This document shows, piece by piece, positions 1 through 64,000 of a DNA stretch of 64,000 nucleotides; the stretch's first letter is position 1, and each line of letters begins with the position of its first letter. The notes under the pieces were generated by a model. It was not told where the DNA came from and ran no database searches. It saw nothing but the letters and a program-made list of their open reading frames with translations. The stretch is taken from contig CBDHDG010000007.1 of the NCBI GenBank assembly GCA_965261595.1, positions 928,001 to 992,000 on the forward strand. The letters run 5' to 3'. Origin of the DNA: a bacterium (lineage in GTDB: Bacteria; UBA8248; JACPRG01; G963555815). The translations under genes were made by a program, and so were the position numbers.

Positions 1-133
1 CTTCGACTATCCGCACAATTGCTTCATCGGACGCATGATTCGGAGCGTGCACAACAACCTTTCTGTCACGCTCGATAGTGATCGTAACCTTCGTTCGTTT
101 TGAAGATCTTTTTACCGAATAGGTAATATCCAT
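1..133 (-). CDS. M48/YgjP (DUF45)-type metallopeptidase, N-terminal part; runs off the window edge
   Basis: Manual translation from ATG at 133 gives MDITYSVKRSSKRTKVTITIERDRKVVVHAP..., the typical YgjP-like N-terminus. It starts 5 bp after the hsdR stop, the usual position in type I RM operons. Confidence 0.75.
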   Translation of the reverse strand, partial: MDITYSVKRSSKRTKVTITIERDRKVVVHAPNHASDEAIVRIVE

Positions 134-138
134 CGTCA

Positions 139-3100
139 CTAGTCCGCGAAAAGAATCATGTCATTGTTCTTTTCAGCGATTTCCATAACTCGGCTAATGA
201 TGTGCGCACGATTCTTGATGAGGTCGGGCACTTTGGCGAACTCAGGCGCGAGCAAGGTTTTTTGGATCTCTGCTTTCAGCTTGTTGCGGGCCGGAATGCT
301 CTCCCAGAATCCTGCCAATTTCAGCTCTCTCTCAATAACGAGAGTAATCTGCTGTGTCAAATCTACTAGACAGCTGATTCGGTCTTCATCGTCGATGCCA
401 TAGACAGCATGCTCCTCAGCCACCTGAGACTGATCCACAGTCGGCTTATCTGCACCGAACAGCTCACGCTGAAACATTCGAAAGAATGGCATTTGCTTTT
501 TTCGATGCAATCCGTATGTTGGCTCGTTGCTGGCATTGATAATGCGCGCCCGCAGCTTCTCTAGTTCTTCGTAGATCTTGTTCCAGTTGTCGCGGAATTG
601 CTCAAAGATGACCGCCAGGGCTTCGGCGAAGGAGGCTCGCAGATCCGGATCATCGTCCAGGTCTACGTCGAGGTGGTGGCGGATCGCGTGCTCGATTTCG
701 GCCGCCTTGGTCTTGGTCCGGCGGTGCTCGCCGACACCCTTTTCGAAATCCTCGTCAAGGATCGAGATCGGCGGGACTTTGACATCGATGTCCCGGGACT
801 CGAGGTGGGCATCCGTGATTGCACGAAGCTTCGCCGGGATCCCCTTCATGCTCAGGCGCTGGTCGCGGAAGTGTTTTCCGGCGAGCACATTTATCTCGGC
901 GAGCGCCTTGTAGTCGCCCATGAACTCAAGGGCCTGGCGGGCCGGGAACAGGAGATTGAGCGACTTGGTCAGCCGCTTGAACGCCAGCATGAAGTCAAAG
1001 CGCAGGTCCTCGTCGTAGAACACATCGTAGAAGGCATCGTGATCGCTCATGTCCGTAAGTCCGTGCTTCTGGAGCAGGGCCATCACGGCGGCGTGGGCTT
1101 CCTCGAGTTCCCGCAACTCCTCATCGGGGAAGCTCAGGGCGTCGATGATCTCCTTCTGCTCGCGCTCGTCGTAGGTGTCGATCGCTTTCTTGAGATGGTG
1201 GCCAATGCCGACATAGTCCACCACGAAGCCCTTGTCCTTGGATTCGCCGCCCACGCGGTTCACACGGGCGATGGCCTGCAGCAGGTTATGGGCAACCACG
1301 ACCTTGTCCAGATACATCACCTGCTCGACCGGCGCATCGAAGCCGGTAAGCAGCATGTTGTTGATAATGAGGATCCCCAGGTCGCCGTTGACACCGTCTT
1401 CTTCACTGCCGAACGCCAGTTTGAAGCTCTTGATGCTCGCCTCGTGCCGTGACGAGTCGGAATACTCTTTGAGGTGGGGCAGGTCGTTGTGGCGTCTGGA
1501 GATCACGACGTCCGTCTTCATCGCCTTGAGGCGGTCCAAGTCCAGCTTGTGCCCGTATCGGCCTGCTCCAGCTTTGCGACCGCCGCCGCGAGCGCGGCGT
1601 CCAGGTGCTTCTTGTAGCGCACGGCAGCCTCGCGTGACGTCGCCACCACCTGCGCCTTGTAGCCGTTGGGGAACACATGCGCGAGGTAGTGCTCCACCAT
1701 GTCCCTGGCCTTGGTCTCGATGGTCAGCTCTGCCTCGAGATAGGCGTCCCGCGATCCGTACCCGAGGATGTCCAGACGCTGCTGGATGTTGTACTCGCTG
1801 AACACGTCCTCGAACGCCGCGTCCATCCAGCCCCGGTCGGGGACCTCCGCGTTGTGCGTGCGGCCCTCGTAGACGATCTCTAGCGTCACGCCGTCCTCGA
1901 TGGACTGGCGCATCGTGTACTTGTCGATGTAGTCGCCGAAGACTTGCTCGGTCTTGTCGATCGGCGTGTCCGTGTAGCCGATTTTGGCGGCGTTGGGGAT
2001 GCCCTTGTCGAGGTTGGCCCCAAGCAGCTTGTACTGCGATCGGTGGGCCTCGTCAGTCATGACGAGGATGTTGGGGCTGGCGTTCAGCTCCGGGAAGGTC
2101 TCGGTCAGGTCCGCCTCGCGGAACTTGTGGATCATCGCCATCACCAGGTCGGAGGTGTCGGCGCTGAGCAGTTCCTTGAGCCCCTTGATGCTGTCGGCCA
2201 GCTTCACCGTGAAGCCGATGCTCTGACTGGTCTCGGACAGCTGCTGTTCCAATTGGGTGCGGTCGGTAATGAAGACGACCTTCCAATTCGAGAGCTGCGC
2301 GTGACGGTACATCTCCCGAACCATGAACATCATGGTGAGCGACTTGCCGGAGCCCTGGGTGTGCCAGACGATGCCGCTGCGCTCGCGGGGATTACGGCCT
2401 TCGATAAGCCGCTTTACCGCCAACTTCACCGCACGGAACTGTTGGTAGCGGCCGACGATCTTGATCGTCTGGCCCTTATCATTCGTCGAGAACAGCGTGA
2501 AGGTCCGAATCAAGTCGAGCAGGTTGTCCCGGTCAAGCATGCCGGCGACGAGACGCTGCTGGTCGTTGGGGCTGCCTGAGCCGTGGTCCAGCTCGTCCAC
2601 GGTTCGTGGATACGGGTCGGCCCAGCGGTAGAAGTACTTCTCCGTGTGCGTGGTGATGGTGCCGAACTTGGCTTCCTGCCGGCAAGTCGCCACGACGAAC
2701 TGGTTGTAGTAGAAGAGCGGCGCATTCCCTTCCCTCTCGGCCCCGCGCTGCTCGCTGTAGCGGAGAAGCTGATCGATCGCCTCGGGAATCGCGTCCTTGA
2801 CCTTGGGCGATTTGCACTCGATCACCACCACTGGCAGACCGTTGAGGAACAGCACGACGTCGGGGATGATGTGGTGCTCGGTGCCGAGGACGCGGACCTT
2901 GAACTGGCAGACCGCGATGAAGCGGTTGTTGTCGCGGGTCCCAAAGTCCGCGAAGCGGACGGTCGGGCTCTTCTCGCCGCTCTGACGGTTCTCGCTGACA
3001 CTGGTGTTCTCCAGTAGGAGCTGGAACAGGTGCTTGTTGTTCTCCAGCAAACCGGTGCTCGGGAAGCTCGCGGTGAGCTGCTTGACGACCTCCTCGACCT

Positions 3101-3326
3101 GATCGTCTTCGAGCCAGGGGTTGATGACCTTGAGCCGCTCGCGCAGCACCGGCGTCATCACGACCTCGGTGAAGCTCTCCCGATGGGTGTCGGCCGGGGT
3201 CTGCTTCATGTCCGTCAAGTCGATGACCGCCCAGCCCAAGCCCGCAAGCTGGTCGAGCAGCGGCTTTTCGACGTGGTTGCGCTCGTCGAGGCGAAGTTCC
3301 TTGGCTGTGGTCGATTCCGTGCCCAT
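139..3326 (-). pseudogene. hsdR: Type I restriction endonuclease subunit R, frameshifted near 1550
   Basis: ORF 1518-3326 has the nuclease motif (PD..LFLNGLPVVVIECK), Walker A (HTQGSGKS) and DEAH. ORF 139-1539 has MLLTGFDAP and QAIARVNR. Frames join at ACG GG(G) CAC AAG. Motif III reads GYTDTP instead of G(F/Y)TGTP. Confidence 0.92.
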
Positions 3327-3340
3327 GGCCGCCTGCCCCT

Positions 3341-3991
3341 TTACTTATGTTCCATCGGATGCGATCCGAAGTGGTCCGGGAGATCGTCGAGCCTTTCGCG
3401 ACACCTGAACGTCAGCGTGACCTCGCCGGTGGTCTTTCGCGTCGTCCAGTAGTTGCCCCTTAGCTTTTGAGCCGGCTCCCCGATGATCTCGAAGAGCATC
3501 GCTCCATCATGTGGCTGACTGCGATCTGGTATCAGAACCGACGGAACACTTGTATAGCAATATGCCAGCTTGCGTACCTGCTCGTCATTGTCGATCCAAA
3601 AATCAGCGCAATAACTGCGACTGGTCATCTCAGCCGTGCGCATCACACAACTGATTCGGCCAAACGTCTGCCGTATCATCAGAAGCACCGGAATCGGGCC
3701 GGGAACTTCTCGGGTATCCGGGTTCTTCCAAGTCGTCTGAAGGTGCCCCTGCCAAGTGCCATCGAGGCAAGGAAACGGCACAAGCCAGTTCCGAAAGATC
3801 CGCCACTTCCAGGCGTACAGCACGAAAGCCATCCATACGATGAGCAGGATGGGCACCGTCTTGTAGGCGATCTTCAACGCACTCCAGACATCGCGGACCT
3901 CTGCCCCCGTTGCGAGTGCAACGGCGATGAAACAGACGGCGAAGAGGCCGAACATGAAGAATGCGAATGGTCTGACCTTGATGTTCTTCAT
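3341..3991 (-). CDS. cap15: CBASS Cap15-type effector (2 TM helices + SMODS-associated beta-barrel)
   Basis: Two hydrophobic N-terminal segments, then W.W...P.LDGTWQG, I.QT, LAYCY..P, H.G and L.G.YWT.R.T.G motifs. The start ATG overlaps the CD-NTase stop (ATGA, 3988-3991). Confidence 0.85.
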   Translation of the reverse strand: MKNIKVRPFAFFMFGLFAVCFIAVALATGAEVRDVWSALKIAYKTVPILLIVWMAFVLYAWKWRIFRNWLVPFPCLDGTWQGHLQTTWKNPDTREVPGPIPVLLMIRQTFGRISCVMRTAEMTSRSYCADFWIDNDEQVRKLAYCYTSVPSVLIPDRSQPHDGAMLFEIIGEPAQKLRGNYWTTRKTTGEVTLTFRCRERLDDLPDHFGSHPMEHK

Positions 3992-4890
3992 TGGTATCCG
4001 ATGTAGTCCCATGCTGCTTGCAGGAACTCATTCGCCTCCTGCCGTGTCCAGGGCTGGGCAAGACGGAAGAGGTACTTCAGCTCGTTGACCTCGCCCCATT
4101 CCGAGCAGTCATCATCCTTTCGCGTGCGGTTCCACAAATCCGCAAGTAGATGCCGGACGATCGCTGTGTACGTGTCCTTGCTGAATGCATCGACGTTAGC
4201 GTTCCAGACCAGGCACTCAATCAGGAACGACGGCGTCTTCTTGGCTATGGCGATCCCATCGTCCTGCATCCTGTCACGCAGCCGCTTGAGGATACGGATG
4301 ACCCGCTTGTACTTCCGTCCGGTTGCGGTGTTCCGTTCCACTCCGTTGTTGTAAGTCTGCTCCGGCCAGTTAATGACCCGCGAACCTGAGTCGGGATCAA
4401 ATGCGACCCCGGACAGATAATGATGGCTGCCGTCGGCATTCTTCCGCCCCGTGTACCAGCGGCACTCGAATGTCGGGACGACATCTGCGTCGATGCGGTA
4501 CGTGTTGGCATGGACGTCAAATGCCTTGTTGCCTCGCGTAACACCAGTCTTGCCGAAGTAGTCCTCCAGCACCTTCTGGACCATGCTTTTGAAATCGGCG
4601 AACGGAAGCGATTCCTCAACATGCCCGAACGTCTCCCGTGTCGTACCTTTCGGATAGTCGGGGAAAAACGCCGAGTCATAGCGCACGCAGATGTCCACGT
4701 CGCTGTTCTGCCGGACGTTGGTCCTCGCACGATACGACCCTTGGGCGAACACGGAAATGTCGAGGGCGGCAAGTTGCTCACTCGCTTTGATGGCCTTTCG
4801 CACGGCCGTCTCAGCATTGCTGCACTTATCGGCCTCGGTTTGGCCGGGTCCCTTCGACCATGACACGAGGTTCTCTTCGGAAATGTTCAC
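3988..4890 (-). CDS. cdnE: cGAS/DncV-like nucleotidyltransferase (CD-NTase, clade E/CdnE-like)
   Basis: QGSY...TNV...SDVDI, GNKAFDV, DADVVP, INWPEQ, PSFLIECLVWN and C-terminal QPW motifs; 300 aa. The GTG start overlaps the hsdS stop (GTGA). Confidence 0.9.
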   Translation of the reverse strand: MNISEENLVSWSKGPGQTEADKCSNAETAVRKAIKASEQLAALDISVFAQGSYRARTNVRQNSDVDICVRYDSAFFPDYPKGTTRETFGHVEESLPFADFKSMVQKVLEDYFGKTGVTRGNKAFDVHANTYRIDADVVPTFECRWYTGRKNADGSHHYLSGVAFDPDSGSRVINWPEQTYNNGVERNTATGRKYKRVIRILKRLRDRMQDDGIAIAKKTPSFLIECLVWNANVDAFSKDTYTAIVRHLLADLWNRTRKDDDCSEWGEVNELKYLFRLAQPWTRQEANEFLQAAWDYIGYQ

Positions 4891-6185
4891 GCGCCGACTA
4901 CCTGCTCCGGGCTCCCTAAGAGTGCGGTTACCCGACGATCTCCTGTAAGCAGGTCCTTCATGAGGCCACGCTTCTCTGCCTGCAACTTAGCGGTCAGGCC
5001 CTGGAGCCGCTCGTTGACCGACTGTTGCTCGTCAAAGATCCTCACGATGTGTTTCTGCTCGTTCGGCAGCGGGACACCTACCAAGGCGGCCTGCAGCTCA
5101 TCCATGTCAAACCGTTTGGTGCCATGCGTCGCAGTCGTGGTGAGCTTTAGGAACTGGTGAGAGTGTGACGAGAGCCAGTACGCCAGATAGCGACCCATGA
5201 GCCCCTGTTTGGGCACAATCGCCTTCACGTCCTGATTAAATACCACCTCCGTCCTAGAGACTCCTACCGGGAATGTGTGCGCCAAGATCATCCCGCGAAT
5301 GACAATGAACACCGTGCCGGTCGGCATGAGTCGGGCGCCCGCAGCGACGGCATCCCCGGTAATTGTGTCGATGCTCTGGTGAAGCTCAAACTGCTTCATG
5401 TCTTTTGGGCAGACCCACGGAACCCCTCCGCCCCAGAATCGCCGGATGGCCTTGGAGGGAGTCCCGCCGCTGAACCACTGGCCGCAGGAACCGAATGGCA
5501 TCGGATCCCACTCCACCGGAACCCGCCCGAGCGCGGAGTCCTTGAACTCGTGGAACTGTTCGGAGCGGAGGTTGCCGTGCTCGTCGATTCCTCGGGTGAG
5601 CAGGTCCTGCATGAGGCCGGTCTTGATGCGCTGCTGCTTGGCGATGAGCGCCTCGGTCTCCTCGATCGCCCGATCGACGGTCGAGAGCACGCGTACAATC
5701 ATCGATTGTTCACGGAGGTCAGCGGGGATGTCGACATTGACACCCTTGGTAAAGGCGGTCTTGAGGCCTGGCTGTGCCGAGCCCGAGATCTGCAGGCGGA
5801 TCTGCGCCTGCCCCAAATCAGACAAGAGTGAGTAGTAGAGGTATCCCTGCATTATTTAGTCAGGATCGCCGCGCAAGAGGAACACGTGTTCATTGATGCA
5901 GGCAACGAGAGCGCGGCCAGGGTGATACCAGCCAACCTTTCCTGTCTGAGCGCCGTCCTTATTAATCAGAACATCATTGTCACGCAGGTGCCCCTAGGTC
6001 ATTCTGTTGAAGAACGCGACCGGCACGCGCTTTACGTCCTCCAGCGTGACTCCTCCGGATTGCAGGATATTCTCGCCTCCAATGCTGAGCACTTCGCCGC
6101 CATCAATGGATGCACCGCCCGTGGGGCGAGAGCCACTCTCCAGTGTGGCGATCACGGTTTCCAGCGCTTCGTTCGACCACGTCAT
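4887..6185 (-). pseudogene. hsdS: Type I RM specificity subunit S with two in-frame nonsense codons
   Basis: One continuous frame: ...FNRMT*GHLRDNDVLINKDGAQTGKV...FLLRGDPD*IMQGYLY... (TAG 5994-5996, TAA 5856-5858). Two TRDs and the conserved IKTGLMQDLLT / KRGLMKDLLTG helices are present. Confidence 0.92.
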
Positions 6186-8879
6186 GACGACACTTCGAAG
6201 TAACCGAGGCCGACAAGATAGCCGTCAAGGGCCTTCAATGTCTGAGCGCGATTCGAGTCCAGCACCTGAGTGCTAATCGAGTACTTCTCCCATAGATTCT
6301 CGACGACTCGCACGAGCACCCGCTTCTCCGCATTGAAATAGCGGTCCAGCTCGGCGCGGGCGACGTCGTAGATTTTCTTCAGGATCAGGCGGCGAGCGTC
6401 GGCCTCGCTGATCTGGCCGCCGATCACCTTGAGCACCGCATCGACCTGGACAAGCCGGGCATTCAGCGCCTCCTTGTCCTTATCGAGCGCGGCAACGGTC
6501 TTCTTGTCGGCCTTCTTCTTCGGGTTCAGCCCGGCGAGACGGGCCTCTGCCTGTGCGATCAGCGCCTGGGCCTCGACCTTGAAGTCGTCGGCCCCGAGGC
6601 GCTTGAGTTCGAGCTTGAACTCCAACTCTGTGGCCTTTTCCTTGAGCGTCGCCTTGGCGTCCTTGCTCCGCTTCTCGATCGCCTTGATGGCCTTGTCGTG
6701 GTCCGTGAGGTTCTTGAGTTCCTTCTTAGCGGAAGCGCCGGCGCTGTCCTTCAGGTCGTCGATGAGTACCTTGAGGGCCTTCTTGATGACGGCGGCGGTG
6801 ACCTTCTCGTCCTCGTCGGGCTCGTAGCCGCTAACCTCCTGGGCGATCTCGACGGACTCGGACAGCTCGCCCTGGGCTTCGGCGATGGTCGCCTCCAGCG
6901 CCTCGATGGCGTCGGCCTCGGCCTGGAAGTACTCGGCAATGAGGTGTTCATCGGGGATGAGCGTGTGGTGCCAGCCGGTGGAGACGATGGTTTTGAGGTC
7001 GTAGCGGATCTGCTGCCACCAGTTGACGAAGACGCCGGCACTCTTGAACTCGTCGAGCACGCCCAACGGCACGAGCTTGGCCTTGAGGGTGGTGAGCAGC
7101 TCGTGGCGGACCTCGGGCATCTTCTTGCCGCCGTTGCCCGCATGCTGGAGCTGGGCGAAGTCGTCCCTGGCAACCGCCCACCAGGATTCGAGGGCGTCGT
7201 GGTGCCGGGTGAGAGTGCCCAGCAGCGCCGGGGCCGCTTCGAGCGTGGCCTTGATGGCGGGCCTGGCGTCGATGAACTCGCGAAAGGCGAGGTAGGCGGG
7301 ACGCTCGGGCTCGAAGAGTGAATCCGGGTTAACGCCGAACTTGGCGAAGTCGTCCGTGAGCGCAGCGACCTCCACCTCCGGGATTCCGCCGATGAGGTGC
7401 GCCTGGACATCCTCCGGCTCGGGGTTGGGCGTGTTGTCCACGTAGCGGCGGATGTTGAGGTTGTAGTCGTGGGTGTCCACGATCTCGGACTTAGGCACGA
7501 GGCGCGAGTGCTTGGGCAGCTCGCGCTTGTGGGTGAAGACGAAATCGATCTTCTCGATGTCCTCGGGGCGAAGCCGGTTCTGATTCTTGCCCTCTGCGTA
7601 TTCGCGATCGGCGTTGATGAAGAGGACCTTGTCCTTGAGTGCGTCGGGCTTGCTCTTGTTGCAGACCAGCACGCAGGCGGGGATGCCCGTGCCGTAGAAG
7701 AGGCCGGGCGGCAGGCTGACGATGGCCTCGATGCAGTCGTCATTGATGAAGAGCTCGCGGATGAGCTTTTCCTTACCACCACGGAACAGGACCCCGTGCG
7801 GCATGATCGTCGCCATCCGGCCGTTGGACTTGAGGCTGGCGAGCATGTGCTGCACGAACATGAGGTCCGCCTTCTTGCCGGACTCCGGGCACCACTCGCG
7901 GAAGCGACTGGTGAACTTCATGCCGGCGCGGCTGTAGTTCTGCGAGAATGGCGGGTTGGCGAGCACCCGGTCGAACTTGCGGATCTGGCCGTTGTCGAGC
8001 ATGAGCGGGTCCTCCAGCGTGTCACCGTTCTCGATCGTGGATCGGGTGATATTGTGGAGGATCATGTTCATGATGCAGATAGGACCAGACCGTTCCGTTG
8101 GAGTCCTGGCCGTAGAGGGCGAGGTCGTCGGCGTTCTGGCCCTGCTCTTCCACGTACTGGTGGGACTGAATGAGGAAGCCGCCGGAGCCGACCGTAGGGT
8201 CGTAGATGGTGTTGCCGGCCTCCGGCTGGGTGAGCTGGACGAGCAGGCGGACGACCTCGCCCGGGGTATAGAACTCACCGCCCTTCTTGCCGGCGCTGTC
8301 GGCGAAGAACTTGATGAGGTACTCGTAGGCGGCGCCGAGCAGGTCGGGGAACTCGAAGTTGTCGTTGACGAGGACGAACCCGGGCTGGCTGAAGTGGTCG
8401 AGCAGATCTTTCCACTTTTGGTCCGGGATCTTGGTCCTGCCCTTCACCGCGTTGAAGTCGATGTTGTTCTTCAGCACACCGGCGAGTGCATCGTTCTCGT
8501 CTTCGATGGCAGCGATGGCCTTATTGAGCATGTTGCCGATGTCGTGCTTTAGGTCCTTCAGGGCTGGCACGAGATCGCCGTTATCGTCCTTCCAGGGCTC
8601 GTGCCAGCGGGCTCTGACAGGGACAAAGAAAGTCTCGCCGTAGGATGTCTTGTCTTCGAGCAACTCGGCGACGAGATCCGGCTGGTCTTTGAAGTGTGCG
8701 AAGGTCTTCTTGTGGAGCTGCTCGCGTTTGCGGTCGAACTCGTCGGAAAGCCGCTTCAGGAACAGCATGCCGAAGATGAACTCCTTGAATTCCGAGGCGT
8801 CCATCTTGCCGCGCAGGATGTCGGCGGCCTTCAGGAGGAAGGACTCGAGCTGGGCGAGGGTGATTTTCCCTTGTTTCAT
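6182..8879 (-). pseudogene. hsdM: Type I RM N6-adenine methyltransferase subunit M with long C-terminal extension, frameshifted near 8081
   Basis: [46 protein letters not shown] in ORF 8022-8879; ANPPF and PHGVLFRG in ORF 6182-8278. One extra base at TGG TCC T ATC TGC. Confidence 0.92.
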
Positions 8880-9092
8880 CTTCTGCCCCCTCTCACGCTT
8901 CCGCCTCTGCCTTCCCCTTTTGCTTCTCGTACGCCTGCCGGACCAAGCCCATCACATATGGCTCTCTTCTGCATCCTATAGGAAATTTCCAGCGGCGCTC
9001 AGCAATTCATTCCTTCGTAATATACTGTATTATAACGATTTTCTTTCCTCCATCGCACCATCGCACCAGCCCGCTTGATCGGCACTGCCAAA

Positions 9093-9128
9093 TTGCGAAA
9101 GCACAGCGCAACCGGATTTGCGCACTAT
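9093..9128 (-). repeat. 36-bp dyad-containing site, inverted copy of 16389-16424
   Basis: Reverse complement atagtgcgcaaatccggttgcgctgtgctttcgcaa matches 16389-16424 at 31/36 positions. Confidence 0.8.
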
Positions 9129-9330
9129 CTGAGCTCGGCATGCCAGCGATTGACGCCCACGCCCCGGAACGCACGATTCCGGCCCCGGCCGGGTAGGAGG
9201 GGTCGTTGCGAGCCATCTTGTTCGGTCACGCAGTGACAGCGGTCTGGCAGCGAAACCCAGCCCCCGACACTCCGCTCCGCTGCCCTCCGGGGCGCTCGCC
9301 CGCCTCCCGCCGGTCCGCGTCGGCTGAACC

Positions 9331-9621
9331 CTAGCGCACCGCGTCGCGCAGCGTCTTGCCGGCCTTGAACGCGGGAGACTTCGAGACGACGATCTCGATG
9401 CTCTCGCCGGTCCTCGGGTGCCGCCCGGCGCGCGCCGGGCGGCACCCGACGGAGAACGTGCCGAACCGCGCGAGCGCGACCGTATCCCCCTTCGCAAGCG
9501 CGTCCTGAATCGCATCCAACACCCCGTCGACGGCCGCCGACGCCTCGGCCTTCGACAGCGAAACGCGGTTTGCCACCCGCGACACCATGTCTGCCTTGTA
9601 CACCATGTCTGCCTTGTTCAA
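9331..9621 (-). CDS. hup: HU-family DNA-binding protein with 6-aa N-terminal tandem duplication
   Basis: MNKADMV(YKADMV)SRVA...FGTFSV..RPARAGRHPRTGESIEI...PAFKAGKTLRDAV. TTG start at 9621 after GGGAGA. Confidence 0.9.
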   Translation of the reverse strand: MNKADMVYKADMVSRVANRVSLSKAEASAAVDGVLDAIQDALAKGDTVALARFGTFSVGCRPARAGRHPRTGESIEIVVSKSPAFKAGKTLRDAVR

Positions 9622-9760
9622 CTCTGCATCTCCCTCAACCGGATTCGATCCTGTCCGCGCGCGGGGACTACACGCTGCCCGGCCCCCGGCGGCAGGCGCG
9701 CGTCCCGCCTGTCCTTCAACGGCCCCGCTAAACCTCTCCACCGTACCAGAACCGCCTTGG

Positions 9761-10150
9761 TCAGTCCTTCGTCGCGCCGTCGGCCGCATCCGGCCTCCGT
9801 CCGCTCTCGACGATGCCGCTTGCGAGCACCTCCATCTGCTTCCTCAGCCCGGGATCCTCTCTGGGCCTGTCCCATTCCGAGGTCTCGCTTCGTCGATGAT
9901 CCCGTAGCGCCGCCAGCTCCGCTTCCTCCATGTTCAGAAGAAATGTGTACAGCTTGTCCACGATTTCGCGCATCGTCTGACCCATCTCGGTGGCGTCCAG
10001 ACGGGCCGCCGGGAGCACCACCGACCCGATCGCAAGTGCATGGCGATGGCGGCACCTGGAAGCGACCGGTGCGCCCTTCACCACCTGGAGGCCTTCACGC
10101 AGCAACGGGCTCTCAACCGCCGCCGCCGGTTGTGCGGATGCGGCGCTCAA
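9761..10150 (-). CDS. Hypothetical protein, probably a gene remnant next to the truncated IS1380
   Basis: ORF with a plausible helical C-terminus; no recognisable motif. Confidence 0.3.
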   Translation of the reverse strand: MSAASAQPAAAVESPLLREGLQVVKGAPVASRCRHRHALAIGSVVLPAARLDATEMGQTMREIVDKLYTFLLNMEEAELAALRDHRRSETSEWDRPREDPGLRKQMEVLASGIVESGRRPDAADGATKD

Positions 10151-10194
10151 CCGGACCCCGGATACCGTACGTGCGCCCGGTGCCGGGTTTGGGC

Positions 10195-11020
10195 ATAGAC
10201 CTCGGGGCTCGTAAAGGCGGCATCGGCCCGAAAGGAACGGCGAACATCAGCGTGCTCATAGCGGGCCGTGATGGGCTCCAACAACTTTCGCCACCCATCG
10301 GCGCTGTGAACGTTGCCCAGACGCAACATCGCCCCCTCGCAGTCCCCAAACGGGTTGAAGCAGAATAAGGGATGGTAGCAGAGGGAACCGAAGTGACCGT
10401 TATAGGCAGTCCCTTCCTGCTGTCCGTGCACCCGGCTTTCCGAGCTATCCATGTCCAGGATGACCCGCTGATGCGGCGTGCGGCTCATGGCCCGCTCTAC
10501 CCATTCCGTGTTCAGTTGCCTCAGCCTACTCAGGTTCTCCTCGCTGCAGAGAACTTCAGTCTCGAACCGGCTCCATGTGTTGGTGCTGGCCGCCTGCTTC
10601 TCAAGTGCCCGCCGGCCAACTACGGCTTGCCTAGCAGGGTCTCTCGCCAATCGCTCGGCATCGTTGGTGTCCTCGTACCCGGCCAGGCGACTATAGACTG
10701 ACTGGCGCAATAGCGGCACCAACTCATGCTGGACGTTCCGGCCATGACGGATCTCTTGCAAGTGGGCTGGCGCTCTCACCGTCAAACCCAGCGCATCATC
10801 CAACTCCCGGCAGGCCAGCAATCCTGCATCTGAAGTGATTCTGGCTCCGTGAAAGTCAAGCCTCAGCTTACGGTTACAATGGACCCTCAATGCCGTCTTT
10901 TTCGCTTCACCCATAGGGGTACCCCGCGAGAACGTGGCAGGGGGAAGCCAACACGCTGATTTTACAAGAAAAAGCGCCTTTCGGTCTGTCGAATCTTATG
11001 ATCTAAATGGGAAATGCGGG
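10195..11020 (-). mobile_element. IS1380-family element, 3'-truncated
   Basis: Transposase from ATG 10914 (ITSDAGLLA..ELD, GYEDTNDA, LDMDSSES, FRADAAF). Terminal sequence cccgcatttcccat at 11020 is shared with the copy ending at 18518. Similarity stops at about 10195. Confidence 0.88.
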
Positions 11021-13310
11021 TGAATACGATGGCGCGAGGCCACCGTTCTTCCGGAATCCCATCACTGATGTAGACCCACCACGGCCGCGAGGCGGATTCG
11101 ACACAAGCCAACACCTCCCCGTGGGCCATGTGTCCAGGGCTGAAGTATTCCTCCCGACCCTGGATTTCATCGAAATGGCCGCCCGCCGGTTGACGCTGGA
11201 TGCTGACCCATGAATCGCCGTCGGGGGCTCTTGCGGCGTGGCGGTCAAGGGCGGTTCGCACTTTGTGGCGCATCGGTAGCAGGAAGTCGCTGTGCAGATA
11301 GAGCGTCCCCGCGCTCATATTCTCCGGCGCGAGCTCGAAGCCAACCCAGTATGCGAAGGCAACCAGGTTGAGGAACCCGCGCAGGTTCGGAAGGAGAATG
11401 CCCCTTTCCTTCAGTTCGTCGACCTGCTGGAGCAGCTTCCAGGCCCGCAGTGCGGTGAAATCCGGCAGGCTTCCCAGAAGCATAAAATCGGACGCGGATA
11501 CGCAAAGCCGCTGCCAGCCGGGCGGAAAGTCTGGAAGGTCTTCCAAAGTCGGCGAGAACCTCCGCCCGACGCCGCCGTGCACGAGAACCGTCAGGCCTCT
11601 CCGGTAGTCCTGTCTACTCGCAAGGGCCGACGCACGCTCCCGGATCCGCTTGCAGACCGCCTCCTCAAGCGGACGGATACTGGCGAGCCCTGCCTCGCCG
11701 GCAGCCTCGAAATCATCCGGGACGAAGACCAGATGGACATATCCGCTTTCGTCGAACGTCCCGATGAACTCCCGCATGCCGTCGTCGGGATCCGGCTCTG
11801 GCATCTCGATGTATCCGACACCCCAACCCGGGCGCCCCAACAGGAACGCTTCCGAAAATTGCGCCAAGTGCCATGTCGATTGGAATGGCCGTAGGTCTCC
11901 TGCCGCCGCAGCCTGCTCAATCGCGAAACGCCTGACCGCCGTACCAATCGCGGTTGGGACAGCGACTGTCGTGCACCCCTTGAGCCGCACCAGGGGGCGA
12001 CGTTCCAGCGCTGGGTGACCCATCGTCTGTCCGGCGAGCGAGCCCGCATGCTCGTTTTGAATGACGAAGGGGTAGAGGGCCCCCGGCCCGACCCCTATCG
12101 CGGCCAGGTCCTCGTCGCTGAAAACGACATGACGACTCGATTCCTTCACCGCTGAATCGCGGAGGACGATCTTTTCCCCCGGCGTGCTTTCCGTGCGGGT
12201 GTAACGCTCCGCCCCGGCCCGTTCGGCCAAGGCCTCGCTCAAGCGCAGCAAAGCCATGATGTGTCCTAGGGCCTCCCGCGCCCAAGGACGCTCTTCTCCG
12301 ATCCTGAGCAGCGTCTCGGTGCAGGCTCTCACATATTCTGCGTTGTTTTCCCAGCGCCCCTGGAACAACCGTGCGTTCCCGAAACTCGCCTCCACATTCG
12401 AGACAAAGACATCCTCGATCGGGATCTCTAGCTTCGCGATCGGGTCCTCGTCGATCTCGGTCAGCCACTCGCGCAACTGCTGTAGGCCCGGCTTCTTCCT
12501 GCCCCGGCAAGCCAGCGCGGCCAGATGAAGCAGCGCTTCGATTCGGGCGGTCGCCGTGTGGTTCTCTGGACGGGTCAGCAGGCCGGAAAGAAGCACAGCT
12601 ACCGCGGGGAAACTGTATTTCCGGAGGCGCCTTAGCAATCGGGCTTGACGCGCCGCTATGCCTCGGAGGTCCCGCACCTTGGCTCCTGCAGCGTCCGCGG
12701 ACAGCAATCTGGCGGCTTCGCCCTGAGGGTCCAGAGGTTCGCTCTCTTCTACGATAGCAACGAAAGCATCCAGGTCAGCAATGACCCCCGAAGCTGCCTT
12801 TGGAGCGGATTCGGCCAGAATCGAGGCCAAGGTTTCCTTCGGCTCATTGGCGATTCTGGCTGCGTCTTCATGGCGTCCCATGGCGCGCGCGGTTTCGACC
12901 ATGGAGTTCCGCAGGCCGTCGAGCGCCTCGTCCGGCATACTGGCGATCCACCCCGCCATGTCGGTGTCGGGCGGGGCTATGAAGACATGCGCGCCGACAG
13001 CGAACAGCGCGGCCTGCATCGCGAAGTCGCTCACCTTCTCCGGGGCTTCCGGCGCCAAGACTGCGAGGGCATCCGCAACTGCGGCGGCGAGAAGTCGCTC
13101 GGCTCCGGCAACGGCACCGGGATCGATCCCGCCATCGCTCACCTTCGAGTCCGGTTCCCTTGCCGCCCGCCGGACGAGCGAGTCCTTGGATGCAGCGATT
13201 GCGGCCTGCCGCTCGGCACGGGTGAAAGACTGCAAAGCGTTATTGAATGTCATCGTCAACGCATTCCGATCCAGTCTTGAAGCGACTCCCCGCGGGCCGT
13301 TCCACTTCAA
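11021..13310 (-). pseudogene. Large hypothetical protein truncated by IS1380 insertion
   Basis: About 760 codons open; the last residues (ISHLDHKIRQ...) are read from the IS end. Contains a conserved-looking block GLLT.PE....RIE.L.HLA / EDVFVSNV...GNARLFQG.WE. Confidence 0.7.
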
Positions 13311-13722
13311 TGAGGCGCCGAGGCCGGATTACCAGATAGCGCCCGGGACCGACCCACGGGGGCCCTTCATGCCGGAGCGGTCGGACCGCGGCGCGGTATC
13401 TTCATCGAGTGCTAGAAATTTCCTATCCGCCATAGGAAAGGCGGACACCCTTTTGCCCGGATTCGGCCAAAAGTCTAATCGACGGCACGCGCCCAACCTT
13501 CCGTCAGTGCACTGATGGCAGTGAAGCAGGCCTCGGGCCAAACTGACCACCATCGGCTTCGGTAATCGCACCACCCAACGACCGAACACACACCCGCCGT
13601 CATCGTCACCCGCTGACCAAAGCCTTACTCGCCACCGCCGCGCATCCCGGCTGGTTGCACGCTTCCGTCCCCGCAATTTCGGCGGCCTCGGTGTGCCGCC
13701 CGACATTGCGCTGTCCCGCCCT

Positions 13723-15134
13723 TGGAGTTACTCGTTTCAGTGGACAGTTTAGGGCTGTCCCCTCCAGCCCTGAGTTGGGCGACAGCCGGTGGACGTAAAG
13801 TCTTCCCCAAGATCGGTGGATAGGATATCGCTGGAGGGGATATCTTTCCCTTTGGCTCACCGCTCCAGCAAGCACCGGGCACCCCTCGGGCCGGACGATG
13901 AACGTTGCGCACTGCACCCGGCGTTGCCTTCGCCGCGTCGCGTTCGAAGTCGTTGGGGCTGAGGTAACCCAGGGCGGAATGACGATGGCGTGGGTTGTAC
14001 CAGCCTTCGATGAATTGGAAGATCGCCATGCGCGCCTGGGCCTGGGTACGGAACGAACGCCGGTCGATGAGCTCGCGCTCCAGCGTGGCGAAAAAGCTCT
14101 CGGCCATGGCGTTATCAAAGCAGTCCCCGGCCGACCCGGTCGAGGGAAGCACCCCCATCTCCCGGCATCGTTTGCCAAAGGCGAGCAAAGTGTACTGCGT
14201 TCCCCGGTCCGAATGATTCACGACCCCATAGGGCCGGCGCTGTCCCAGCGCCATGTTGAGCGCCCCGAGCACCAGTTCGGTGCGAAGATGATGGGCCATG
14301 CACCACCCTACGATCCGGCGGCTGAACACGTCGAGCACGACCGCTAGGTACACGAACCCCGCCCAGGTCGGCACGTAGGTGATGTCGGCCACCCAGATTC
14401 GGTCCGGTGCATCGGCCTGGAACTGGCGTTCGACCCGGTCCGGGACCGCACGATGACTCGGGTCCAGACGCGTGGTGCGCGTGCCCCGGCGCCGGCTCAC
14501 CCCGGCCAAGCCCGACTCGCGCATGAGACGAGCCACCCGTTTACGGCCCACCCGGCAGCCGCCGGCCATCAGCCCGGCATGCACCCGAGGTGCCCCGTAC
14601 GTGCCACTAGAGGCCTCGTGGAGGGTCCGAATCATGCCGCGCAGCTCCTCGTCGCACCGGGTACGAGGTGAACGCCCACGGCCTCGCCACGCATAGTACC
14701 CGCTGGGGGAGACGCCCAGCACCCGGCACATCGTGGCCACCCGATGACAGGCTTGGTTCGCCTTCACGAGCCCGAAGACCTCCCCGGCACCGAGCCGGTC
14801 TCCCGTGCGAACCAGACCGCGGCTTTTTTCAGGATCTCCCGTTCCTCGCGAAGCTGACGGTTCTCCCGGCGAAGCCGGGGCGCAGCTCCTCGAGATTTGA
14901 GCTTGTCAGACCGTCCTCACGACGGCCCTCGTCGCGGTCGGCCTGGCGCACCCAGTTGCGAATCGCCAAAGCGGAACACTCGAACTCCCGGGCCAGCTCC
15001 CCGGGCGTACGGCCCGAGCGAACCAACTCGACCATCTGGCGCCGGTACTCCGGCGCGTAGGGCGAATGAGTCTTTCGCATCTGAACACCTCCTGCGCACA
15101 GTCTGAAGGTGTCCACGAAAACGGGTCAACTCCA
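13723..15134 (-). mobile_element. IS3-family insertion sequence (orfA about 15080-14829, orfB from 14767)
   Basis: Terminal inverted repeats TGGAGTTGACCCGTTTTCGTGGACA / TGGAGTTACTCGTTTCAGTGGACA. DDE motifs WVADITY, HSDRGTQY, DNAMAESFF. A-rich frameshift site (AAAAAAG) at the orfA end. Confidence 0.92.
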
Positions 15135-15295
15135 CCGATCCGTCCGGCCGCGCACCGTGCAGTTGAAAGCCTTGTTTCGCCAAATCAATGCCGATGATGT
15201 TCACTTGTTCCATGGACGCTTCCTCCTTCAGGGGTTGAACACGACACCACCTTGCCACAGCGTGATGCCGTCGGGAGGGGCGTCCACCCCATCGA
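15135..15295 (-). mobile_element. IS110/IS1111-family left end and transposase N-terminus, cut by the IS3
   Basis: MEQVNIIGIDLAKQGFQLHG (GIDLAK DEDD motif) from ATG about 15213. The remainder is not found on the other side of the IS3. Confidence 0.75.
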
Positions 15296-15329
15296 TACGG
15301 GTACCGCAGGATCACGGCGATGCTTCGCC

Positions 15330-16031
15330 TTAGAGGGGTGGAAGGTGAACCCCAAGCGCGTGGAAAGGCTTTGGAGACAGGAGGGGCTGAAGGTCCCGTC
15401 TAGACAGCCGAAACGAAGGAGACTGTGGCTCCATGACGGCTGTTGCGTACGCCTGAGACCGACTCATCGGAACCATGTCTGGAGCTATGACTTCATGCAT
15501 GAGCGCACCCAAGAAGGGAGGGCTTTCCGGCTGTTAACCATTTTGGATGAGCACAGCCTTTGAATGTTGTTCCATTGATGCCCCAAGGCAGATGAATCAC
15601 CAGGATGTGCTGGAGCGGTTGGCAGAGCTGTTTGTGGGCCGGGGCGTCCCTGAATGCCTCCGGTCAGATAACGGATCGGAGTTCACGGCCAGGGTGGTCA
15701 GGGACTGGCTCAAGGCGGTTGGCGTGAGGACGTTGTACATCGAGCCAGGGAGTCCCTGGGAGAACGGATATGTGGAGAGTTTCAATGGGAAGCTGAGGGA
15801 TGAGCTCCTGGACGTGGAGGTGTTTGAGACGCTGAAGGAAGCCCGGGTGCTGGTGGAGAGGTGGAGGCGGGAGTACAACCAGCGACGGCCTCACAGCGCC
15901 TTGGCCTACCGGCCGCCTGCGCCAGAGGCCAGATTCCCAAGAACCCAAGCCCTGGCGCCGGTCCCCCGGGGTGGACTTCAAATGGTCCCGTGTCTAACGT
16001 AACAGGTGGTCTCGTTGGGGGGGGCAGGTCA
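15330..16031 (+). mobile_element. IS3-family orfB fragment (frameshifted about 15560) with right end
   Basis: NPKRVERLWRQEGL, HVWSYDF, RSDNGSEF, PGSPWENGYVESFNGKLRDE; ends ...ggggcaggtca. Confidence 0.85.
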
Positions 16032-16312
16032 TCGAACCCGGTAGTCCCTGGGACAATGGGTATTGTGAGAGTTTCAATGGGAAGCTGAGAGACGAATGCC
16101 TGAATGGTGAGGTTTCTATTCGGGAGGAGGCCCAGATTGTGATTGAGCCATGGCGGGAGGAATATAACACCCGGAAACCCCACTCGGCGCTGAATGATAG
16201 GCCCCCGGCGCCGGAGGTCTGCACTCCATTCCTTCCCCCCAAACCGGTTTCACAGCCTCAGGCTGTCATGTAAACTCTCTCCCAAAAAGTGGTACAAAAA
16301 CTCGTCTGGTCA
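16032..16312 (+). mobile_element. Second IS3-family orfB C-terminal fragment with right end
   Basis: IEPGSPWDNGYCESFNGKLRDECLNGE, followed by gtggtacaaaaactcgtctggtca. Confidence 0.7.
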
Positions 16313-16388
16313 GCCTGACGGAACGCTTACCGGAACAGTTACGGGGCATCCAGGGGGCGGCCGTCATTCGCATCCATGTCACGCCGCA

Positions 16389-16424
16389 ATAGTGCGCAAA
16401 TCCGATTGCGAAATGCTTACGCAA
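16389..16424 (+). repeat. 36-bp dyad-containing site, inverted copy of 9093-9128
   Basis: atagtgcgcaaatccgattgcgaaatgcttacgcaa; a TATAAT lies about 55 bp further out. Confidence 0.8.
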
Positions 16425-16651
16425 CTCTCTGAAGCGCAATCGGGTGCGCTGCGAAAAATAAAGCTAGCATTTTATTGTATAATGAAAATATCGGAGATAC
16501 AACCGTAGGGCAGTTCATATATGTTCCACAAGAGTGGCCCTTGTGCAACGCGCGCATGACCTCGAAGCCCTTGATGCGGAAAAAGGAATTTCGGTTTGAT
16601 TTCTTTCTGGCACATAACGTGAAGGAAACAGAGTATTCCGAGAGGTGGAGA

Positions 16652-16850
16652 TTATTCTTTCCAAAAGGACTTTAACCTCCCAACAAGCTCCAAAACGTAA
16701 TCAAAATAAAAATTAAACTCCTCTAAATCCACCTCAGGTCCTACGGTCAATTCAAGCGCCGAGAAACCTAGGCGATGATACTCCCGAGTATCTCCGATTT
16801 GGCCGAGCAATTTTAATGGCACCCTTTTGGCCACGAACATTGCGTTCAAG
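16652..16850 (-). pseudogene. C-terminal remnant, possibly of an AbiEii/AbiGii-like nucleotidyltransferase, truncated by IS1380
   Basis: FVAKRVPLKLLGQIGDTREYHR...FNFYFDYV...W resembles, from memory, C-termini of AbiEii-family proteins. The upstream part of the listed ORF is IS sequence. Confidence 0.4.
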
Positions 16851-18518
16851 CCGGAATTTCCCATATCAACTTGCTTGGGTGGTTTCCGGTCCCCTTTCCC
16901 GATGAAAACCAGTTGACCCCCTTCCGATGGGTTTGTCAAGAGCCTTCCAACCCTCCGCAACAAGGTGCTGACGGCCATCGACTGCCCCAAAAGGCGGACC
17001 CTCGCCCTTCGGTCCCCTTTGTTCGCGGTTCAACCCGTTAACCAATCACCTCATGCTGCCGGGAACCCTCTGCACAAGGTTAGACCGGCACCGGCCGTAA
17101 TCGGTTGATTCGGTCCAGGATGATGGCGAACTCTTCCCTGGACACCGCTACTTCGGCCAATTGAAAGATGATCTACCGGGCGTGCCGCACAATCCTCCCG
17201 CCCATTTTGATGAGCTTGACCTGGAGGCTTCGCAGCGACCAGTGCTTGAGCCCCCTGGGCAAGGCTAGCCTGCGCAGGAAATTGCCCAGGTTGTACGCCA
17301 GGACGAAGAGAAGGAGCCGCACCTGGTTGCACACGAACCGGTGACAGGAAAGGCGTGTCCAGTTCAGGGCGTACTTGCCTTCCTTGATCCATTGCTCGGC
17401 TGTGCCTCGCTGGTTGTAGAAGTGCACGACCCCCTCGGGTCGAGCCGTCAGGTTCGTGACAATGAATCCGACGCGAGGGAAGAGTTCGCCTGAGTGCCAT
17501 TCCACCTTCGCCACGACCCGCCGGGAACGGTCCCAGCTTCCAGCCTGATACCGGAAGTCGTAATAGAAGATGATGGGTCTCTTGGGCGGGCGACCGACCG
17601 GGCGGGTGAGGAGGAAGTCGATCTCTCGCTGCACCACGTCGTTGGCGGGAAGGCGGATGGCGTAATGGAAGCTGTGCGCTTCCAGGCACTCATAGACCTC
17701 CGGGCGCGCAAAGGCGGCATCGGCTCGGAAGTAACGGCGAACACCCGCCCGCTCATACCGGGCCGCGATGGGCGAAAGCAACTCGCGCCAGCCATCGGCG
17801 CTGTGCACGTTGCCGGGGCGCAACATCGCCCCTTCGCAGTCCCCGAACTGGTTAAAGCAAAAAAGAGGGTGATAACAGGTGCAACGAAAGTGGCCGTTGT
17901 AGGCCGTACCTTCCTGCTCCCCATGGACGGGGCTTTCCGAGCTGTCCATGTCCAGGATGATTCGCTGATGGGGTGAGTGTGCCATGGTCCGGTCCACCCA
18001 CTCCCGGTTCAGCTCGCTCCGGCCCCTTGAGATTCTCCTCCCTGGTGAGAACCTCGGTCTCGAACCGGCTCAGGGTGTTGGCGCCCGCCGCCTGCTTCTC
18101 AAGCGCTCGGCGGCCGACCACGGCTTGCATCGCGGGGTCCTGGGCCAACCGCTCGGCATCGTTGGTGTCTTCATACCCTGCCAAGCGGCTATAGACCGAC
18201 TGGCGCAATAGCGGCGCCAACTCATGCTGGATGTTCCGGCCATGACGGATCTCTTGCAATTGCACTGGCGCTCTCACCGTCAAACCCAGCGCATCATCCA
18301 GCTCCCGGCAGGCCAGCAATCCCGCATCCAAAGTGATTCTGGTTCCGTGAAACTCAAGCCTCAGCCGACGGTCAAAACGGATCTTCAAAGCCCCCTTCTT
18401 CGCTTCACCCATTGGGTCCCCTCGCAAGATGATGGCAGGGGGAGGCCAACACCTTGATCTTACATGAGAAAACGGCATTCGGTCCGACAAAACTTATGAT
18501 CCATATGGGAAATGCGGG
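16851..18518 (-). mobile_element. IS1380-family element, full length; transposase 18412-17080 has a frameshift (about 18025) and a premature TAG (17173)
   Basis: TIRs ccggaatttcccatat / cccgcatttcccatat; motifs LDMDSSES, RADAAF, YNQRGTAEQWIKEGK. Confidence 0.92.
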
Positions 18519-18545
18519 CTTGATCGTCCCGTAGGCCAGAATCAT

Positions 18546-19208
18546 CTAGTCGTCCCCGGTGGCCCCAAACTCGGGGTGCAGGGGACCCACCAGCAGACCG
18601 TCCTCCTTATTGAAGAACATCCGTCGATTCGCCCGCTTGGCGAGCAGCCGGGGCCGGTCGATCACCGTGCTCTCGATCTGCACGATGACCGCGCCGATAA
18701 GCGCTACTACTAGGTTGGAATCTCTGTCACTCGAGTTCCATACGACCCTCACGTCGCCGGTCCAGAGTGTCGTGCCCGAAGGGACGTCGACCAGCCGTCC
18801 CTTGACCGACACCACCGTCTTGGAATTCACCACTTGGTATTTCTGACCCCAGTCGACGATCGTGATGTACAGAACCGCATCCGCACCGATGATCTCGTCG
18901 ATCTTGTTCAACGAGACGCCGTGCATCTCGCCGGCGGTCGGTAGCCCGTTGTCCTTCATGTATTCCTCAACGACCGACACCGGAAAAATGTAGTACCCGC
19001 GTTCGGCAACAGGCTTCGTGACTGTGGTCAGGTAGGAGTAGGGTGCACTCACCTCCACCGATTCGTTGAGCGGCGGCAGCACGAGAATCGAACGCGGCAT
19101 GTGTTCCCGGTAGGTGGAGTAGTCGTACGACGGCTCAGATACGGGTCCCGTGCACCCCATCACTCCCGACAGCAGGAACCCCGAGAAGAGGATGCGTTTC
19201 GAGCTCAC
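18546..19208 (-). CDS. DUF799 (GNA1162-like) lipoprotein
   Basis: Lipobox VMGC; PRSILVLPPLNES, AERGYY.FPV, GADAVLYITI. GTG start overlaps the upstream stop. Confidence 0.85.
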   Translation of the reverse strand: MSSKRILFSGFLLSGVMGCTGPVSEPSYDYSTYREHMPRSILVLPPLNESVEVSAPYSYLTTVTKPVAERGYYIFPVSVVEEYMKDNGLPTAGEMHGVSLNKIDEIIGADAVLYITIVDWGQKYQVVNSKTVVSVKGRLVDVPSGTTLWTGDVRVVWNSSDRDSNLVVALIGAVIVQIESTVIDRPRLLAKRANRRMFFNKEDGLLVGPLHPEFGATGDD

Positions 19209-19570
19209 TGCGATTTCCGCCTTATGCGGGAGAGGAGGCGGTTGATGAAGGTTGCCGATTCCGGAAAGAGCTCCCGCTCGCGCTCGAAGTGAGCACGTGC
19301 AGATTCCAAGTCGCCCAATTTGTAGTGGAGAAAGCCCAGATGGGCGTGGACACCCGGTGGCACCCGCTTGTCCTCGGCCTGGGTGCGTGCGATGTCTTCG
19401 CCGAGGCGTTGCGCCTGAGTGGCCGGATCGGCCTCACCCGGCTTGGCATACGAGAGGTACATGAGGTCCTCGTAGATGCCCCACCGGTACACGGTGGTTT
19501 CTGGTGGTGATGCGCACCCCGCGAGAACCACGATGCATGCGCTGACGCCCACGAGGAGACGACGGCTCAT
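19205..19570 (-). CDS. DUF4810 lipoprotein
   Basis: Lipobox LAGC; Y.WG.Y, VPPGVHAHLG.L, E..LFPES. ATG overlaps the CsgG stop. Confidence 0.85.
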   Translation of the reverse strand: MSRRLLVGVSACIVVLAGCASPPETTVYRWGIYEDLMYLSYAKPGEADPATQAQRLGEDIARTQAEDKRVPPGVHAHLGFLHYKLGDLESARAHFERERELFPESATFINRLLSRIRRKSQ

Positions 19571-20289
19571 CGTTCCGGAGTCGGCGACCACTCGCCTCGT
19601 TGGAGTCCATCGACCAGATTGTCCACGGCCTCGACAATCGCCAAGTTCAACACCTTGCCGTTCAGCGTGGAATCGTAGCCTGCTGTGCCTCCGAAGCCAG
19701 CAATCTCTCGGTTGGAGAGCGCGAACTCGCCGGCCCCCTGAGATGAGTACACGACTTCCGAGGTGCGCACGTCAACGACGTTGAGCGCGACCTTCGCATA
19801 GGCAACCTGTTGCTTGCCTGCCCCCAGAATTCCGAATAGTTGGCGGTCGCCCGTAGTCTTGCGGCCGAATTCGGTGACGTCGCCGGTGATGGCGACCTGT
19901 GCGCCCTTCAGCGCCTGTTGCGTCCCGCCGATATCCGCCTCTTGCTGAAGCACGGCCATGTTGTCCCGGTCGACCACGACGAAGCGTCCAGTCTGCTGGA
20001 GATGAGTCTTGAGGATGGTCTTCGCCTGGCTGCCCAGCCGGTCGCCCCCTTCGGAGAAAATCCCCTGCATATAGGTCGAGCGATTCTCGAAGTTCCCGAT
20101 CACGAGAGTATGGCGAGACCCGCCAAAGGCGGTATCCGCCGAACGGGTAGTCTGCGCCTCAAGTGTTCTGGACGACTCGGTCGCGCAGCCTGAGAGGTGC
20201 ATCCAGAGAGCCGCCGCGAGGATGCTCGCGGCGGTCCGCGAAACACGGAGCCGATTGGCCTTGCACCATATAAGTATATTCACTAACAT
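19567..20289 (-). CDS. CsgG/HfaB-family lipoprotein
   Basis: LSGCATE; F.NRS.Y, L.THLQQTGRF.VVDR, ITGDVTEFGRK, GFGGTAGYDSTLNGKVL. First gene of the known three-gene lipoprotein operon. Confidence 0.88.
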   Translation of the reverse strand: MLVNILIWCKANRLRVSRTAASILAAALWMHLSGCATESSRTLEAQTTRSADTAFGGSRHTLVIGNFENRSTYMQGIFSEGGDRLGSQAKTILKTHLQQTGRFVVVDRDNMAVLQQEADIGGTQQALKGAQVAITGDVTEFGRKTTGDRQLFGILGAGKQQVAYAKVALNVVDVRTSEVVYSSQGAGEFALSNREIAGFGGTAGYDSTLNGKVLNLAIVEAVDNLVDGLQRGEWSPTPER

Positions 20290-20449
20290 CCTCGTCCCGT
20301 TATGTCCGCAGGATCCTCGCTTGCCTTCACCGACGCCCAGAACTCGCGCTGCGACAGTACTCTGTATCAGGCCCTTGAGCCCATCGGTGTACGATATACA
20401 TAAGACTTATAGTGTATTTGAATACCTGAAAAAAAAACAATCGGAGTCT

Positions 20450-20755
20450 TGTCCCATGAGACATGAGCCTGAACGGTAGGAGCGAATCCCACGAGAGATG
20501 AGCCTGAACAAGGGGATTTTGGGATCATCGGAGGATGATCTTGAAACTGGACATCGGACGGGTGCGGACCATAGACGAGGTTCGCGATTTCATGGCCGGC
20601 AGCGACGCGGTTGACTTTCACCTCACCGACCGGCGGGGGGCGTACGACTTCGTGACGCGGACCCTGAGGCGGCTGAACTACGCCGGGTCGACCAAGGCGC
20701 GGACAAGGGGGTCGTGCGTCGCTTTGTGGCGAAGGTCACGGGGTTGTCGCGGGCA
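20450..20755 (+). mobile_element. Transposase/integrase IS left-end fragment
   Basis: tgtcccatgagacat end, then MILKLD...TIDEVRDF..AYDFV..TL....Y...DKG.VRRF..KVTGLSR (frameshifted, truncated). Confidence 0.55.
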
Positions 20756-20881
20756 TCCAATGAGTGACAAGCAGAACTGTTGCATTCGGAAGCCCGTCTT
20801 TGGGCGAGGGACGGGTGTTCTCATTTCCCATTCTCGTGCTGCGCTTGCGCGAGAGAAACGGAATCCCGTCACGTTGCGGAG

Positions 20882-21110
20882 TGGAGTTGGCCCCATTTCG
20901 GTGGACACTTTCGCACTGTGCGCAGGAGGTGTTCAGATGACAAAGACTCATTCCCCTTACGCGCCGGCGTAACGGCGCCAGATGGTCGAGCGGGTCCGCG
21001 CGGGGCGCAAGCCCGGGGAGCTGGCTCGGGAGTTCGAGTGTTCCGCTTCGGCGATTCGCAACTGGGTGCGCCAGGCCGACCGCGACGAAGGCCGTCGTGA
21101 GGACGGTCTG
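20882..21110 (+). mobile_element. IS3-family left end + orfA fragment, related to 13723-15134
   Basis: tggagttggccccatttcggtggacac TIR and near-identical orfA start (KTHSPYAP) with a TAA stop; truncated. Confidence 0.85.
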
Positions 21111-21337
21111 TGGAGTTCGGGGCGTGGAGGAGCTCGGGCGGATCGTTTTTCGTGAATGGAGCCGTGCGGCGGGCCGCGGTGCGGGGATGTCGGAATCAGG
21201 GTCCCGGGAGCGATAATCGAAAAGCGTAACCGTTCGGCCGGGCCGTGATGGGCACAGCGTTGGAAGCATCGTCTACATTGGATGGAATCTTCCCAAGACA
21301 CTGGTAACGCGATTCGGCATGTGGTATTCATGTCGAC

Positions 21338-23466
21338 ATGACGATTCGCGCAGAAGTTGCTCAAGCGGAACTTTCGTTGGTCGAGAGGCCAGATGTCCGA
21401 TGGCCTCTTCCCCCCAAGACGTCCTCATGCAGGGAGTCGGACTGGCGTTCGCTGTTCAAGCGCGAACGGGCGCGGGCGGAGGCGCGCTGCGAGGAGTTGC
21501 GGTGGGCGGAGGTGGATTCCCGCGCCCGGGCGGGTTCGCTGAAGTGGCGACTCGACGCCTGCCGGAGCAAGCTGAAGGCGGCCGTGGAGGAGACGAAGGA
21601 AGTCCGCCGAGCGGCGCAGGACGCCCTTTCCTTGCAGGCGGAAGTGGCGCGGCTGGAGAAGCGCCTTTCGGAAGCCAGGGTCAAGTCGGCCGGGGGCCGC
21701 TCGGGCGCGTCGCCGTCGGGGGAGGCCGCCCGGCTGCGCAAGGAGGCGGTCCGGCTGACCAGGGAAGTCGCCCGGCTGGAGGACCGGCTGGCCCGGGAGA
21801 CGCAGGCGTCGGAGACCGACAAGGAGACCATCAGGTGGCAGGGCCGCGAGGTCATTGGGCTCCATGCGGAGTTGAGGCGATTGCGCGACCAGGCGGAGGC
21901 GGTCAAGTCGTTGTCCGGGGAGGTCTACCGTCTGGGGGTCGCCCTGGAAGTCGCCGGATCCGCGAAGGAGCGGCTGAAGGCCCGGCTTTTGCGCGCGAGC
22001 GAGGCGGCGCGGTCGAGGTCGCCGTCGCGTGAGGACGCTGAACTGCGCAAGGCCCTGGGGAGGTCGCGCCGCCAGAAGACGGCGCTCAGGTCCCTATCCA
22101 GGGAGAACGCCCGGCTACGCAAAGCCGTGAATGCATCGCAGAGCCGGAACGAGACGCTGGAAGCGCAGCTTGCGAAGCTTCGTGCGAGCGGGGCGGTGCT
22201 GTCGAAGGCGCTGTTCGGGCGCAGGAGCGAACAGCAGGAGCGAACAGCAGGAGAGGCCGCGCTCTGAGCCGCCGGGCATGGCCGCACCCTGCGGCCCGCG
22301 CTCGAGGAGAGGACGGAAGAGCGCAATCCGCCGGCCGAGGCATGCGTCTGTGGCCGATGCGGGAAGCCCTACGTGGCCAACGGCGCCGAGGTCTCCACCA
22401 TCGTCGAGATCGAAGTCTCGGCTCACAAACGCGTCATCCGCCGTCCGCGATGGCGCCGGAGGTGCGACTGCGCGTCCTCACCCACCGAAGTGTCGGCGCT
22501 CCCGGCACCGCGCCTGTTCGCAGGCACGCCCTGCGGGACCAGCGTGTGGGCGCGGTTCCTGTTCGAGCGCTATGCCTGCTTCCGTCCCCTGCGCCGGGTC
22601 GCCTCGTGGCTGTCCGCCATGGTGATGAGACTACCTGGCGCGTGCAGTCGCTTCGCGAGGAGAGCCGCTCGAGCCGGGCTTGGCTGTGGACCTCGGTCAG
22701 CGAGGACGCGGTCTACTTCCACGTTGACCCCTCGCGCGGTGCGGAGGTCGCGAGGAAGCTGTTCGGAACGGCCGGCCTCCATACGGTCATCGTCTGCGAC
22801 CGCTACAGCGCCTACAAGAAGATGGCGCGCATTCCCGGGGGCCTGGTGACCCTCGCTTGGTGCTGGAGTCATATGCGGAGAGATTTTATCCACTGCGCGG
22901 CCGGCGAGGTGCGGCTGACGCGGTGGTGCCGGAGATGGATCGAGCGGATCGCACTGATCTATCGCCTGAACGAGGCTCGCCTGGCCCATTACGACCCCGG
23001 CCGCGACCGGCAGAGCGCGGCGTTCGACGCGGCGCAGGCCGCGCTGAAGAAAGCGCTCGACGGCCTGTTCGCGGAAGCCGGGCGGGAGTTGGCCTCCTTG
23101 CCGGAGAACGCGCGCGAGGGCAAGGCGTTGCGCTCGCTGCTGAACCATCGCGAGGGCTTGAGCGTCTTCGTCGACCGCCCGCAGACGCCGATGGACAACA
23201 ACGCCGCCGAGCGCGCGCTGAGGGGACCGGTGATCGGGAGACGGCTCTCGTTCGGCTCCGACCGCGAGACCGGCGCCCGGTTCACGGCGATGATGTACTC
23301 GGTCCTCGGTACCCTCGCGCCGGGCGGCATCGACCCTCTCCGCTGGCTGGAGGCATGGCTGGCGGCATGTGCGGAGAGAGGCGGCCGGGCGCCTGAGGAC
23401 CTCTCGCCGTGGCTGCCCTGGTCGATGGGCGCGGAGCGCAGGCGCGCCCTCATGGCGCCGGGATGA
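21338..23466 (+). pseudogene. IS66 TnpC-like transposase (long coiled coil, Zn finger, DDE), frameshifted about 22240 with internal deletion about 22620
   Basis: LFGRRSEQ; C.C..CG Zn ribbon; DETTW, CDRYSAY, CWSHMRRDF, DNNAAERALR. Confidence 0.88.
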
Positions 23467-23470
23467 CGTC

Positions 23471-24343
23471 ATGATCGAGTGCCGCTATTACGGACGCGAC
23501 TTCACCACCGAAGAGATGACGCTCCTGCGCGCGCTGATCGCCGGTCCTCCGGCGCTGAACCGCCACGCGCTCTCGAAGGAGTTCTGCCGGCGCATCGGCT
23601 GGCGCAAGCCCGACGGCGGGCTCAAGGACATGATGGCCAGGGTGACCATGCTGGCCATGCACAAAGACGGCCTGATCGCCCTGCCGCCGCCGAAGTGGCG
23701 GCAGAACCGGCCCGGGCTGATCGTCTTCGGTCCGGAGACCGAACCACCACCGGTCCCGGCGCCGGCCACCCTGGAGGAGGTCCGCCCGCTCGACATGCAG
23801 ATCGTCGTGCGCGGCACCGCCGGGGGCAAGCGGTGGAACGAGTTCGTCGCCCGTTACCACTATCTCGGCTACAGGACCCTCGTCGGCGCCCAGATGCGCT
23901 ACGCCGTCCACGACCGCAACGGTTGCCCCATCGCCATGCTCGGCTTCTCCACCGCCGCGTGGAAGCTGGCCTCTCGAGACCGCTTCATCGGTTGGACGCC
24001 CGGGCTGCGCGAGAAGAACCTCCCCCTCGTGGTCGACAACCCGAGGTTCCTCATCCTGCCCTGGATCAAGATCCCCAACCTCGGTTCGCACATCCTCGCC
24101 ATCGTCCGCCGTCGCCTGCCCCAGGACTGGGCCGAGCGCTACAACACCACCCCCGTGCTCATCGAAACCTTCGTCGAGACCCCCCGTTACACCGGCGCCG
24201 TCTACAGGGCATCGGGATGGACCCACGTCGGAACCACCCAGGGACGCGGACGCTACGACAGGTACACGAGACGCGCCCAACCGAAAAAGGATATCTGGCT
24301 CCGCCCCCTCAAAAAAAATTGGAAACGAACCCTCAACAGCTAA
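23471..24343 (+). CDS. DUF4338 (DruA-like) domain protein, intact
   Basis: WNEFVARYHYLGY..LVGAQMRY, LGFSTAAWKL..RDRFIGW, RFLILPW....NLGSHIL, PVLIETFV, Y.ASGW..VG.T.GRGR. Confidence 0.88.
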   Translation: MIECRYYGRDFTTEEMTLLRALIAGPPALNRHALSKEFCRRIGWRKPDGGLKDMMARVTMLAMHKDGLIALPPPKWRQNRPGLIVFGPETEPPPVPAPATLEEVRPLDMQIVVRGTAGGKRWNEFVARYHYLGYRTLVGAQMRYAVHDRNGCPIAMLGFSTAAWKLASRDRFIGWTPGLREKNLPLVVDNPRFLILPWIKIPNLGSHILAIVRRRLPQDWAERYNTTPVLIETFVETPRYTGAVYRASGWTHVGTTQGRGRYDRYTRRAQPKKDIWLRPLKKNWKRTLNS

Positions 24344-24550
24344 ATTACCCCCCCATCACGGCCCGTCCGAACGGTTACCGACAGGGACTCGCCGAGATGC
24401 GCAGGAGTTTTAACGAATCCGCTTTCATTTTGATTACGGACTGCAGAAGGCAGGTTCCGAATGAGATTGGAAATTATGTATATTCTCAATAATATCAATA
24501 GTATAATAGGATCTCACGGCTGGAAAGAACGGCTTTACGGCTGAATCAAG

Positions 24551-24953
24551 ATGCAAAACGTCGTGAAGAAGGTCCGAAAGCGCAACCAGGAGGCGGTGGT
24601 CTCGGGCGCACAAAGGATCTACGAGGCCCACAGCCGCCGGGCGGCCATCGCCGCCTTTTGGCGATGTGCCAAGCAGTGGCGAGGGCGGGAGCCCAAGGCG
24701 GTGGCGTGCATCGAGAGCGACCTCGAGACGTTGTTGGCCCACTTCCAAGAGCCCCCCGCCCTTCGGGTCACCCTGCGCACGATAAACCCCATTGAGCGGG
24801 TCTTTCGGGAGGTGAGACGAAGAACCAGACCCATGACCGTCATGAACAACAACGAGTCCCTGGAACGCGTCGCCTACAGCGTGTTCCACCGCATTAACAC
24901 CTAGTGGGAGACAAACCCTCTCTGCACTTCTACACAAAACTCGTGACATTACC
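24551..24953 (+). mobile_element. IS256-family transposase C-terminal fragment with right end
   Basis: LRT.NPIERVFREVRRRTRPM motif; ends ttctacacaaaactcgtgacattacc. Confidence 0.8.
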
Positions 24954-25205
24954 TTCGACAACCACGGATTTCACAGATGGGCGCGGATTCTTGCCACCCT
25001 CGATCATATCCGACCCCATCCATTTCCCGCACCGAACACCATGGCGGCGTAAGCCAAAAGCCAAGCATTCAGTATGGTGTCTCTGGAATCCCACAGGTTC
25101 CCTTGACGGGAAGCAAAAATTGTCTTATTGTCTGATCATCATTCAATATGGAAGAACCCCGCAATCCGGGGATCTTCTTTTTTCCGTGTGGGGGGATCGA
25201 GGGTC

Positions 25206-26750
25206 TTGAAATCTCTATCCGAGGAGTTGCGGGGCCGCATCGAAAAGGCCCGCCTGGGCGGCGGCCACGAGGCTGTCAAGCGGCAGCACGACCGCGGCAA
25301 GATGACCGCCCGAGAGCGCGTCGCTTTCCTCCTCGACGAGGGAAGCTTCACCGAGCTGGACGCCTTCACCGAGTCGCGCGCCACCGATTTCGGGATGGAT
25401 CGGCGCCGCACCCCCGGCGACGGGGTCGTGACAGGGTCCGGGCGGATCGACGGGAGCCTCGTCTACCTCTACTCGCAGGACTTCACCGCCCTGGGCGGGT
25501 CGCTGGGCGAGATGCACGCCGAGAAGATCTGCCGCGTCATGGACCTGGCGGTGAGCGCCGGGCGTCCCTTCATCCAGATAAACGACTCGGGCGGCGCCCG
25601 GATTCACGAGGGGGTCAGCTCCCTCAACGGTTACGGGAAAATCTTCCGGCGAAACACCCTCGCGTCGGGCGTCATCCCGCAAATCGCCGTCATCCTGGGG
25701 CCCTGCGCCGGGGGGGCGGTCTACTCGCCGGCCATCTGTGATTTTGTCTTCATGGTCCCGGGCGTCAGCCACATGTTCGTCACCGGCCCGGACGTGATCA
25801 AGACCGTCACGGGCGAAGACATCACCTTCGACGACCTGGGGGGCGCGGGGGTGCACGGCGGCGTAAGCGGCGTCGCCCACTTCATCCCGGCCAACGAAAA
25901 GGAATGCCTCCTGACGGTCAAGAAGCTTCTGAGCTTTTTGCCCTCGAACAACGCGGACGACCCCCCACGGAGCGAATCGCCCGATTTTCCGCCCCTGGAG
26001 AACGAGGCCCTGGACAACCTCATTCCCATTCGGCAGACGGAGCCTTACGACGTTCACGACCTGATCGATGGGGTCTTCGACCACGGCGACTTCCTCGAAG
26101 TGCAGCCGGATTTCGCCCGAAATGTCGTGGTGGGTTTCGCCCGCCTCGGCGGGTCACCGGTCGGCGTGATCGCCAACCAACCGGCGTTCCTGGCCGGCGT
26201 GATGGACATCGACTCCTCGGACAAGGTCGCCCGGATGGTCCGCCTGTGCGACAGCTTCAATCTGCCGGTCATCACATTCGTGGATGTCCCGGGATTCCTC
26301 CCCGGCGCCCAGCAGGAGTTCGGCGGGATCATCCGCCACGGGGCCAAGGTCCTGTTCGCCTATTCCGAGGCGACGGTTCCCAAAATCAGCCTCATCGTCC
26401 GCAAGGCGTACGGCGGGGCGTATATCGCCTTCGCGAACCGCGACATGGGGTTCGACCGGGTGCTGGCCTATCCGACGGCGGAGGTGGCCGTGATGGGGCC
26501 CGAGGGGGCGGCCAACGTCATTTTCCGGCGCGAGATCGCCGACGCCGAGGACTCGGAAGCCAAGCGGCAGGAGTTGATCGAGGATTTCCGCAAGAAGTTC
26601 TGCACGCCTTACTCGGCGGCCGCCCTGGGCTTCGTGGATTCGATCATCGAGCCGCGGCACACCCGCCGGGCGCTCATGAGCGCCCTGGAGATGCTCCAGG
26701 GAAAACGCGAGAGCCGCCCGCGGAAAAAACACGGGAATATCCCTTTGTGA
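25206..26750 (+). CDS. mmdA: Acyl-CoA carboxyltransferase subunit (methylmalonyl-CoA decarboxylase alpha-like)
   Basis: GKMTARER, QDFT..GGSLG, DSGGARIHEG, GPCAGGAVYSP, DVPGFLPG, KKHGNIPL. TTG start inferred. Confidence 0.9.
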   Translation: MKSLSEELRGRIEKARLGGGHEAVKRQHDRGKMTARERVAFLLDEGSFTELDAFTESRATDFGMDRRRTPGDGVVTGSGRIDGSLVYLYSQDFTALGGSLGEMHAEKICRVMDLAVSAGRPFIQINDSGGARIHEGVSSLNGYGKIFRRNTLASGVIPQIAVILGPCAGGAVYSPAICDFVFMVPGVSHMFVTGPDVIKTVTGEDITFDDLGGAGVHGGVSGVAHFIPANEKECLLTVKKLLSFLPSNNADDPPRSESPDFPPLENEALDNLIPIRQTEPYDVHDLIDGVFDHGDFLEVQPDFARNVVVGFARLGGSPVGVIANQPAFLAGVMDIDSSDKVARMVRLCDSFNLPVITFVDVPGFLPGAQQEFGGIIRHGAKVLFAYSEATVPKISLIVRKAYGGAYIAFANRDMGFDRVLAYPTAEVAVMGPEGAANVIFRREIADAEDSEAKRQELIEDFRKKFCTPYSAAALGFVDSIIEPRHTRRALMSALEMLQGKRESRPRKKHGNIPL

Positions 26751-27004
26751 TCGGAGAAGAACCTTACCGGGGGGGACATCTCCGCCTTCGCGTGGGACAA
26801 GCTTTGAAAACCGTCCCCCCCCTGCCCCCCCCCCCGAAAGCTTTCTGCGGCCCGGTAAAACCGGGCCTTGATGGGGTTGGGTCTCGGGTCGGCTGAACGG
26901 TTTGTCTGTGGCCCGCCGATGGCGTCGGTCGTTGGCGGACACGGCATCCGGCGAATTTGCAAGTTTTTGTGATTGTGTAAAAAGCACACCACCGCCCAAC
27001 AACG

Positions 27005-27140
27005 GTAGGGCGGGCTTCCAGCCCGCCTTTTGATTTCAAATGGTGTGCGCCAACGAGGTTGCGATGAACACGAGAACCTCCATCCGCAGCCTGGCCGGCG
27101 CGCAAGCGCCCCGCAGGTTGGCCGTCGTGCAAGCGCCCCG
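27005..27140. repeat. GTAG-type REP hairpin plus dispersed about 70-bp repeat
   Basis: gtagggcgggcttccagcccgcc hairpin. 27043-27140 is the reverse complement of the repeat family at 47755-47920. Confidence 0.6.
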
Positions 27141-27149
27141 AGCGCGGAC

Positions 27150-27497
27150 ATGATGAATCAGGGCCTGTTACTCGCCGTCATCGGGATGGGGACCGTTTTC
27201 CTCTCCCTGTTCGCGTTGGCCGTCCTGATCCGGTTGCTGAACTGGCTGGCCGCCCGGAGGGAGGAGAGCGGGAGAGATCGGGCGCCGGCGCCCGAGAGGG
27301 GGGGGGAGAGGGGGACGGGCGGCGCTCCGTCCGAAAACTCCGGCGGGGAGGATTTCCTCCCCATCGTCGCCGCTGCCGTGGGCGCGTATCTGGAGGCCCA
27401 GTCCGCACAAGTGTTCCTTATTCCCGTCGAGCGGCCCGACCAATCCCGGTGGGTGATGGATGGACGGAAGGACGCCCTTTCCAGGGCGGAGCCCTAG
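27150..27497 (+). CDS. mmdD: OadG/MmdD-type membrane anchor subunit
   Basis: GL...VIGMGTVFLSL..L TM helix, P/G-rich linker, AAAVGAY...W...GR. Confidence 0.85.
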   Translation: MMNQGLLLAVIGMGTVFLSLFALAVLIRLLNWLAARREESGRDRAPAPERGGERGTGGAPSENSGGEDFLPIVAAAVGAYLEAQSAQVFLIPVERPDQSRWVMDGRKDALSRAEP

Positions 27498-27513
27498 CGA
27501 CAGAGAAAAGGTC

Positions 27514-27924
27514 TTGAAAAAGTTCACGCTGACCCACAGGAACGTCACGTATGAAGTGACCGTAGAGGAGGCCGGCGGCCCGGACCAGCTTCGGGTTGTG
27601 GTCGACGGGGCGGAGCACTTGGTGGACGTCGTGGCCGAGGAGGCCGACGCGCCCGCCCCGGCGTCCCGCGCCCGTCGTCCCCGTTCCGGGCCCGTGGCCG
27701 GACAGGCCGGAGAGGTGACCTCCCCGCTTCCCGGAAACATCCTCAAGGTCCTTGTCAAAGAAGGGGACCCGGTCCAGGCCGACACGGTGGTCTGCATCCT
27801 GGAGGCCATGAAGATGGAGACCCAGGTTCAGGCGAACCAAGCCGGGGCGGTCGCCGAGGTGTTGGTCCGGCAGGGGGACAAGGTGGAGGGCGGCCAGACC
27901 CTCGTCCGCATCGAGCAGGACTGA
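27514..27924 (+). CDS. mmdC: Biotin carboxyl carrier subunit
   Basis: YEVTVEE N-terminus, SPLPG.I..V.V..GD, EAMKM biotinylation motif. Confidence 0.9.
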
Positions 27925-27947
27925 ATCCTTTAACCGTCAGGAGCGAA

Positions 27948-29078
27948 ATGGTGGACGCTCTGGGGTCCGCTTTCTTTCAATTTCTGGGACAGACCGGGGT
28001 CGCGAACCTCACGTGGGGGCACGCCACGATGCTCGTTATCGGCGCGGTCCTGGTGTACCTGGCGATTCACAAGAGGTTCGAGCCCCTGCTCCTGCTGCCG
28101 ATCGGCATCGGGGCGATCCTGTCGAACCTTCCCCAGGGCGGGATGTTCGAGGAAGGGGGGCTGCTCTACTATTTCTATTTCGGCGTCAAGCTCGGGATCT
28201 TCCCACCCCTCATCTTCCTGGGCATCGGCGCCCTGACCGACTTCGGCCCGTTGCTGGCGAACCCCAAGACCATTCTTCTGGGCGCGGCCGCGCAGTTCGG
28301 GATCTTCGGGACCCTGTTGGGGGCCCTCGCCCTGGGGTTCAGCCTTCCGGAGGCGAGCTCCATCGGCATCATCGGAGGCGCGGACGGACCAACGGCCATT
28401 TACCTGACGGCGAAGCTGGCCCCGCATCTGCTGGGCCCGGTGGCGGTGGCGGCGTATTCCTACATGGCCCTGGTGCCGCTCATCCAGCCGCCCATCATGA
28501 AGGCCCTGACCACGGCCGAGGAGCGCAAAGTGGTCATGGTGCAGAGCAAACCGGTCTCGAAATCCGTCCGGATCCTGTTTCCCATCGTCTGTATCTTTTT
28601 TACGGGCCTTTTGTTGCCGTCGTCCGCTCCCCTGGTGGGGATGCTGATGCTGGGCAACCTGTTCCGGGAGTGCGGCGTCGTGGACCGTCTGTTGAAGACC
28701 TCGGAGAACGAGTTGTTGAACATCGTGACCATCCTCCTCGGCATGTCCGTCGGGGCGTCGATGTCCGCGGCGGCGTTCCTCAACCTTCAGACACTGTTCA
28801 TCCTCCTTCTGGGGTTCATCGCGTTTTCCATCGGCACGGCGACGGGCGTCTTGTTCGGAAAGATCATGGCGGCCTTCTCGAAAGACGCCATCAATCCGCT
28901 GATCGGCGCGGCGGGCGTCTCGGCCGTCCCCATGGCGGCGCGGGTCGTTCAGAAGGTCGGTCAGGAAGCGGACTCGAACAACTTCCTCCTCATGCACGCC
29001 ATGGGGCCGAACGTGGCCGGGGTCATCGGCTCGGTCATCGCGGCCGGGGTCCTGCTGTCGGTTGTGGGGCAAGGCTGA
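27948..29078 (+). CDS. mmdB: Na+-translocating decarboxylase beta subunit
   Basis: [55 protein letters not shown]. Confidence 0.95.
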
Positions 29079-29100
29079 GGGCGGAAAGGGAGGTGCATTC

Positions 29101-30291
29101 ATGTCAGGCGCACTGGAAGGCATCCGCGTCCTGGACCTGACCCGGATCCTGGCCGGACCTTACGCCACGATGATGCTGGGGGACCTGGGGGCCGAGGTCA
29201 TCAAGGTCGAGATCCCCGGCAAAGGGGACGATACGCGCGGATGGGGTCCTCCCTTCGTCAACGGGGAGTCCTCCTATTTCATGAGCATCAACCGGAACAA
29301 GAAGAGCCTGACCCTCAACCTCAAAGACGAAAAAGGAAAGGCGATCCTCACGCGTCTCATCGAACGCTCCGACGTCGTGGCCGAGAACTTCCGGCCCGGG
29401 ACGATGGAGAAACTGGGGTTCGGATACGGCCGCGTCCGGGAGATCAACCCGCGGGCCGTCTTCGCCTCCATCTCGGGGTTCGGCCACACCGGGCCGCTGG
29501 CGGAGCGTCCGGGATACGACGTTGTGATTCAGGGAGAGGGCGGCGTCATGAGCCTGACCGGCGAGCCGGACGGGCCGCCGGCGAAGGTCGGGGCCTCGAT
29601 CGCCGACATCACGGCCGGCATGCTGGCCTGTCACGGCATCCTGGCGGCCCTTCTCGCCCGGGAGCGGACGGGGACCGGCCAAAAGGTGGACATCGGCATG
29701 CTGGACGGCCAGGTCGCCCTGCTGACGTACCAGGCGGGGATCTTCTTCTCGACCGGGGCGGCCCCCAAGCGGCTCGGCAACGCCCACCCCAGCATCACCC
29801 CGTACGAGACCTTCCGGTGCGCCGACGGGTTCATCAACCTCGGTGTGGGGAACGACTCGTTGTGGGTCAAATTCTGCGACGAGATCGAGCGGCCCGAATG
29901 GGCCCGCGATCCCCGGTACGAGAAGAACGCCGACCGGGTGAAGAACCATGATGAGGTGAAGGCCCTCCTGGATGAGATCCTCATCGCCCGGCCCCGGTCC
30001 TTCTGGCTGGACAAGCTGAACGCCGCCGGCGTCCCGTGCGGGTCCATCAACACGCTGGATCAGGTGCTGACCCACCCGCAGGTTCTGGCCCGGGACATGG
30101 TGGTCGAGGTGGACCATCCGGTGGCGGGGAAGACGAAGCTCACCGGCGCGCCCATCAAGCTCTCCGACACGCCGGCGGAAATTCGCACGCCCCCGCCCCT
30201 TCTGGGGGAGCACACCGATGAGGTTCTGACGGAGGTCCTGGGGTTTTCCGCGTCCGAGATCGAGGCGCTTCGGGCCGGGGGGGTGGTCTGA
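29101..30291 (+). CDS. Class III CoA-transferase (CaiB/BaiF)
   Basis: L.GIRVLDL..ILAGP, LGAEVIKVE, NRNKKS, ENFRPG, catalytic IAD, PPPLLGEHT. RBS GGAGG. Confidence 0.92.
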   Translation: MSGALEGIRVLDLTRILAGPYATMMLGDLGAEVIKVEIPGKGDDTRGWGPPFVNGESSYFMSINRNKKSLTLNLKDEKGKAILTRLIERSDVVAENFRPGTMEKLGFGYGRVREINPRAVFASISGFGHTGPLAERPGYDVVIQGEGGVMSLTGEPDGPPAKVGASIADITAGMLACHGILAALLARERTGTGQKVDIGMLDGQVALLTYQAGIFFSTGAAPKRLGNAHPSITPYETFRCADGFINLGVGNDSLWVKFCDEIERPEWARDPRYEKNADRVKNHDEVKALLDEILIARPRSFWLDKLNAAGVPCGSINTLDQVLTHPQVLARDMVVEVDHPVAGKTKLTGAPIKLSDTPAEIRTPPPLLGEHTDEVLTEVLGFSASEIEALRAGGVV

Positions 30292-30295
30292 GATC

Positions 30296-31006
30296 ATGGC
30301 CCGCGAAACGAGATCCGAATCGAGATTGCCGGAATTCAAAGAGATCCGTCCCCGGTCGATGAGCCGGGCGGTGGCGTCCGAGATCCGGGAGGCCATCCTG
30401 GGAGGCCGACTCGGGGCGGGCCAGCGCCTGATCGAAAAGGACCTGACGGCCACCTTCGGCGTCGGCCGGACGTCCGTCCGGGAAGCCCTGAAGGAGTTGG
30501 AGGCCCAGGGGTACATCTCCCTCGTCCCGCACAAAGGGGCCTTCGTGAGCCGGCCGACGGAGGATGAGGTCCGGGAGTTGTACGCCGTTGTGGCGGTTCT
30601 GGAGGGCCTCGCCGCCAGGATCGCGGCCAAACGGATGACGAAAGAGAATCTGGAGACCCTGCGCGGGATCACCCTTTCCCTGGAGGAGTGCCGCCGGCAG
30701 GGGGACGTGGACGGCTATTACCACCACAACCACCGGTTCCACCAGACCTTCGTCGAGGCGACCGGCAATTCGCGGCTGCGCGAGCTGATCGAGCGGGTCC
30801 GGTCACAGATCATCAAAACGAGAATCCTCTCCCACGCCGTCCCGAACCGTCTCGACGAATCCATGCGCGAGCACAAGGGCATCCTCTCCGCCTTCCTCCG
30901 CCGCGACGCCGGACGGGCGGAAAAGCGGGTGATCCGCCACCTGGAGAACCAGGAGCGGGCGTTTCTGTCTCTGATGGGATCCTCCGCCAAGCTGCGCCGC
31001 GCCTAG
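30296..31006 (+). CDS. GntR-family regulator (FCD domain)
   Basis: IREAIL.G.L..GQRL.E..L...FGVGRTSVREAL; FH and EH metal-binding residues. Confidence 0.9.
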   Translation: MARETRSESRLPEFKEIRPRSMSRAVASEIREAILGGRLGAGQRLIEKDLTATFGVGRTSVREALKELEAQGYISLVPHKGAFVSRPTEDEVRELYAVVAVLEGLAARIAAKRMTKENLETLRGITLSLEECRRQGDVDGYYHHNHRFHQTFVEATGNSRLRELIERVRSQIIKTRILSHAVPNRLDESMREHKGILSAFLRRDAGRAEKRVIRHLENQERAFLSLMGSSAKLRRA

Positions 31007-31087
31007 GCGGCGGACACGAATCGGATTTATCCGCAGATTACACAGATTGCGCGGTACTCAAGGAGAAATCGGATACCGAGGCAAGCT

Positions 31088-31611
31088 GGGGTCAGGTCTT
31101 ACATTCTAGCATTTTCCAGATTTGCGGCGAATTTTGGAAAAGAAGAAAGCCGTCAACACTTCCAAATATATCCGGGTCAAATCTTGAATCCTGAATGACC
31201 TTCGCCAAATCATTTCGCCTCCGTCGTAGCGCGCCTACGCCCTCGCGCGCTCACAGCTTTCGTGGAAAACGGCGATCCAGGGCGGTCCCCCTATTGCGGC
31301 GGTCTGTCTCAGGAGATAGGGTTTGAATACGGGGTTCGCGGCGGATTCCCCGCGTCCACCGGGGAACGCCCGGAACCGTCCGTTTCATCTATCCGACACC
31401 CTCTTTTGAACAGGAGGCCGGCCGTGACATCTTCCGAATTGCCCAGCGGACTCGATCCCGACGTCCTGGCCAAGGGAAGGACGCTCGTCATCGAGGCGGA
31501 CATCACGACCTTGGACACCATGGCCAAGGAAGGCGTGGTGATCAAAACTTGACGCTCGCTTTGACCTCTCGCGGGAAATCCAGCAAATGTTAGAATGTAA
31601 GAGCTGACCGC
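31088..31611. repeat. Partial duplicate of the OsmC-like gene promoter and first about 39 codons, bracketed by inverted REP-like repeats
   Basis: 31098-31541 aligns with 34361-34802, near-identical from the RBS on. ggggtcaggtcttacattctagcattt (31088) is inverted at about 31585-31611. Confidence 0.85.
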
Positions 31612-31727
31612 ATCCTTCCACTTGGTTCGACCCTCAGCGAGATCCCCCAACCTCTCTTCGAGGCGAGATTCCTCCCGCGGGCCAATGGCCCGCACTCGGA
31701 AGGACATTGTGATTGTATCGGGGGCGC

Positions 31728-33161
31728 CTACGGCCCAGGGAGCCCGTAGCGCTCCCACCGCTCGGCCGCCCGGTCCAGGTACTTTTGGGGAGGAAGGGAG
31801 ACGTCCGGAAAGTCCGGCCAGGGCTTGGTGGCGTCGATGCAGATTTTGGAGCTGCGCTTCTCCCACAGGTTCTCGTCGTGCCGGCCCGCCGAGGGATCGA
31901 GCTGGACGGGGGCCGTGTTCGGGATCGTGAAAAGATCCCGGTGGGGCTGGACACGCCAGGCAAGCGCCCATTCCCGCTGGAAGGGGTCCCGGATATCCAC
32001 GTCCTCGTCCGTGACGACCACCCACTTCGCGAACGCGGGATGGTGCGTCCAGGCGGCCGAGAGGACCTGCTGGGCCTGCCCGGGATAGACTTGCTTCATC
32101 CGCACCCAACACATCGCGAGGCTGCCGGCCGGCTCGGGCAGGTGCACGTCCACGATCCCGGGAATCCTGAGGTCGTGGGTCAGGTGCTTGTAAATCTGGG
32201 CCTCCTCCGAGATCGCCCGGATCAGGCTCGACTCGCTGGGCGGCATCTGGCTGAAGAAGGCCTGATGAACGACATCCCTCCGGTGGGTGATGCAGTCGAT
32301 CTCGAAGACCGGCATGGAGTAGGGGCCGCCCATATAGCCGGTGAATTCGCCGAAGGGCCCCTCGGATTCGCGCACGTGGGGGGGGACGTGGCCCTCCAGG
32401 ACCATCTCGGCCCGGGCCGGAACCTCCAGGTCGATGGTCTTGCACCGGACCATCTCCACCGCGGCCCCGCGAAGGCCGCCGGCGATGGAGAGCTCGTCCA
32501 GTCCCAGGGGCGCCTTGGACACCGCGCCCATCAGGACCGTCGGCTCCACGCCGAGCGCCACGGCCATCGGCATGGGTTTTTCCGCGGCCTCCCAGCGGGA
32601 GAAGTGGACCGCCCCGTGTTGGCTGGGGTGATTCCAGAGGACTCCCGTCTTACGGGGTCCCTTGACCTGCATCCGGTAGACGCCCGCGTTGCGGCGGCCG
32701 GTCTCCAAATCCCACGTGAGCAGGCAGGCCGAAGTCAGAAAGGGGCCGGGATCCTTCTCGGGCGTCCAGATGGGAACCGGGAACCGGCCCAGATCGGCGT
32801 CCTCGCCCGTGAGGATCACTTCCTGGCAGGGTGGGTCGTCGTCGCCGAACGGCGCGGGCGCAACGGGCCGGCTCAGGGCCTCGCTCCATTTTTGGCTAAC
32901 CGCGTCGAAGCCTGGCCCGATCCCCAAGGCGTGGCGGTAGACCCGCTCCCCGCCGCCGACCGTTCCCACGACCAACGGCTGGTCGTAGCCCTTGATGTTC
33001 CGGAAGCCGAGGGCCCCCCGGACCTCCTTCGGAACCCGGCGGAAGTAGGTCCGGGTGACCGCGCTGATCTCCCAGTCCTTGTCGACCTCGGCGTCCACCC
33101 AATGGAGCAGGCCGTGATCCTCCAGGCCGCGGAGGTAGTCTCTCAGGTCTTGAAAAGGCAT
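31728..33161 (-). CDS. UbiD-family prFMN-dependent decarboxylase
   Basis: DLRDYL..LE, RNAGVYRMQ, VPARAEMVLEG, EGPFGEFTGY, DEDVDIRD, IDATKP. Confidence 0.92.
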   Translation of the reverse strand: MPFQDLRDYLRGLEDHGLLHWVDAEVDKDWEISAVTRTYFRRVPKEVRGALGFRNIKGYDQPLVVGTVGGGERVYRHALGIGPGFDAVSQKWSEALSRPVAPAPFGDDDPPCQEVILTGEDADLGRFPVPIWTPEKDPGPFLTSACLLTWDLETGRRNAGVYRMQVKGPRKTGVLWNHPSQHGAVHFSRWEAAEKPMPMAVALGVEPTVLMGAVSKAPLGLDELSIAGGLRGAAVEMVRCKTIDLEVPARAEMVLEGHVPPHVRESEGPFGEFTGYMGGPYSMPVFEIDCITHRRDVVHQAFFSQMPPSESSLIRAISEEAQIYKHLTHDLRIPGIVDVHLPEPAGSLAMCWVRMKQVYPGQAQQVLSAAWTHHPAFAKWVVVTDEDVDIRDPFQREWALAWRVQPHRDLFTIPNTAPVQLDPSAGRHDENLWEKRSSKICIDATKPWPDFPDVSLPPQKYLDRAAERWERYGLPGP

Positions 33162-33219
33162 GTGCGGTTCCGCCTTTCCGTGTTGAGCGCGCACAGGGAT
33201 GCCGGGGCGGGGCCGCCCG

Positions 33220-34209
33220 TCATCCGCAGGGGAGAAACTTCGTCGTGTAGGCCTGGTCGATGTCCACCGTTGCCTTGACGTTCCGGGCGCTGAACATGAT
33301 GTCCCGCGTGCGGACGAGCTTGTCCCGATCGATCCAGCCGATGCAGTGCTTTTTGGCTCCCTCGGTCAGGACCAGATCCCGGAGGACGTCGATCTCGGCC
33401 AGGGCGATGGATGGGTCGAGCGTCGACTGGTGTTTCATGAAGATGCGGTTGGCCTCCTTGGGATTCCGCATCGCCCATCCGTACCCCTTGACGGCCCCGG
33501 CCACGAAGGTCCGGAGAGCCCCGGATTTGTTTTTCACGTACTTCTCCGTGGTCATCAGACCGTTCGCGTAGATGTCGAAGCCGTGGTCCGCCAGGAGCAG
33601 GAAGCTGAACTGTCCGTGCTTGGCCGGATCGAGCCGCTTGTACTGAATCGTGTCGAACAGGAAGTTCTGCACCATGTCCACCTTGCCGGCCAGCAGCGAA
33701 GCCGTATAGGCGGACGAGGACATGGTCAGCCATTTTACCCGCTTCGGATCGATCCCGGTCACTTTCGCGAACGCGGGGAACATGGCCCGCGCGGAAGAGC
33801 CGGCCGAAGCGCCGAAAGTCTTCCCCTCCAGGTCTTTGGGGACCCGGATGCCGGTCTTTTTATTCGAGATGATGACGAAGGGGGCTTTGGCGTAGAAGAC
33901 GCTCACGATGACCAGGGGCGCTCCCTTGGCGCGGGAGATCAGGGCCGGGCCGGGACCCGCGAAGCCGATGTCGGCACCGCCCGAGGCGACGATGCGGGCG
34001 CCCTTCGACCCGCCGTATCCGCGCGAGATCGAGACGTCCAGACCTCCCTTCCGCCAGTAGCCTTTATCCAGGGCGACATAATAGGGGGTGTGGCGGCCCG
34101 CGATGATCCAGTCCAGCACCAACCGGACTTTCTCGGCTGAAGAGGCCGCCGATGTGAGAATTCCCAACGTCAAAACCAGCGCAAGCCCAACCCAGATGGC
34201 CTTCTTCAT
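33220..34209 (-). CDS. ABC transporter substrate-binding protein, NMT1/THI5/SsuA-like
   Basis: Signal peptide; LDW....H..YYVALDKGY....GLDV, PKDLEGK. Confidence 0.88.
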   Translation of the reverse strand: MKKAIWVGLALVLTLGILTSAASSAEKVRLVLDWIIAGRHTPYYVALDKGYWRKGGLDVSISRGYGGSKGARIVASGGADIGFAGPGPALISRAKGAPLVIVSVFYAKAPFVIISNKKTGIRVPKDLEGKTFGASAGSSARAMFPAFAKVTGIDPKRVKWLTMSSSAYTASLLAGKVDMVQNFLFDTIQYKRLDPAKHGQFSFLLLADHGFDIYANGLMTTEKYVKNKSGALRTFVAGAVKGYGWAMRNPKEANRIFMKHQSTLDPSIALAEIDVLRDLVLTEGAKKHCIGWIDRDKLVRTRDIMFSARNVKATVDIDQAYTTKFLPCG

Positions 34210-34684
34210 TCGTTCCCTCCTTCTGATGTGCAAAAAACAGCGCTGAAATCCCTCCCGGTTCTCATCCTGTCGCTTCGTCCTCTGAACGCTCGTTCGTTGA
34301 TCTTCCAGGGAGGAAGCCCTTTGAAGAACCCTCGACACCAAGAGAATGCATGGGACAATTCTTATATTCTAACATTTTTCAGATTTCAGGGGAACGTTGG
34401 AAAAGGTGAAAGGGATCAATTCTTTCAGAGACGCCCAACAGCAAATCTTGAATCTCGAATTTACATCGTAAAAGCATTCCGGCCCCGCTGACGCGCCCTT
34501 GCGCCCGCGTGCGCCGCTCCCGAGGAATACGGCGATTCCGCGCCCCCTCCCTATTGCGGCGGCTTGTCCCAAGAGATAGGGTTTGAAGACGGGTTTCGCG
34601 CCGGGATCTCAGCAACGACGGGGGGAACGCCCGGAACCGCCCGTTTCATTTAACCGACACCCTCTTTTGAACAGGAGGCTGGCC

Positions 34685-35236
34685 GTGACATCTTCCGAAT
34701 TGCTCAGCGGACTCGATCCCGACGTCCTGGCCAAGGGAAGGACGCTCGTCATCGAGGCGGACATCACGACCTTGGACACCATGGCCAAGGAAGGCGTGGT
34801 GAAGGGGGGAGCGGGGATCTCTTGGACCCTTCGGTGCGACGAGGGAAAACACGTGGGAGGGGAAGGCGCCGCCCCCGCCCCGCTGGATTACTTCACCATC
34901 GGCATCGGGTTCTGAACGCTGACCCAGCTCGCGCGGTACGCGCGAATGATGAAGATCGATGTCCGGGGGGCGCGGATGCACGTCCATGCGGAATTCACGG
35001 CGCAAGGCTCGGTTCTGGCCCAGACGGTGGAGTCGGCCTGCCGGGGCGTGACGTACCGGCTGGAGATCGAGTCCGACGAGCCGCCCGAGCGAATCGCCGG
35101 TCTCATCCGCAACGCCGAGAACGGCTGCTTCGCCCTCTCGGCCATCAAGCGGCCGGTCGAGGTGCGGGGCGAGTTCTCGCTGAACGGCGAAACCATCGAC
35201 CTCGACGCCTACCCGCCGCCGAAGCGTCCCGGTTGA
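34685..35236 (+). CDS. OsmC-like protein with in-frame UGA (probable selenocysteine)
   Basis: RBS AGGAGG + GTG. ...CDEG..VGGEGAAPAPLDYFTIGIGF-TGA-TLTQLARYA...AENGCFA is in one frame, with TGA (34913-34915) at the first OsmC Cys position. Confidence 0.85.
34929..34945 (+). promoter_or_regulatory. Putative bacterial SECIS hairpin
   Basis: tcgcgcg-gta-cgcgcga perfect 7-bp stem starting 13 nt after the UGA, with G at the start of the apical loop. Confidence 0.7.
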
Positions 35237-35302
35237 GGGGGAGGGGGAGGGGGAGGAACACGTAAGCAATTTTTGGCCGGACAAGCAAGCGGGAGAGAGA
35301 AC

Positions 35303-36073
35303 ATGACCAATCAGGTTCGAATCATCCACTACGGAGAGCAGGGATTTCCAGGCTCCGCCCTGTATCACATGAGCCGGTTCGGTGAAGTCCTGAAGATCCC
35401 GTTCTATTTCTGGGTCGTCCGGGGCGGGGGCCGGACCGTCCTGATCGATACGGGGGTCAGCCCGGAGCAGGCGAAGATCGAGAACGAGAACACCGTGGCC
35501 CGGTTCGGGAAGGAGTGCGCGTGGATCGTCCCTCCCGAAAAAGACCCCGTCAAGCAATTGGCCGATATCGGGATCGCGCCCGACGACGTGGACGCAATCA
35601 TTTTCACCCATCTTCACGGCGACCACTCCGCGAACCTTCCCTCGTTCCCAAAGTCTAAGCTCGTCATGGCGCGAAGGGCGTGGGAGGCGATTACCTCCCC
35701 GGCCCACCCGGACTTAATCAAGCCGGGTTTCTATCCCGACTATGTGATGGAGGAGCTTCACCGCGAGCTGGGCAAGAGGTTCCGGCTGGTGGAGGACGGG
35801 GAGGACGTCTTCCCCGGCATTCGCTGTTACCGGGTCGGCGGACACAGCCCCGATTTAACGGTGGTGACGGCGGAGACTTCCGAGGGGGAGGTGGTGTTCG
35901 CGAGTGACGCGGCCGTTTTTTATGACAGCCTCGAGCTCGGCCGGCCGACCTCCAGCTTCAACATGGCGGATTCCCTATACGCCCTCGACTTCATCAAAGG
36001 CCGCGGCGGGACCGTCCTGCCGGGACACGACTGGGATGTTCTGAAGCGTCATCCAGGCTGTGTTATCGGTTGA
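35303..36073 (+). CDS. Metallo-beta-lactamase-fold hydrolase (AHL-lactonase-like)
   Basis: LIDTG, THLHGDH, GGHS, SDA, PGHD. Confidence 0.88.
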   Translation: MTNQVRIIHYGEQGFPGSALYHMSRFGEVLKIPFYFWVVRGGGRTVLIDTGVSPEQAKIENENTVARFGKECAWIVPPEKDPVKQLADIGIAPDDVDAIIFTHLHGDHSANLPSFPKSKLVMARRAWEAITSPAHPDLIKPGFYPDYVMEELHRELGKRFRLVEDGEDVFPGIRCYRVGGHSPDLTVVTAETSEGEVVFASDAAVFYDSLELGRPTSSFNMADSLYALDFIKGRGGTVLPGHDWDVLKRHPGCVIG

Positions 36074-36483
36074 CATTCAAAAAGTCCCCGCCTATCAAAT
36101 AGCCTTGCCCACCTCGACATACAGAATTTCCTCGGGATTTCGGAAATGGACCGTTGCGCTTATCGGCCCGCATCAAAAAGAGCCGGCGAGAGGCGGCCAT
36201 TCGTTTGTATAGAATATTTCACTAAAAGACAGCATGGAAATTCAGCCCAGGAAATGCCTCGGCTTATTCTTCTTCACCTTTACGAAGTGTTACCTTGAAC
36301 TTGTATGACATCTTAAGTAGAATAAAAGATTCCAATTAAGTATTTGCGCCTGTTTCATACCCGGGAGAGTCTTGATTTGCCGCCACGGATTCCGGAAACC
36401 AAGTCATAAAGGGTTTCTGGAGCGGGGACCGCCATGTCGGCAGGGATAACCGAAGACTCTCGGTCAATCACCTTGAGACCCCC

Positions 36484-37887
36484 TGGACCGCCCCTGGGTT
36501 ATTGGACACTCGGGTGAGGGTATTCGACCTCATGCGGCCTCCGCAACTTGAGCGAGTTTTTCCTGCCTTGCCTGGGCCGGCGTTCGGTAGCCGTAGCCCT
36601 CGAGAATCCAATGATGGTTGTACAGGTTCTTGAACTCAAGCAGCGCCCACCGCAGTTCCTCTACGGTGGCGAAAGAGCGCACCCACAGGAGATTCTCCTT
36701 CAAGATGCGGATAAACCACTCACAGTAGCCATTTCCCTCGGGCGCCCGCACGAAGCTGGGCGAACTGGTCATGCCCAGGTAGGCGATCTCCCGCTGAAAG
36801 TCATCGGACAGATAGGCGGGGCCGTGGTCGTGACGAACTTTAAGCCCCTCGGCGACGTCCGCCTCCAAGCCGGCGAAGCGCTCGGCGACCCCCTGCCGGA
36901 TCGGCTCCAGGGCCTCGAAGCGGTTGCCGCTCTTGGCCGCATGGATCCCCACGCAGTCCACCGAGCAGTGATCCACCGCCACGAACACCGAGGCCACCCC
37001 CTCCTCGGTGGTCACCGTCGTCGTCATGTCCGTGCCCCACATTCGGTCGGGCCGCTCGGTGCGGATGGTCCCGTTGTGGGCCTTGGGACCTCGGGGTTTG
37101 CCCACCCGGTGGGGGGCCTGAAGCCCCGCCTCCCGCATCAGGCGACGCACCCGCTCCTTGCTGGTGCGGATGCCCGCGAAGCGCAGCCTCGCCCACACCT
37201 TGCGGTAGCCCTCGCCATGGAAGGGAGAGTCCTCCAGGACCTGCCGGATGTGGCCGAGGAGTTCCGCATCGGTGCACGGGCCCACAGGGCCGCGCTTATT
37301 GGGCGTGGGGCGTTCATGAACGGGGACCGCCTCTCGCCGCCGTTGCGCGTAGACCGTGGAGCGCGCCAAGCCCCAAAGGGCGCACACCCGCTTCAGGCCG
37401 TAGGCTCTGCCCGTGGAGGTGAAGCGGGCCTGACTCATCGCCTCCACCTCCTGCCGGCTAAAGGGCGGCCGGCCTCCAGGCGGTCGATCTTCTCCCGCAG
37501 GACCTCGCCCTCCATCGTGAGTTCGCCCACCTTGGCCTTGAGCCGGGCGTTCTCCTCGTCCCGCTCATCCGCCGGGCGGGCTTTGAGCGCCGCCTCGCCC
37601 CCGCGAAGGAACGCCTCGCGCCAGGCGGAAAGCCGAACCGCTGTCGTGCCCAACTCGCGGCAGAGCGTCTCCAGGCTCTCGCCCCGCAAAAGACGCAGGA
37701 CCGCCTCCCGCTTGCGCTGGCAGGAGAACCGACCCCGCTCACTGCGATGCCCTGGGGCCTTGGCTCCGTTCGCCCTGCGGGCGCCCTCCGCCAAAGCCCC
37801 CTCTTGCTTTTGTTCGTTCATCGCGACACCCCTTTCTCCATGAATCATGGATCAATCGAGTGTCCAACAAAACCCTAGAGCGGGGGA
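36484..37887 (-). mobile_element. IS3-family element, apparently intact (orfA about 37821-37435; orfB 37438-36530)
   Basis: Inverted ends containing ...ggg.t.ttggacact; CCCC on both flanks (possible TSD); WGTDMT, RHDHG, PEGNG..E motifs. Confidence 0.88.
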
Positions 37888-37960
37888 CCCCGGCCGTACA
37901 AACTCCTACTCATTTCGCACGATGGCTCGAATCCAATAGCTCGCGTGAGGGGAGCACTGA

Positions 37961-38572
37961 TTGTTCCCCGGAGGAGTCGTCGAGCGCATAATTGTATCCA
38001 GTGTTCTCATCATATCAATTTTACTTCAATTTACGGCGGCCTTCCTCGCGTTGCGGCTGATTCGTTTCACCGGGAAGAGAACGGCGTGGGTTTTCATCGC
38101 GGCGGCCGTTTTCCTTATGGGTGTCCGGCGCTCGATCACACTGTGTCGATTGTTTTCCGGAGACCATTCCCATCCCCCAGACTTGTCCGCCGAAGTCGTC
38201 GCCCTTGCGATCTCGGTCTTCATGGTGGCGGGCGTCGGCTGGCTCGCCCCTTTGTTTCTCTCCATCCGACGTTCGTCGGAGGCGCTGCGGAAATCCGCGG
38301 AAGCGCTCAAGACCCGCCTGGTGGAGCAGGAGGGACTTGTGAGCGCGCTGGAACAGGTCACCTCCGACGTGGAGGTGGAAGCGGTGATCGAGTCCGTGCT
38401 GGGCGAAAGCACGCGGGTGATGGGGACGGACCGGTGCGCCGTCATGCTCCCGGACGCGAAAGGCGACGCGGGGCTGAGTCGACAGCAGGCTGAAGATGGA
38501 CCCGTCGATATACAAAGGGAGATTTTTAATTGCATGAATAGGCTTTATTGCCTAAATTCTTATACTTATTGA
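37961..38572 (+). pseudogene. Truncated sensor-kinase N-terminus (membrane segments + start of GAF)
   Basis: Three TM helices (SILLQFTAAFLALRLI...W..IAAA..LMG.RR), then a GAF start (MGTDRCAVML) that breaks into AT-rich sequence. Confidence 0.6.
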
Positions 38573-39228
38573 TTAGGGCAGCTTCAATGATGAGCCTTTG
38601 ATTTTTGGCCGGGGATGGCCTTTCGGGTTTTTCACGAATCCGGCATCGGGGCGAGGACGCATGGCTCAACCCTTGCCATTTCCCCGAAAGCTGCTGAATG
38701 GTGGCGCCATCCCGCACTTTGCCTCCGACCGGGAAAGGGGAGTCGGCGAATTCGGGCAAACCACGTATTCGGGCTCGTTGCGGACCTTCGGACTCCGCGG
38801 CCGCGGAGATCGCCCTGCGGTCGTCCGGTTGCCATATTCTTTCCGAGGTTTGGAATCGAGTGTGCGGTTTCGCAATGGATGACCCGAAAATTTATCCAGA
38901 ATCCATGAGCGGGTGGATTGACAACCGGTCAGGAGCTTGGTCACCTAAGCGAGCCCCCCGTATACTAGAAAGGATCGCGTAAGTCCAAATTTTTTGTTCC
39001 CTTAAGATATTGGCTACACGACCAAACGATCCGCCCTTGGACGAGGATCAGAATCCTGGGGACGAACCACACAGCGGATCCCCCCCGTTCCCGTAATATT
39101 TGGAGATTGATTTCAAATATCTGATAATCCGCAAATCCTGATTTGGGACGCTTCTTGATGCTGCCTGGTCTCTATGAAAATTTGTTGAGGGGGCTGAGGA
39201 TTGGTTCATCAGGTAGGGAGAGCAAGGG

Positions 39229-42200
39229 ATGACTTCATCAACGGCGACGCGTGTTCCCAATATCGATGATCCCCTGGACCTGCTTCACCGCATCCTCGAT
39301 GATTGTCTCCGCGTTCTATCGGCGGACCGGTGCGGCCTCTTTCTGAAAGACCCGGAGGAGGGCGATTTTCGACTGATCACGTCCATCGGCCTTTCTGAAG
39401 CGTATCTGTCCGCGACATTGGAGCGGCGGGTGGGTTTCCCAAATTCACAGATGCTTCAAGAGCCCCGGTTTCTTTACTACCCCGATGCACAATGCGATTC
39501 CCGCCTGAAGGATATTTGGTCTCAAATCCGCGAGGAGGGGATTCGGTCGGTCATCAGTGTGCCGCTGCCGTCTGAAGAACAACCGATTGGCGTATTTCTG
39601 CTTTATTTCGATCAACCGCGAGAGATCTCCCCCGAGGACACGCGTACGATTCGCACCTTTGCCGACCTTGCCGCCATCGCCATTGAGAACCTGCGCCTCT
39701 ATGAACGGGAGAAAGAGGCGTCCCGGCGCCTGGGCCGCCTCCAGGAACTGGCCCTCCAGGTCTCATCCCCCCTCGATTTGTCCCAGCTCTTTCAGGCCGT
39801 CACGGACGCGACGGAGGAGCTTCTGGGAGATCCTCAGTCAAAACCCTCTTATTCGAGAATCTATTTGTGCGACGAAAGCGCCGATCAAATTGTGTCCCGG
39901 GCTGAATCGGGCCTCTCCCCTGAAGTGCTGGGTGGCTCGAAGACCCTGGCTTTGGGAGAGGGGCTTGCGGGTTGCGTCGCGCTGACCCAGCAGCCGCTCA
40001 TCGTCCCGGATGTGCAAGAAGACCCGCGGGTGGCCGAGCGGGGATATGCCAAGACCCGGGGACTTCACCATTCCTTCATCGGCGTTCCGCTTCTGGTCAC
40101 GGGCGAAATTTCGGGCGTCCTCACCTGCGTGTCTCGGGAAACCTCCACTTTCACCGAAACTGATCTGCATTTGATCGAATCCCTGGCCGGCCATGCGGTC
40201 GTTGCCATCGAGAAAGCCCGGGCCTTCGAGGAGATCAAAACACGGTCGGACCGGCAGGAGGCGTTGCGCAAAGTCACCGGTGACATCACCCGACACCTGG
40301 ATCTGCCCACCCTCTTCCGCCGAATCTGCGAGGGGGTCTGCGGGCTGCTGGACGTGGAATTCGGCCGGGTGTTCGTTTTGGAGGAATCCGCCGAGGCTTT
40401 CCGGCTCGCCGGCTACTTCAACCGCATTCAAAAGGATTATCAACCCACCCCGGTGGTTCCAAAGGGAATAGGGATCGTTTCCCGGGTCTACACGGAACGG
40501 GCCCCCGTGATCGTTTCCGATATCGGAAAAGGCCCTGACTGGTACAACCAGGAAGGGATCGATCGATTGGGCGTTCGCTCCTTTGTCGGGGTTCCCCTGC
40601 TTTTGCGGAGCCGCGTTGTGGGCGTGCTTCACTGCTTCACAACCCAACCAAGGGAATTCCAATCCGATGAGATCGAGCTCCTCCGCGATTTCGCCGATCA
40701 GGCCGCCGTGGCGCTGGAGAACGCCCGGCTCCTTCAAGAGTCCGAGAAGCGGACAACCAACCTCGAAGTTCTGAGTGAGATCGCAAAGGCGGTGAATGCC
40801 ACATAGGATCTCCAGGAGCTCTTCCGTGTCACCGTAGAGCAGGTCAAACGGGTGATCCCGTGTGAGCGTTGCAGTGTCTATAAGGTTGAGCCCGACAAGC
40901 AGGTCATATCGAGAATTTATGCGGTGGACGACATCGGGGGACGGGTGAATCGAATTCCTCCCAGTTCCCTGAGGGGGAGCGAATTCGAACATGTCCTGGC
41001 AACCCAAAAGGCCAGATATATCCCGGATACACGAAAAAACTCGCACCCCCGAATGCAACACATGGCGGCGGAGGGCCTGCGCTCAATCATCCAAATCCCT
41101 ATCCTGAGCGAGGGGGAGTGTATCGGTTTCCTGAACATCTACTCCAGTAAGGCGGACGGATTTACAACGGAGCAAATCAACCTGCTGGGCTCGGTGGCGG
41201 ACCACCTGGCCTTCGCCCTGAGGAACGCCGAGCTTTACGCCCGGGCGAAGGAGAGCGGCGATCGGCTCGACAATTTCGTCCGAAGCGCGTCGGACGGAAT
41301 CATCACCGTGGACCTGAAAGGACGGATCACCTCCTGGAACCCGGGCGCGGAGGGGATGTACGGCTACTCGGAAAAGGAAATGCTCGGGGAGGATCTCCTA
41401 CGGGTCTTTCCTCAAACCGAGCGGGAAAAGGGAGAACTCCTGATGCCGATGAAATCTGGGAAGGCCGTCTCCGCGTTCGAGACAGTCCGGCGGCGAAAAG
41501 ACGGATCACGGGTGAACATCTCCCTGACGCTTTCCCCCATTAAAAACGCCGAGGGCCGGCTCGTGGGGATTAGTGGAATCCAAAGGGATATCACCGAGCG
41601 CAAACGGGCCGAGGAGGCCCTCAAGCTCACGCAGTTCTCCGTCGAACGGACGGCCGACCCGGTCTTCTGGATCGACGCGGACAGCCGGTTTCTGAACGTA
41701 AACGACACCGCATGCCGCCACCTCGGCTATTCACGGGAAGAGCTGCTCTCGATGACGGTCTCGGACATCAACCCGGCGTTCCCGCCGGAGAGATGGGCCG
41801 AGTATTGGAAAGAGGTCAAGCGAAAGGGATCGCTCACGTTCGAGTCCAGTCAGAGACGGAAGGACGGCAGCGAGGTCCCGGTCGAGGTCGCTACCAACTA
41901 CATGGAATTCAACGGAAAGGAATACGATTTCGCCTTCGTCCGCGACATTACCGAGCGTAAACGGGCCGAAGACGCGTTGCGCGAGAGCGAAGCGCGGAAC
42001 CGGGCCATTCTTCAGGCCGCTCCGGACGGGATCCTCACCTTCGATGAGAGCGGTGTGATCGACTCGTTCAACCCGGCGGCGGAGCGGATCTTCGGCTTGT
42101 CCGCTCCCGAGGTGCTGGACGGGAAAATCGGGGCGCTGATGGACGGCGACGACGCCCCAAGGTTCGAGGCCTACCTGCAATGGTATCTGCAAACCGGCGA

Positions 42201-43411
42201 GAATGAGGTTGGGGGGGCGACGGATCTTCACGGGCATCATCCGGGACTTGACCGCCCACAAGACCATCGAGAACCGAATTCACCAGGCGGAGCGGATGGA
42301 AAGCACCGGGATCCTGGCGAGGGGGATCGCCCATGATTTCGGGAATCTTCTGACCTCCATCCAAGCCAATCTGATGCTGGCGTTGACGGAAATGAAGCCG
42401 GCCGATCCGGGATTTATTCATCTCTCCCGCCTCAGCCAGGCCGCCAACCGGGCCGCCGAGCTTGTCACCCGGCTCCGCGCGCTGGGCCGGGATCTCCCCA
42501 TTCAAAAGCGGCGGGTCAATCTGAACAAAGAGCTGCAAACTGTCCTTGATCTCCTCCCGGCAATCATTCCGGACCCCATCGAAGTCGAAATTCAACCCTG
42601 CCGGGAGATCTGCACCACCCAAGCGGACCCGGCTTTTCTCCAGGATACGTTGATCAATCTTTGCCTGAACGCCAAAGACGCCATGCCGGAAGGCGGGCGT
42701 TTGAGTATCGGGATCGAGCGCCTTCTGCTCGAGGCGGGCCATCCGGATCTGAGGCGGGACATGGCGCCGGGAGCGTACGACTGCATCTCCGTTCGCGACA
42801 GCGGCAAGGGAATGACCCAAGACGTGCGGGACAAAATCTTCGAACCTTTTTTTACGACCAAAGGATCCAGCAAAGGGACAGGCCTCGGTTTGCCCATGGT
42901 GCAGCGGATTGTCAAGGAGCATAACGGGTTCATCAACATCGAGAGCAAACCGGGCGAGGGGACGACTTTCTGGGTGTACCTTCCCGTCCCGCAGATGGAG
43001 CCCGCCGGCCCGGACTTTCCGGGCGCCGACCGTCTGGCCTCCGGAAAGGGGGAGCGTATCCTGCTCATCGACGATGACCTGCTCGTTCTGGACGTGATCG
43101 AGGAAATGCTCAGCGCCTGCGGCTACGAGGTGACAACCGCGACCTGCGGCCAGGAAGGCGTCCAATTATTCAGCGAGGCGCCGGAGCATATCAACCTGGT
43201 TCTGACGGACGTTGTGATGCCGGATTTTTCCGGCCGGGAGGTGTTCCGCCGGATCCGGAAGATGCGGGGGGACGTGAAGGTGCTGTTCTCGAGCGGCAAC
43301 CAAGTCGAGCTTCCCGAGGCCGTCGAAGAGAACGGAGCCGCTTTCATTCAAAAACCTTACTCGTTGTCAGAGCTCCTGAAAGGAATCCGGCAGATGCTGG
43401 ACAGACCCTGA
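39229..43411 (+). pseudogene. Multi-GAF/PAS hybrid histidine kinase-receiver; in-frame TAG at 40804 and frameshift/deletion about 42210
   Basis: About 4 GAF repeats (AAIAIEN.RL), 3 PAS (RDITERKRAE), H-box AHDFGN, N/G boxes (FFTTK..GTGLGL), REC (TDVVMP). Confidence 0.9.
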
Positions 43412-43449
43412 CCTCGCCCAAAGCTGAGCCCATCCCGCCCGGCAAGCGT

Positions 43450-45534
43450 TTATTCTTCCAAGAGCCTCTCGAATTGTTCCAAATCATGGGTCGGCGCCCG
43501 GCACGTATAGTTCTCGCACACATAGACCGTCGTTCTTCCATTCAATCGGGTCTTTCCAGCCAGTAGAGGGACTTCCTTTCCTACGGCTTCCGCGCTCTCA
43601 TCCGGGTCCAGCAGCGCCAACACCCGATTCGGCAGATACCGCCGGTGAACCTGGCGCAGAAGGCCGCGGGTCTCCTCCGCGCCGGGCGGGCCCACGACAG
43701 CCACTTCCTTGGGCGTATCCAGGTGGAAATCCAACGCGGCGAGAAACCGCGCCAAGCCCGACGGAGCCTTTTCCATCACGGCCCCGAAGGCGCGGAGCAG
43801 CTCGACGCCTTTCTGCCGGAACGCCTCCTCTCCCGTCAATACGCCGAGGCGCAGCAGCGCGCCCGCCGCCACGGCGTTGCCGGAGGGAATGGCCCCGTCG
43901 ATCCCGCTCCGCGAACGGGTGAGGAGGGGTTCATGGTTTTTGCCGGTGAAATAGAACCCGCCCTCGCGCCCATCCCAGAAATACTCGATGAGGACAAGCA
44001 TCAGCCGTTTGGCTTCGCGAAGCCAGCGGAGCTCGAACGTGGTTTCGTACAGATCCAGGAGGCCCGACGCGAGGAAGGCGTAGTCGTCGAGATAGGCGTT
44101 CAGCTTGCTGCGGCCGCCCCGGTGGGTCCGCAGGAGCAGATCGCCCTCGGTCATTTCGGAAAGCACGAAGTCCGCGGCCCGCCCGGCGGCCTCGGCATAG
44201 CGGGCGTCATCGAGCACCTGCGCCCCCTTGGCCATGGCCGATATCATCAGGCCGTTCCAACTGGTCAGAATTTTGTCGTCGAGGGCGGGCTTGATCCGCC
44301 GCTCCCGGACCTCGAAGAGCTCCTTCTTGGCCTCGGCGAGCATGGCTTCCGCCTCCCCGGCGCCCAGGCCCAGCTCCCGGGCGACTTCGTCCAGGGGCCG
44401 ATCCACGTGGAGGGCGCTCTGTCCATGCTCGAAGTTGCCGGCATCGGTGACGTCGTAATACCGGCAAAAGAGCTCGGCCGGGCCTTCTTCCAGGTGGTCC
44501 CGGATTTCTTCCGGACGCCAGACGAAAAACTTGCCTTCCACCCCCTCGCTGTCCGCATCCTGCGTGGAGAAGAAAGGCCCTCGGGCGTCCCGCATCTCGC
44601 GGAGAACGTAGTCCAGCGTCTCGCGGGCCACCCGGGCGTAGAATTCGTTCCCGGTGACCTGATAGGCCTCCAGGTATACGGGGGCCAGGAGGGCGTTGTC
44701 GTAGAGCATCTTCTCGAAATGAGGGATCAGCCATCGGTCGTCCGTGGAATAGCGATGGAACCCCCCGCCCAACTGGTCATACATGCCGCCCTTGGCCATG
44801 TGATTCAGCGTCTTCTCGACCATCCGCAGGAGGTCCTCCCCGCCCTCCCCCTCCCCCCCCCGCTTTCGCCAGACCCGCAGAAGGAGTGACAGGCTGCCGC
44901 TGGGGGGGAACTTCGGGGCGCCGCCGAATCCCCCGCACCGCTCATCGAAGCGGTCTTCCAGCTCCCGGACGGCCTGGAGGAGCAGGCCTTCGGTCAACAG
45001 GTCGCCGGAGGGATGCACCCGGCCCATTTGTTGGAGGTTTTGGGTGATCTGCTCGCCGCTCTCGCGGATCTGGTCTTTGCGGTTGCGGTAGGCCTCCGCG
45101 AGTGTCAGCAGGATGCCCTTGAATCCCGGCCGGCCGTAGCGGTCGTCGGGAGGGAAATACGTCCCGCCGTAAAAAGGCCGCAGGTCCGGGGAGAGAAACA
45201 CCGTCATGGGCCATCCCCCGGAGCCGGTCATCATCTGGACGGCGTGCATGTAGATGTCGTCCAGGTCCGGACGCTCTTCGCGATCCACCTTGATGTTGAC
45301 GAAGTGCTCGTTCATTACGGCCGCGATCTCTTCATTTTCAAAGGATTCGCGCTCCATGACGTGGCACCAGTGGCACGCCGAGTAGCCAATGCTGAGGAGG
45401 ATGGGTCTGTCCTCGCCGCGGGCGCGCTCCAGGGCCTCCTCCCCCCACGGATGCCAATCCACCGGGTTGTGGGCATGCTGCAAGAGGTAAGGACTCGTTT
45501 CGTGGACAAGGCGATTCGTGTGTTTTTCCGTCAT
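43450..45534 (-). CDS. Thioredoxin-domain protein YyaL/SSP411 (DUF255)
   Basis: [56 protein letters not shown]. Confidence 0.93.
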
Positions 45535-45707
45535 GACAAACTCCGGCCGGAGGCGAATTGGGGATCTGGGATGTCGCGGAAGGGTTCGGCGGGATCGGCG
45601 ACCCCGGCCGTTGGCCTTCCGCTTCCATGTTATCGCGAAAAAGGGATTTGGCGAATCGTGTGGGTGAATCGGAAAGAATGAAATGATGGGATGGGGCTGT
45701 TTTGCGT

Positions 45708-46202
45708 CTAACCCGCGTCGGGCGGGTTTTCCTCGGCGCTCCCGCCCCCCTCCCCGCCGAAGGAGATTTCGTCGGAAAGCTCGTTCACATCGTCCGTCTG
45801 CCATGGGAAAAACTCGTCGAGCTTCTCGCCTACGCGGGCGATGCCTTCCACCAGTCCTCCGCTGAAATCCCCTTCCTGAAAGCGCGCGGCCATGAGGTCC
45901 TTGACATCCCCCCAGAAATCATCCGGGACCACCCGGTCAATCCCCTCGTCCCCCAGGATCGCGAACCGGTGGCTGGCCGTCGCCAGATAGATGAGGACGC
46001 CGTTGCGTTGTTCGGTCTTGTCCATTTCCAGCTTAGAGAACAGTTCCTTCGCGTGGTCCAGGGGCGCATCGGTCGGGCACTTTCCCTCGACGTGCAGCCG
46101 GATCTCGCCGGAGGTGCGGTTCTCCGCCTGGGCGATGGCCGCCAGGATTTTCTCCTGCTCTTCCGCCGTCAGGAATTTCTTGGGGTTGTTCGATCGAGCC
46201 AT
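45708..46202 (-). CDS. TPM-domain protein (short)
   Basis: I.AAI..AE.RTSGEIR.H, RNGVLIY.A, GD.GI, D.NEL.DEIS. Confidence 0.88.
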
Positions 46203-46271
46203 GTTCGCGATTGTCCTCTTTCCCGCGCGTCCGAAATCCACCAGCCGCCGCTGGTTACCAACCACCGTTGG

Positions 46272-47024
46272 CTACCAGCCGCCGCTGGCGCCGCCCCCGC
46301 CGAATCCGCCGCCGCCCCCTGAGAAGCCTCCGAATCCGCCCCCGCCTCCGCCGAATCCGCCCCGGCCCACCGACGAGCCCCGGGCGCCCATGCCCAGGAA
46401 AAGCGCCGAGCCAAGTCCCCAATACCCGAGCCTTCTTCGGCGAAAACCCCCGATGCCGCTCATCAATAGAAAGAGCAAGGCGACATAACCGAGCCCGCCG
46501 AGGGAGCCGCCTCGCCTTCTTCCGCGTCTTCGGGTCGGGGCGGCTTTGTATTCGCCCCGCGTGGCCGCGGCGATCCCACGGAGACCGGCGAGGACCCCTC
46601 CGTAAAAATCCCCCTTCCGAAACCGGGGGGCGATGTCGTTGCGAATGATGGTCCCGGCCAAGACGTCGGGCAGGGTGCCCTCGAGACCGTATCCGACCTC
46701 GATGCGAAGCTTCCTGTCGTTCTTGACGATGAGGAGGATGACGCCGTTGTCCTTCCCCTTTTGGCCCGGTTTCCACTTTTCGGCCAGACGGACGGAGAAG
46801 TCTTCGAGGCTCTCCTCCTCAAGGGTCGGGATGATCAGGACGACGATCTGGTTCGAGGTCTTCCGCTCGAACTCGGCCAGCCCGCGCTCCAGGCTGGAAA
46901 GCTGCTCGGCCGTCAGGGTCCCCGTCTTGTCCGTGACGCGCGTCTTGGGCGGCGGGGGGACTTCCAACGCCAATACGGGCGCGGCGAACGCGAGGACCAG
47001 GGCGAGCGCCAAGAGGCGCCGCAT
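46272..47024 (-). CDS. TPM-domain membrane protein (YgcG-like)
   Basis: Signal peptide, G.KGKDNGV, RIEVGYGLEG.LPD, Gly-rich tail FSGGGGGFGGGGASGGW. Confidence 0.9.
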   Translation of the reverse strand: MRRLLALALVLAFAAPVLALEVPPPPKTRVTDKTGTLTAEQLSSLERGLAEFERKTSNQIVVLIIPTLEEESLEDFSVRLAEKWKPGQKGKDNGVILLIVKNDRKLRIEVGYGLEGTLPDVLAGTIIRNDIAPRFRKGDFYGGVLAGLRGIAAATRGEYKAAPTRRRGRRRGGSLGGLGYVALLFLLMSGIGGFRRRRLGYWGLGSALFLGMGARGSSVGRGGFGGGGGGFGGFSGGGGGFGGGGASGGW

Positions 47025-47083
47025 CCGGAATCGAACGTGCGAAAGGACCGGTCCGGGCGGGATGGGAAGAGGTCTCTGCCGGA

Positions 47084-47653
47084 TCAAAACTTGACCTTCG
47101 GGGCCTTCTTGGCGGTGGCCTCGGCTTCGAAAAGCTGCATCCGCTTGAAGTTGAAAAACCCGGCGATGATGTTCGAGGGAAAACGGCGGACGGTCGTGTT
47201 GTACCCCTGGACGGCCAGGTTGTACCGGCGGCGCTCGACGCTCACGCGGTTCTCCGTCCCCTCGAGCTGCGACTGAAGGGCCAGGAAGTTCTGGTTGGAC
47301 CGAAGCTGCGGATACCGCTCGATGACCACCATCAGCCGACCCAGGGCGGAGTCGAGACCCCGTGCGGCCTGGATGCGCTGGCCGATGTTTCCGCTCGCGC
47401 GGGCCTTGCCCCACTGGCTGCGCAGGCGCGTCACCTCGGTCAGGACCTCGCGCTCCTGCTTCGCGAAGCCCTTCACGGTCGCGACAAGGTTGGGAATGAG
47501 GTCCGCGCGCCGCTGGTACTGGTTTTCCACCTGCGCCCATGCCGCCCGGGCGCCTTCCTGAAGGCCGACCAGGCTGTTGTACCGCCCGCTGAAGGTCATG
47601 AAGACGATCAGGAGGATCGCGCCGATAATGATAAGAGGCATCCAACGCTTCAC
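47084..47653 (-). CDS. lemA: LemA-family protein
   Basis: WAQVENQYQRRADLIPNLV.TVKG, YP.L....NF..LQ.QLEGTENR. Confidence 0.93.
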   Translation of the reverse strand: MKRWMPLIIIGAILLIVFMTFSGRYNSLVGLQEGARAAWAQVENQYQRRADLIPNLVATVKGFAKQEREVLTEVTRLRSQWGKARASGNIGQRIQAARGLDSALGRLMVVIERYPQLRSNQNFLALQSQLEGTENRVSVERRRYNLAVQGYNTTVRRFPSNIIAGFFNFKRMQLFEAEATAKKAPKVKF

Positions 47654-47754
47654 GAAACGCTCCTTGAAGGATGATTGATGTGGATCGCCGAACAGGGCCC
47701 TCTGACCGGCCCGTTTATTCCAGTATCAGTATACTCCGCCCCGCCCCGGCCGCA

Positions 47755-47920
47755 AGGCGGGCGCTTACGTGCCGGCCAAGGGGGCTTGCGCGCCGGCCAA
47801 GCTGCGGGTGAAGCTTGTTGCGCTCATCACAACGTCTTGGCGCACGGAGGGGCGCTTGCACGCCGGCCAGGCTGCGGTTGAAGGGCCTTGCGCTGACCAC
47901 CAACGTCTTTGGCGCACGGG
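47755..47920. repeat. Tandem imperfect about 70-bp repeats
   Basis: gcttgc.cgccggcca.gctgcgg.tgaag...caacgtct.ggcgcacgg occurs twice plus a partial copy; a related copy lies at 27043-27140. Confidence 0.7.
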
Positions 47921-48056
47921 GGACCGATTATCCCGCATTGTGCCCCTATTCTTGTCCTTCTCCAATCTGTGTAATCTGTGATATCTGATTTACCGCTCCA
48001 GGGAACTCAACGCGGGAAGCTTGTATCGGGGGCTGCCCGTCCGTCCCCATCCCCTC

Positions 48057-49105
48057 TCAAGCCTCAACCCCCAACTCCCCCAGCGCCCTTCGGTACGCCA
48101 GGGCCATGGCGTCGGGGCCTTTGAGGTGGAGCTCTTCGGCCAGGTCCAGGGGAAGCTCCTCGGGCCGCTGCCGTTCCACGATCACCCGGTCCTGCTCGCC
48201 GATCTGGTTGTGCGTGGCGACGTACTTGGGGAGTTTGCCCCGGAAGCCGCGGACCTGCGATGTGACCGCATCGCCCCGCATGGTGTAGGGGGCGTGCTTG
48301 TATTCCGGGGCGTCCAGGTTGAAGTTGCGCGTCATCAGCATGAACCGCGTGGTCTCCGAGGTGGAGTGGGGGAGACAGGTGAAGATGTATGTCTCCGTCT
48401 TGCCGTCGGCCTCTTCCTTCCTCTGGTGGATGAAGAAGGGCCGGGTGATCCGGTAGTTGCGCTTGTGGGAGACCGGATGCACCGCGTCGGCGGGGTTGTC
48501 GACCACGAACCGGATCAGATCGCCCTCCCGGTGCACGTTGACTTCCGGGGCCAGGGGATGATCCCGGTCGCCCAGGATCCCTTCGTGAATCCAGGGGAAG
48601 TGGGCCAGGTCGAAGAAGTTTTCGATGGCCCGGGCGGCGGAGCAATCCCAGGTCTTCTTCTGCCGGAACATTACCCGGTAGGCCGGGTCCTCAAACTCGG
48701 GGACGTCGGGGATGGGGATCCGGGGCTCATCGGCCAGGCAGACCCAGAGGAGGCCGTACCGCTCGGCGGCGTGATAGGACGTGAGGCAGGCCTTCTTGGG
48801 GATGGGATGCTTGGGCGGCACGGAAGGAATCCGGACGCACCGGCCATCCTCCCGGTAGGCCCAGCCGTGATAGGCGCAGACCAGGGTGTCGTCTTCGACC
48901 CATCCCAGGGAGATGGGCGTCCCCCGGTGGACGCAAAGGTCCCGGAAGGCCCTGACCTGTCCGCCGATCCGGCACACGGCCACGCGCTCGTCCAGCAGGG
49001 TGACGGCCAGGGGGCCGCCGTCCGCGTCTTCGGCGAAGGCCACCGGGTGCCAGTATTCCTCAGTTTCGGCCAGAGGAGACCTTCGCGCATGCCCCTTTTC
49101 GCCAT
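48057..49105 (-). pseudogene. Rieske non-haem iron oxygenase alpha (VanA-like); apparent -1 frameshift near 49056
   Basis: CVHRG...CAYHGW Rieske motif and ENFFD.AH...H. RBS+ATG at 49105 is out of frame with YWHPV by one base. Confidence 0.8.
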
Positions 49106-49118
49106 TCCGTTCTCTCCC

Positions 49119-49724
49119 TCAGTTGTGGGCGCTCGGCCCCATGATCGAGACCCCTTCGGTCTCCTCGATGCGGCGGACGAAGGTGTACTTGTGCTCCCGG
49201 CCGTCCGCGTGCTTGCGCTTCACGCCGGCCTGGGCCACGGCCTCGATCTTGGCGACGATGAAGTGGGGGCCGTCGGTCCGGAGGGCCTCCTCGCACGCCC
49301 GGCCGAAGTCTTCCAGGTTATCCACCGTGCGCGCCTTCTCGATTCCGCAGGCGCGCGCGATGCCTTCCAGGTCGGTCCGACCGGCCGTGTGGGTCGGGGG
49401 GCCGCCGATCGAGAGATAGCTCTCGTTGTCCCAGACGATGACCGCCAGGTTCCCGGGCCGCTCGTTCCCTAGCGTCGCGATGATCCCCAGGTTCAGCAGA
49501 AGCCCGCCGTCGGTGTCGAGGGCGATGACCCGCCGGTGAGGCAGTCCCATCGACAGGCCGAAGGCCACGGGGGAGACCGTTCCCAGGTGCTGGTGATAGA
49601 GGCTCTGCTCCCGCAGGTGTGGCGCGGCGTCGTACCATTCATCCACCGCCCCGCCCAGGGAAAGGACCATCAGCTCCTCTTTGATCTTGGGGGCCAGGGT
49701 TTGCATGCATTCGTATCGTTTCAT
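49119..49724 (-). CDS. ThDP-dependent decarboxylase beta subunit (sulfopyruvate decarboxylase ComE-like)
   Basis: DTDGGLLLNLG...DNESY.SIGG ThDP-binding motif; ATGA overlap with the alpha gene. Confidence 0.85.
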   Translation of the reverse strand: MKRYECMQTLAPKIKEELMVLSLGGAVDEWYDAAPHLREQSLYHQHLGTVSPVAFGLSMGLPHRRVIALDTDGGLLLNLGIIATLGNERPGNLAVIVWDNESYLSIGGPPTHTAGRTDLEGIARACGIEKARTVDNLEDFGRACEEALRTDGPHFIVAKIEAVAQAGVKRKHADGREHKYTFVRRIEETEGVSIMGPSAHN

Positions 49725-50221
49725 CGAACGGTCCCCCCCGCAAGGATGACGGCGGTGTGGTAGTAGGAGGCATAGGCGTGGTGGAAGGCGTTCACGATGG
49801 CCTCCCGGATCTCCTCGTCCTTCCGGGCGATCTGATAGGGGATCCGCAGGGCCTGGAGGATGGGCTCCATCGTCGTTCCGTGAGGGACCCCCCACCAGTT
49901 TTGCTCCCCGAATTCGCCCCGGTAGCTCATGATCATGACCACCGGGATGCCGTGCCCCAGCCCCATCCGCGCCAGGGGCTCGGACGCGACGCGGAGGCCG
50001 GAGTTCTCCATGATCATCACCGCCCGCTTACCGGACGCCCAGACGCCTCCGCAGATGGCCGCGCCTTCGCCCTCGTTCGTGACGCACACCGACCGAAGGT
50101 CCGGGTCCGCCACGATCTCCTCGTAAAGCTCTTTCAGATGTGAATCCGGCAGATAACAGACAATGCTCACCCCGGCTTCCTTGAGCCCTTCCATGGCGAG
50201 CTGAACAGCTTCCGCGCGCAT
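49721..50221 (-). CDS. ThDP-dependent decarboxylase alpha subunit (ComD-like)
   Basis: YLPDS.L, TNEGEG..IC.G...GK, MENSG, SYRG..GE. Confidence 0.85.
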   Translation of the reverse strand: MRAEAVQLAMEGLKEAGVSIVCYLPDSHLKELYEEIVADPDLRSVCVTNEGEGAAICGGVWASGKRAVMIMENSGLRVASEPLARMGLGHGIPVVMIMSYRGEFGEQNWWGVPHGTTMEPILQALRIPYQIARKDEEIREAIVNAFHHAYASYYHTAVILAGGTVR

Positions 50222-50251
50222 GACGTGTCTCCCTTGATCGGATCGTAATCG

Positions 50252-50400
50252 TGTAGTGTCTCGTAATTGGTTTTACATATCGAGACTCGAATGGTCGCTT
50301 TCCCGCCGGGCAAGGGGTCAACCGACCCAAACGCCCGGCCTACCGAACGATGGAAAGCCGGTGTTTTCAATGCAGGTAGGGCGGGCATCAGGCCCGCCTT
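50252..50400. repeat. About 150-bp promoter/REP segment, direct repeat of 56370-56517
   Basis: Shared tgtagtgtc...ttacatat...gccgggcaaggggtcaaccgaccc...ccggtgttttcaa...ggcgggcat...cccgcctt. Confidence 0.85.
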
Positions 50401-50474
50401 CTCTGCTGGGAATTGAGCGGAGGCGGAAACGGGACGCCCGTGCGGAAGCGCCGAAAATCACGGCGCCCGTCCGC

Positions 50475-51866
50475 TCAAAGGGCGGAGCCCGTCAACCACG
50501 CCGGGATGGCCGAGACATCGTCCAGCTCCTCCAGCGCCGTGGCCGCTTCTTTGAACTTTAGAAGGTTTTCCTCGGGGATCGGTTTCACCGAACGCCCTGC
50601 GCACGCCTTCACCTTTTCGAACACTTCATCGAGCTTGACGGGATTCGCCGGATGGCCCCTGGGGTATTCCGCCGTGTTGTGGAAGGATTCCCCGTCGGTC
50701 GTCACGATCTCGACCGGGGTCGGCGGGATCACCCGGGCCAAGTGGCCCAGCCGGTCGTCCACCTCGGGGATCACCCTTTGGGCGAGAGCCAGGATGTCCG
50801 GGTCCGCCAACGCCTCGTCGGAAAATTCATCGAGGAAAAGCCGTTTGCGGACCGCCGCGGCGGCCAGGCAATAATAGAGGCTGAAGGCCGCGTGCGGGGC
50901 GGTCCGGGGCTGGACCCGATCCGCTTTGGGCTCGCACGTCATGTTGTACCCGTTCCGGCTGACCGTGACCCGGATCTCCCGGATTCGATCGGGGGGCAGG
51001 TCCTCGTTGGTCACCAGCGCCAACACGCTGTCCACCGCCCCGTGGAAGTGCCGGCCGCAGGGGTAGAGTTTGATGCTGACGTTGGAAACCTCGAACCGCT
51101 CTCCCAGGTGGTCGGTGACGGGCGCCGGGTTCCAGTTGTCCATGAAATAGGTTGAGTAAAGACCGAACCGGCCTTCGAGGAAATTGTGGATGCCGTCCAG
51201 ACCGGCCCGGGCGAGGAACGCCGCGCGCACCCCCGCCTCGGCCGCCATCCCGTGCTGCACCCTCAGGTTCAGCGCCCCGTCGAGCTGGCTCTGAAGCGAG
51301 CCCGCCGCCTGGCTGTAGGCGATTCCCAGCGCGCTCCGCATCCGAGCCGCGTCGAGCCCGAGGAGCTTTCCCGTGACCGCCGCGGCGGAGAAGGGGGCGA
51401 AGGTGGCGGCCCCCCAGGCGATGTCGCCCACGCGGATCCCGCAGGCCATCCGCAGCCGGGCCACGAGGTCCACGCCCAGGGCGACGGCGGTAATCAGCTC
51501 TTTTCCGGAAACGCCCCCCAGCTCTTCGGCGACGGCGAAGGCCGCCGGCGCGGCCGCGAGGCCGGAATGATCACCCGTCGCGTCGTGGGAGTCGTCGATC
51601 TCCAGGGCGCGGGCCATCGAGGCGTTGGCCCACGCGGCCATGGGCGCCGGGATGACCTCACCGGACGCCAGAACGGTCGATTTCCCGGGCGGCGACCAGG
51701 ACAGGATTTGCTCGATCAGCGCCCGCGAGCCGGCCGCCCCGCTCCCCGCCACAGCCACGCCCAGGGTGTCGAGGACCATCCGCTTTGTCGCCTCGACTGC
51801 CCGCGTTGGGAGGTCGTCGAACTGCACGCCGACGAGGTGATCGACGAGGTGTTCCGTGAGGTCCAA
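50475..51866 (-). CDS. MmgE/PrpD-family protein
   Basis: LDTLGVA.AG, ALEIDDSH, K.YPCG..FH, P.GHP.NP. Start uncertain. Confidence 0.88.
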   Translation of the reverse strand: MDLTEHLVDHLVGVQFDDLPTRAVEATKRMVLDTLGVAVAGSGAAGSRALIEQILSWSPPGKSTVLASGEVIPAPMAAWANASMARALEIDDSHDATGDHSGLAAAPAAFAVAEELGGVSGKELITAVALGVDLVARLRMACGIRVGDIAWGAATFAPFSAAAVTGKLLGLDAARMRSALGIAYSQAAGSLQSQLDGALNLRVQHGMAAEAGVRAAFLARAGLDGIHNFLEGRFGLYSTYFMDNWNPAPVTDHLGERFEVSNVSIKLYPCGRHFHGAVDSVLALVTNEDLPPDRIREIRVTVSRNGYNMTCEPKADRVQPRTAPHAAFSLYYCLAAAAVRKRLFLDEFSDEALADPDILALAQRVIPEVDDRLGHLARVIPPTPVEIVTTDGESFHNTAEYPRGHPANPVKLDEVFEKVKACAGRSVKPIPEENLLKFKEAATALEELDDVSAIPAWLTGSAL

Positions 51867-52000
51867 GGCGCCCCCCCCGTCGCTCCCGCGAGCGGCCGGA
51901 CAACCCGCTCCGGTCGGATGTTGAAGGAATTCCGGCATTCTTTCTGGAAACGCTTCAGACGATAAGCCAGGAGGCCTTCTCCGGTCAATCCCGGGCGCCT

Positions 52001-52309
52001 TCAGTGATCCCCAGCTTTCATCAGCCGTGCGGCACCAGGGATCGTGAGAGCAGGCGCTGTCAAACGTGCACACGGAGCCGTCATTCCCGCGTAGGCGGGA
52101 ATCCAGCGTTCTGCGCTGCGGGTCGATCTTCCTGCCCCCGTGATCATTGCGTTGAGAAGTATACGAGAGGGAGAAGGGCCTTCGGCGCAGCCGGAGGTCG
52201 GGTCATTGGGACCAATCTGAAGCACTTCTGGATTCCCGCCTGCGCGGGAATGACGATCGGGGACCGTTGCGGAATGACGGCGGGCTATCAGGATTCAGGG
52301 GATCACTGA
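52001..52309. mobile_element. MITE/REPIN-like element with 12-bp TIRs and internal dRS3-like palindromes
   Basis: tcagtgatcccc / ggggatcactga ends; internal inverted gtcattcccgcgtaggcgggaatccag / ctggattcccgcctgcgcgggaatgac. Confidence 0.75.
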
Positions 52310-52501
52310 GCGGGGGCCGTCCGCCGGGGTTCCGATGACCCTTTGAATTCCGGATGGCTTTCTCATACGATGTCGGAATTGAGAAGCGTCAACATGCGCC
52401 TGGACCGGGCCCGGTCCATCGTCCCGGCGTCAGGCGACGCATCGGCGCACCCCATTCGGGTGACCACCCCACCGGGTGGATCACCCAAACGGAGATTTTT
52501 C

Positions 52502-53596
52502 ATGACCATCAAAGCGCGGGGCGTGGTGTCCAGGAAGGGTGGCGAGCGGACGGAGGTCGAGGACTTCGTGATCGACCCCCCGGGTCCGGGGGAGGTTTTG
52601 GTCCGGATCCAGGCCAGCGGCGTCTGCCACACCGATCTGCACTACAAGCTCGGGGCCATCTCGGACGAGTTCCCTTTTCTTCTCGGCCATGAAGGGGCCG
52701 GGATCGTCGAGGAAGTCGGCGAAGGCGTCGCCGAGCCCGCCGTGGGGGACTACGTGGTTCTGGCCTGGCGGGCGCCGTGCGGGAAGTGCCGGTTTTGCCT
52801 GATCGGCCAGCCGCACATTTGCGCCGCCAGCCTGAACGCCGAGCGGCGGATGAAGGGTTCCGGCGGCGAAGTCCTGTCCCCGGCCCTCGGCATCGGGACC
52901 TTCTGCACGCACACGGTCGTGGCGGCGGCCCAGGCCGTTGTCGTTCCGAAGGAATGCCCGCCCGCCCAGGCCTGCCTCCTCGGCTGCGGGGTGATGACGG
53001 GCGTGGGCGCGGCGCTATACACCGCCCAGGTCCGGCGGGGGAGCACGGTCGCCGTCTACGGGTGCGGCGGGGTGGGGTGCAGCGTCATCATGGGGGCGAA
53101 GAGCGCCCGGGCCCGGCGGATCATCGGCGTGGACATCGCCGAGAACAAGCTCGACTGGGCGAAGGGGTTCGGCGCCACCGATGTGGTGAACAGCGCGAAG
53201 GTCGATCCGGTCGAGGCCATCAAAGAGCTCACGGACGGCAACGGCGTGGACTACGCCTTCGAGGCCGTCGGCAAGCCGGAGACGCTCCTTCAGGCGCTTT
53301 GGTCCCGGGACCTGGCGGGGACGTGCACGCTCATCGGCGTTCCGGACCCGAAGATGAAGATGGAGCTGCCGATGCTCCAGTTTTTCGGTCTGGGCGGGGG
53401 CTTGCGGGTGAGCTGGTACGGCGACTGCCTGCCCTCGCGCGATTTTCCCATGCTGGCGGACTGGTATCGGAAGGGCGAGCTGGACCTGGACCGGGCGGTG
53501 ACGGAAGAGATCGGCCTCGATGACGTAGAGCCGGCGTTCGAGGCCATGAAGCGCGGCGAGACGCTGCGCTCGGTGATCATCATCCCGGACCCGTGA
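52502..53596 (+). CDS. Zn-dependent alcohol dehydrogenase, S-(hydroxymethyl)mycothiol dehydrogenase-like
   Basis: GVCHTDLHY, FPFLLGHEG, C..C..C, GCGGVG, SWYGDCLPSRDFPML. Confidence 0.88.
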   Translation: MTIKARGVVSRKGGERTEVEDFVIDPPGPGEVLVRIQASGVCHTDLHYKLGAISDEFPFLLGHEGAGIVEEVGEGVAEPAVGDYVVLAWRAPCGKCRFCLIGQPHICAASLNAERRMKGSGGEVLSPALGIGTFCTHTVVAAAQAVVVPKECPPAQACLLGCGVMTGVGAALYTAQVRRGSTVAVYGCGGVGCSVIMGAKSARARRIIGVDIAENKLDWAKGFGATDVVNSAKVDPVEAIKELTDGNGVDYAFEAVGKPETLLQALWSRDLAGTCTLIGVPDPKMKMELPMLQFFGLGGGLRVSWYGDCLPSRDFPMLADWYRKGELDLDRAVTEEIGLDDVEPAFEAMKRGETLRSVIIIPDP

Positions 53597-53669
53597 TCCG
53601 TGTTTCTCACCACTCTTTCGCCCGGCGCTTGTTTGCGGAGCTTCGCGCGTGAATCTGAAGGGATAGCGA

Positions 53670-54164
53670 GTGCGTGTCTGGGTCGATGCCGATGCCTGCC
53701 CTTATCCGATCAAGCAAATCCTGTTTCGATTGGCCGACAGGCTTGGCGTCGAGGTGGCGCTGGTGGCGAACCAGCCGCTGAGCGTTCCGCGCTCTCCCTA
53801 TGTGCGGACCATTCAGGCCCCGCCCGGTTTCGACGAGGCAGACAACAAGATCATTGAATTCGCGGAAGCGGACGACCTGGTGATTACGGCCGATATTCCC
53901 CTCGCGGCCGCCGTCGTGGAAAAAGGCGCGTTCGCGCTCGACCCGCGCGGTGAATTGTTCAGCGACGAAAATATCAGTGAGCGCCTGGCGGTGAGAAATC
54001 TGTTGAACAACATCCGCGGCACAGGCGTTGACCTGGGCGGGCCGCCGCCTTTCGACAATCGGGATATCCAGCGGTTCGCGAACGGGCTGGACCGGTTCGT
54101 GAGTCGGCATCATCGCCGGGAAGGGCCGAGTCGCGATTCCGGGACCCCCCCGCTTGATTCCTGA
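53670..54164 (+). CDS. YaiI/YqxD (UPF0178) protein
   Basis: WVDADACP, D.AD..I, DLVITADIPLA, GGPPPF. Confidence 0.92.
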   Translation: MRVWVDADACPYPIKQILFRLADRLGVEVALVANQPLSVPRSPYVRTIQAPPGFDEADNKIIEFAEADDLVITADIPLAAAVVEKGAFALDPRGELFSDENISERLAVRNLLNNIRGTGVDLGGPPPFDNRDIQRFANGLDRFVSRHHRREGPSRDSGTPPLDS

Positions 54165-54287
54165 AGTCCCGCCGGGACACGCGCGGCGACGAACATTCCC
54201 GCCGTTCAGGCCGGAACGCCCGACAGGCGTCGCAATTTGTTATGGTCTGGTTTTGACCCGCGTCCGATACGACCGAGAGGGGGGCCG

Positions 54288-55229
54288 ATGATGAAACGCA
54301 GGCTTGCGCTGGAAACCACCGCGCCATTCCAGGGGTTGCCGGAGCTGGTGGCCCATGATGAAGGTCTGTTCGAGGCCGAAGGTCTTGAGATCGAATGGGT
54401 GGAGCGCGACAAGGGGGCGTCGAAAACCACCGACGTCGATATCGATTCACCGGACGGTTTGAGCGCCTTCGCGAGCCATGGCGCGGCGTTCGAGACGGGC
54501 GGCGCCGACATGTACAACGCCTGCGAATGGGGGAATTACCGCCGGGTTCAGGACACCTCGGCCAAGGGACGGCAACTCGGCCGGCGGGCGATCGTCGTCT
54601 ATGCCGGGCTCGTCGTCCCGCCGGACTCGGATGTCCACACGCCGCAACAACTCGCCCACAAGCTGATCGGCGTCCCCTATTACTTCGGCACCCACTATCT
54701 CGCGCTGCTCATGCTCGAAGGGTTCCTGCCGCGCGAAGCGATCAAGACCTGCCGCGCGTCCAACAGCTCGGCCGACCGCTTCGACTCGATCATGAAGGGC
54801 GAGATCGCCGCGACGACCCTGACCGAGCCCTACCTCACCCTGGCCGAGAAGGAAGGGTGCCGCGTTATGGTCCTCGCGCCGTTCCATGGCACCGAAGTGG
54901 CCTCGGAGGAAGTCGACGCCGAAACCTATGCCGCGTTCAACCGCGCCGTCGGCGAAGCCGTCCGCCGGATCAACGCCGACAAGCGCAAATACCTCCGGTA
55001 CTTCCTGGACCATCACAAGGGCCAGCACCCGGGACTCGCCTCGCTGACGGTCGATGACTTCCCGGTGAGCCGGCTTCAGGTGGTCGAGCCGTCGCCCATC
55101 CCGCCGGACGAGCTCGAGCGCACGTATGACTGGATGCGGGGCTGGCGCATGCTGGAGCCCGACTTCGATCCCGACAACCTCATCGCCGCCGACCGCCAGA
55201 AACAGGCTCACGCCGCGCTCGGCGAATAG
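54288..55229 (+). CDS. NitT/TauT-like ABC substrate-binding-fold protein (no signal peptide)
   Basis: LPELVA..EGLFEAEGLEIEW, ACEWG, TP.QLA...GVP. Confidence 0.75.
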   Translation: MMKRRLALETTAPFQGLPELVAHDEGLFEAEGLEIEWVERDKGASKTTDVDIDSPDGLSAFASHGAAFETGGADMYNACEWGNYRRVQDTSAKGRQLGRRAIVVYAGLVVPPDSDVHTPQQLAHKLIGVPYYFGTHYLALLMLEGFLPREAIKTCRASNSSADRFDSIMKGEIAATTLTEPYLTLAEKEGCRVMVLAPFHGTEVASEEVDAETYAAFNRAVGEAVRRINADKRKYLRYFLDHHKGQHPGLASLTVDDFPVSRLQVVEPSPIPPDELERTYDWMRGWRMLEPDFDPDNLIAADRQKQAHAALGE

Positions 55230-55368
55230 GCGGGGGGGGGGGGGCGGGATGGCTGAACGGATGATTCGGGGAATCCCCCCCCTCCTCCTCCCCTGTTGGG
55301 AGATAAACTTTCAGACCGCCCTTGAACAATGATTTGAAGAAACGCGTCCCCCGATTAGGCCGGCGCCC

Positions 55369-56316
55369 ATGACACCCGATTCCGTCGTTCTCGTGGCCAT
55401 CGCGTCGGCTTTCTGCTTTGCCGTCGCGGAGATGTTCACGCGAAACGCCCTTCGCTTTTCGACGCCGATTTCGGCTTCCATCCTCTCCATCGCCGGCCAG
55501 TTCATCCTCCTGACGATTCTGCTCGCCCTCACCGGAAAATTCTCGAGCCTCCATGGGGAAGGGGTCCTGTGGTTCCTCCTGGCGGGTTTTATGAATCCGT
55601 TTCTCTTCGTGGCGTTTTATTTCGTCGGAATCCAGCGGATCGGCGTCGCCCGGTCCGCGCCCATCAAAGGGACGGCCCCGATCTACGCCGTGGTCTTCGC
55701 GGCCGGGGTGTTGGGGGAGCGGCTTTCCGGCGTTCAGTATTTCGGAATCGCCATGGTTGTCGGCGGGATCATTTTCATCTCGGCTGAAGGGTGGGCCGGA
55801 GAGCGGGGGGCGGGCTCCGGCGATTCGAAGAGCGGTTCAGTCGGGGGAGGGGGGAGGGGGGGAAGCGGGCCGGCGGCCGGAAGGCCGCGGAAGCTGGACT
55901 TCCTCTTTCCCCTGTTGGCGGGTGTTTCAGGGGGCGTCGCTTCGGTCCTCTTCAAGCTGAGCATGCAGAAGCTGCCCTCTCCCATGGTCGGTGTATGGCT
56001 TGGAACGGTGGTTGCGCTTCTCCTCTTTCCGATTTTGGCTTTCTTCTTTCCCAAGGAGCAGCGGTATCGGGCGAGCCGGCGGGCTTATCCCTGGCTCATT
56101 GGAAACGGGGTCGCCATTTCGGCCGCGATGTACACCTTGATTCTCTCCGTCGGTCTCGGGGAAGTCGCCATCGCGTTCACGTTGGTTCAGACCTCCCCGC
56201 TCCTGGTCATCGCCATGTCCGCCATTTTCCTGCGGAAGTTGGAGCGGGTGACGCCGAGAATCATTTTCGGCGCGATTCTGACCGTGAGCGGCGGGGTTTT
56301 GGTGAGCCTGCTATGA
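55369..56316 (+). CDS. DMT/EamA-family transporter
   Basis: About 10 TM helices in two repeats; LGERL, LERVT...GA.L.V.G. Confidence 0.88.
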   Translation: MTPDSVVLVAIASAFCFAVAEMFTRNALRFSTPISASILSIAGQFILLTILLALTGKFSSLHGEGVLWFLLAGFMNPFLFVAFYFVGIQRIGVARSAPIKGTAPIYAVVFAAGVLGERLSGVQYFGIAMVVGGIIFISAEGWAGERGAGSGDSKSGSVGGGGRGGSGPAAGRPRKLDFLFPLLAGVSGGVASVLFKLSMQKLPSPMVGVWLGTVVALLLFPILAFFFPKEQRYRASRRAYPWLIGNGVAISAAMYTLILSVGLGEVAIAFTLVQTSPLLVIAMSAIFLRKLERVTPRIIFGAILTVSGGVLVSLL

Positions 56317-56369
56317 GGGGGAAGAGGGGGGCGTGGATGGATCGGATAGCCCGCGCCGCGCGTGCCTGC

Positions 56370-56517
56370 TGTAGTGTCCCGAAATGGCTTTACATATGGT
56401 GATCCGAATTGGCCTTCTCCGGCCGGGCAAGGGGTCAACCGACCCCACCGCCCGGCCTGCCGAACGGTGGAAAACCGGTGTTTTCAAAACAGGTCGGGCG
56501 GGCATCTTGCCCGCCTT
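56370..56517. repeat. Orphan copy of the 50252-50400 segment
   Basis: See 50252-50400; on the minus strand it points into the EamA gene antisense. Confidence 0.85.
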
Positions 56518-56693
56518 TTCCGCATTAAGCGCGGCCGTAGCCGCTCGATGGATCTGGTTTTGCATAGAGACATTGCATCCCCGGTAAAATGGGGCAAATT
56601 GATGAGACACGGGGACGGCGGCCGGGAGCGGCGCCTCGCGGTTTGAAATGGGAAGCTCCGAATAGAGATAGAGGATGATAAGAGGAGAATTTG

Positions 56694-57122
56694 ATGATGA
56701 ACAGGTATGCGGCTTCGAAAATGGCGTTTTTGGCGGTCGTCGCTCTGGGACTGCTCTACGGATGCGCGACGGAAGGGGGCACGTCATCAAGGGCCGCCGA
56801 CCCGATTGTCGGAACCTGGAGCGGCAGGGTGGATCAACCGGGAAGCAACCCCTACCAGGGCGTGATGACCCTGTCATCTCCAAATGGCGGCAGGAGCTCC
56901 TATCCGTCGCTGAAATGCGGAGGTAGCCTGTCCGGCGGGGGAAGCGGCGGCGTTTACCGATTCAAGGAAACAATCACTTTTGGACGGGCGACGGCAACCT
57001 CCGGCGGCTGTATCGACGGTCAGATTACGATGATTCTGCAAGGAAACAGGGTGGTGTGGCAGTGGTCCGGCTCCTGGAAAGGCAAGGGCTATGCCGCGTC
57101 AGGAACATTCGACCGAAGGTGA
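56694..57122 (+). CDS. Hypothetical lipoprotein
   Basis: Lipobox LLYGC; GTWSG beta-rich domain with two further Cys. Confidence 0.7.
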   Translation: MMNRYAASKMAFLAVVALGLLYGCATEGGTSSRAADPIVGTWSGRVDQPGSNPYQGVMTLSSPNGGRSSYPSLKCGGSLSGGGSGGVYRFKETITFGRATATSGGCIDGQITMILQGNRVVWQWSGSWKGKGYAASGTFDRR

Positions 57123-57315
57123 CCTGACCCCGCTCCGTTCGCCGATGCTTGGACCGCCTGAAAAATGGGGGTCGGACCACAATGTCAGAATGTAAGACCT
57201 GATCCCCAAGTATTGAAGTGCCGGAGTTGAAAGGGGGAATTCCGGTTCATGATGATTCCCGACATACAGGTTGGCGGGCGTCCGCCATTGGAAGTTGCCG
57301 ATTGGGGGAGGCCAA

Positions 57316-58215
57316 ATGATGAAAAGGGGGGGGGCGCCGATTTTTGCCCTGGCTGTATTGTCGGTTTTGTTCCTGGTGATTCATGAACCTGCTTCCGCTG
57401 AGACGCTTCTCGAGCGCGGGACTTACCTCATGAAGAGCGTCGTTGTATGCGGCAACTGCCACACGCCCAAAACCCGCCGAGGGAAAGACATCCAGGGGAT
57501 GGAGCTGGCGGGCGGACTCAGAATTGAAGAGCCGGGGTTCATCGCCTATCCGGCCAACATTACGCCCGACAAGGAGACGGGCATCGGCAACTGGACGGAC
57601 GAGCAGATTGTCACGGCATTTCGTGAAGGCCGGCGTCCTGACGGCACAGTCATCCGCCCACCGATGCCCATCGAATGGTACCGCATGATGTCCGACCGGG
57701 ACGCGAAGGCGATCGTGGCCTACCTCCGATCCGTCAAGCCGGTGAAGAACAAGGTCCCCGAGGCGACATACAAAATTCCACTTCCCGTATCCTATGGCCC
57801 GCCTGTGGTCAGCGTGGCCGACGTTTCAAGGAATGACAGGCGGAAGTACGGAGCATGCCTTGTGACCATCGGCCACTGCACGCAGTGCCACACCCCCATG
57901 GTCAGAGGACAGCAAGATTTCAGCCGGATCGGCGCGGGTGGTTTCGCTCTCATCGGTCCCTGGGGAACAGTGTATTCGGCCAACATCACACCCGACAAGA
58001 AAACGGGGATCGGCAACTGGACGGACCGGCAGGTCAAACTGGCCATAACAAATGGGCAGCGGGCCACCGGGGAAAAAATGCTCCCTCCCATGCCCTATCC
58101 CTATTTTCTCAACATCAAGCGGGCAGACCTGGACGCCATCGTTGCGCACATCCGCACGTTTAAAGCGCAAAAAGCGGTGCGCAAGGTCCGTCACGTTCCT
58201 CCGAAGAAAAAATAG
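57316..58215 (+). CDS. Periplasmic dihaem cytochrome c
   Basis: Signal peptide; CGNCHTP and CTQCHTP; NITPD.ETGIG.W repeats; PPMP axial Met. Confidence 0.9.
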   Translation: MMKRGGAPIFALAVLSVLFLVIHEPASAETLLERGTYLMKSVVVCGNCHTPKTRRGKDIQGMELAGGLRIEEPGFIAYPANITPDKETGIGNWTDEQIVTAFREGRRPDGTVIRPPMPIEWYRMMSDRDAKAIVAYLRSVKPVKNKVPEATYKIPLPVSYGPPVVSVADVSRNDRRKYGACLVTIGHCTQCHTPMVRGQQDFSRIGAGGFALIGPWGTVYSANITPDKKTGIGNWTDRQVKLAITNGQRATGEKMLPPMPYPYFLNIKRADLDAIVAHIRTFKAQKAVRKVRHVPPKKK

Positions 58216-58468
58216 CGGCCTTCAGATCTTACTATCTTCTAGAAGCTATCAGTATGGTGTCCCCCGGATTTCCCGCGAAGGTTGGACCACCTGAAATATG
58301 GGGGCCAGACCACAGGCGCTCTTGAAAGATGCCACCCCCGAAAAAGGGATGAAGGCTTTAGCGGTAAGGCGAAGGTTTAAAACCTGGATAGTGGAGTTTG
58401 CAGTCCTTAATCTATCAACAAAAGACTTGCCCAAGACCACACCCGCCAGCATCAGATAGAGCGCTGCT

Positions 58469-59365
58469 TTATTTCTTCGGCGGAATATGCCGCACTTCCC
58501 GTTTTTTCCTGACAGGCTTGAGCGTCCTCAGATACGCCACGATGGCGTCCAGATCCTCCGGCTTCAAGTTGGCGTAGTAGGGAAACGGCATCGGCGCGAA
58601 CATCTTTTCCCCGTTGGCCCGCTGCCCATTTGTTATGGCGAGCTTGATCTGGCGATCGGTCCACTTGCCGATTCCGGTTTCCTTGTCCTGGGTGATGTTG
58701 GCCGAGAAAGTCAGGCCCCAAGGACCGCCCAGAGGAAATCCGCCCGCCCCAAGCTGACGTTTGAAATCCCGATGTCCTTTGACCAACGGCGTGTGACAAT
58801 CCAGGCAGCGGCCGATGCGGACGAGATATTCCCCGTACCGGATCTTGTCGGTTCTCGGAACTTCGGGAACACTTCCCACAGGCGGCCCATAGGATTTGGG
58901 GAGCGGAATCTTCCACACCGATTCCTCCTCCTCGTTCCTGATCGGCTTCACCCGCCTCAGATAAGCCACGATCGCCTTGACGTCCCGGTCGGACATATCC
59001 CGGTAAAACTCGATGGGCATGGGCGGGCCGATGATTTTTCCGTCGGCGCGAATGCCCTGTTGGATGGCCCGGATGATTTGTTTATCCGTCCACGCACCGA
59101 TTCCCGTCTCTTTGTCGGGGGTGATGTTCCGGATGACGACGTTGAAGACCGGTCCTTTAATCCTGAATCCCGCCGCCAACTCCATCCCGGGAAGATCGCC
59201 CTTAACGTCTTTGGGCGTGTGGCAGGTCCCGCAGGCCACGATGCTCCTCATCAGATAAGTTCCACGCTCAAGGAGCGTTTCAGCCAAAGCGCTTCCCTGG
59301 AGGACGAGGAAAATACCCATAACGACCGCAACCGCAATCAACAGATGGCTCTTTCTCACCGGCAT
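58469..59365 (-). CDS. Periplasmic dihaem cytochrome c (paralogue, convergent)
   Basis: CGTCHTP and CLDCHTP; same architecture as 57316-58215. Confidence 0.9.
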   Translation of the reverse strand: MPVRKSHLLIAVAVVMGIFLVLQGSALAETLLERGTYLMRSIVACGTCHTPKDVKGDLPGMELAAGFRIKGPVFNVVIRNITPDKETGIGAWTDKQIIRAIQQGIRADGKIIGPPMPIEFYRDMSDRDVKAIVAYLRRVKPIRNEEEESVWKIPLPKSYGPPVGSVPEVPRTDKIRYGEYLVRIGRCLDCHTPLVKGHRDFKRQLGAGGFPLGGPWGLTFSANITQDKETGIGKWTDRQIKLAITNGQRANGEKMFAPMPFPYYANLKPEDLDAIVAYLRTLKPVRKKREVRHIPPKK

Positions 59366-59796
59366 TCTCCATTCCAAATTCGGGCAAGCCCGTAGCGACA
59401 ACTCGTTGCCGTCCAGCCTGGTTAGACCGCTCCCTACCGGATCTGTCAACAAAAGTTCGGGCGCCGGAAAGCCTGACCTGAATAGTGGGTCAGGTCTTGA
59501 CTCTTCACTTACTCAGGAATTGAGAGCGTGGCCGTGAGGGAAAGAAGCTTCCGGTGAGTGCGATTGAGTGGCCAGCTCTCTCCATCCGCTCGGGGTGGAC
59601 GAAGCGGTCGGAAGCAGGCGGGAGGGGTGCAATGGGCGCACCCCGAAGGGGCGTGTGGATTCATGGTTCCCGCGGGCGCACACCAGGCATCGAAGGGGCC
59701 GGTTGTCTCGATTCAGGCTTCAAATCGAATGAAGGCGTTATCGGACCCCTGAAAAGCACACAGTGAACCAACCCGTAATCCAGCGGCGCGAACACT

Positions 59797-59829
59797 AAAA
59801 AAAGGCCGCCGGAGGCGTCACCGGCGGCC
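59797..59829 (-). terminator. Rho-independent terminator of the original tRNA locus
   Basis: Minus strand ggccgccgg-tgacgcct-ccggcggcc-ttttttt. Confidence 0.85.
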
Positions 59830-59841
59830 CTTCTGAATGGT

Positions 59842-59862
59842 TGGCTCCCCGGGCCGGACTCG
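59842..59862 (-). other. att site: duplicated 3' end of a tRNA (Asn-like)
   Basis: Minus strand CGAGTCCGGCCCGGGGAGCCA (T-loop to CCA, G discriminator) without the 5' part of a tRNA. Followed by the terminator; element side is AT-rich with an IHF-like box. Confidence 0.8.
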
Positions 59863-59951
59863 GATAGACAGTTTAACTTATTGAATATATACAACTTAGA
59901 TAATTCCAGACGGTCACGTTACCACAATTTTTCCCACGTAAATGGTGGGGT

Positions 59952-60266
59952 CTAAGGCCCGAGTTCCGTCCTTCGCCGCCATCGGAGATAAGACAGGCGA
60001 GTGCGACAGGCGGAAACCGACCGTTCCAGATGCACGGCCAATTCGGCAACCTCCCCTTGCCCAGCCCGTCCGATTCCGCCGGGAGTATCGCGGATCAAGT
60101 CGTACAGTTTCCGATCTTCCTCCGGGGTCCAGTAGGGAGCCGAGAGGCGTGGCGCAAGGGGATCGCCCCGTTTCTTCCACAGCGCCCAATGAGTATGGCA
60201 AAGCCCACGCGCGGCCATCTTCCTTTCACATCCGGGAATCGTACCGTAATTATGCCTTTGATACAT
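59952..60266 (-). CDS. Small protein: Cys/His Zn-finger-like motif + Myb/HTH-like domain
   Basis: GCERK..ARGLC.THW...K.RGDP; WTPEED..L...ELA..L.RS..AC..R. Confidence 0.6.
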   Translation of the reverse strand: MYQRHNYGTIPGCERKMAARGLCHTHWALWKKRGDPLAPRLSAPYWTPEEDRKLYDLIRDTPGGIGRAGQGEVAELAVHLERSVSACRTRLSYLRWRRRTELGP

Positions 60267-60334
60267 AGTGACACAAGATGTACATTCAAGCGCATCATGA
60301 ACACCGAGCCGCTGGAATACAAAAAGCTCACGGC

Positions 60335-60841
60335 TTAATTCCTTGGCTTCTCGGGACTTGGTGGCGTAAGGAGATTGCGCGCTTCCAATAAATCACTTTT
60401 AAAAGAGCATCGAACTAGATCGCCAGCGAAAATTATCCAGTGGAACAAATCATGTTTAGGTTTACCCAAGGAAGGGATCGCTAAACATGGAATTTTGAAT
60501 TTTTGACAAATATCAGAAATATACTTCATCGTTTCATAATCCTTTAAATCTATCTGACCAAAAGCACTAGATGAACTACTTGGTAGTCGATTCCTCAATT
60601 TATCAAGAGTGCGACATTTTGAACCAAACCTTGCCGAAGGCCGCCTCTTCCAGAAAAACGGAATGTTCATGGCTACAACGGTTAAAATTCCAGAAATAGC
60701 TAAATGCGGGATGAAAGGTTCAATAAATGGAATCATTCTAGCCAATTTCCCCGCTATTCCTGGCCAATTGACAAGAAGGTCGGCACAAATAGTTGTGATT
60801 AGGAACCCGAAGAACCCATTTAAAGCTTTTGTCCATTTCAT
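60335..60841 (-). CDS. AT-rich cargo gene, two N-terminal TM segments, unknown function
   Basis: 168-aa ORF with RBS GGGGG; visibly lower GC than flanking genes. Confidence 0.7.
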   Translation of the reverse strand: MKWTKALNGFFGFLITTICADLLVNWPGIAGKLARMIPFIEPFIPHLAISGILTVVAMNIPFFWKRRPSARFGSKCRTLDKLRNRLPSSSSSAFGQIDLKDYETMKYISDICQKFKIPCLAIPSLGKPKHDLFHWIIFAGDLVRCSFKSDLLEARNLLTPPSPEKPRN

Positions 60842-60905
60842 AGCCCCCCGAAACTACACGTGGCGCCATGATTTGTAAATGGCATAATTACGAATCGTAC
60901 AGGTG

Positions 60906-61963
60906 CTAGTCATCGTTCAACCCCACCGCCTCAAGCGCGGTCGCCATCGGAACGCCCGCTTGGGCGAGCTTGGCGACCACCGTTGCACGGCTCACCATGT
61001 CGAGCGCGTAGGAGTCGAATTTCAGTTCAACCGGCGTTTCGAGCTTCGCCGTCAGTTCATGCTCTAGCAGGCGGGCGAGCGGAAGCACCGTCCCTAAATG
61101 CCACCGCCGCAATGCCTCGCGTTGTGATGTGCCGTCCGCGTCCGTGAACAGGGAAGGGGGGGTCCCGCACGCCGACAACACGCGCTCGAACGCCTGTTGC
61201 GCGATATCCGGCATTGACGCAGGCGGATTCGGCCCCAAGCGTGACGCCTGCCAATCCCTTTGCGGCGCGGCGGTCCTTCCTTCGCCCCAACCAGCGGAGC
61301 TCGTTTCGACCAGAAGCGCCTTGCCCCGCGCCGTGCGGATGTCGGCTTTCAATCTTGCGAGCGGATCGTTGCCGTCATCGTCGCCCCCGTCTTGCGGAAT
61401 GGCGAGCAATTGAGCAAGCGGCCCCTGCGCTTCGTCGGCTAGGGATCGCTCGGTTTCGCTTTGCAAACGGGCGGTCGTATGCGCCCATGTCAGCGGCCCG
61501 GTCCCGACGTAGGGCTGCCCCGGCGTCCCGCCCCACCGGACGAACACAACGCCGGACGCGGGCAGGTTCCACGTTGTAGACGTCGAAGGCCCGTAAGCCG
61601 TCACCCTCACGGTCCATGAATCGGGATCGTGGTTGCCCTCCCAGTGCCAGCTTGACGCGGGGATCAGCTGAACCATCCCGGCCCGGTCTATCCGTATGAC
61701 GTGCATCGAATCGCCGTTGCGAATCAGATCGCGCCCACTTGCGCCAGGAAGCCCGGTGAAACGGTTTCTTGCGCCCAGGGGTCTCCGACTACCTCCGCGC
61801 TGGCAAACGCACGCGATAGCGCACCGGACGCGGCCTCAACAGCCGCCGTGCTCGAAACGTCCGCCGCCGTTCCCGCCGCTTGCGCCTCAATGAGCCGCAC
61901 AACGGCGTCGGAGAAGTCCCCGCCGGATTCCCGCTTCTCCCGCTTTTGCCACGGCCAGCGCAT
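60906..61963 (-). pseudogene. Phage portal-like protein, single-base frameshift near 61735
   Basis: MRWPW..REKR N-terminus, AAVEAASG.LSRAFA, (R)DLIR.G, Y.G.GPL, G.PPSLF, PLARLLE.EL..KL. Frames join at GTG GG(G) CGC. Confidence 0.75.
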
Positions 61964-62268
61964 CAGACCGCCCCTGCACGGCGCACCCGATATCGGGTCA
62001 GCAACGCCGCCGCGCCGCTATTTCGGAACATCGCCGCATGGTTCATCTGGTATTCAACCGATCGCGGCCCGATGCTTTCATTTCTTACCGCCCCGTAATC
62101 GCTCCCGAGCAAATATCCTCCGAACCTGTAGACCGCTTCATCCTTCAACGCCTCCGGCGCGGTCGCGGCGTAGTCTTCCACCGCCTGAACCGCCGCCGGG
62201 AGAACACGGCTTGCGCGATCAAGCGTTGCGCCTGATTCCGCCGCCAACTGGTCGGCCGTTACAGCCAT
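61963..62268 (-). CDS. Head-tail connector-like protein (gp6/gp15-type)
   Basis: About 100 aa helical; V..YA..AP..L..EAV.R..GYL, SGAAALL..YR. Position within the head module. Confidence 0.6.
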   Translation of the reverse strand: MAVTADQLAAESGATLDRASRVLPAAVQAVEDYAATAPEALKDEAVYRFGGYLLGSDYGAVRNESIGPRSVEYQMNHAAMFRNSGAAALLTRYRVRRAGAV

Positions 62269-62834
62269 ATCCGCCGCCTCTGGGGTTCTGTCATTGGATC
62301 GTCCGTCCGAAGATCAACCGCCGCGTCCGTGTAGGCCGGCGAAGTCACAACGGAAAACTCCCGCAACACGGCCTCGCGGATCACCCGCACCTGGACGCCC
62401 GGATTGCCGGGCTCATCTTCCAGCCTTTCGGCGTCCGGTACGGCGGAAGTCGGCGGAACAGTAAATCCGGGAGACAGCCCCGTCATCAGTCCCGCCGCAA
62501 TGGCCCGCTCCGCGTCGATTACCCAGGACGGCGGATCGTCCGGCAAGACTGCCTCGAACGTCACGGCGTCTGCGCTGTCTTCGATGGTCAGCGTCCCGGC
62601 TTGTCGGCTGGCAATCGGCTTCCCGTAGTCATGGCCGACAAGGATGTCGATCCGCCGTTCCGGCTCCTGTTCAATGGCGAAGCGAAACGCGCGGGATTCA
62701 AATCGTTCCTTGCGCACGCGGCCACGGTCGCGGATCGTCGCCATGCTCCGGTAATTGAACCGGCCACCAAGAATACGGCCCCGGCCCGATTGCCGGATTT
62801 CCAGATTGCCGTCAAAGATCGGATAGTCGGTCAT
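62259..62834 (-). CDS. HK97-family prohead protease
   Basis: ERF...AF, L.GHD...P, GLSPGF, L.EFSVVT.PAY. Confidence 0.88.
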   Translation of the reverse strand: MTDYPIFDGNLEIRQSGRGRILGGRFNYRSMATIRDRGRVRKERFESRAFRFAIEQEPERRIDILVGHDYGKPIASRQAGTLTIEDSADAVTFEAVLPDDPPSWVIDAERAIAAGLMTGLSPGFTVPPTSAVPDAERLEDEPGNPGVQVRVIREAVLREFSVVTSPAYTDAAVDLRTDDPMTEPQRRRIWL

Positions 62835-63115
62835 CAGTAGTTTCCCGCCTCAAGAACCACCGTCGCGCTTCCGCCCGCCGTCCATACCCAGGTCCGTTCG
62901 TTGGGATCGGACACGATACGGACGGCGATGGTCGATCCGACTGGATGTCGAAAGCCGCGCAAGCTGGCGGGGTCCGGCGATGTTGCGACAATGGTCCGAT
63001 ACACCGTCCCCCCTCCACGATTCTGCATCCTGAAAAAAGAGACCGTCCCTCCCGTCCCAAGATTCAGGGCCGCGCCAAGATCAACCGGCGTTACACCAAC
63101 CTCGATTTCGTCCAT
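62834..63115 (-). CDS. Small beta-rich hypothetical protein
   Basis: 93 aa, tightly coupled between capsid and protease. Confidence 0.7.
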   Translation of the reverse strand: MDEIEVGVTPVDLGAALNLGTGGTVSFFRMQNRGGGTVYRTIVATSPDPASLRGFRHPVGSTIAVRIVSDPNERTWVWTAGGSATVVLEAGNY

Positions 63116-63118
63116 GAC

Positions 63119-64000
63119 TTAGGCCAACCGATAGGCGATTTGCGCATAGGCGTCCGGTTGAACCAGAATCACGTCGCCTAGCAGAACGTGCATCGTGAAA
63201 GCCCGCTCACCCTTCGCCGAACCGCTGTAGATATCGTCAATCGAAATTTCATTCCAGTGCGGACAGACCGCCGTCCGCATGGCCCCGGCCCCGCCCATCA
63301 TGGAGCGGCCCTTGCGATACAGGATCGCCTGTTGGATGTTGCTTGCCGCGTCCGGCATGCGCTTGTTGCACCAAAATCCGCCGGCCTGATTCATGGCGTA
63401 GGCCGCCGCGCTCAACTCGCCCTTGTAGCTCGTGGCGGTCTGAAACGTCCTGGCCGCAAGCCGCATCGTGTCGGCACCGACCACGATGGACACGTCCTTG
63501 AGCGTGTTGGCCCAAAGGCCGTCAATGCCGCCCGCGTGGGCCGCGGCGAAGCTGTCGAAGTCGGCAACTGCCGTCGGGTCGGTCGGGTCGGTCAATCCCT
63601 GAAAGACACCGGTCAGGTTCGGCGCGCTTCCATCGCCGTTGATCGCCTGTTTGTCCAGTTCGTCGGAAAGAACCAGCGACAGGTTTTCCCGTAAGATTGA
63701 TTCGAAGTTCGCCTGCCCCACGGCGGCCACGTCCTCAATGGCGATTCCCAAACGGGCGGAGATTCGCTTCGGCGTCACAGACGTCACGGTGAACGCCGCC
63801 GCCGTCGCGTCCTGGGCCGCGCCCTTCGCCTTCGAACCTGCGGTCAGCGGCGTGGCGATGGTCGCGGATGCGTAGGTGCCGGACATGACGCGCGGCATTT
63901 CGATTCCGAGCCGAGGCGCGATACTGTTAGCGAAAACTGCCGGACGGATTCGATCCAGATTGACGCCCACGGTGCCGGGCGCGGGAGATACAGCGTCGGT
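63119..64000 (-). CDS. Major capsid protein (HK97-fold-like), 5' end outside window
   Basis: Frame open to the edge; TPKRISA, L...LD.QAINGDG..PNL.G, IDDIYSG..KG, GDV...QP.AY. Confidence 0.8.
   Translation of the reverse strand, partial: TDAVSPAPGTVGVNLDRIRPAVFANSIAPRLGIEMPRVMSGTYASATIATPLTAGSKAKGAAQDATAAAFTVTSVTPKRISARLGIAIEDVAAVGQANFESILRENLSLVLSDELDKQAINGDGSAPNLTGVFQGLTDPTDPTAVADFDSFAAAHAGGIDGLWANTLKDVSIVVGADTMRLAARTFQTATSYKGELSAAAYAMNQAGGFWCNKRMPDAASNIQQAILYRKGRSMMGGAGAMRTAVCPHWNEISIDDIYSGSAKGERAFTMHVLLGDVILVQPDAYAQIAYRLA

Follow-up and report, generated by a model that had tools for sequence, protein, structure and literature searches.

The stretch of bacterial DNA that we analysed (the window; 64,000 nucleotides) carries a two-gene anti-phage CBASS in the hsdS-hsdR slot of a type I restriction-modification (RM) operon in which hsdM, hsdS and hsdR are all broken. 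We consider it probable that this CBASS is an interchangeable defence cassette in a hypervariable hsdS-hsdR slot, with a trigger independent of the Hsd proteins, in an operon whose RM part has been inactivated. The locus clearly exemplifies a known pattern rather than a novel system guarded by restriction, because the CBASS is one of many interchangeable cargo cassettes and the hsd genes are broken.

Anatomy of the locus and the CBASS pair

The features of the locus are as follows.

1..131, minus strand: 5' end of a ygjP-like metallopeptidase gene (PGAP 'M48 family'), start ATG at 131, running past the left edge of the window
139..3326, minus strand: hsdR pseudogene, +2 bp frameshift near 1548, ORFs 3326-1518 and 1539-139
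3341..3991, minus strand: Cap15 effector, 216 aa, intact, ATG start (Pfam Cap15_CD_rec, PADLOC 2TM effector)
3988..4890, minus strand: CD-NTase of the CdnE clade, 300 aa, intact, GTG start (PADLOC Cyclase PDLC00801, E 3.6e-126)
4887..6185, minus strand: hsdS pseudogene, in-frame TAG at 5996-5994 (codon 64) and TAA at 5858-5856 (codon 110)
6182..8879, minus strand: hsdM pseudogene, +1 bp frameshift near 8082, ORFs 8879-8022 and 8278-6182

The order hsdM-hsdS-CdnE-Cap15-hsdR-YgjP/M48-like, all on the minus strand, followed from the ORF list, Pfam and PADLOC, and the junctions were read directly from the sequence. Both the gene order and all four junctions of the original prediction were borne out. 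The hsdM/hsdS junction is an ATGA overlap (6185-6182), that of hsdS and the CD-NTase a GTGA overlap (4890-4887) and that of the CD-NTase and Cap15 an ATGA overlap (3991-3988); 14 nt separate the Cap15 stop codon (3343-3341) from the hsdR ATG at 3326. The 'M48' gene is present after hsdR as predicted, and proved to be a YgjP-like metallopeptidase, but it lies outside positions 139..8879, to which the operon had been assigned. A whole-genome search located the complete gene at C7:927453-928160 (match to a home-made YgjP profile, E 1.8e-108), and its orthologue in locus L002 matched Pfam YgjP-like (E 2.1e-55). This is the usual final gene of the RM operon family to which the window belongs.

The overlapping stop and start codons would place the CBASS within the hsd transcription and translation unit, and it would thus be co-expressed and co-mobile with the RM system. 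The earlier claim that there is no space for an intergenic promoter held as to the gaps between genes, but promoters may lie within coding sequence; a consensus scan found 2 promoter-like sites versus 2.2 expected. Transcription of the CBASS together with the hsd genes, as had been proposed, is plausible given the missing intergenic gaps. Further, contigs from the RNA libraries of two studies span the CBASS genes and one of them bridges hsdS-CdnE-Cap15, but these contigs may contain DNA, and they are variants of 95-99% identity and not the exact sequence of the window.

The CBASS pair corresponds to a minimal type I CBASS, as originally identified. A profile of alignment A1 matched the solved CdnE cyclic dipyrimidine synthases 7x4f, 7x4a (ClCdnE), 7x4c (EfCdnE) and 6e0m over the full length (E 1.2e-89 to 4.8e-68), and the GS, DxD and D residues are common to these enzymes and the window CdnE; this likeness is at the level of sequence. 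By profile match, the window cyclase thus appears closest to cyclic-dipyrimidine synthases. The catalytic G-S...D-x-D...D signature (G51, S52, D64, D66 and D136) showed no variation across two alignments (25 and 34 sequences) that include the window. Cap15 consists of two N-terminal hydrophobic segments, with hydropathy peaks beginning at residues ~4-15 and ~38-48 (19-aa window), and a cyclic-dinucleotide receptor domain; it matched Pfam Cap15_CD_rec (E 4.3e-17, 63 bits versus a cut-off of 31.2) and the PADLOC 2TM effector profile PDLC00702 (E 3.3e-81), and phmmer found no homologue of solved structure. Neither Cap2/Cap3, HORMA/TRIP13 nor other ancillary cap genes were found beside the pair using Pfam and PADLOC, and its direct neighbours are hsdS and hsdR.

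Broken hsd genes beside an intact CBASS

All three type I RM genes are present with their characteristic domains (Pfam, PADLOC), and none has an uninterrupted frame. In hsdM, which is of the long form (~890 aa) with a C-terminal coiled-coil extension, Pfam HsdM_N and N6_Mtase are spread over two frames, and the two pieces match positions 2-251 and 251-757 of PADLOC MTase_I PDLC03031. The HSDR_N, SWI2_SNF2 and T1R_D3-like domains of hsdR are likewise spread over two frames. DNA alignments against loci L001, L002 and L059 attributed these frameshifts to one extra base in hsdM and two extra bases in hsdR. hsdS (Pfam Methylase_S, PADLOC Specificity_I) is interrupted by two stop codons: the TAG also occurs in the paralogous copy on C6, and a Gln codon stands there at the position of the TAA. 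Further, the substitution G453D in hsdR, one of three private changes at 312 conserved columns, hits the TGTP helicase motif, which is otherwise invariant. Apart from the breaks, the hsd genes hold few private substitutions, and the RM system therefore appears to have been inactivated recently, by independent lesions in hsdM, hsdS and hsdR. In contrast to the broken hsd genes, CdnE and Cap15 are intact, and any defence left at the locus would therefore come from the CBASS alone.

Two other readings of these lesions have to be weighed. The lesions might be sequencing or assembly errors, or chimeras of paralogues, with the RM system in truth intact. The assembly is MAG-like (96.7% complete, 5.6% contaminated, 7 contigs), the genome holds 2.5 near-identical copies of the operon flanks, which invite mis-assembly, and contigs in runs X2, X15 and X16 are free of the extra base at 8082 and of the two extra bases at 1548. 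However, the C6 paralogue is in frame at both sites and may be the origin of these indel-free contigs. Stop-creating substitutions, not indels, account for two of the lesions, and the indels lie outside homopolymer runs longer than 2. The C7 copy shares the TAG with the C6 copy and the hsdM frameshift with the C5 copy; in run X1, possibly the source sample, a contig of 681 nt is identical across both hsdS stops; and rpoB is a single open frame of 1371 aa. An artefact is thus very unlikely. The other reading, that the whole locus is a dead relic, in which the CBASS frames are intact since too little time has elapsed, is also unlikely, if somewhat less so. It is consistent with the recency of the lesions, with the IS-rich genome (the element at window positions 10194-11020 is matched, in full or in part, over 100 times), with several other split hsd genes in the genome and with the truncation of a neighbouring Upx-like defence gene. 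Further, the upstream stops and frameshift could lower expression of the CBASS through polarity, and its present-day activity is therefore uncertain. On the other hand, CdnE and Cap15 retain all catalytic and near-invariant residues, differing at 2 of 78 and 1 of 66 conserved columns, respectively, which is inside the leave-one-out range of their relatives, and the RNA-library contigs cover both genes. An in-frame ATG at 5852, four bases past the second hsdS stop, could also serve as a restart for a 321-aa C-terminal product, judging from the sequence, and could re-establish translation into the CdnE start.

The CBASS as one of many cargos of the hsdS-hsdR slot

To survey the slot, we used 65 loci of the HsdR family (at least 66% identity) with hsdS upstream. 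The slot was empty (gap of 250 bp or less) in 18 loci and held cargo of 0.3-8.3 kb in the other 47, in agreement with the expectation that it hosts alternative defence or abortive genes. CdnE and Cap15 were found in 7 loci and GmrSD in 18. The other cargos were DRT1a, GajAB (Gabija), KwaAB (Kiwa), Avs3, SIR2-HerA, AbiP2, SoFic, RhuM/PDC-S05, PDC-S02/S06/S39/S60, McrBC, Schlafen-AlbA2, PIN, IS200 and a second, unrelated CBASS with a different cyclase and SLATT pair. At least 15 unrelated cargo types, or none, thus occupy the slot of orthologous operons, which points to a property of the slot and not of the CBASS.

Traces of exchange were also found. Between Cap15 and GmrSD, loci L001 and L002 carry a duplicate of the window-type hsdR 5' end that is 24 codons long, and such hsdR 5' stubs occur in 6 of 80 HsdR loci. 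In the same genome, a paralogous operon (C6:15137-29366), with flanks 98.2-98.9% identical to those of the window, carries DRT1a, a stub and GmrSD as cargo, and its hsdS TRD2 differs from that of the window. The stubs and the differing cargo of the paralogue indicate that slot cargo turns over by recombination.

We next consider the cyclase side. Of the related CdnE loci, 73 offered 1300 bp or more of upstream sequence, and in 15 of these 73 the end of hsdS lay within 60 bp of the cyclase start; hsdR or hsdM followed downstream on the same strand in 12 of the 15, and the sequence ended first in the other 3. Both M-S-[]-R and R-S-[]-M operons show this tight junction. CdnE is at an hsd operon in 22 of 80 loci; these operons fall into two main architectures and come from no fewer than three distant hsd families, and all four metagenome loci have the order M-S-CBASS-R. 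The hsdS-CdnE arrangement is thus far beyond chance. In architecture B, genes for DarT-Macro, Fic and DUF4062 are stacked after the CBASS; GmrSD-like genes and DarT-Macro also stand beside the CBASS in relatives of the window locus.

Overall, hsd genes adjoin 23 of 81 entries and the remaining 58 lie elsewhere, and the window's own CdnE clade (36 members) divides into 18 hsd-associated members and 18 others; the hsd calls in relatives rest on home-made profiles, with Pfam run on 100 of the 201 neighbour ORFs of non-hsd loci, and the non-hsd count is therefore possibly too high. Half of the clade thus stays with hsd genes, as the original prediction would have it, but the other half lies away from them, which amounts to half of what had been named beforehand as contrary to it. 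These contexts are a position after BREX PglZ-BrxL and the neighbourhood of MmeI/Eco57I-type methylases, AAA_13 with GmrSD, ApeA, DndB or housekeeping genes. On the CdnE tree, the starred branches force at least 8 changes of the hsd label, and the sister pairs L018/L027, L025/L030, L026/L028 and L053/L043 differ in genomic context.

The original prediction had proposed a CBASS guarded by or coupled to the RM system, firing when phage anti-restriction proteins disable the Hsd complex. In such a PrrC-like guard, CdnE would be silenced by the Hsd complex or would monitor it, and the CBASS would be a dedicated back-up for the RM system. The infection-sensing mechanism of most type I CBASS cyclases is still an open question, which leaves room for this idea. 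The position between hsdS and hsdR is identical to that of prrC, the CdnE start codon overlaps the hsdS stop, and both the recurrence of CdnE directly after hsdS in two operon orders and the hsd association of half of the clade agree with such a guard. We nevertheless find it not supported and highly improbable. The members away from hsd genes include close sisters of embedded ones, the slot of orthologous operons holds many unrelated cargos or none, and hsdM, hsdS and hsdR are all broken, yet the CBASS shows no excess change. Further, HsdS TRDs that are only 36-38% identical stand next to CdnE proteins that are 82-84% identical, and any contact of CdnE with HsdS would therefore need the conserved HsdS core, which binds HsdM. 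A different but related system, the RM-flanked CdnE03-Cap15 pair, is also active in a heterologous host with defective hsdR, where phage cabRNA activates it, according to passages of a published study (PMC10686824). A related reading takes the CdnE-Cap15 clade as an hsdS-linked specialist, in which a functional tie would account for the fixed position directly after hsdS, with overlapping codons, across two unrelated operon orders. If so, the cyclase would read the state of HsdS/HsdM or restriction products, as a PrrC-like guard against anti-restriction, and the non-embedded members would be escapes that acquired other triggers. The hsd association of half of the clade and the always-tight hsdS junction in two unrelated operon orders go beyond what a generic defence island would give and may stem from selection for coupling to HsdS or to Hsd expression, which speaks against the cargo explanation; we still rate the specialist reading as most improbable.

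In the preferred explanation, that of an exchangeable cassette, a CdnE-clade cyclase and the two-TM membrane effector Cap15 would form a minimal type I CBASS riding just downstream of hsdS in the long hsdM-hsdS-[cargo]-hsdR-ygjP operon of a widely transferred RM family. Defence would be layered, with restriction first and abortive infection second, and we infer that the CBASS, if active, is triggered with no need for Hsd proteins. Cargo would be exchanged via recombination at the conserved hsdS core and the hsdR 5' end. Against an IS-rich background, the genome of the window would have lost the RM part recently, with the CBASS genes still intact.

Comparison with known systems

Passages of Banh et al. 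(2023; PMC10686824) describe Ssc-CdnE03 and Cap15 of Staphylococcus schleiferi, which are natively flanked by type I RM. As described, it shares with the window CBASS the two-gene type I make-up, the clade-E cyclase and the two-TM Cap15 effector (PMC10686824). From a site inside a defective hsdR, Ssc-CBASS protects S. aureus RN4220, with phage RNA as the trigger; its host is Gram-positive, and it was shown to work outside its RM context (PMC10686824). Its product is cGAMP, whereas the window cyclase is by profile closest to cyclic-dipyrimidine synthases.

PrrC of the prr/EcoprrI locus resembles the window CBASS as an abortive-infection effector encoded in the hsdS-hsdR slot, in the orientation of the hsd genes. 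EcoprrI masks PrrC, and T4 Stp activates it. According to a preprint, defence genes are often embedded in type I RM systems, and for PrrC this is the almost exclusive location (Payne et al., 10.1101/2024.01.29.577857, Fig. 6C legend), whereas this exclusivity is not found in the window's CdnE clade, with 18 of 36 members at hsd genes. The word CBASS is absent from the main text of that preprint, the scope of our search (10.1101/2024.01.29.577857).

TgvAB of V. cholerae VPI-2 and DarTG2 of the EPEC RRDM island are embedded in type I RM operons, according to sections of two papers (PMC11411939, PMC12255303), the latter of which proposes the hsdS-hsdR site as a recombination hotspot (PMC12255303). 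These systems and the HEC/PDC candidates are, like the window CBASS, independent defence modules in the hsdS-hsdR slot in the same orientation; the window differs from them in that its cargo is a CBASS and its RM part a set of pseudogenes. The CBASS genes have the strand of the hsd genes that enclose them, and their site varies across orthologous operons, which places the locus in the 'guilt-by-embedding' class. Published work thus already documents defence genes inside type I RM operons, and the window adds a CBASS example.

The operon and its junctions

Pfam and PADLOC were run on the ORFs of the window, and every gene of the locus was found on the minus strand.

8879->6182, minus strand, hsdM (HsdM_N and N6_Mtase; long form with a C-terminal extension of ~400 aa)
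6185->4887, minus strand, hsdS (Pfam and PADLOC)
4890->3988, minus strand, CD-NTase, 300 aa (PADLOC Cyclase PDLC00801, E = 3.6e-126)
3991->3341, minus strand, Cap15, 216 aa (Cap15_CD_rec, 63 bits; PADLOC 2TM effector, E = 3.3e-81)
3326->139, minus strand, hsdR (Pfam and PADLOC)
first 131 nt within the window, minus strand, YgjP-like ("M48") peptidase gene, present whole in the genome

The predicted junctions, namely ATGA, GTGA and ATGA overlaps followed by a 14-nt spacer ahead of hsdR, were all exact, and there was no intergenic room between the hsd and CBASS genes. A CdnE-family profile matched solved CdnE enzymes (7x4f, annotated as "cyclic dipyrimidine nucleotide synthase", ClCdnE, EfCdnE and 6e0m) with E-values from 1.2e-89 to 4.8e-68. 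Further, the catalytic residues G51-S52, D64-x-D66 and D136 of the window CdnE are invariant in family alignments. Because of these matches and residues, CD-NTase and Cap15 together are, as judged from sequence, a minimal CdnE + Cap15 CBASS of type I. The N-terminus of Cap15 possesses two hydrophobic segments; a phmmer comparison of Cap15 with PDB sequences gave no match. Upstream of the operon lies an HU-family DNA-binding gene (9331-9789, minus strand; Bac_DNA_binding, E = 2.6e-27) with an N-terminal extension of ~60 aa, separated by an intergenic region of ~450 bp with an AT-rich stretch just before hsdM.

A consensus scan of positions 1-9600 detected two promoter-like sites (2.2 expected) and nine terminator-like sites (7.5 expected), numbers no different from chance. 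Contigs were compared from two metatranscriptome libraries, each of a different study; such libraries can hold DNA. In them, the depth of CBASS was similar to that of hsdR and hsdM. The RNA-run contigs left 5891-6510 and 8991-9300 uncovered, and one contig of 1716 nt (95% identical) spanned Cap15, CdnE and the 3' 680 nt of hsdS. Because of the possible DNA content, and because a bridging contig is no proof of one continuous transcript, this is a weak hint of hsdS-CdnE-Cap15 co-transcription.

CdnE-Cap15 pairs and the contents of the hsdS-hsdR slot

Such nucleotide systems are reportedly sometimes combined with RM systems. A pattern scan with one genome per species yielded 80 CdnE loci at 48-84% identity, many of which are short MAG contigs and, where related, not independent. 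The hsd genes were called among all ORFs of these loci with home-made profiles iterated from the intact operon of Rhodanobacter ginsengisoli (L002), by which divergent hsd genes may be missed. By these profiles an hsd operon was present at 22 of the 80 loci. Among the 73 loci whose upstream sequence reached 1300 bp or more, hsdS ended ≤60 bp from the cyclase start in 15. Thus, the arrangement recurs, but by these profiles the majority of the pairs are located elsewhere.

Same-strand hsdR or hsdM followed downstream in 12 of the 15 tight cases, and the sequence ended in the remaining three. In three further loci (L016, L026 and L034) hsdS lay 0.5-1 kb upstream of the cyclase, and the short contigs L056 and L041 likewise carried hsdS upstream of it. 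In L076 the pair was enclosed by hsdM and hsdS, and in L053 it came directly after ygjP. Two architectures were observed: the window type, M-S-[CBASS]-(GmrSD)-R-YgjP (architecture A), and R-S-[CBASS]-(other cargo)-M, with an unrelated hsd family (architecture B; L015, L017, L022, L025, L026, L031 and L036). Further distant hsd families (25-37% identity) were found in L034, L037 and L076. A metagenome scan with the window CdnE found only four short loci (75-85% identity), all four with S-CBASS-R. The nearest CdnE relatives known as proteins are 94% identical; in 40 related genomes, a CdnE search detected no orthologous locus and only one distant match (34% identity).

In a quick IQ-TREE analysis of 81 cyclases, each ORF cut to its C-terminal 305 aa, the window CdnE fell into a clade of 36 rows (SH-aLRT 98), in which 18 rows were hsd-associated and 18 were not; outside the clade, 5 of 45 were. 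Architectures A and B formed sister subclades. The hsd label required 15 changes on the tree, at least eight of them forced by starred branches, and close sisters of unlike context included L018/L027, L025/L030, L026/L028 and L053/L043. Of the 201 ORFs closest to the pair at non-hsd loci, 100, those of L003-L047, were examined with Pfam. Here the pair followed BREX PglZ-BrxL (L010) or an MmeI-like enzyme (L014), lay beside an Eco57I-type methylase (L032), or was flanked by a helicase/T5orf172 pair and AAA_13 + GmrSD-Schlafen genes (L038). Its other neighbours were ThiF/DUF6791, ApeA, DndB, or plain housekeeping genes.

A search based on an alignment of six HsdR proteins gave 80 related loci from many phyla, with identities of 66-100%; 65 of them possessed a same-strand upstream hsdS. 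In these, hsdS and hsdR overlapped at one extreme (-22 bp) and were 8341 bp apart at the other, the distance being ≤250 bp in 18 loci and larger in 47. CdnE + Cap15 was found in seven loci, which are the same records as L001, L002, L008, L016, L018, L033 and L059, and a GmrSD-family gene in 18. Other cargo was identified by Pfam on 68 of 85 ORFs (the 17 left out were mostly short or on the minus strand) and by PADLOC on 28 chosen ORFs. It comprised the defence systems DRT1a, GajA/GajB, KwaA/KwaB, Avs3, SIR2-HerA, AbiP2 and SoFic, and further RhuM/PDC-S05, PDC-S02/S06/S39/S60, McrBC, Schlafen-AlbA2 proteins, PIN and IS200. In one orthologous operon (L157:3776-5654), the slot was occupied by another cyclase-effector pair, SMODS-AGS_C cyclase PDLC00796 with a SLATT_6 2TM effector, followed by GmrSD and a Schlafen-Fic protein. 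Two abortive systems were stacked in one slot in an R-S-[]-M operon (L022:10001-13373), in which DarT and a Macro-domain gene (DarTG-like) lie between CdnE-Cap15 and hsdM. CBASS was also stacked in architecture B with HTH-M78/DUF4411/Fic (L017) and DUF4062 (L031). The constant element is the slot, not CBASS.

Broken hsd genes, stubs and paralogous operons

In the window, hsdM carries one surplus base near 8082, hsdS an in-frame TAG at codon 64 and a TAA at codon 110, and hsdR two surplus bases near 1548 as well as G453D in the invariant TGTP helicase motif. The window HsdR departs from 61 relatives in 3 of 312 and in 1 of 183 conserved positions, and the C-terminal part of HsdM differs at 6 of 230 (2.6%, slightly over the relatives' 90th percentile). 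Because the hsd genes look normal outside the lesions, their decay is recent. CdnE and Cap15 differ at 2 of 78 and 1 of 66 conserved columns, respectively, no more than their relatives do in a leave-one-out comparison. That the CBASS genes have stayed intact while all three neighbouring hsd genes are broken speaks for a module independent of the proteins of its host operon.

The lesions were read from the assembly and could, less probably, represent sequencing or assembly error or a mix-up of paralogues; among contigs of four runs that were compared, those of X2, X15 and X16 are without exactly these surplus bases at 8082 and 1548. However, these contigs may be derived from a paralogue of 98-99% identity, the indels of hsdM and hsdR lie outside long homopolymers, and rpoB of the same genome is one open frame.

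A second operon is present in the same genome (C6:15137-29366, on contig C6; L168 among the HsdR loci). Its flanks are 98.2% (ygjP-hsdR) and 98.9% (hsdS 5' half-hsdM) identical to the window, and between them a different hsdS TRD2, a 1286-aa DRT1a, an hsdR stub and GmrSD replace CBASS. The hsdM and hsdR of C6 are frameshifted too, at sites other than those of the window; the hsdS TAG is common to the copies on contigs C6 and C7, and C6 encodes Gln at the position of the window's TAA. A third, partial copy (C5:722439-725003) is 99.8% identical and has the same hsdM frameshift as the window.

Stubs, that is, short duplicated hsdR 5' ends, were detected in 6 of the 80 HsdR loci, right after hsdS in L096, L099, L104 and L106; L102 and L141 possess one too. 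Stubs of the CdnE loci, the HsdR loci and the genome itself are located as follows.

L001:11551-11640, hsdR 5' stub
L002:11551-11640, hsdR 5' stub
L096:7889-7993, hsdR 5' stub
L099:6128-6214, hsdR 5' stub
L104:727-828, hsdR 5' stub
L106:468-620, hsdR 5' stub
C6:21161-21543, hsdR 5' stub in the same genome as the window

The stubs are ~24-76 codons long and lie upstream of cargo, after hsdS or between stacked cassettes, with a full hsdR past the cargo. They look like the trace left when a cassette enters the hsdR 5' end and the gene is restored, as would happen, for example, in single-crossover integration. In L001 and L002, 14 nt past Cap15 are followed by a 24-codon hsdR 5' copy, GmrSD and a functional hsdR. 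Because this copy matches the N-terminus of the window HsdR and not that of L001 and L002 themselves, the Cap15-hsdR junction of the window type is the older state, and GmrSD came with a new hsdR 5' end. Loss of GmrSD from the window by deletion was rejected on account of the same stub. Constant co-travelling of CBASS with hsdS TRD2 was also rejected, as HsdS is only 36-38% identical beside CdnE of 82-84% identity.

The genome shows strong IS expansion, as an IS at 10194-11020 is matched, in full or in part, more than 100 times across all seven contigs. Transposase genes (DDE_Tnp_1_4, rve/IS3, IS66) lie at 10147-11026, 13625-14767, 17173-17997 and 22342-23466. A 782-aa ORF (10962-13310, minus strand) without a Pfam hit matched positions 28-570 of the 1271 of PADLOC "Upx" (E = 6.8e-61) and is probably a truncated defence gene; it adjoins an IS fragment and lies 2 kb ahead of hsdM. 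Elsewhere in the window (39229-42336, plus strand), two ORFs 45 bp apart, with three GAF domains and with GAF and several PAS domains, respectively, may be one broken sensor gene.

Cargo or guard

The original prediction held that the CBASS may be guarded by the RM system or coupled to it, and may fire once phage anti-restriction proteins disable the Hsd complex. A PrrC-like guard role of CdnE-Cap15 is an improbable alternative. In its favour, the link with hsdS is, for the clade of the window CdnE, unusually close and unusually common. However, the idea is weakened by the 18 clade members that are not embedded, by variable HsdS beside conserved CdnE, by the broken hsd genes of this genome and by the S. 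schleiferi precedent described in PMC10686824. Co-folding of HsdS and CdnE of L002 gave a score of 0.00 (mark, 0.32), which counts neither for nor against this role.

The best-supported account is that CBASS is cargo in a recombination-prone slot. As such cargo, it would be co-expressed with the RM operon, move along with it and supply a second, abortive layer of defence with a trigger independent of Hsd, and here it would have outlived the RM genes. On present evidence the locus does not open a new mechanism. It is a clear natural example of type I RM operons serving as platforms on which abortive-infection modules accumulate and are swapped: one operon family holds CBASS, GmrSD, DRT1a, Gabija, Kiwa, Avs and others in the same slot across phyla, insertions are marked by duplicated hsdR 5' stubs, and a single genome holds two paralogues distinguished solely by cargo and hsdS TRD2. 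These features are relevant to the assembly of defence islands and to gene discovery through "guilt-by-embedding", and the intact operon of the cultured strain R. ginsengisoli offers material for testing the tie between embedded CBASS and Hsd.

According to the main text of the preprint by Payne et al. (10.1101/2024.01.29.577857), type I RM, BREX and DISARM often hold embedded genes, 96.7% of which are oriented like the host system; PrrC is hardly ever found other than embedded in type I RM, and GmrSD-like genes are common cargo. The word "CBASS" is absent from that main text, and our literature search found no paper on systematic CBASS-hsdS linkage. Worked examples of embedded defence are TgvAB (PMC11411939) and DarTG2, which lies between hsdS and hsdR (PMC12255303), a site termed a potential recombination hotspot in the latter paper. 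The closest parallel to the present locus in kind of CBASS is described by Banh et al. 2023 (PMC10686824), in which a CdnE03 + Cap15 operon of S. schleiferi is flanked by type I RM, its cyclase is activated by phage RNA, and the CBASS protects S. aureus RN4220 when integrated in the defective hsdR of that strain.
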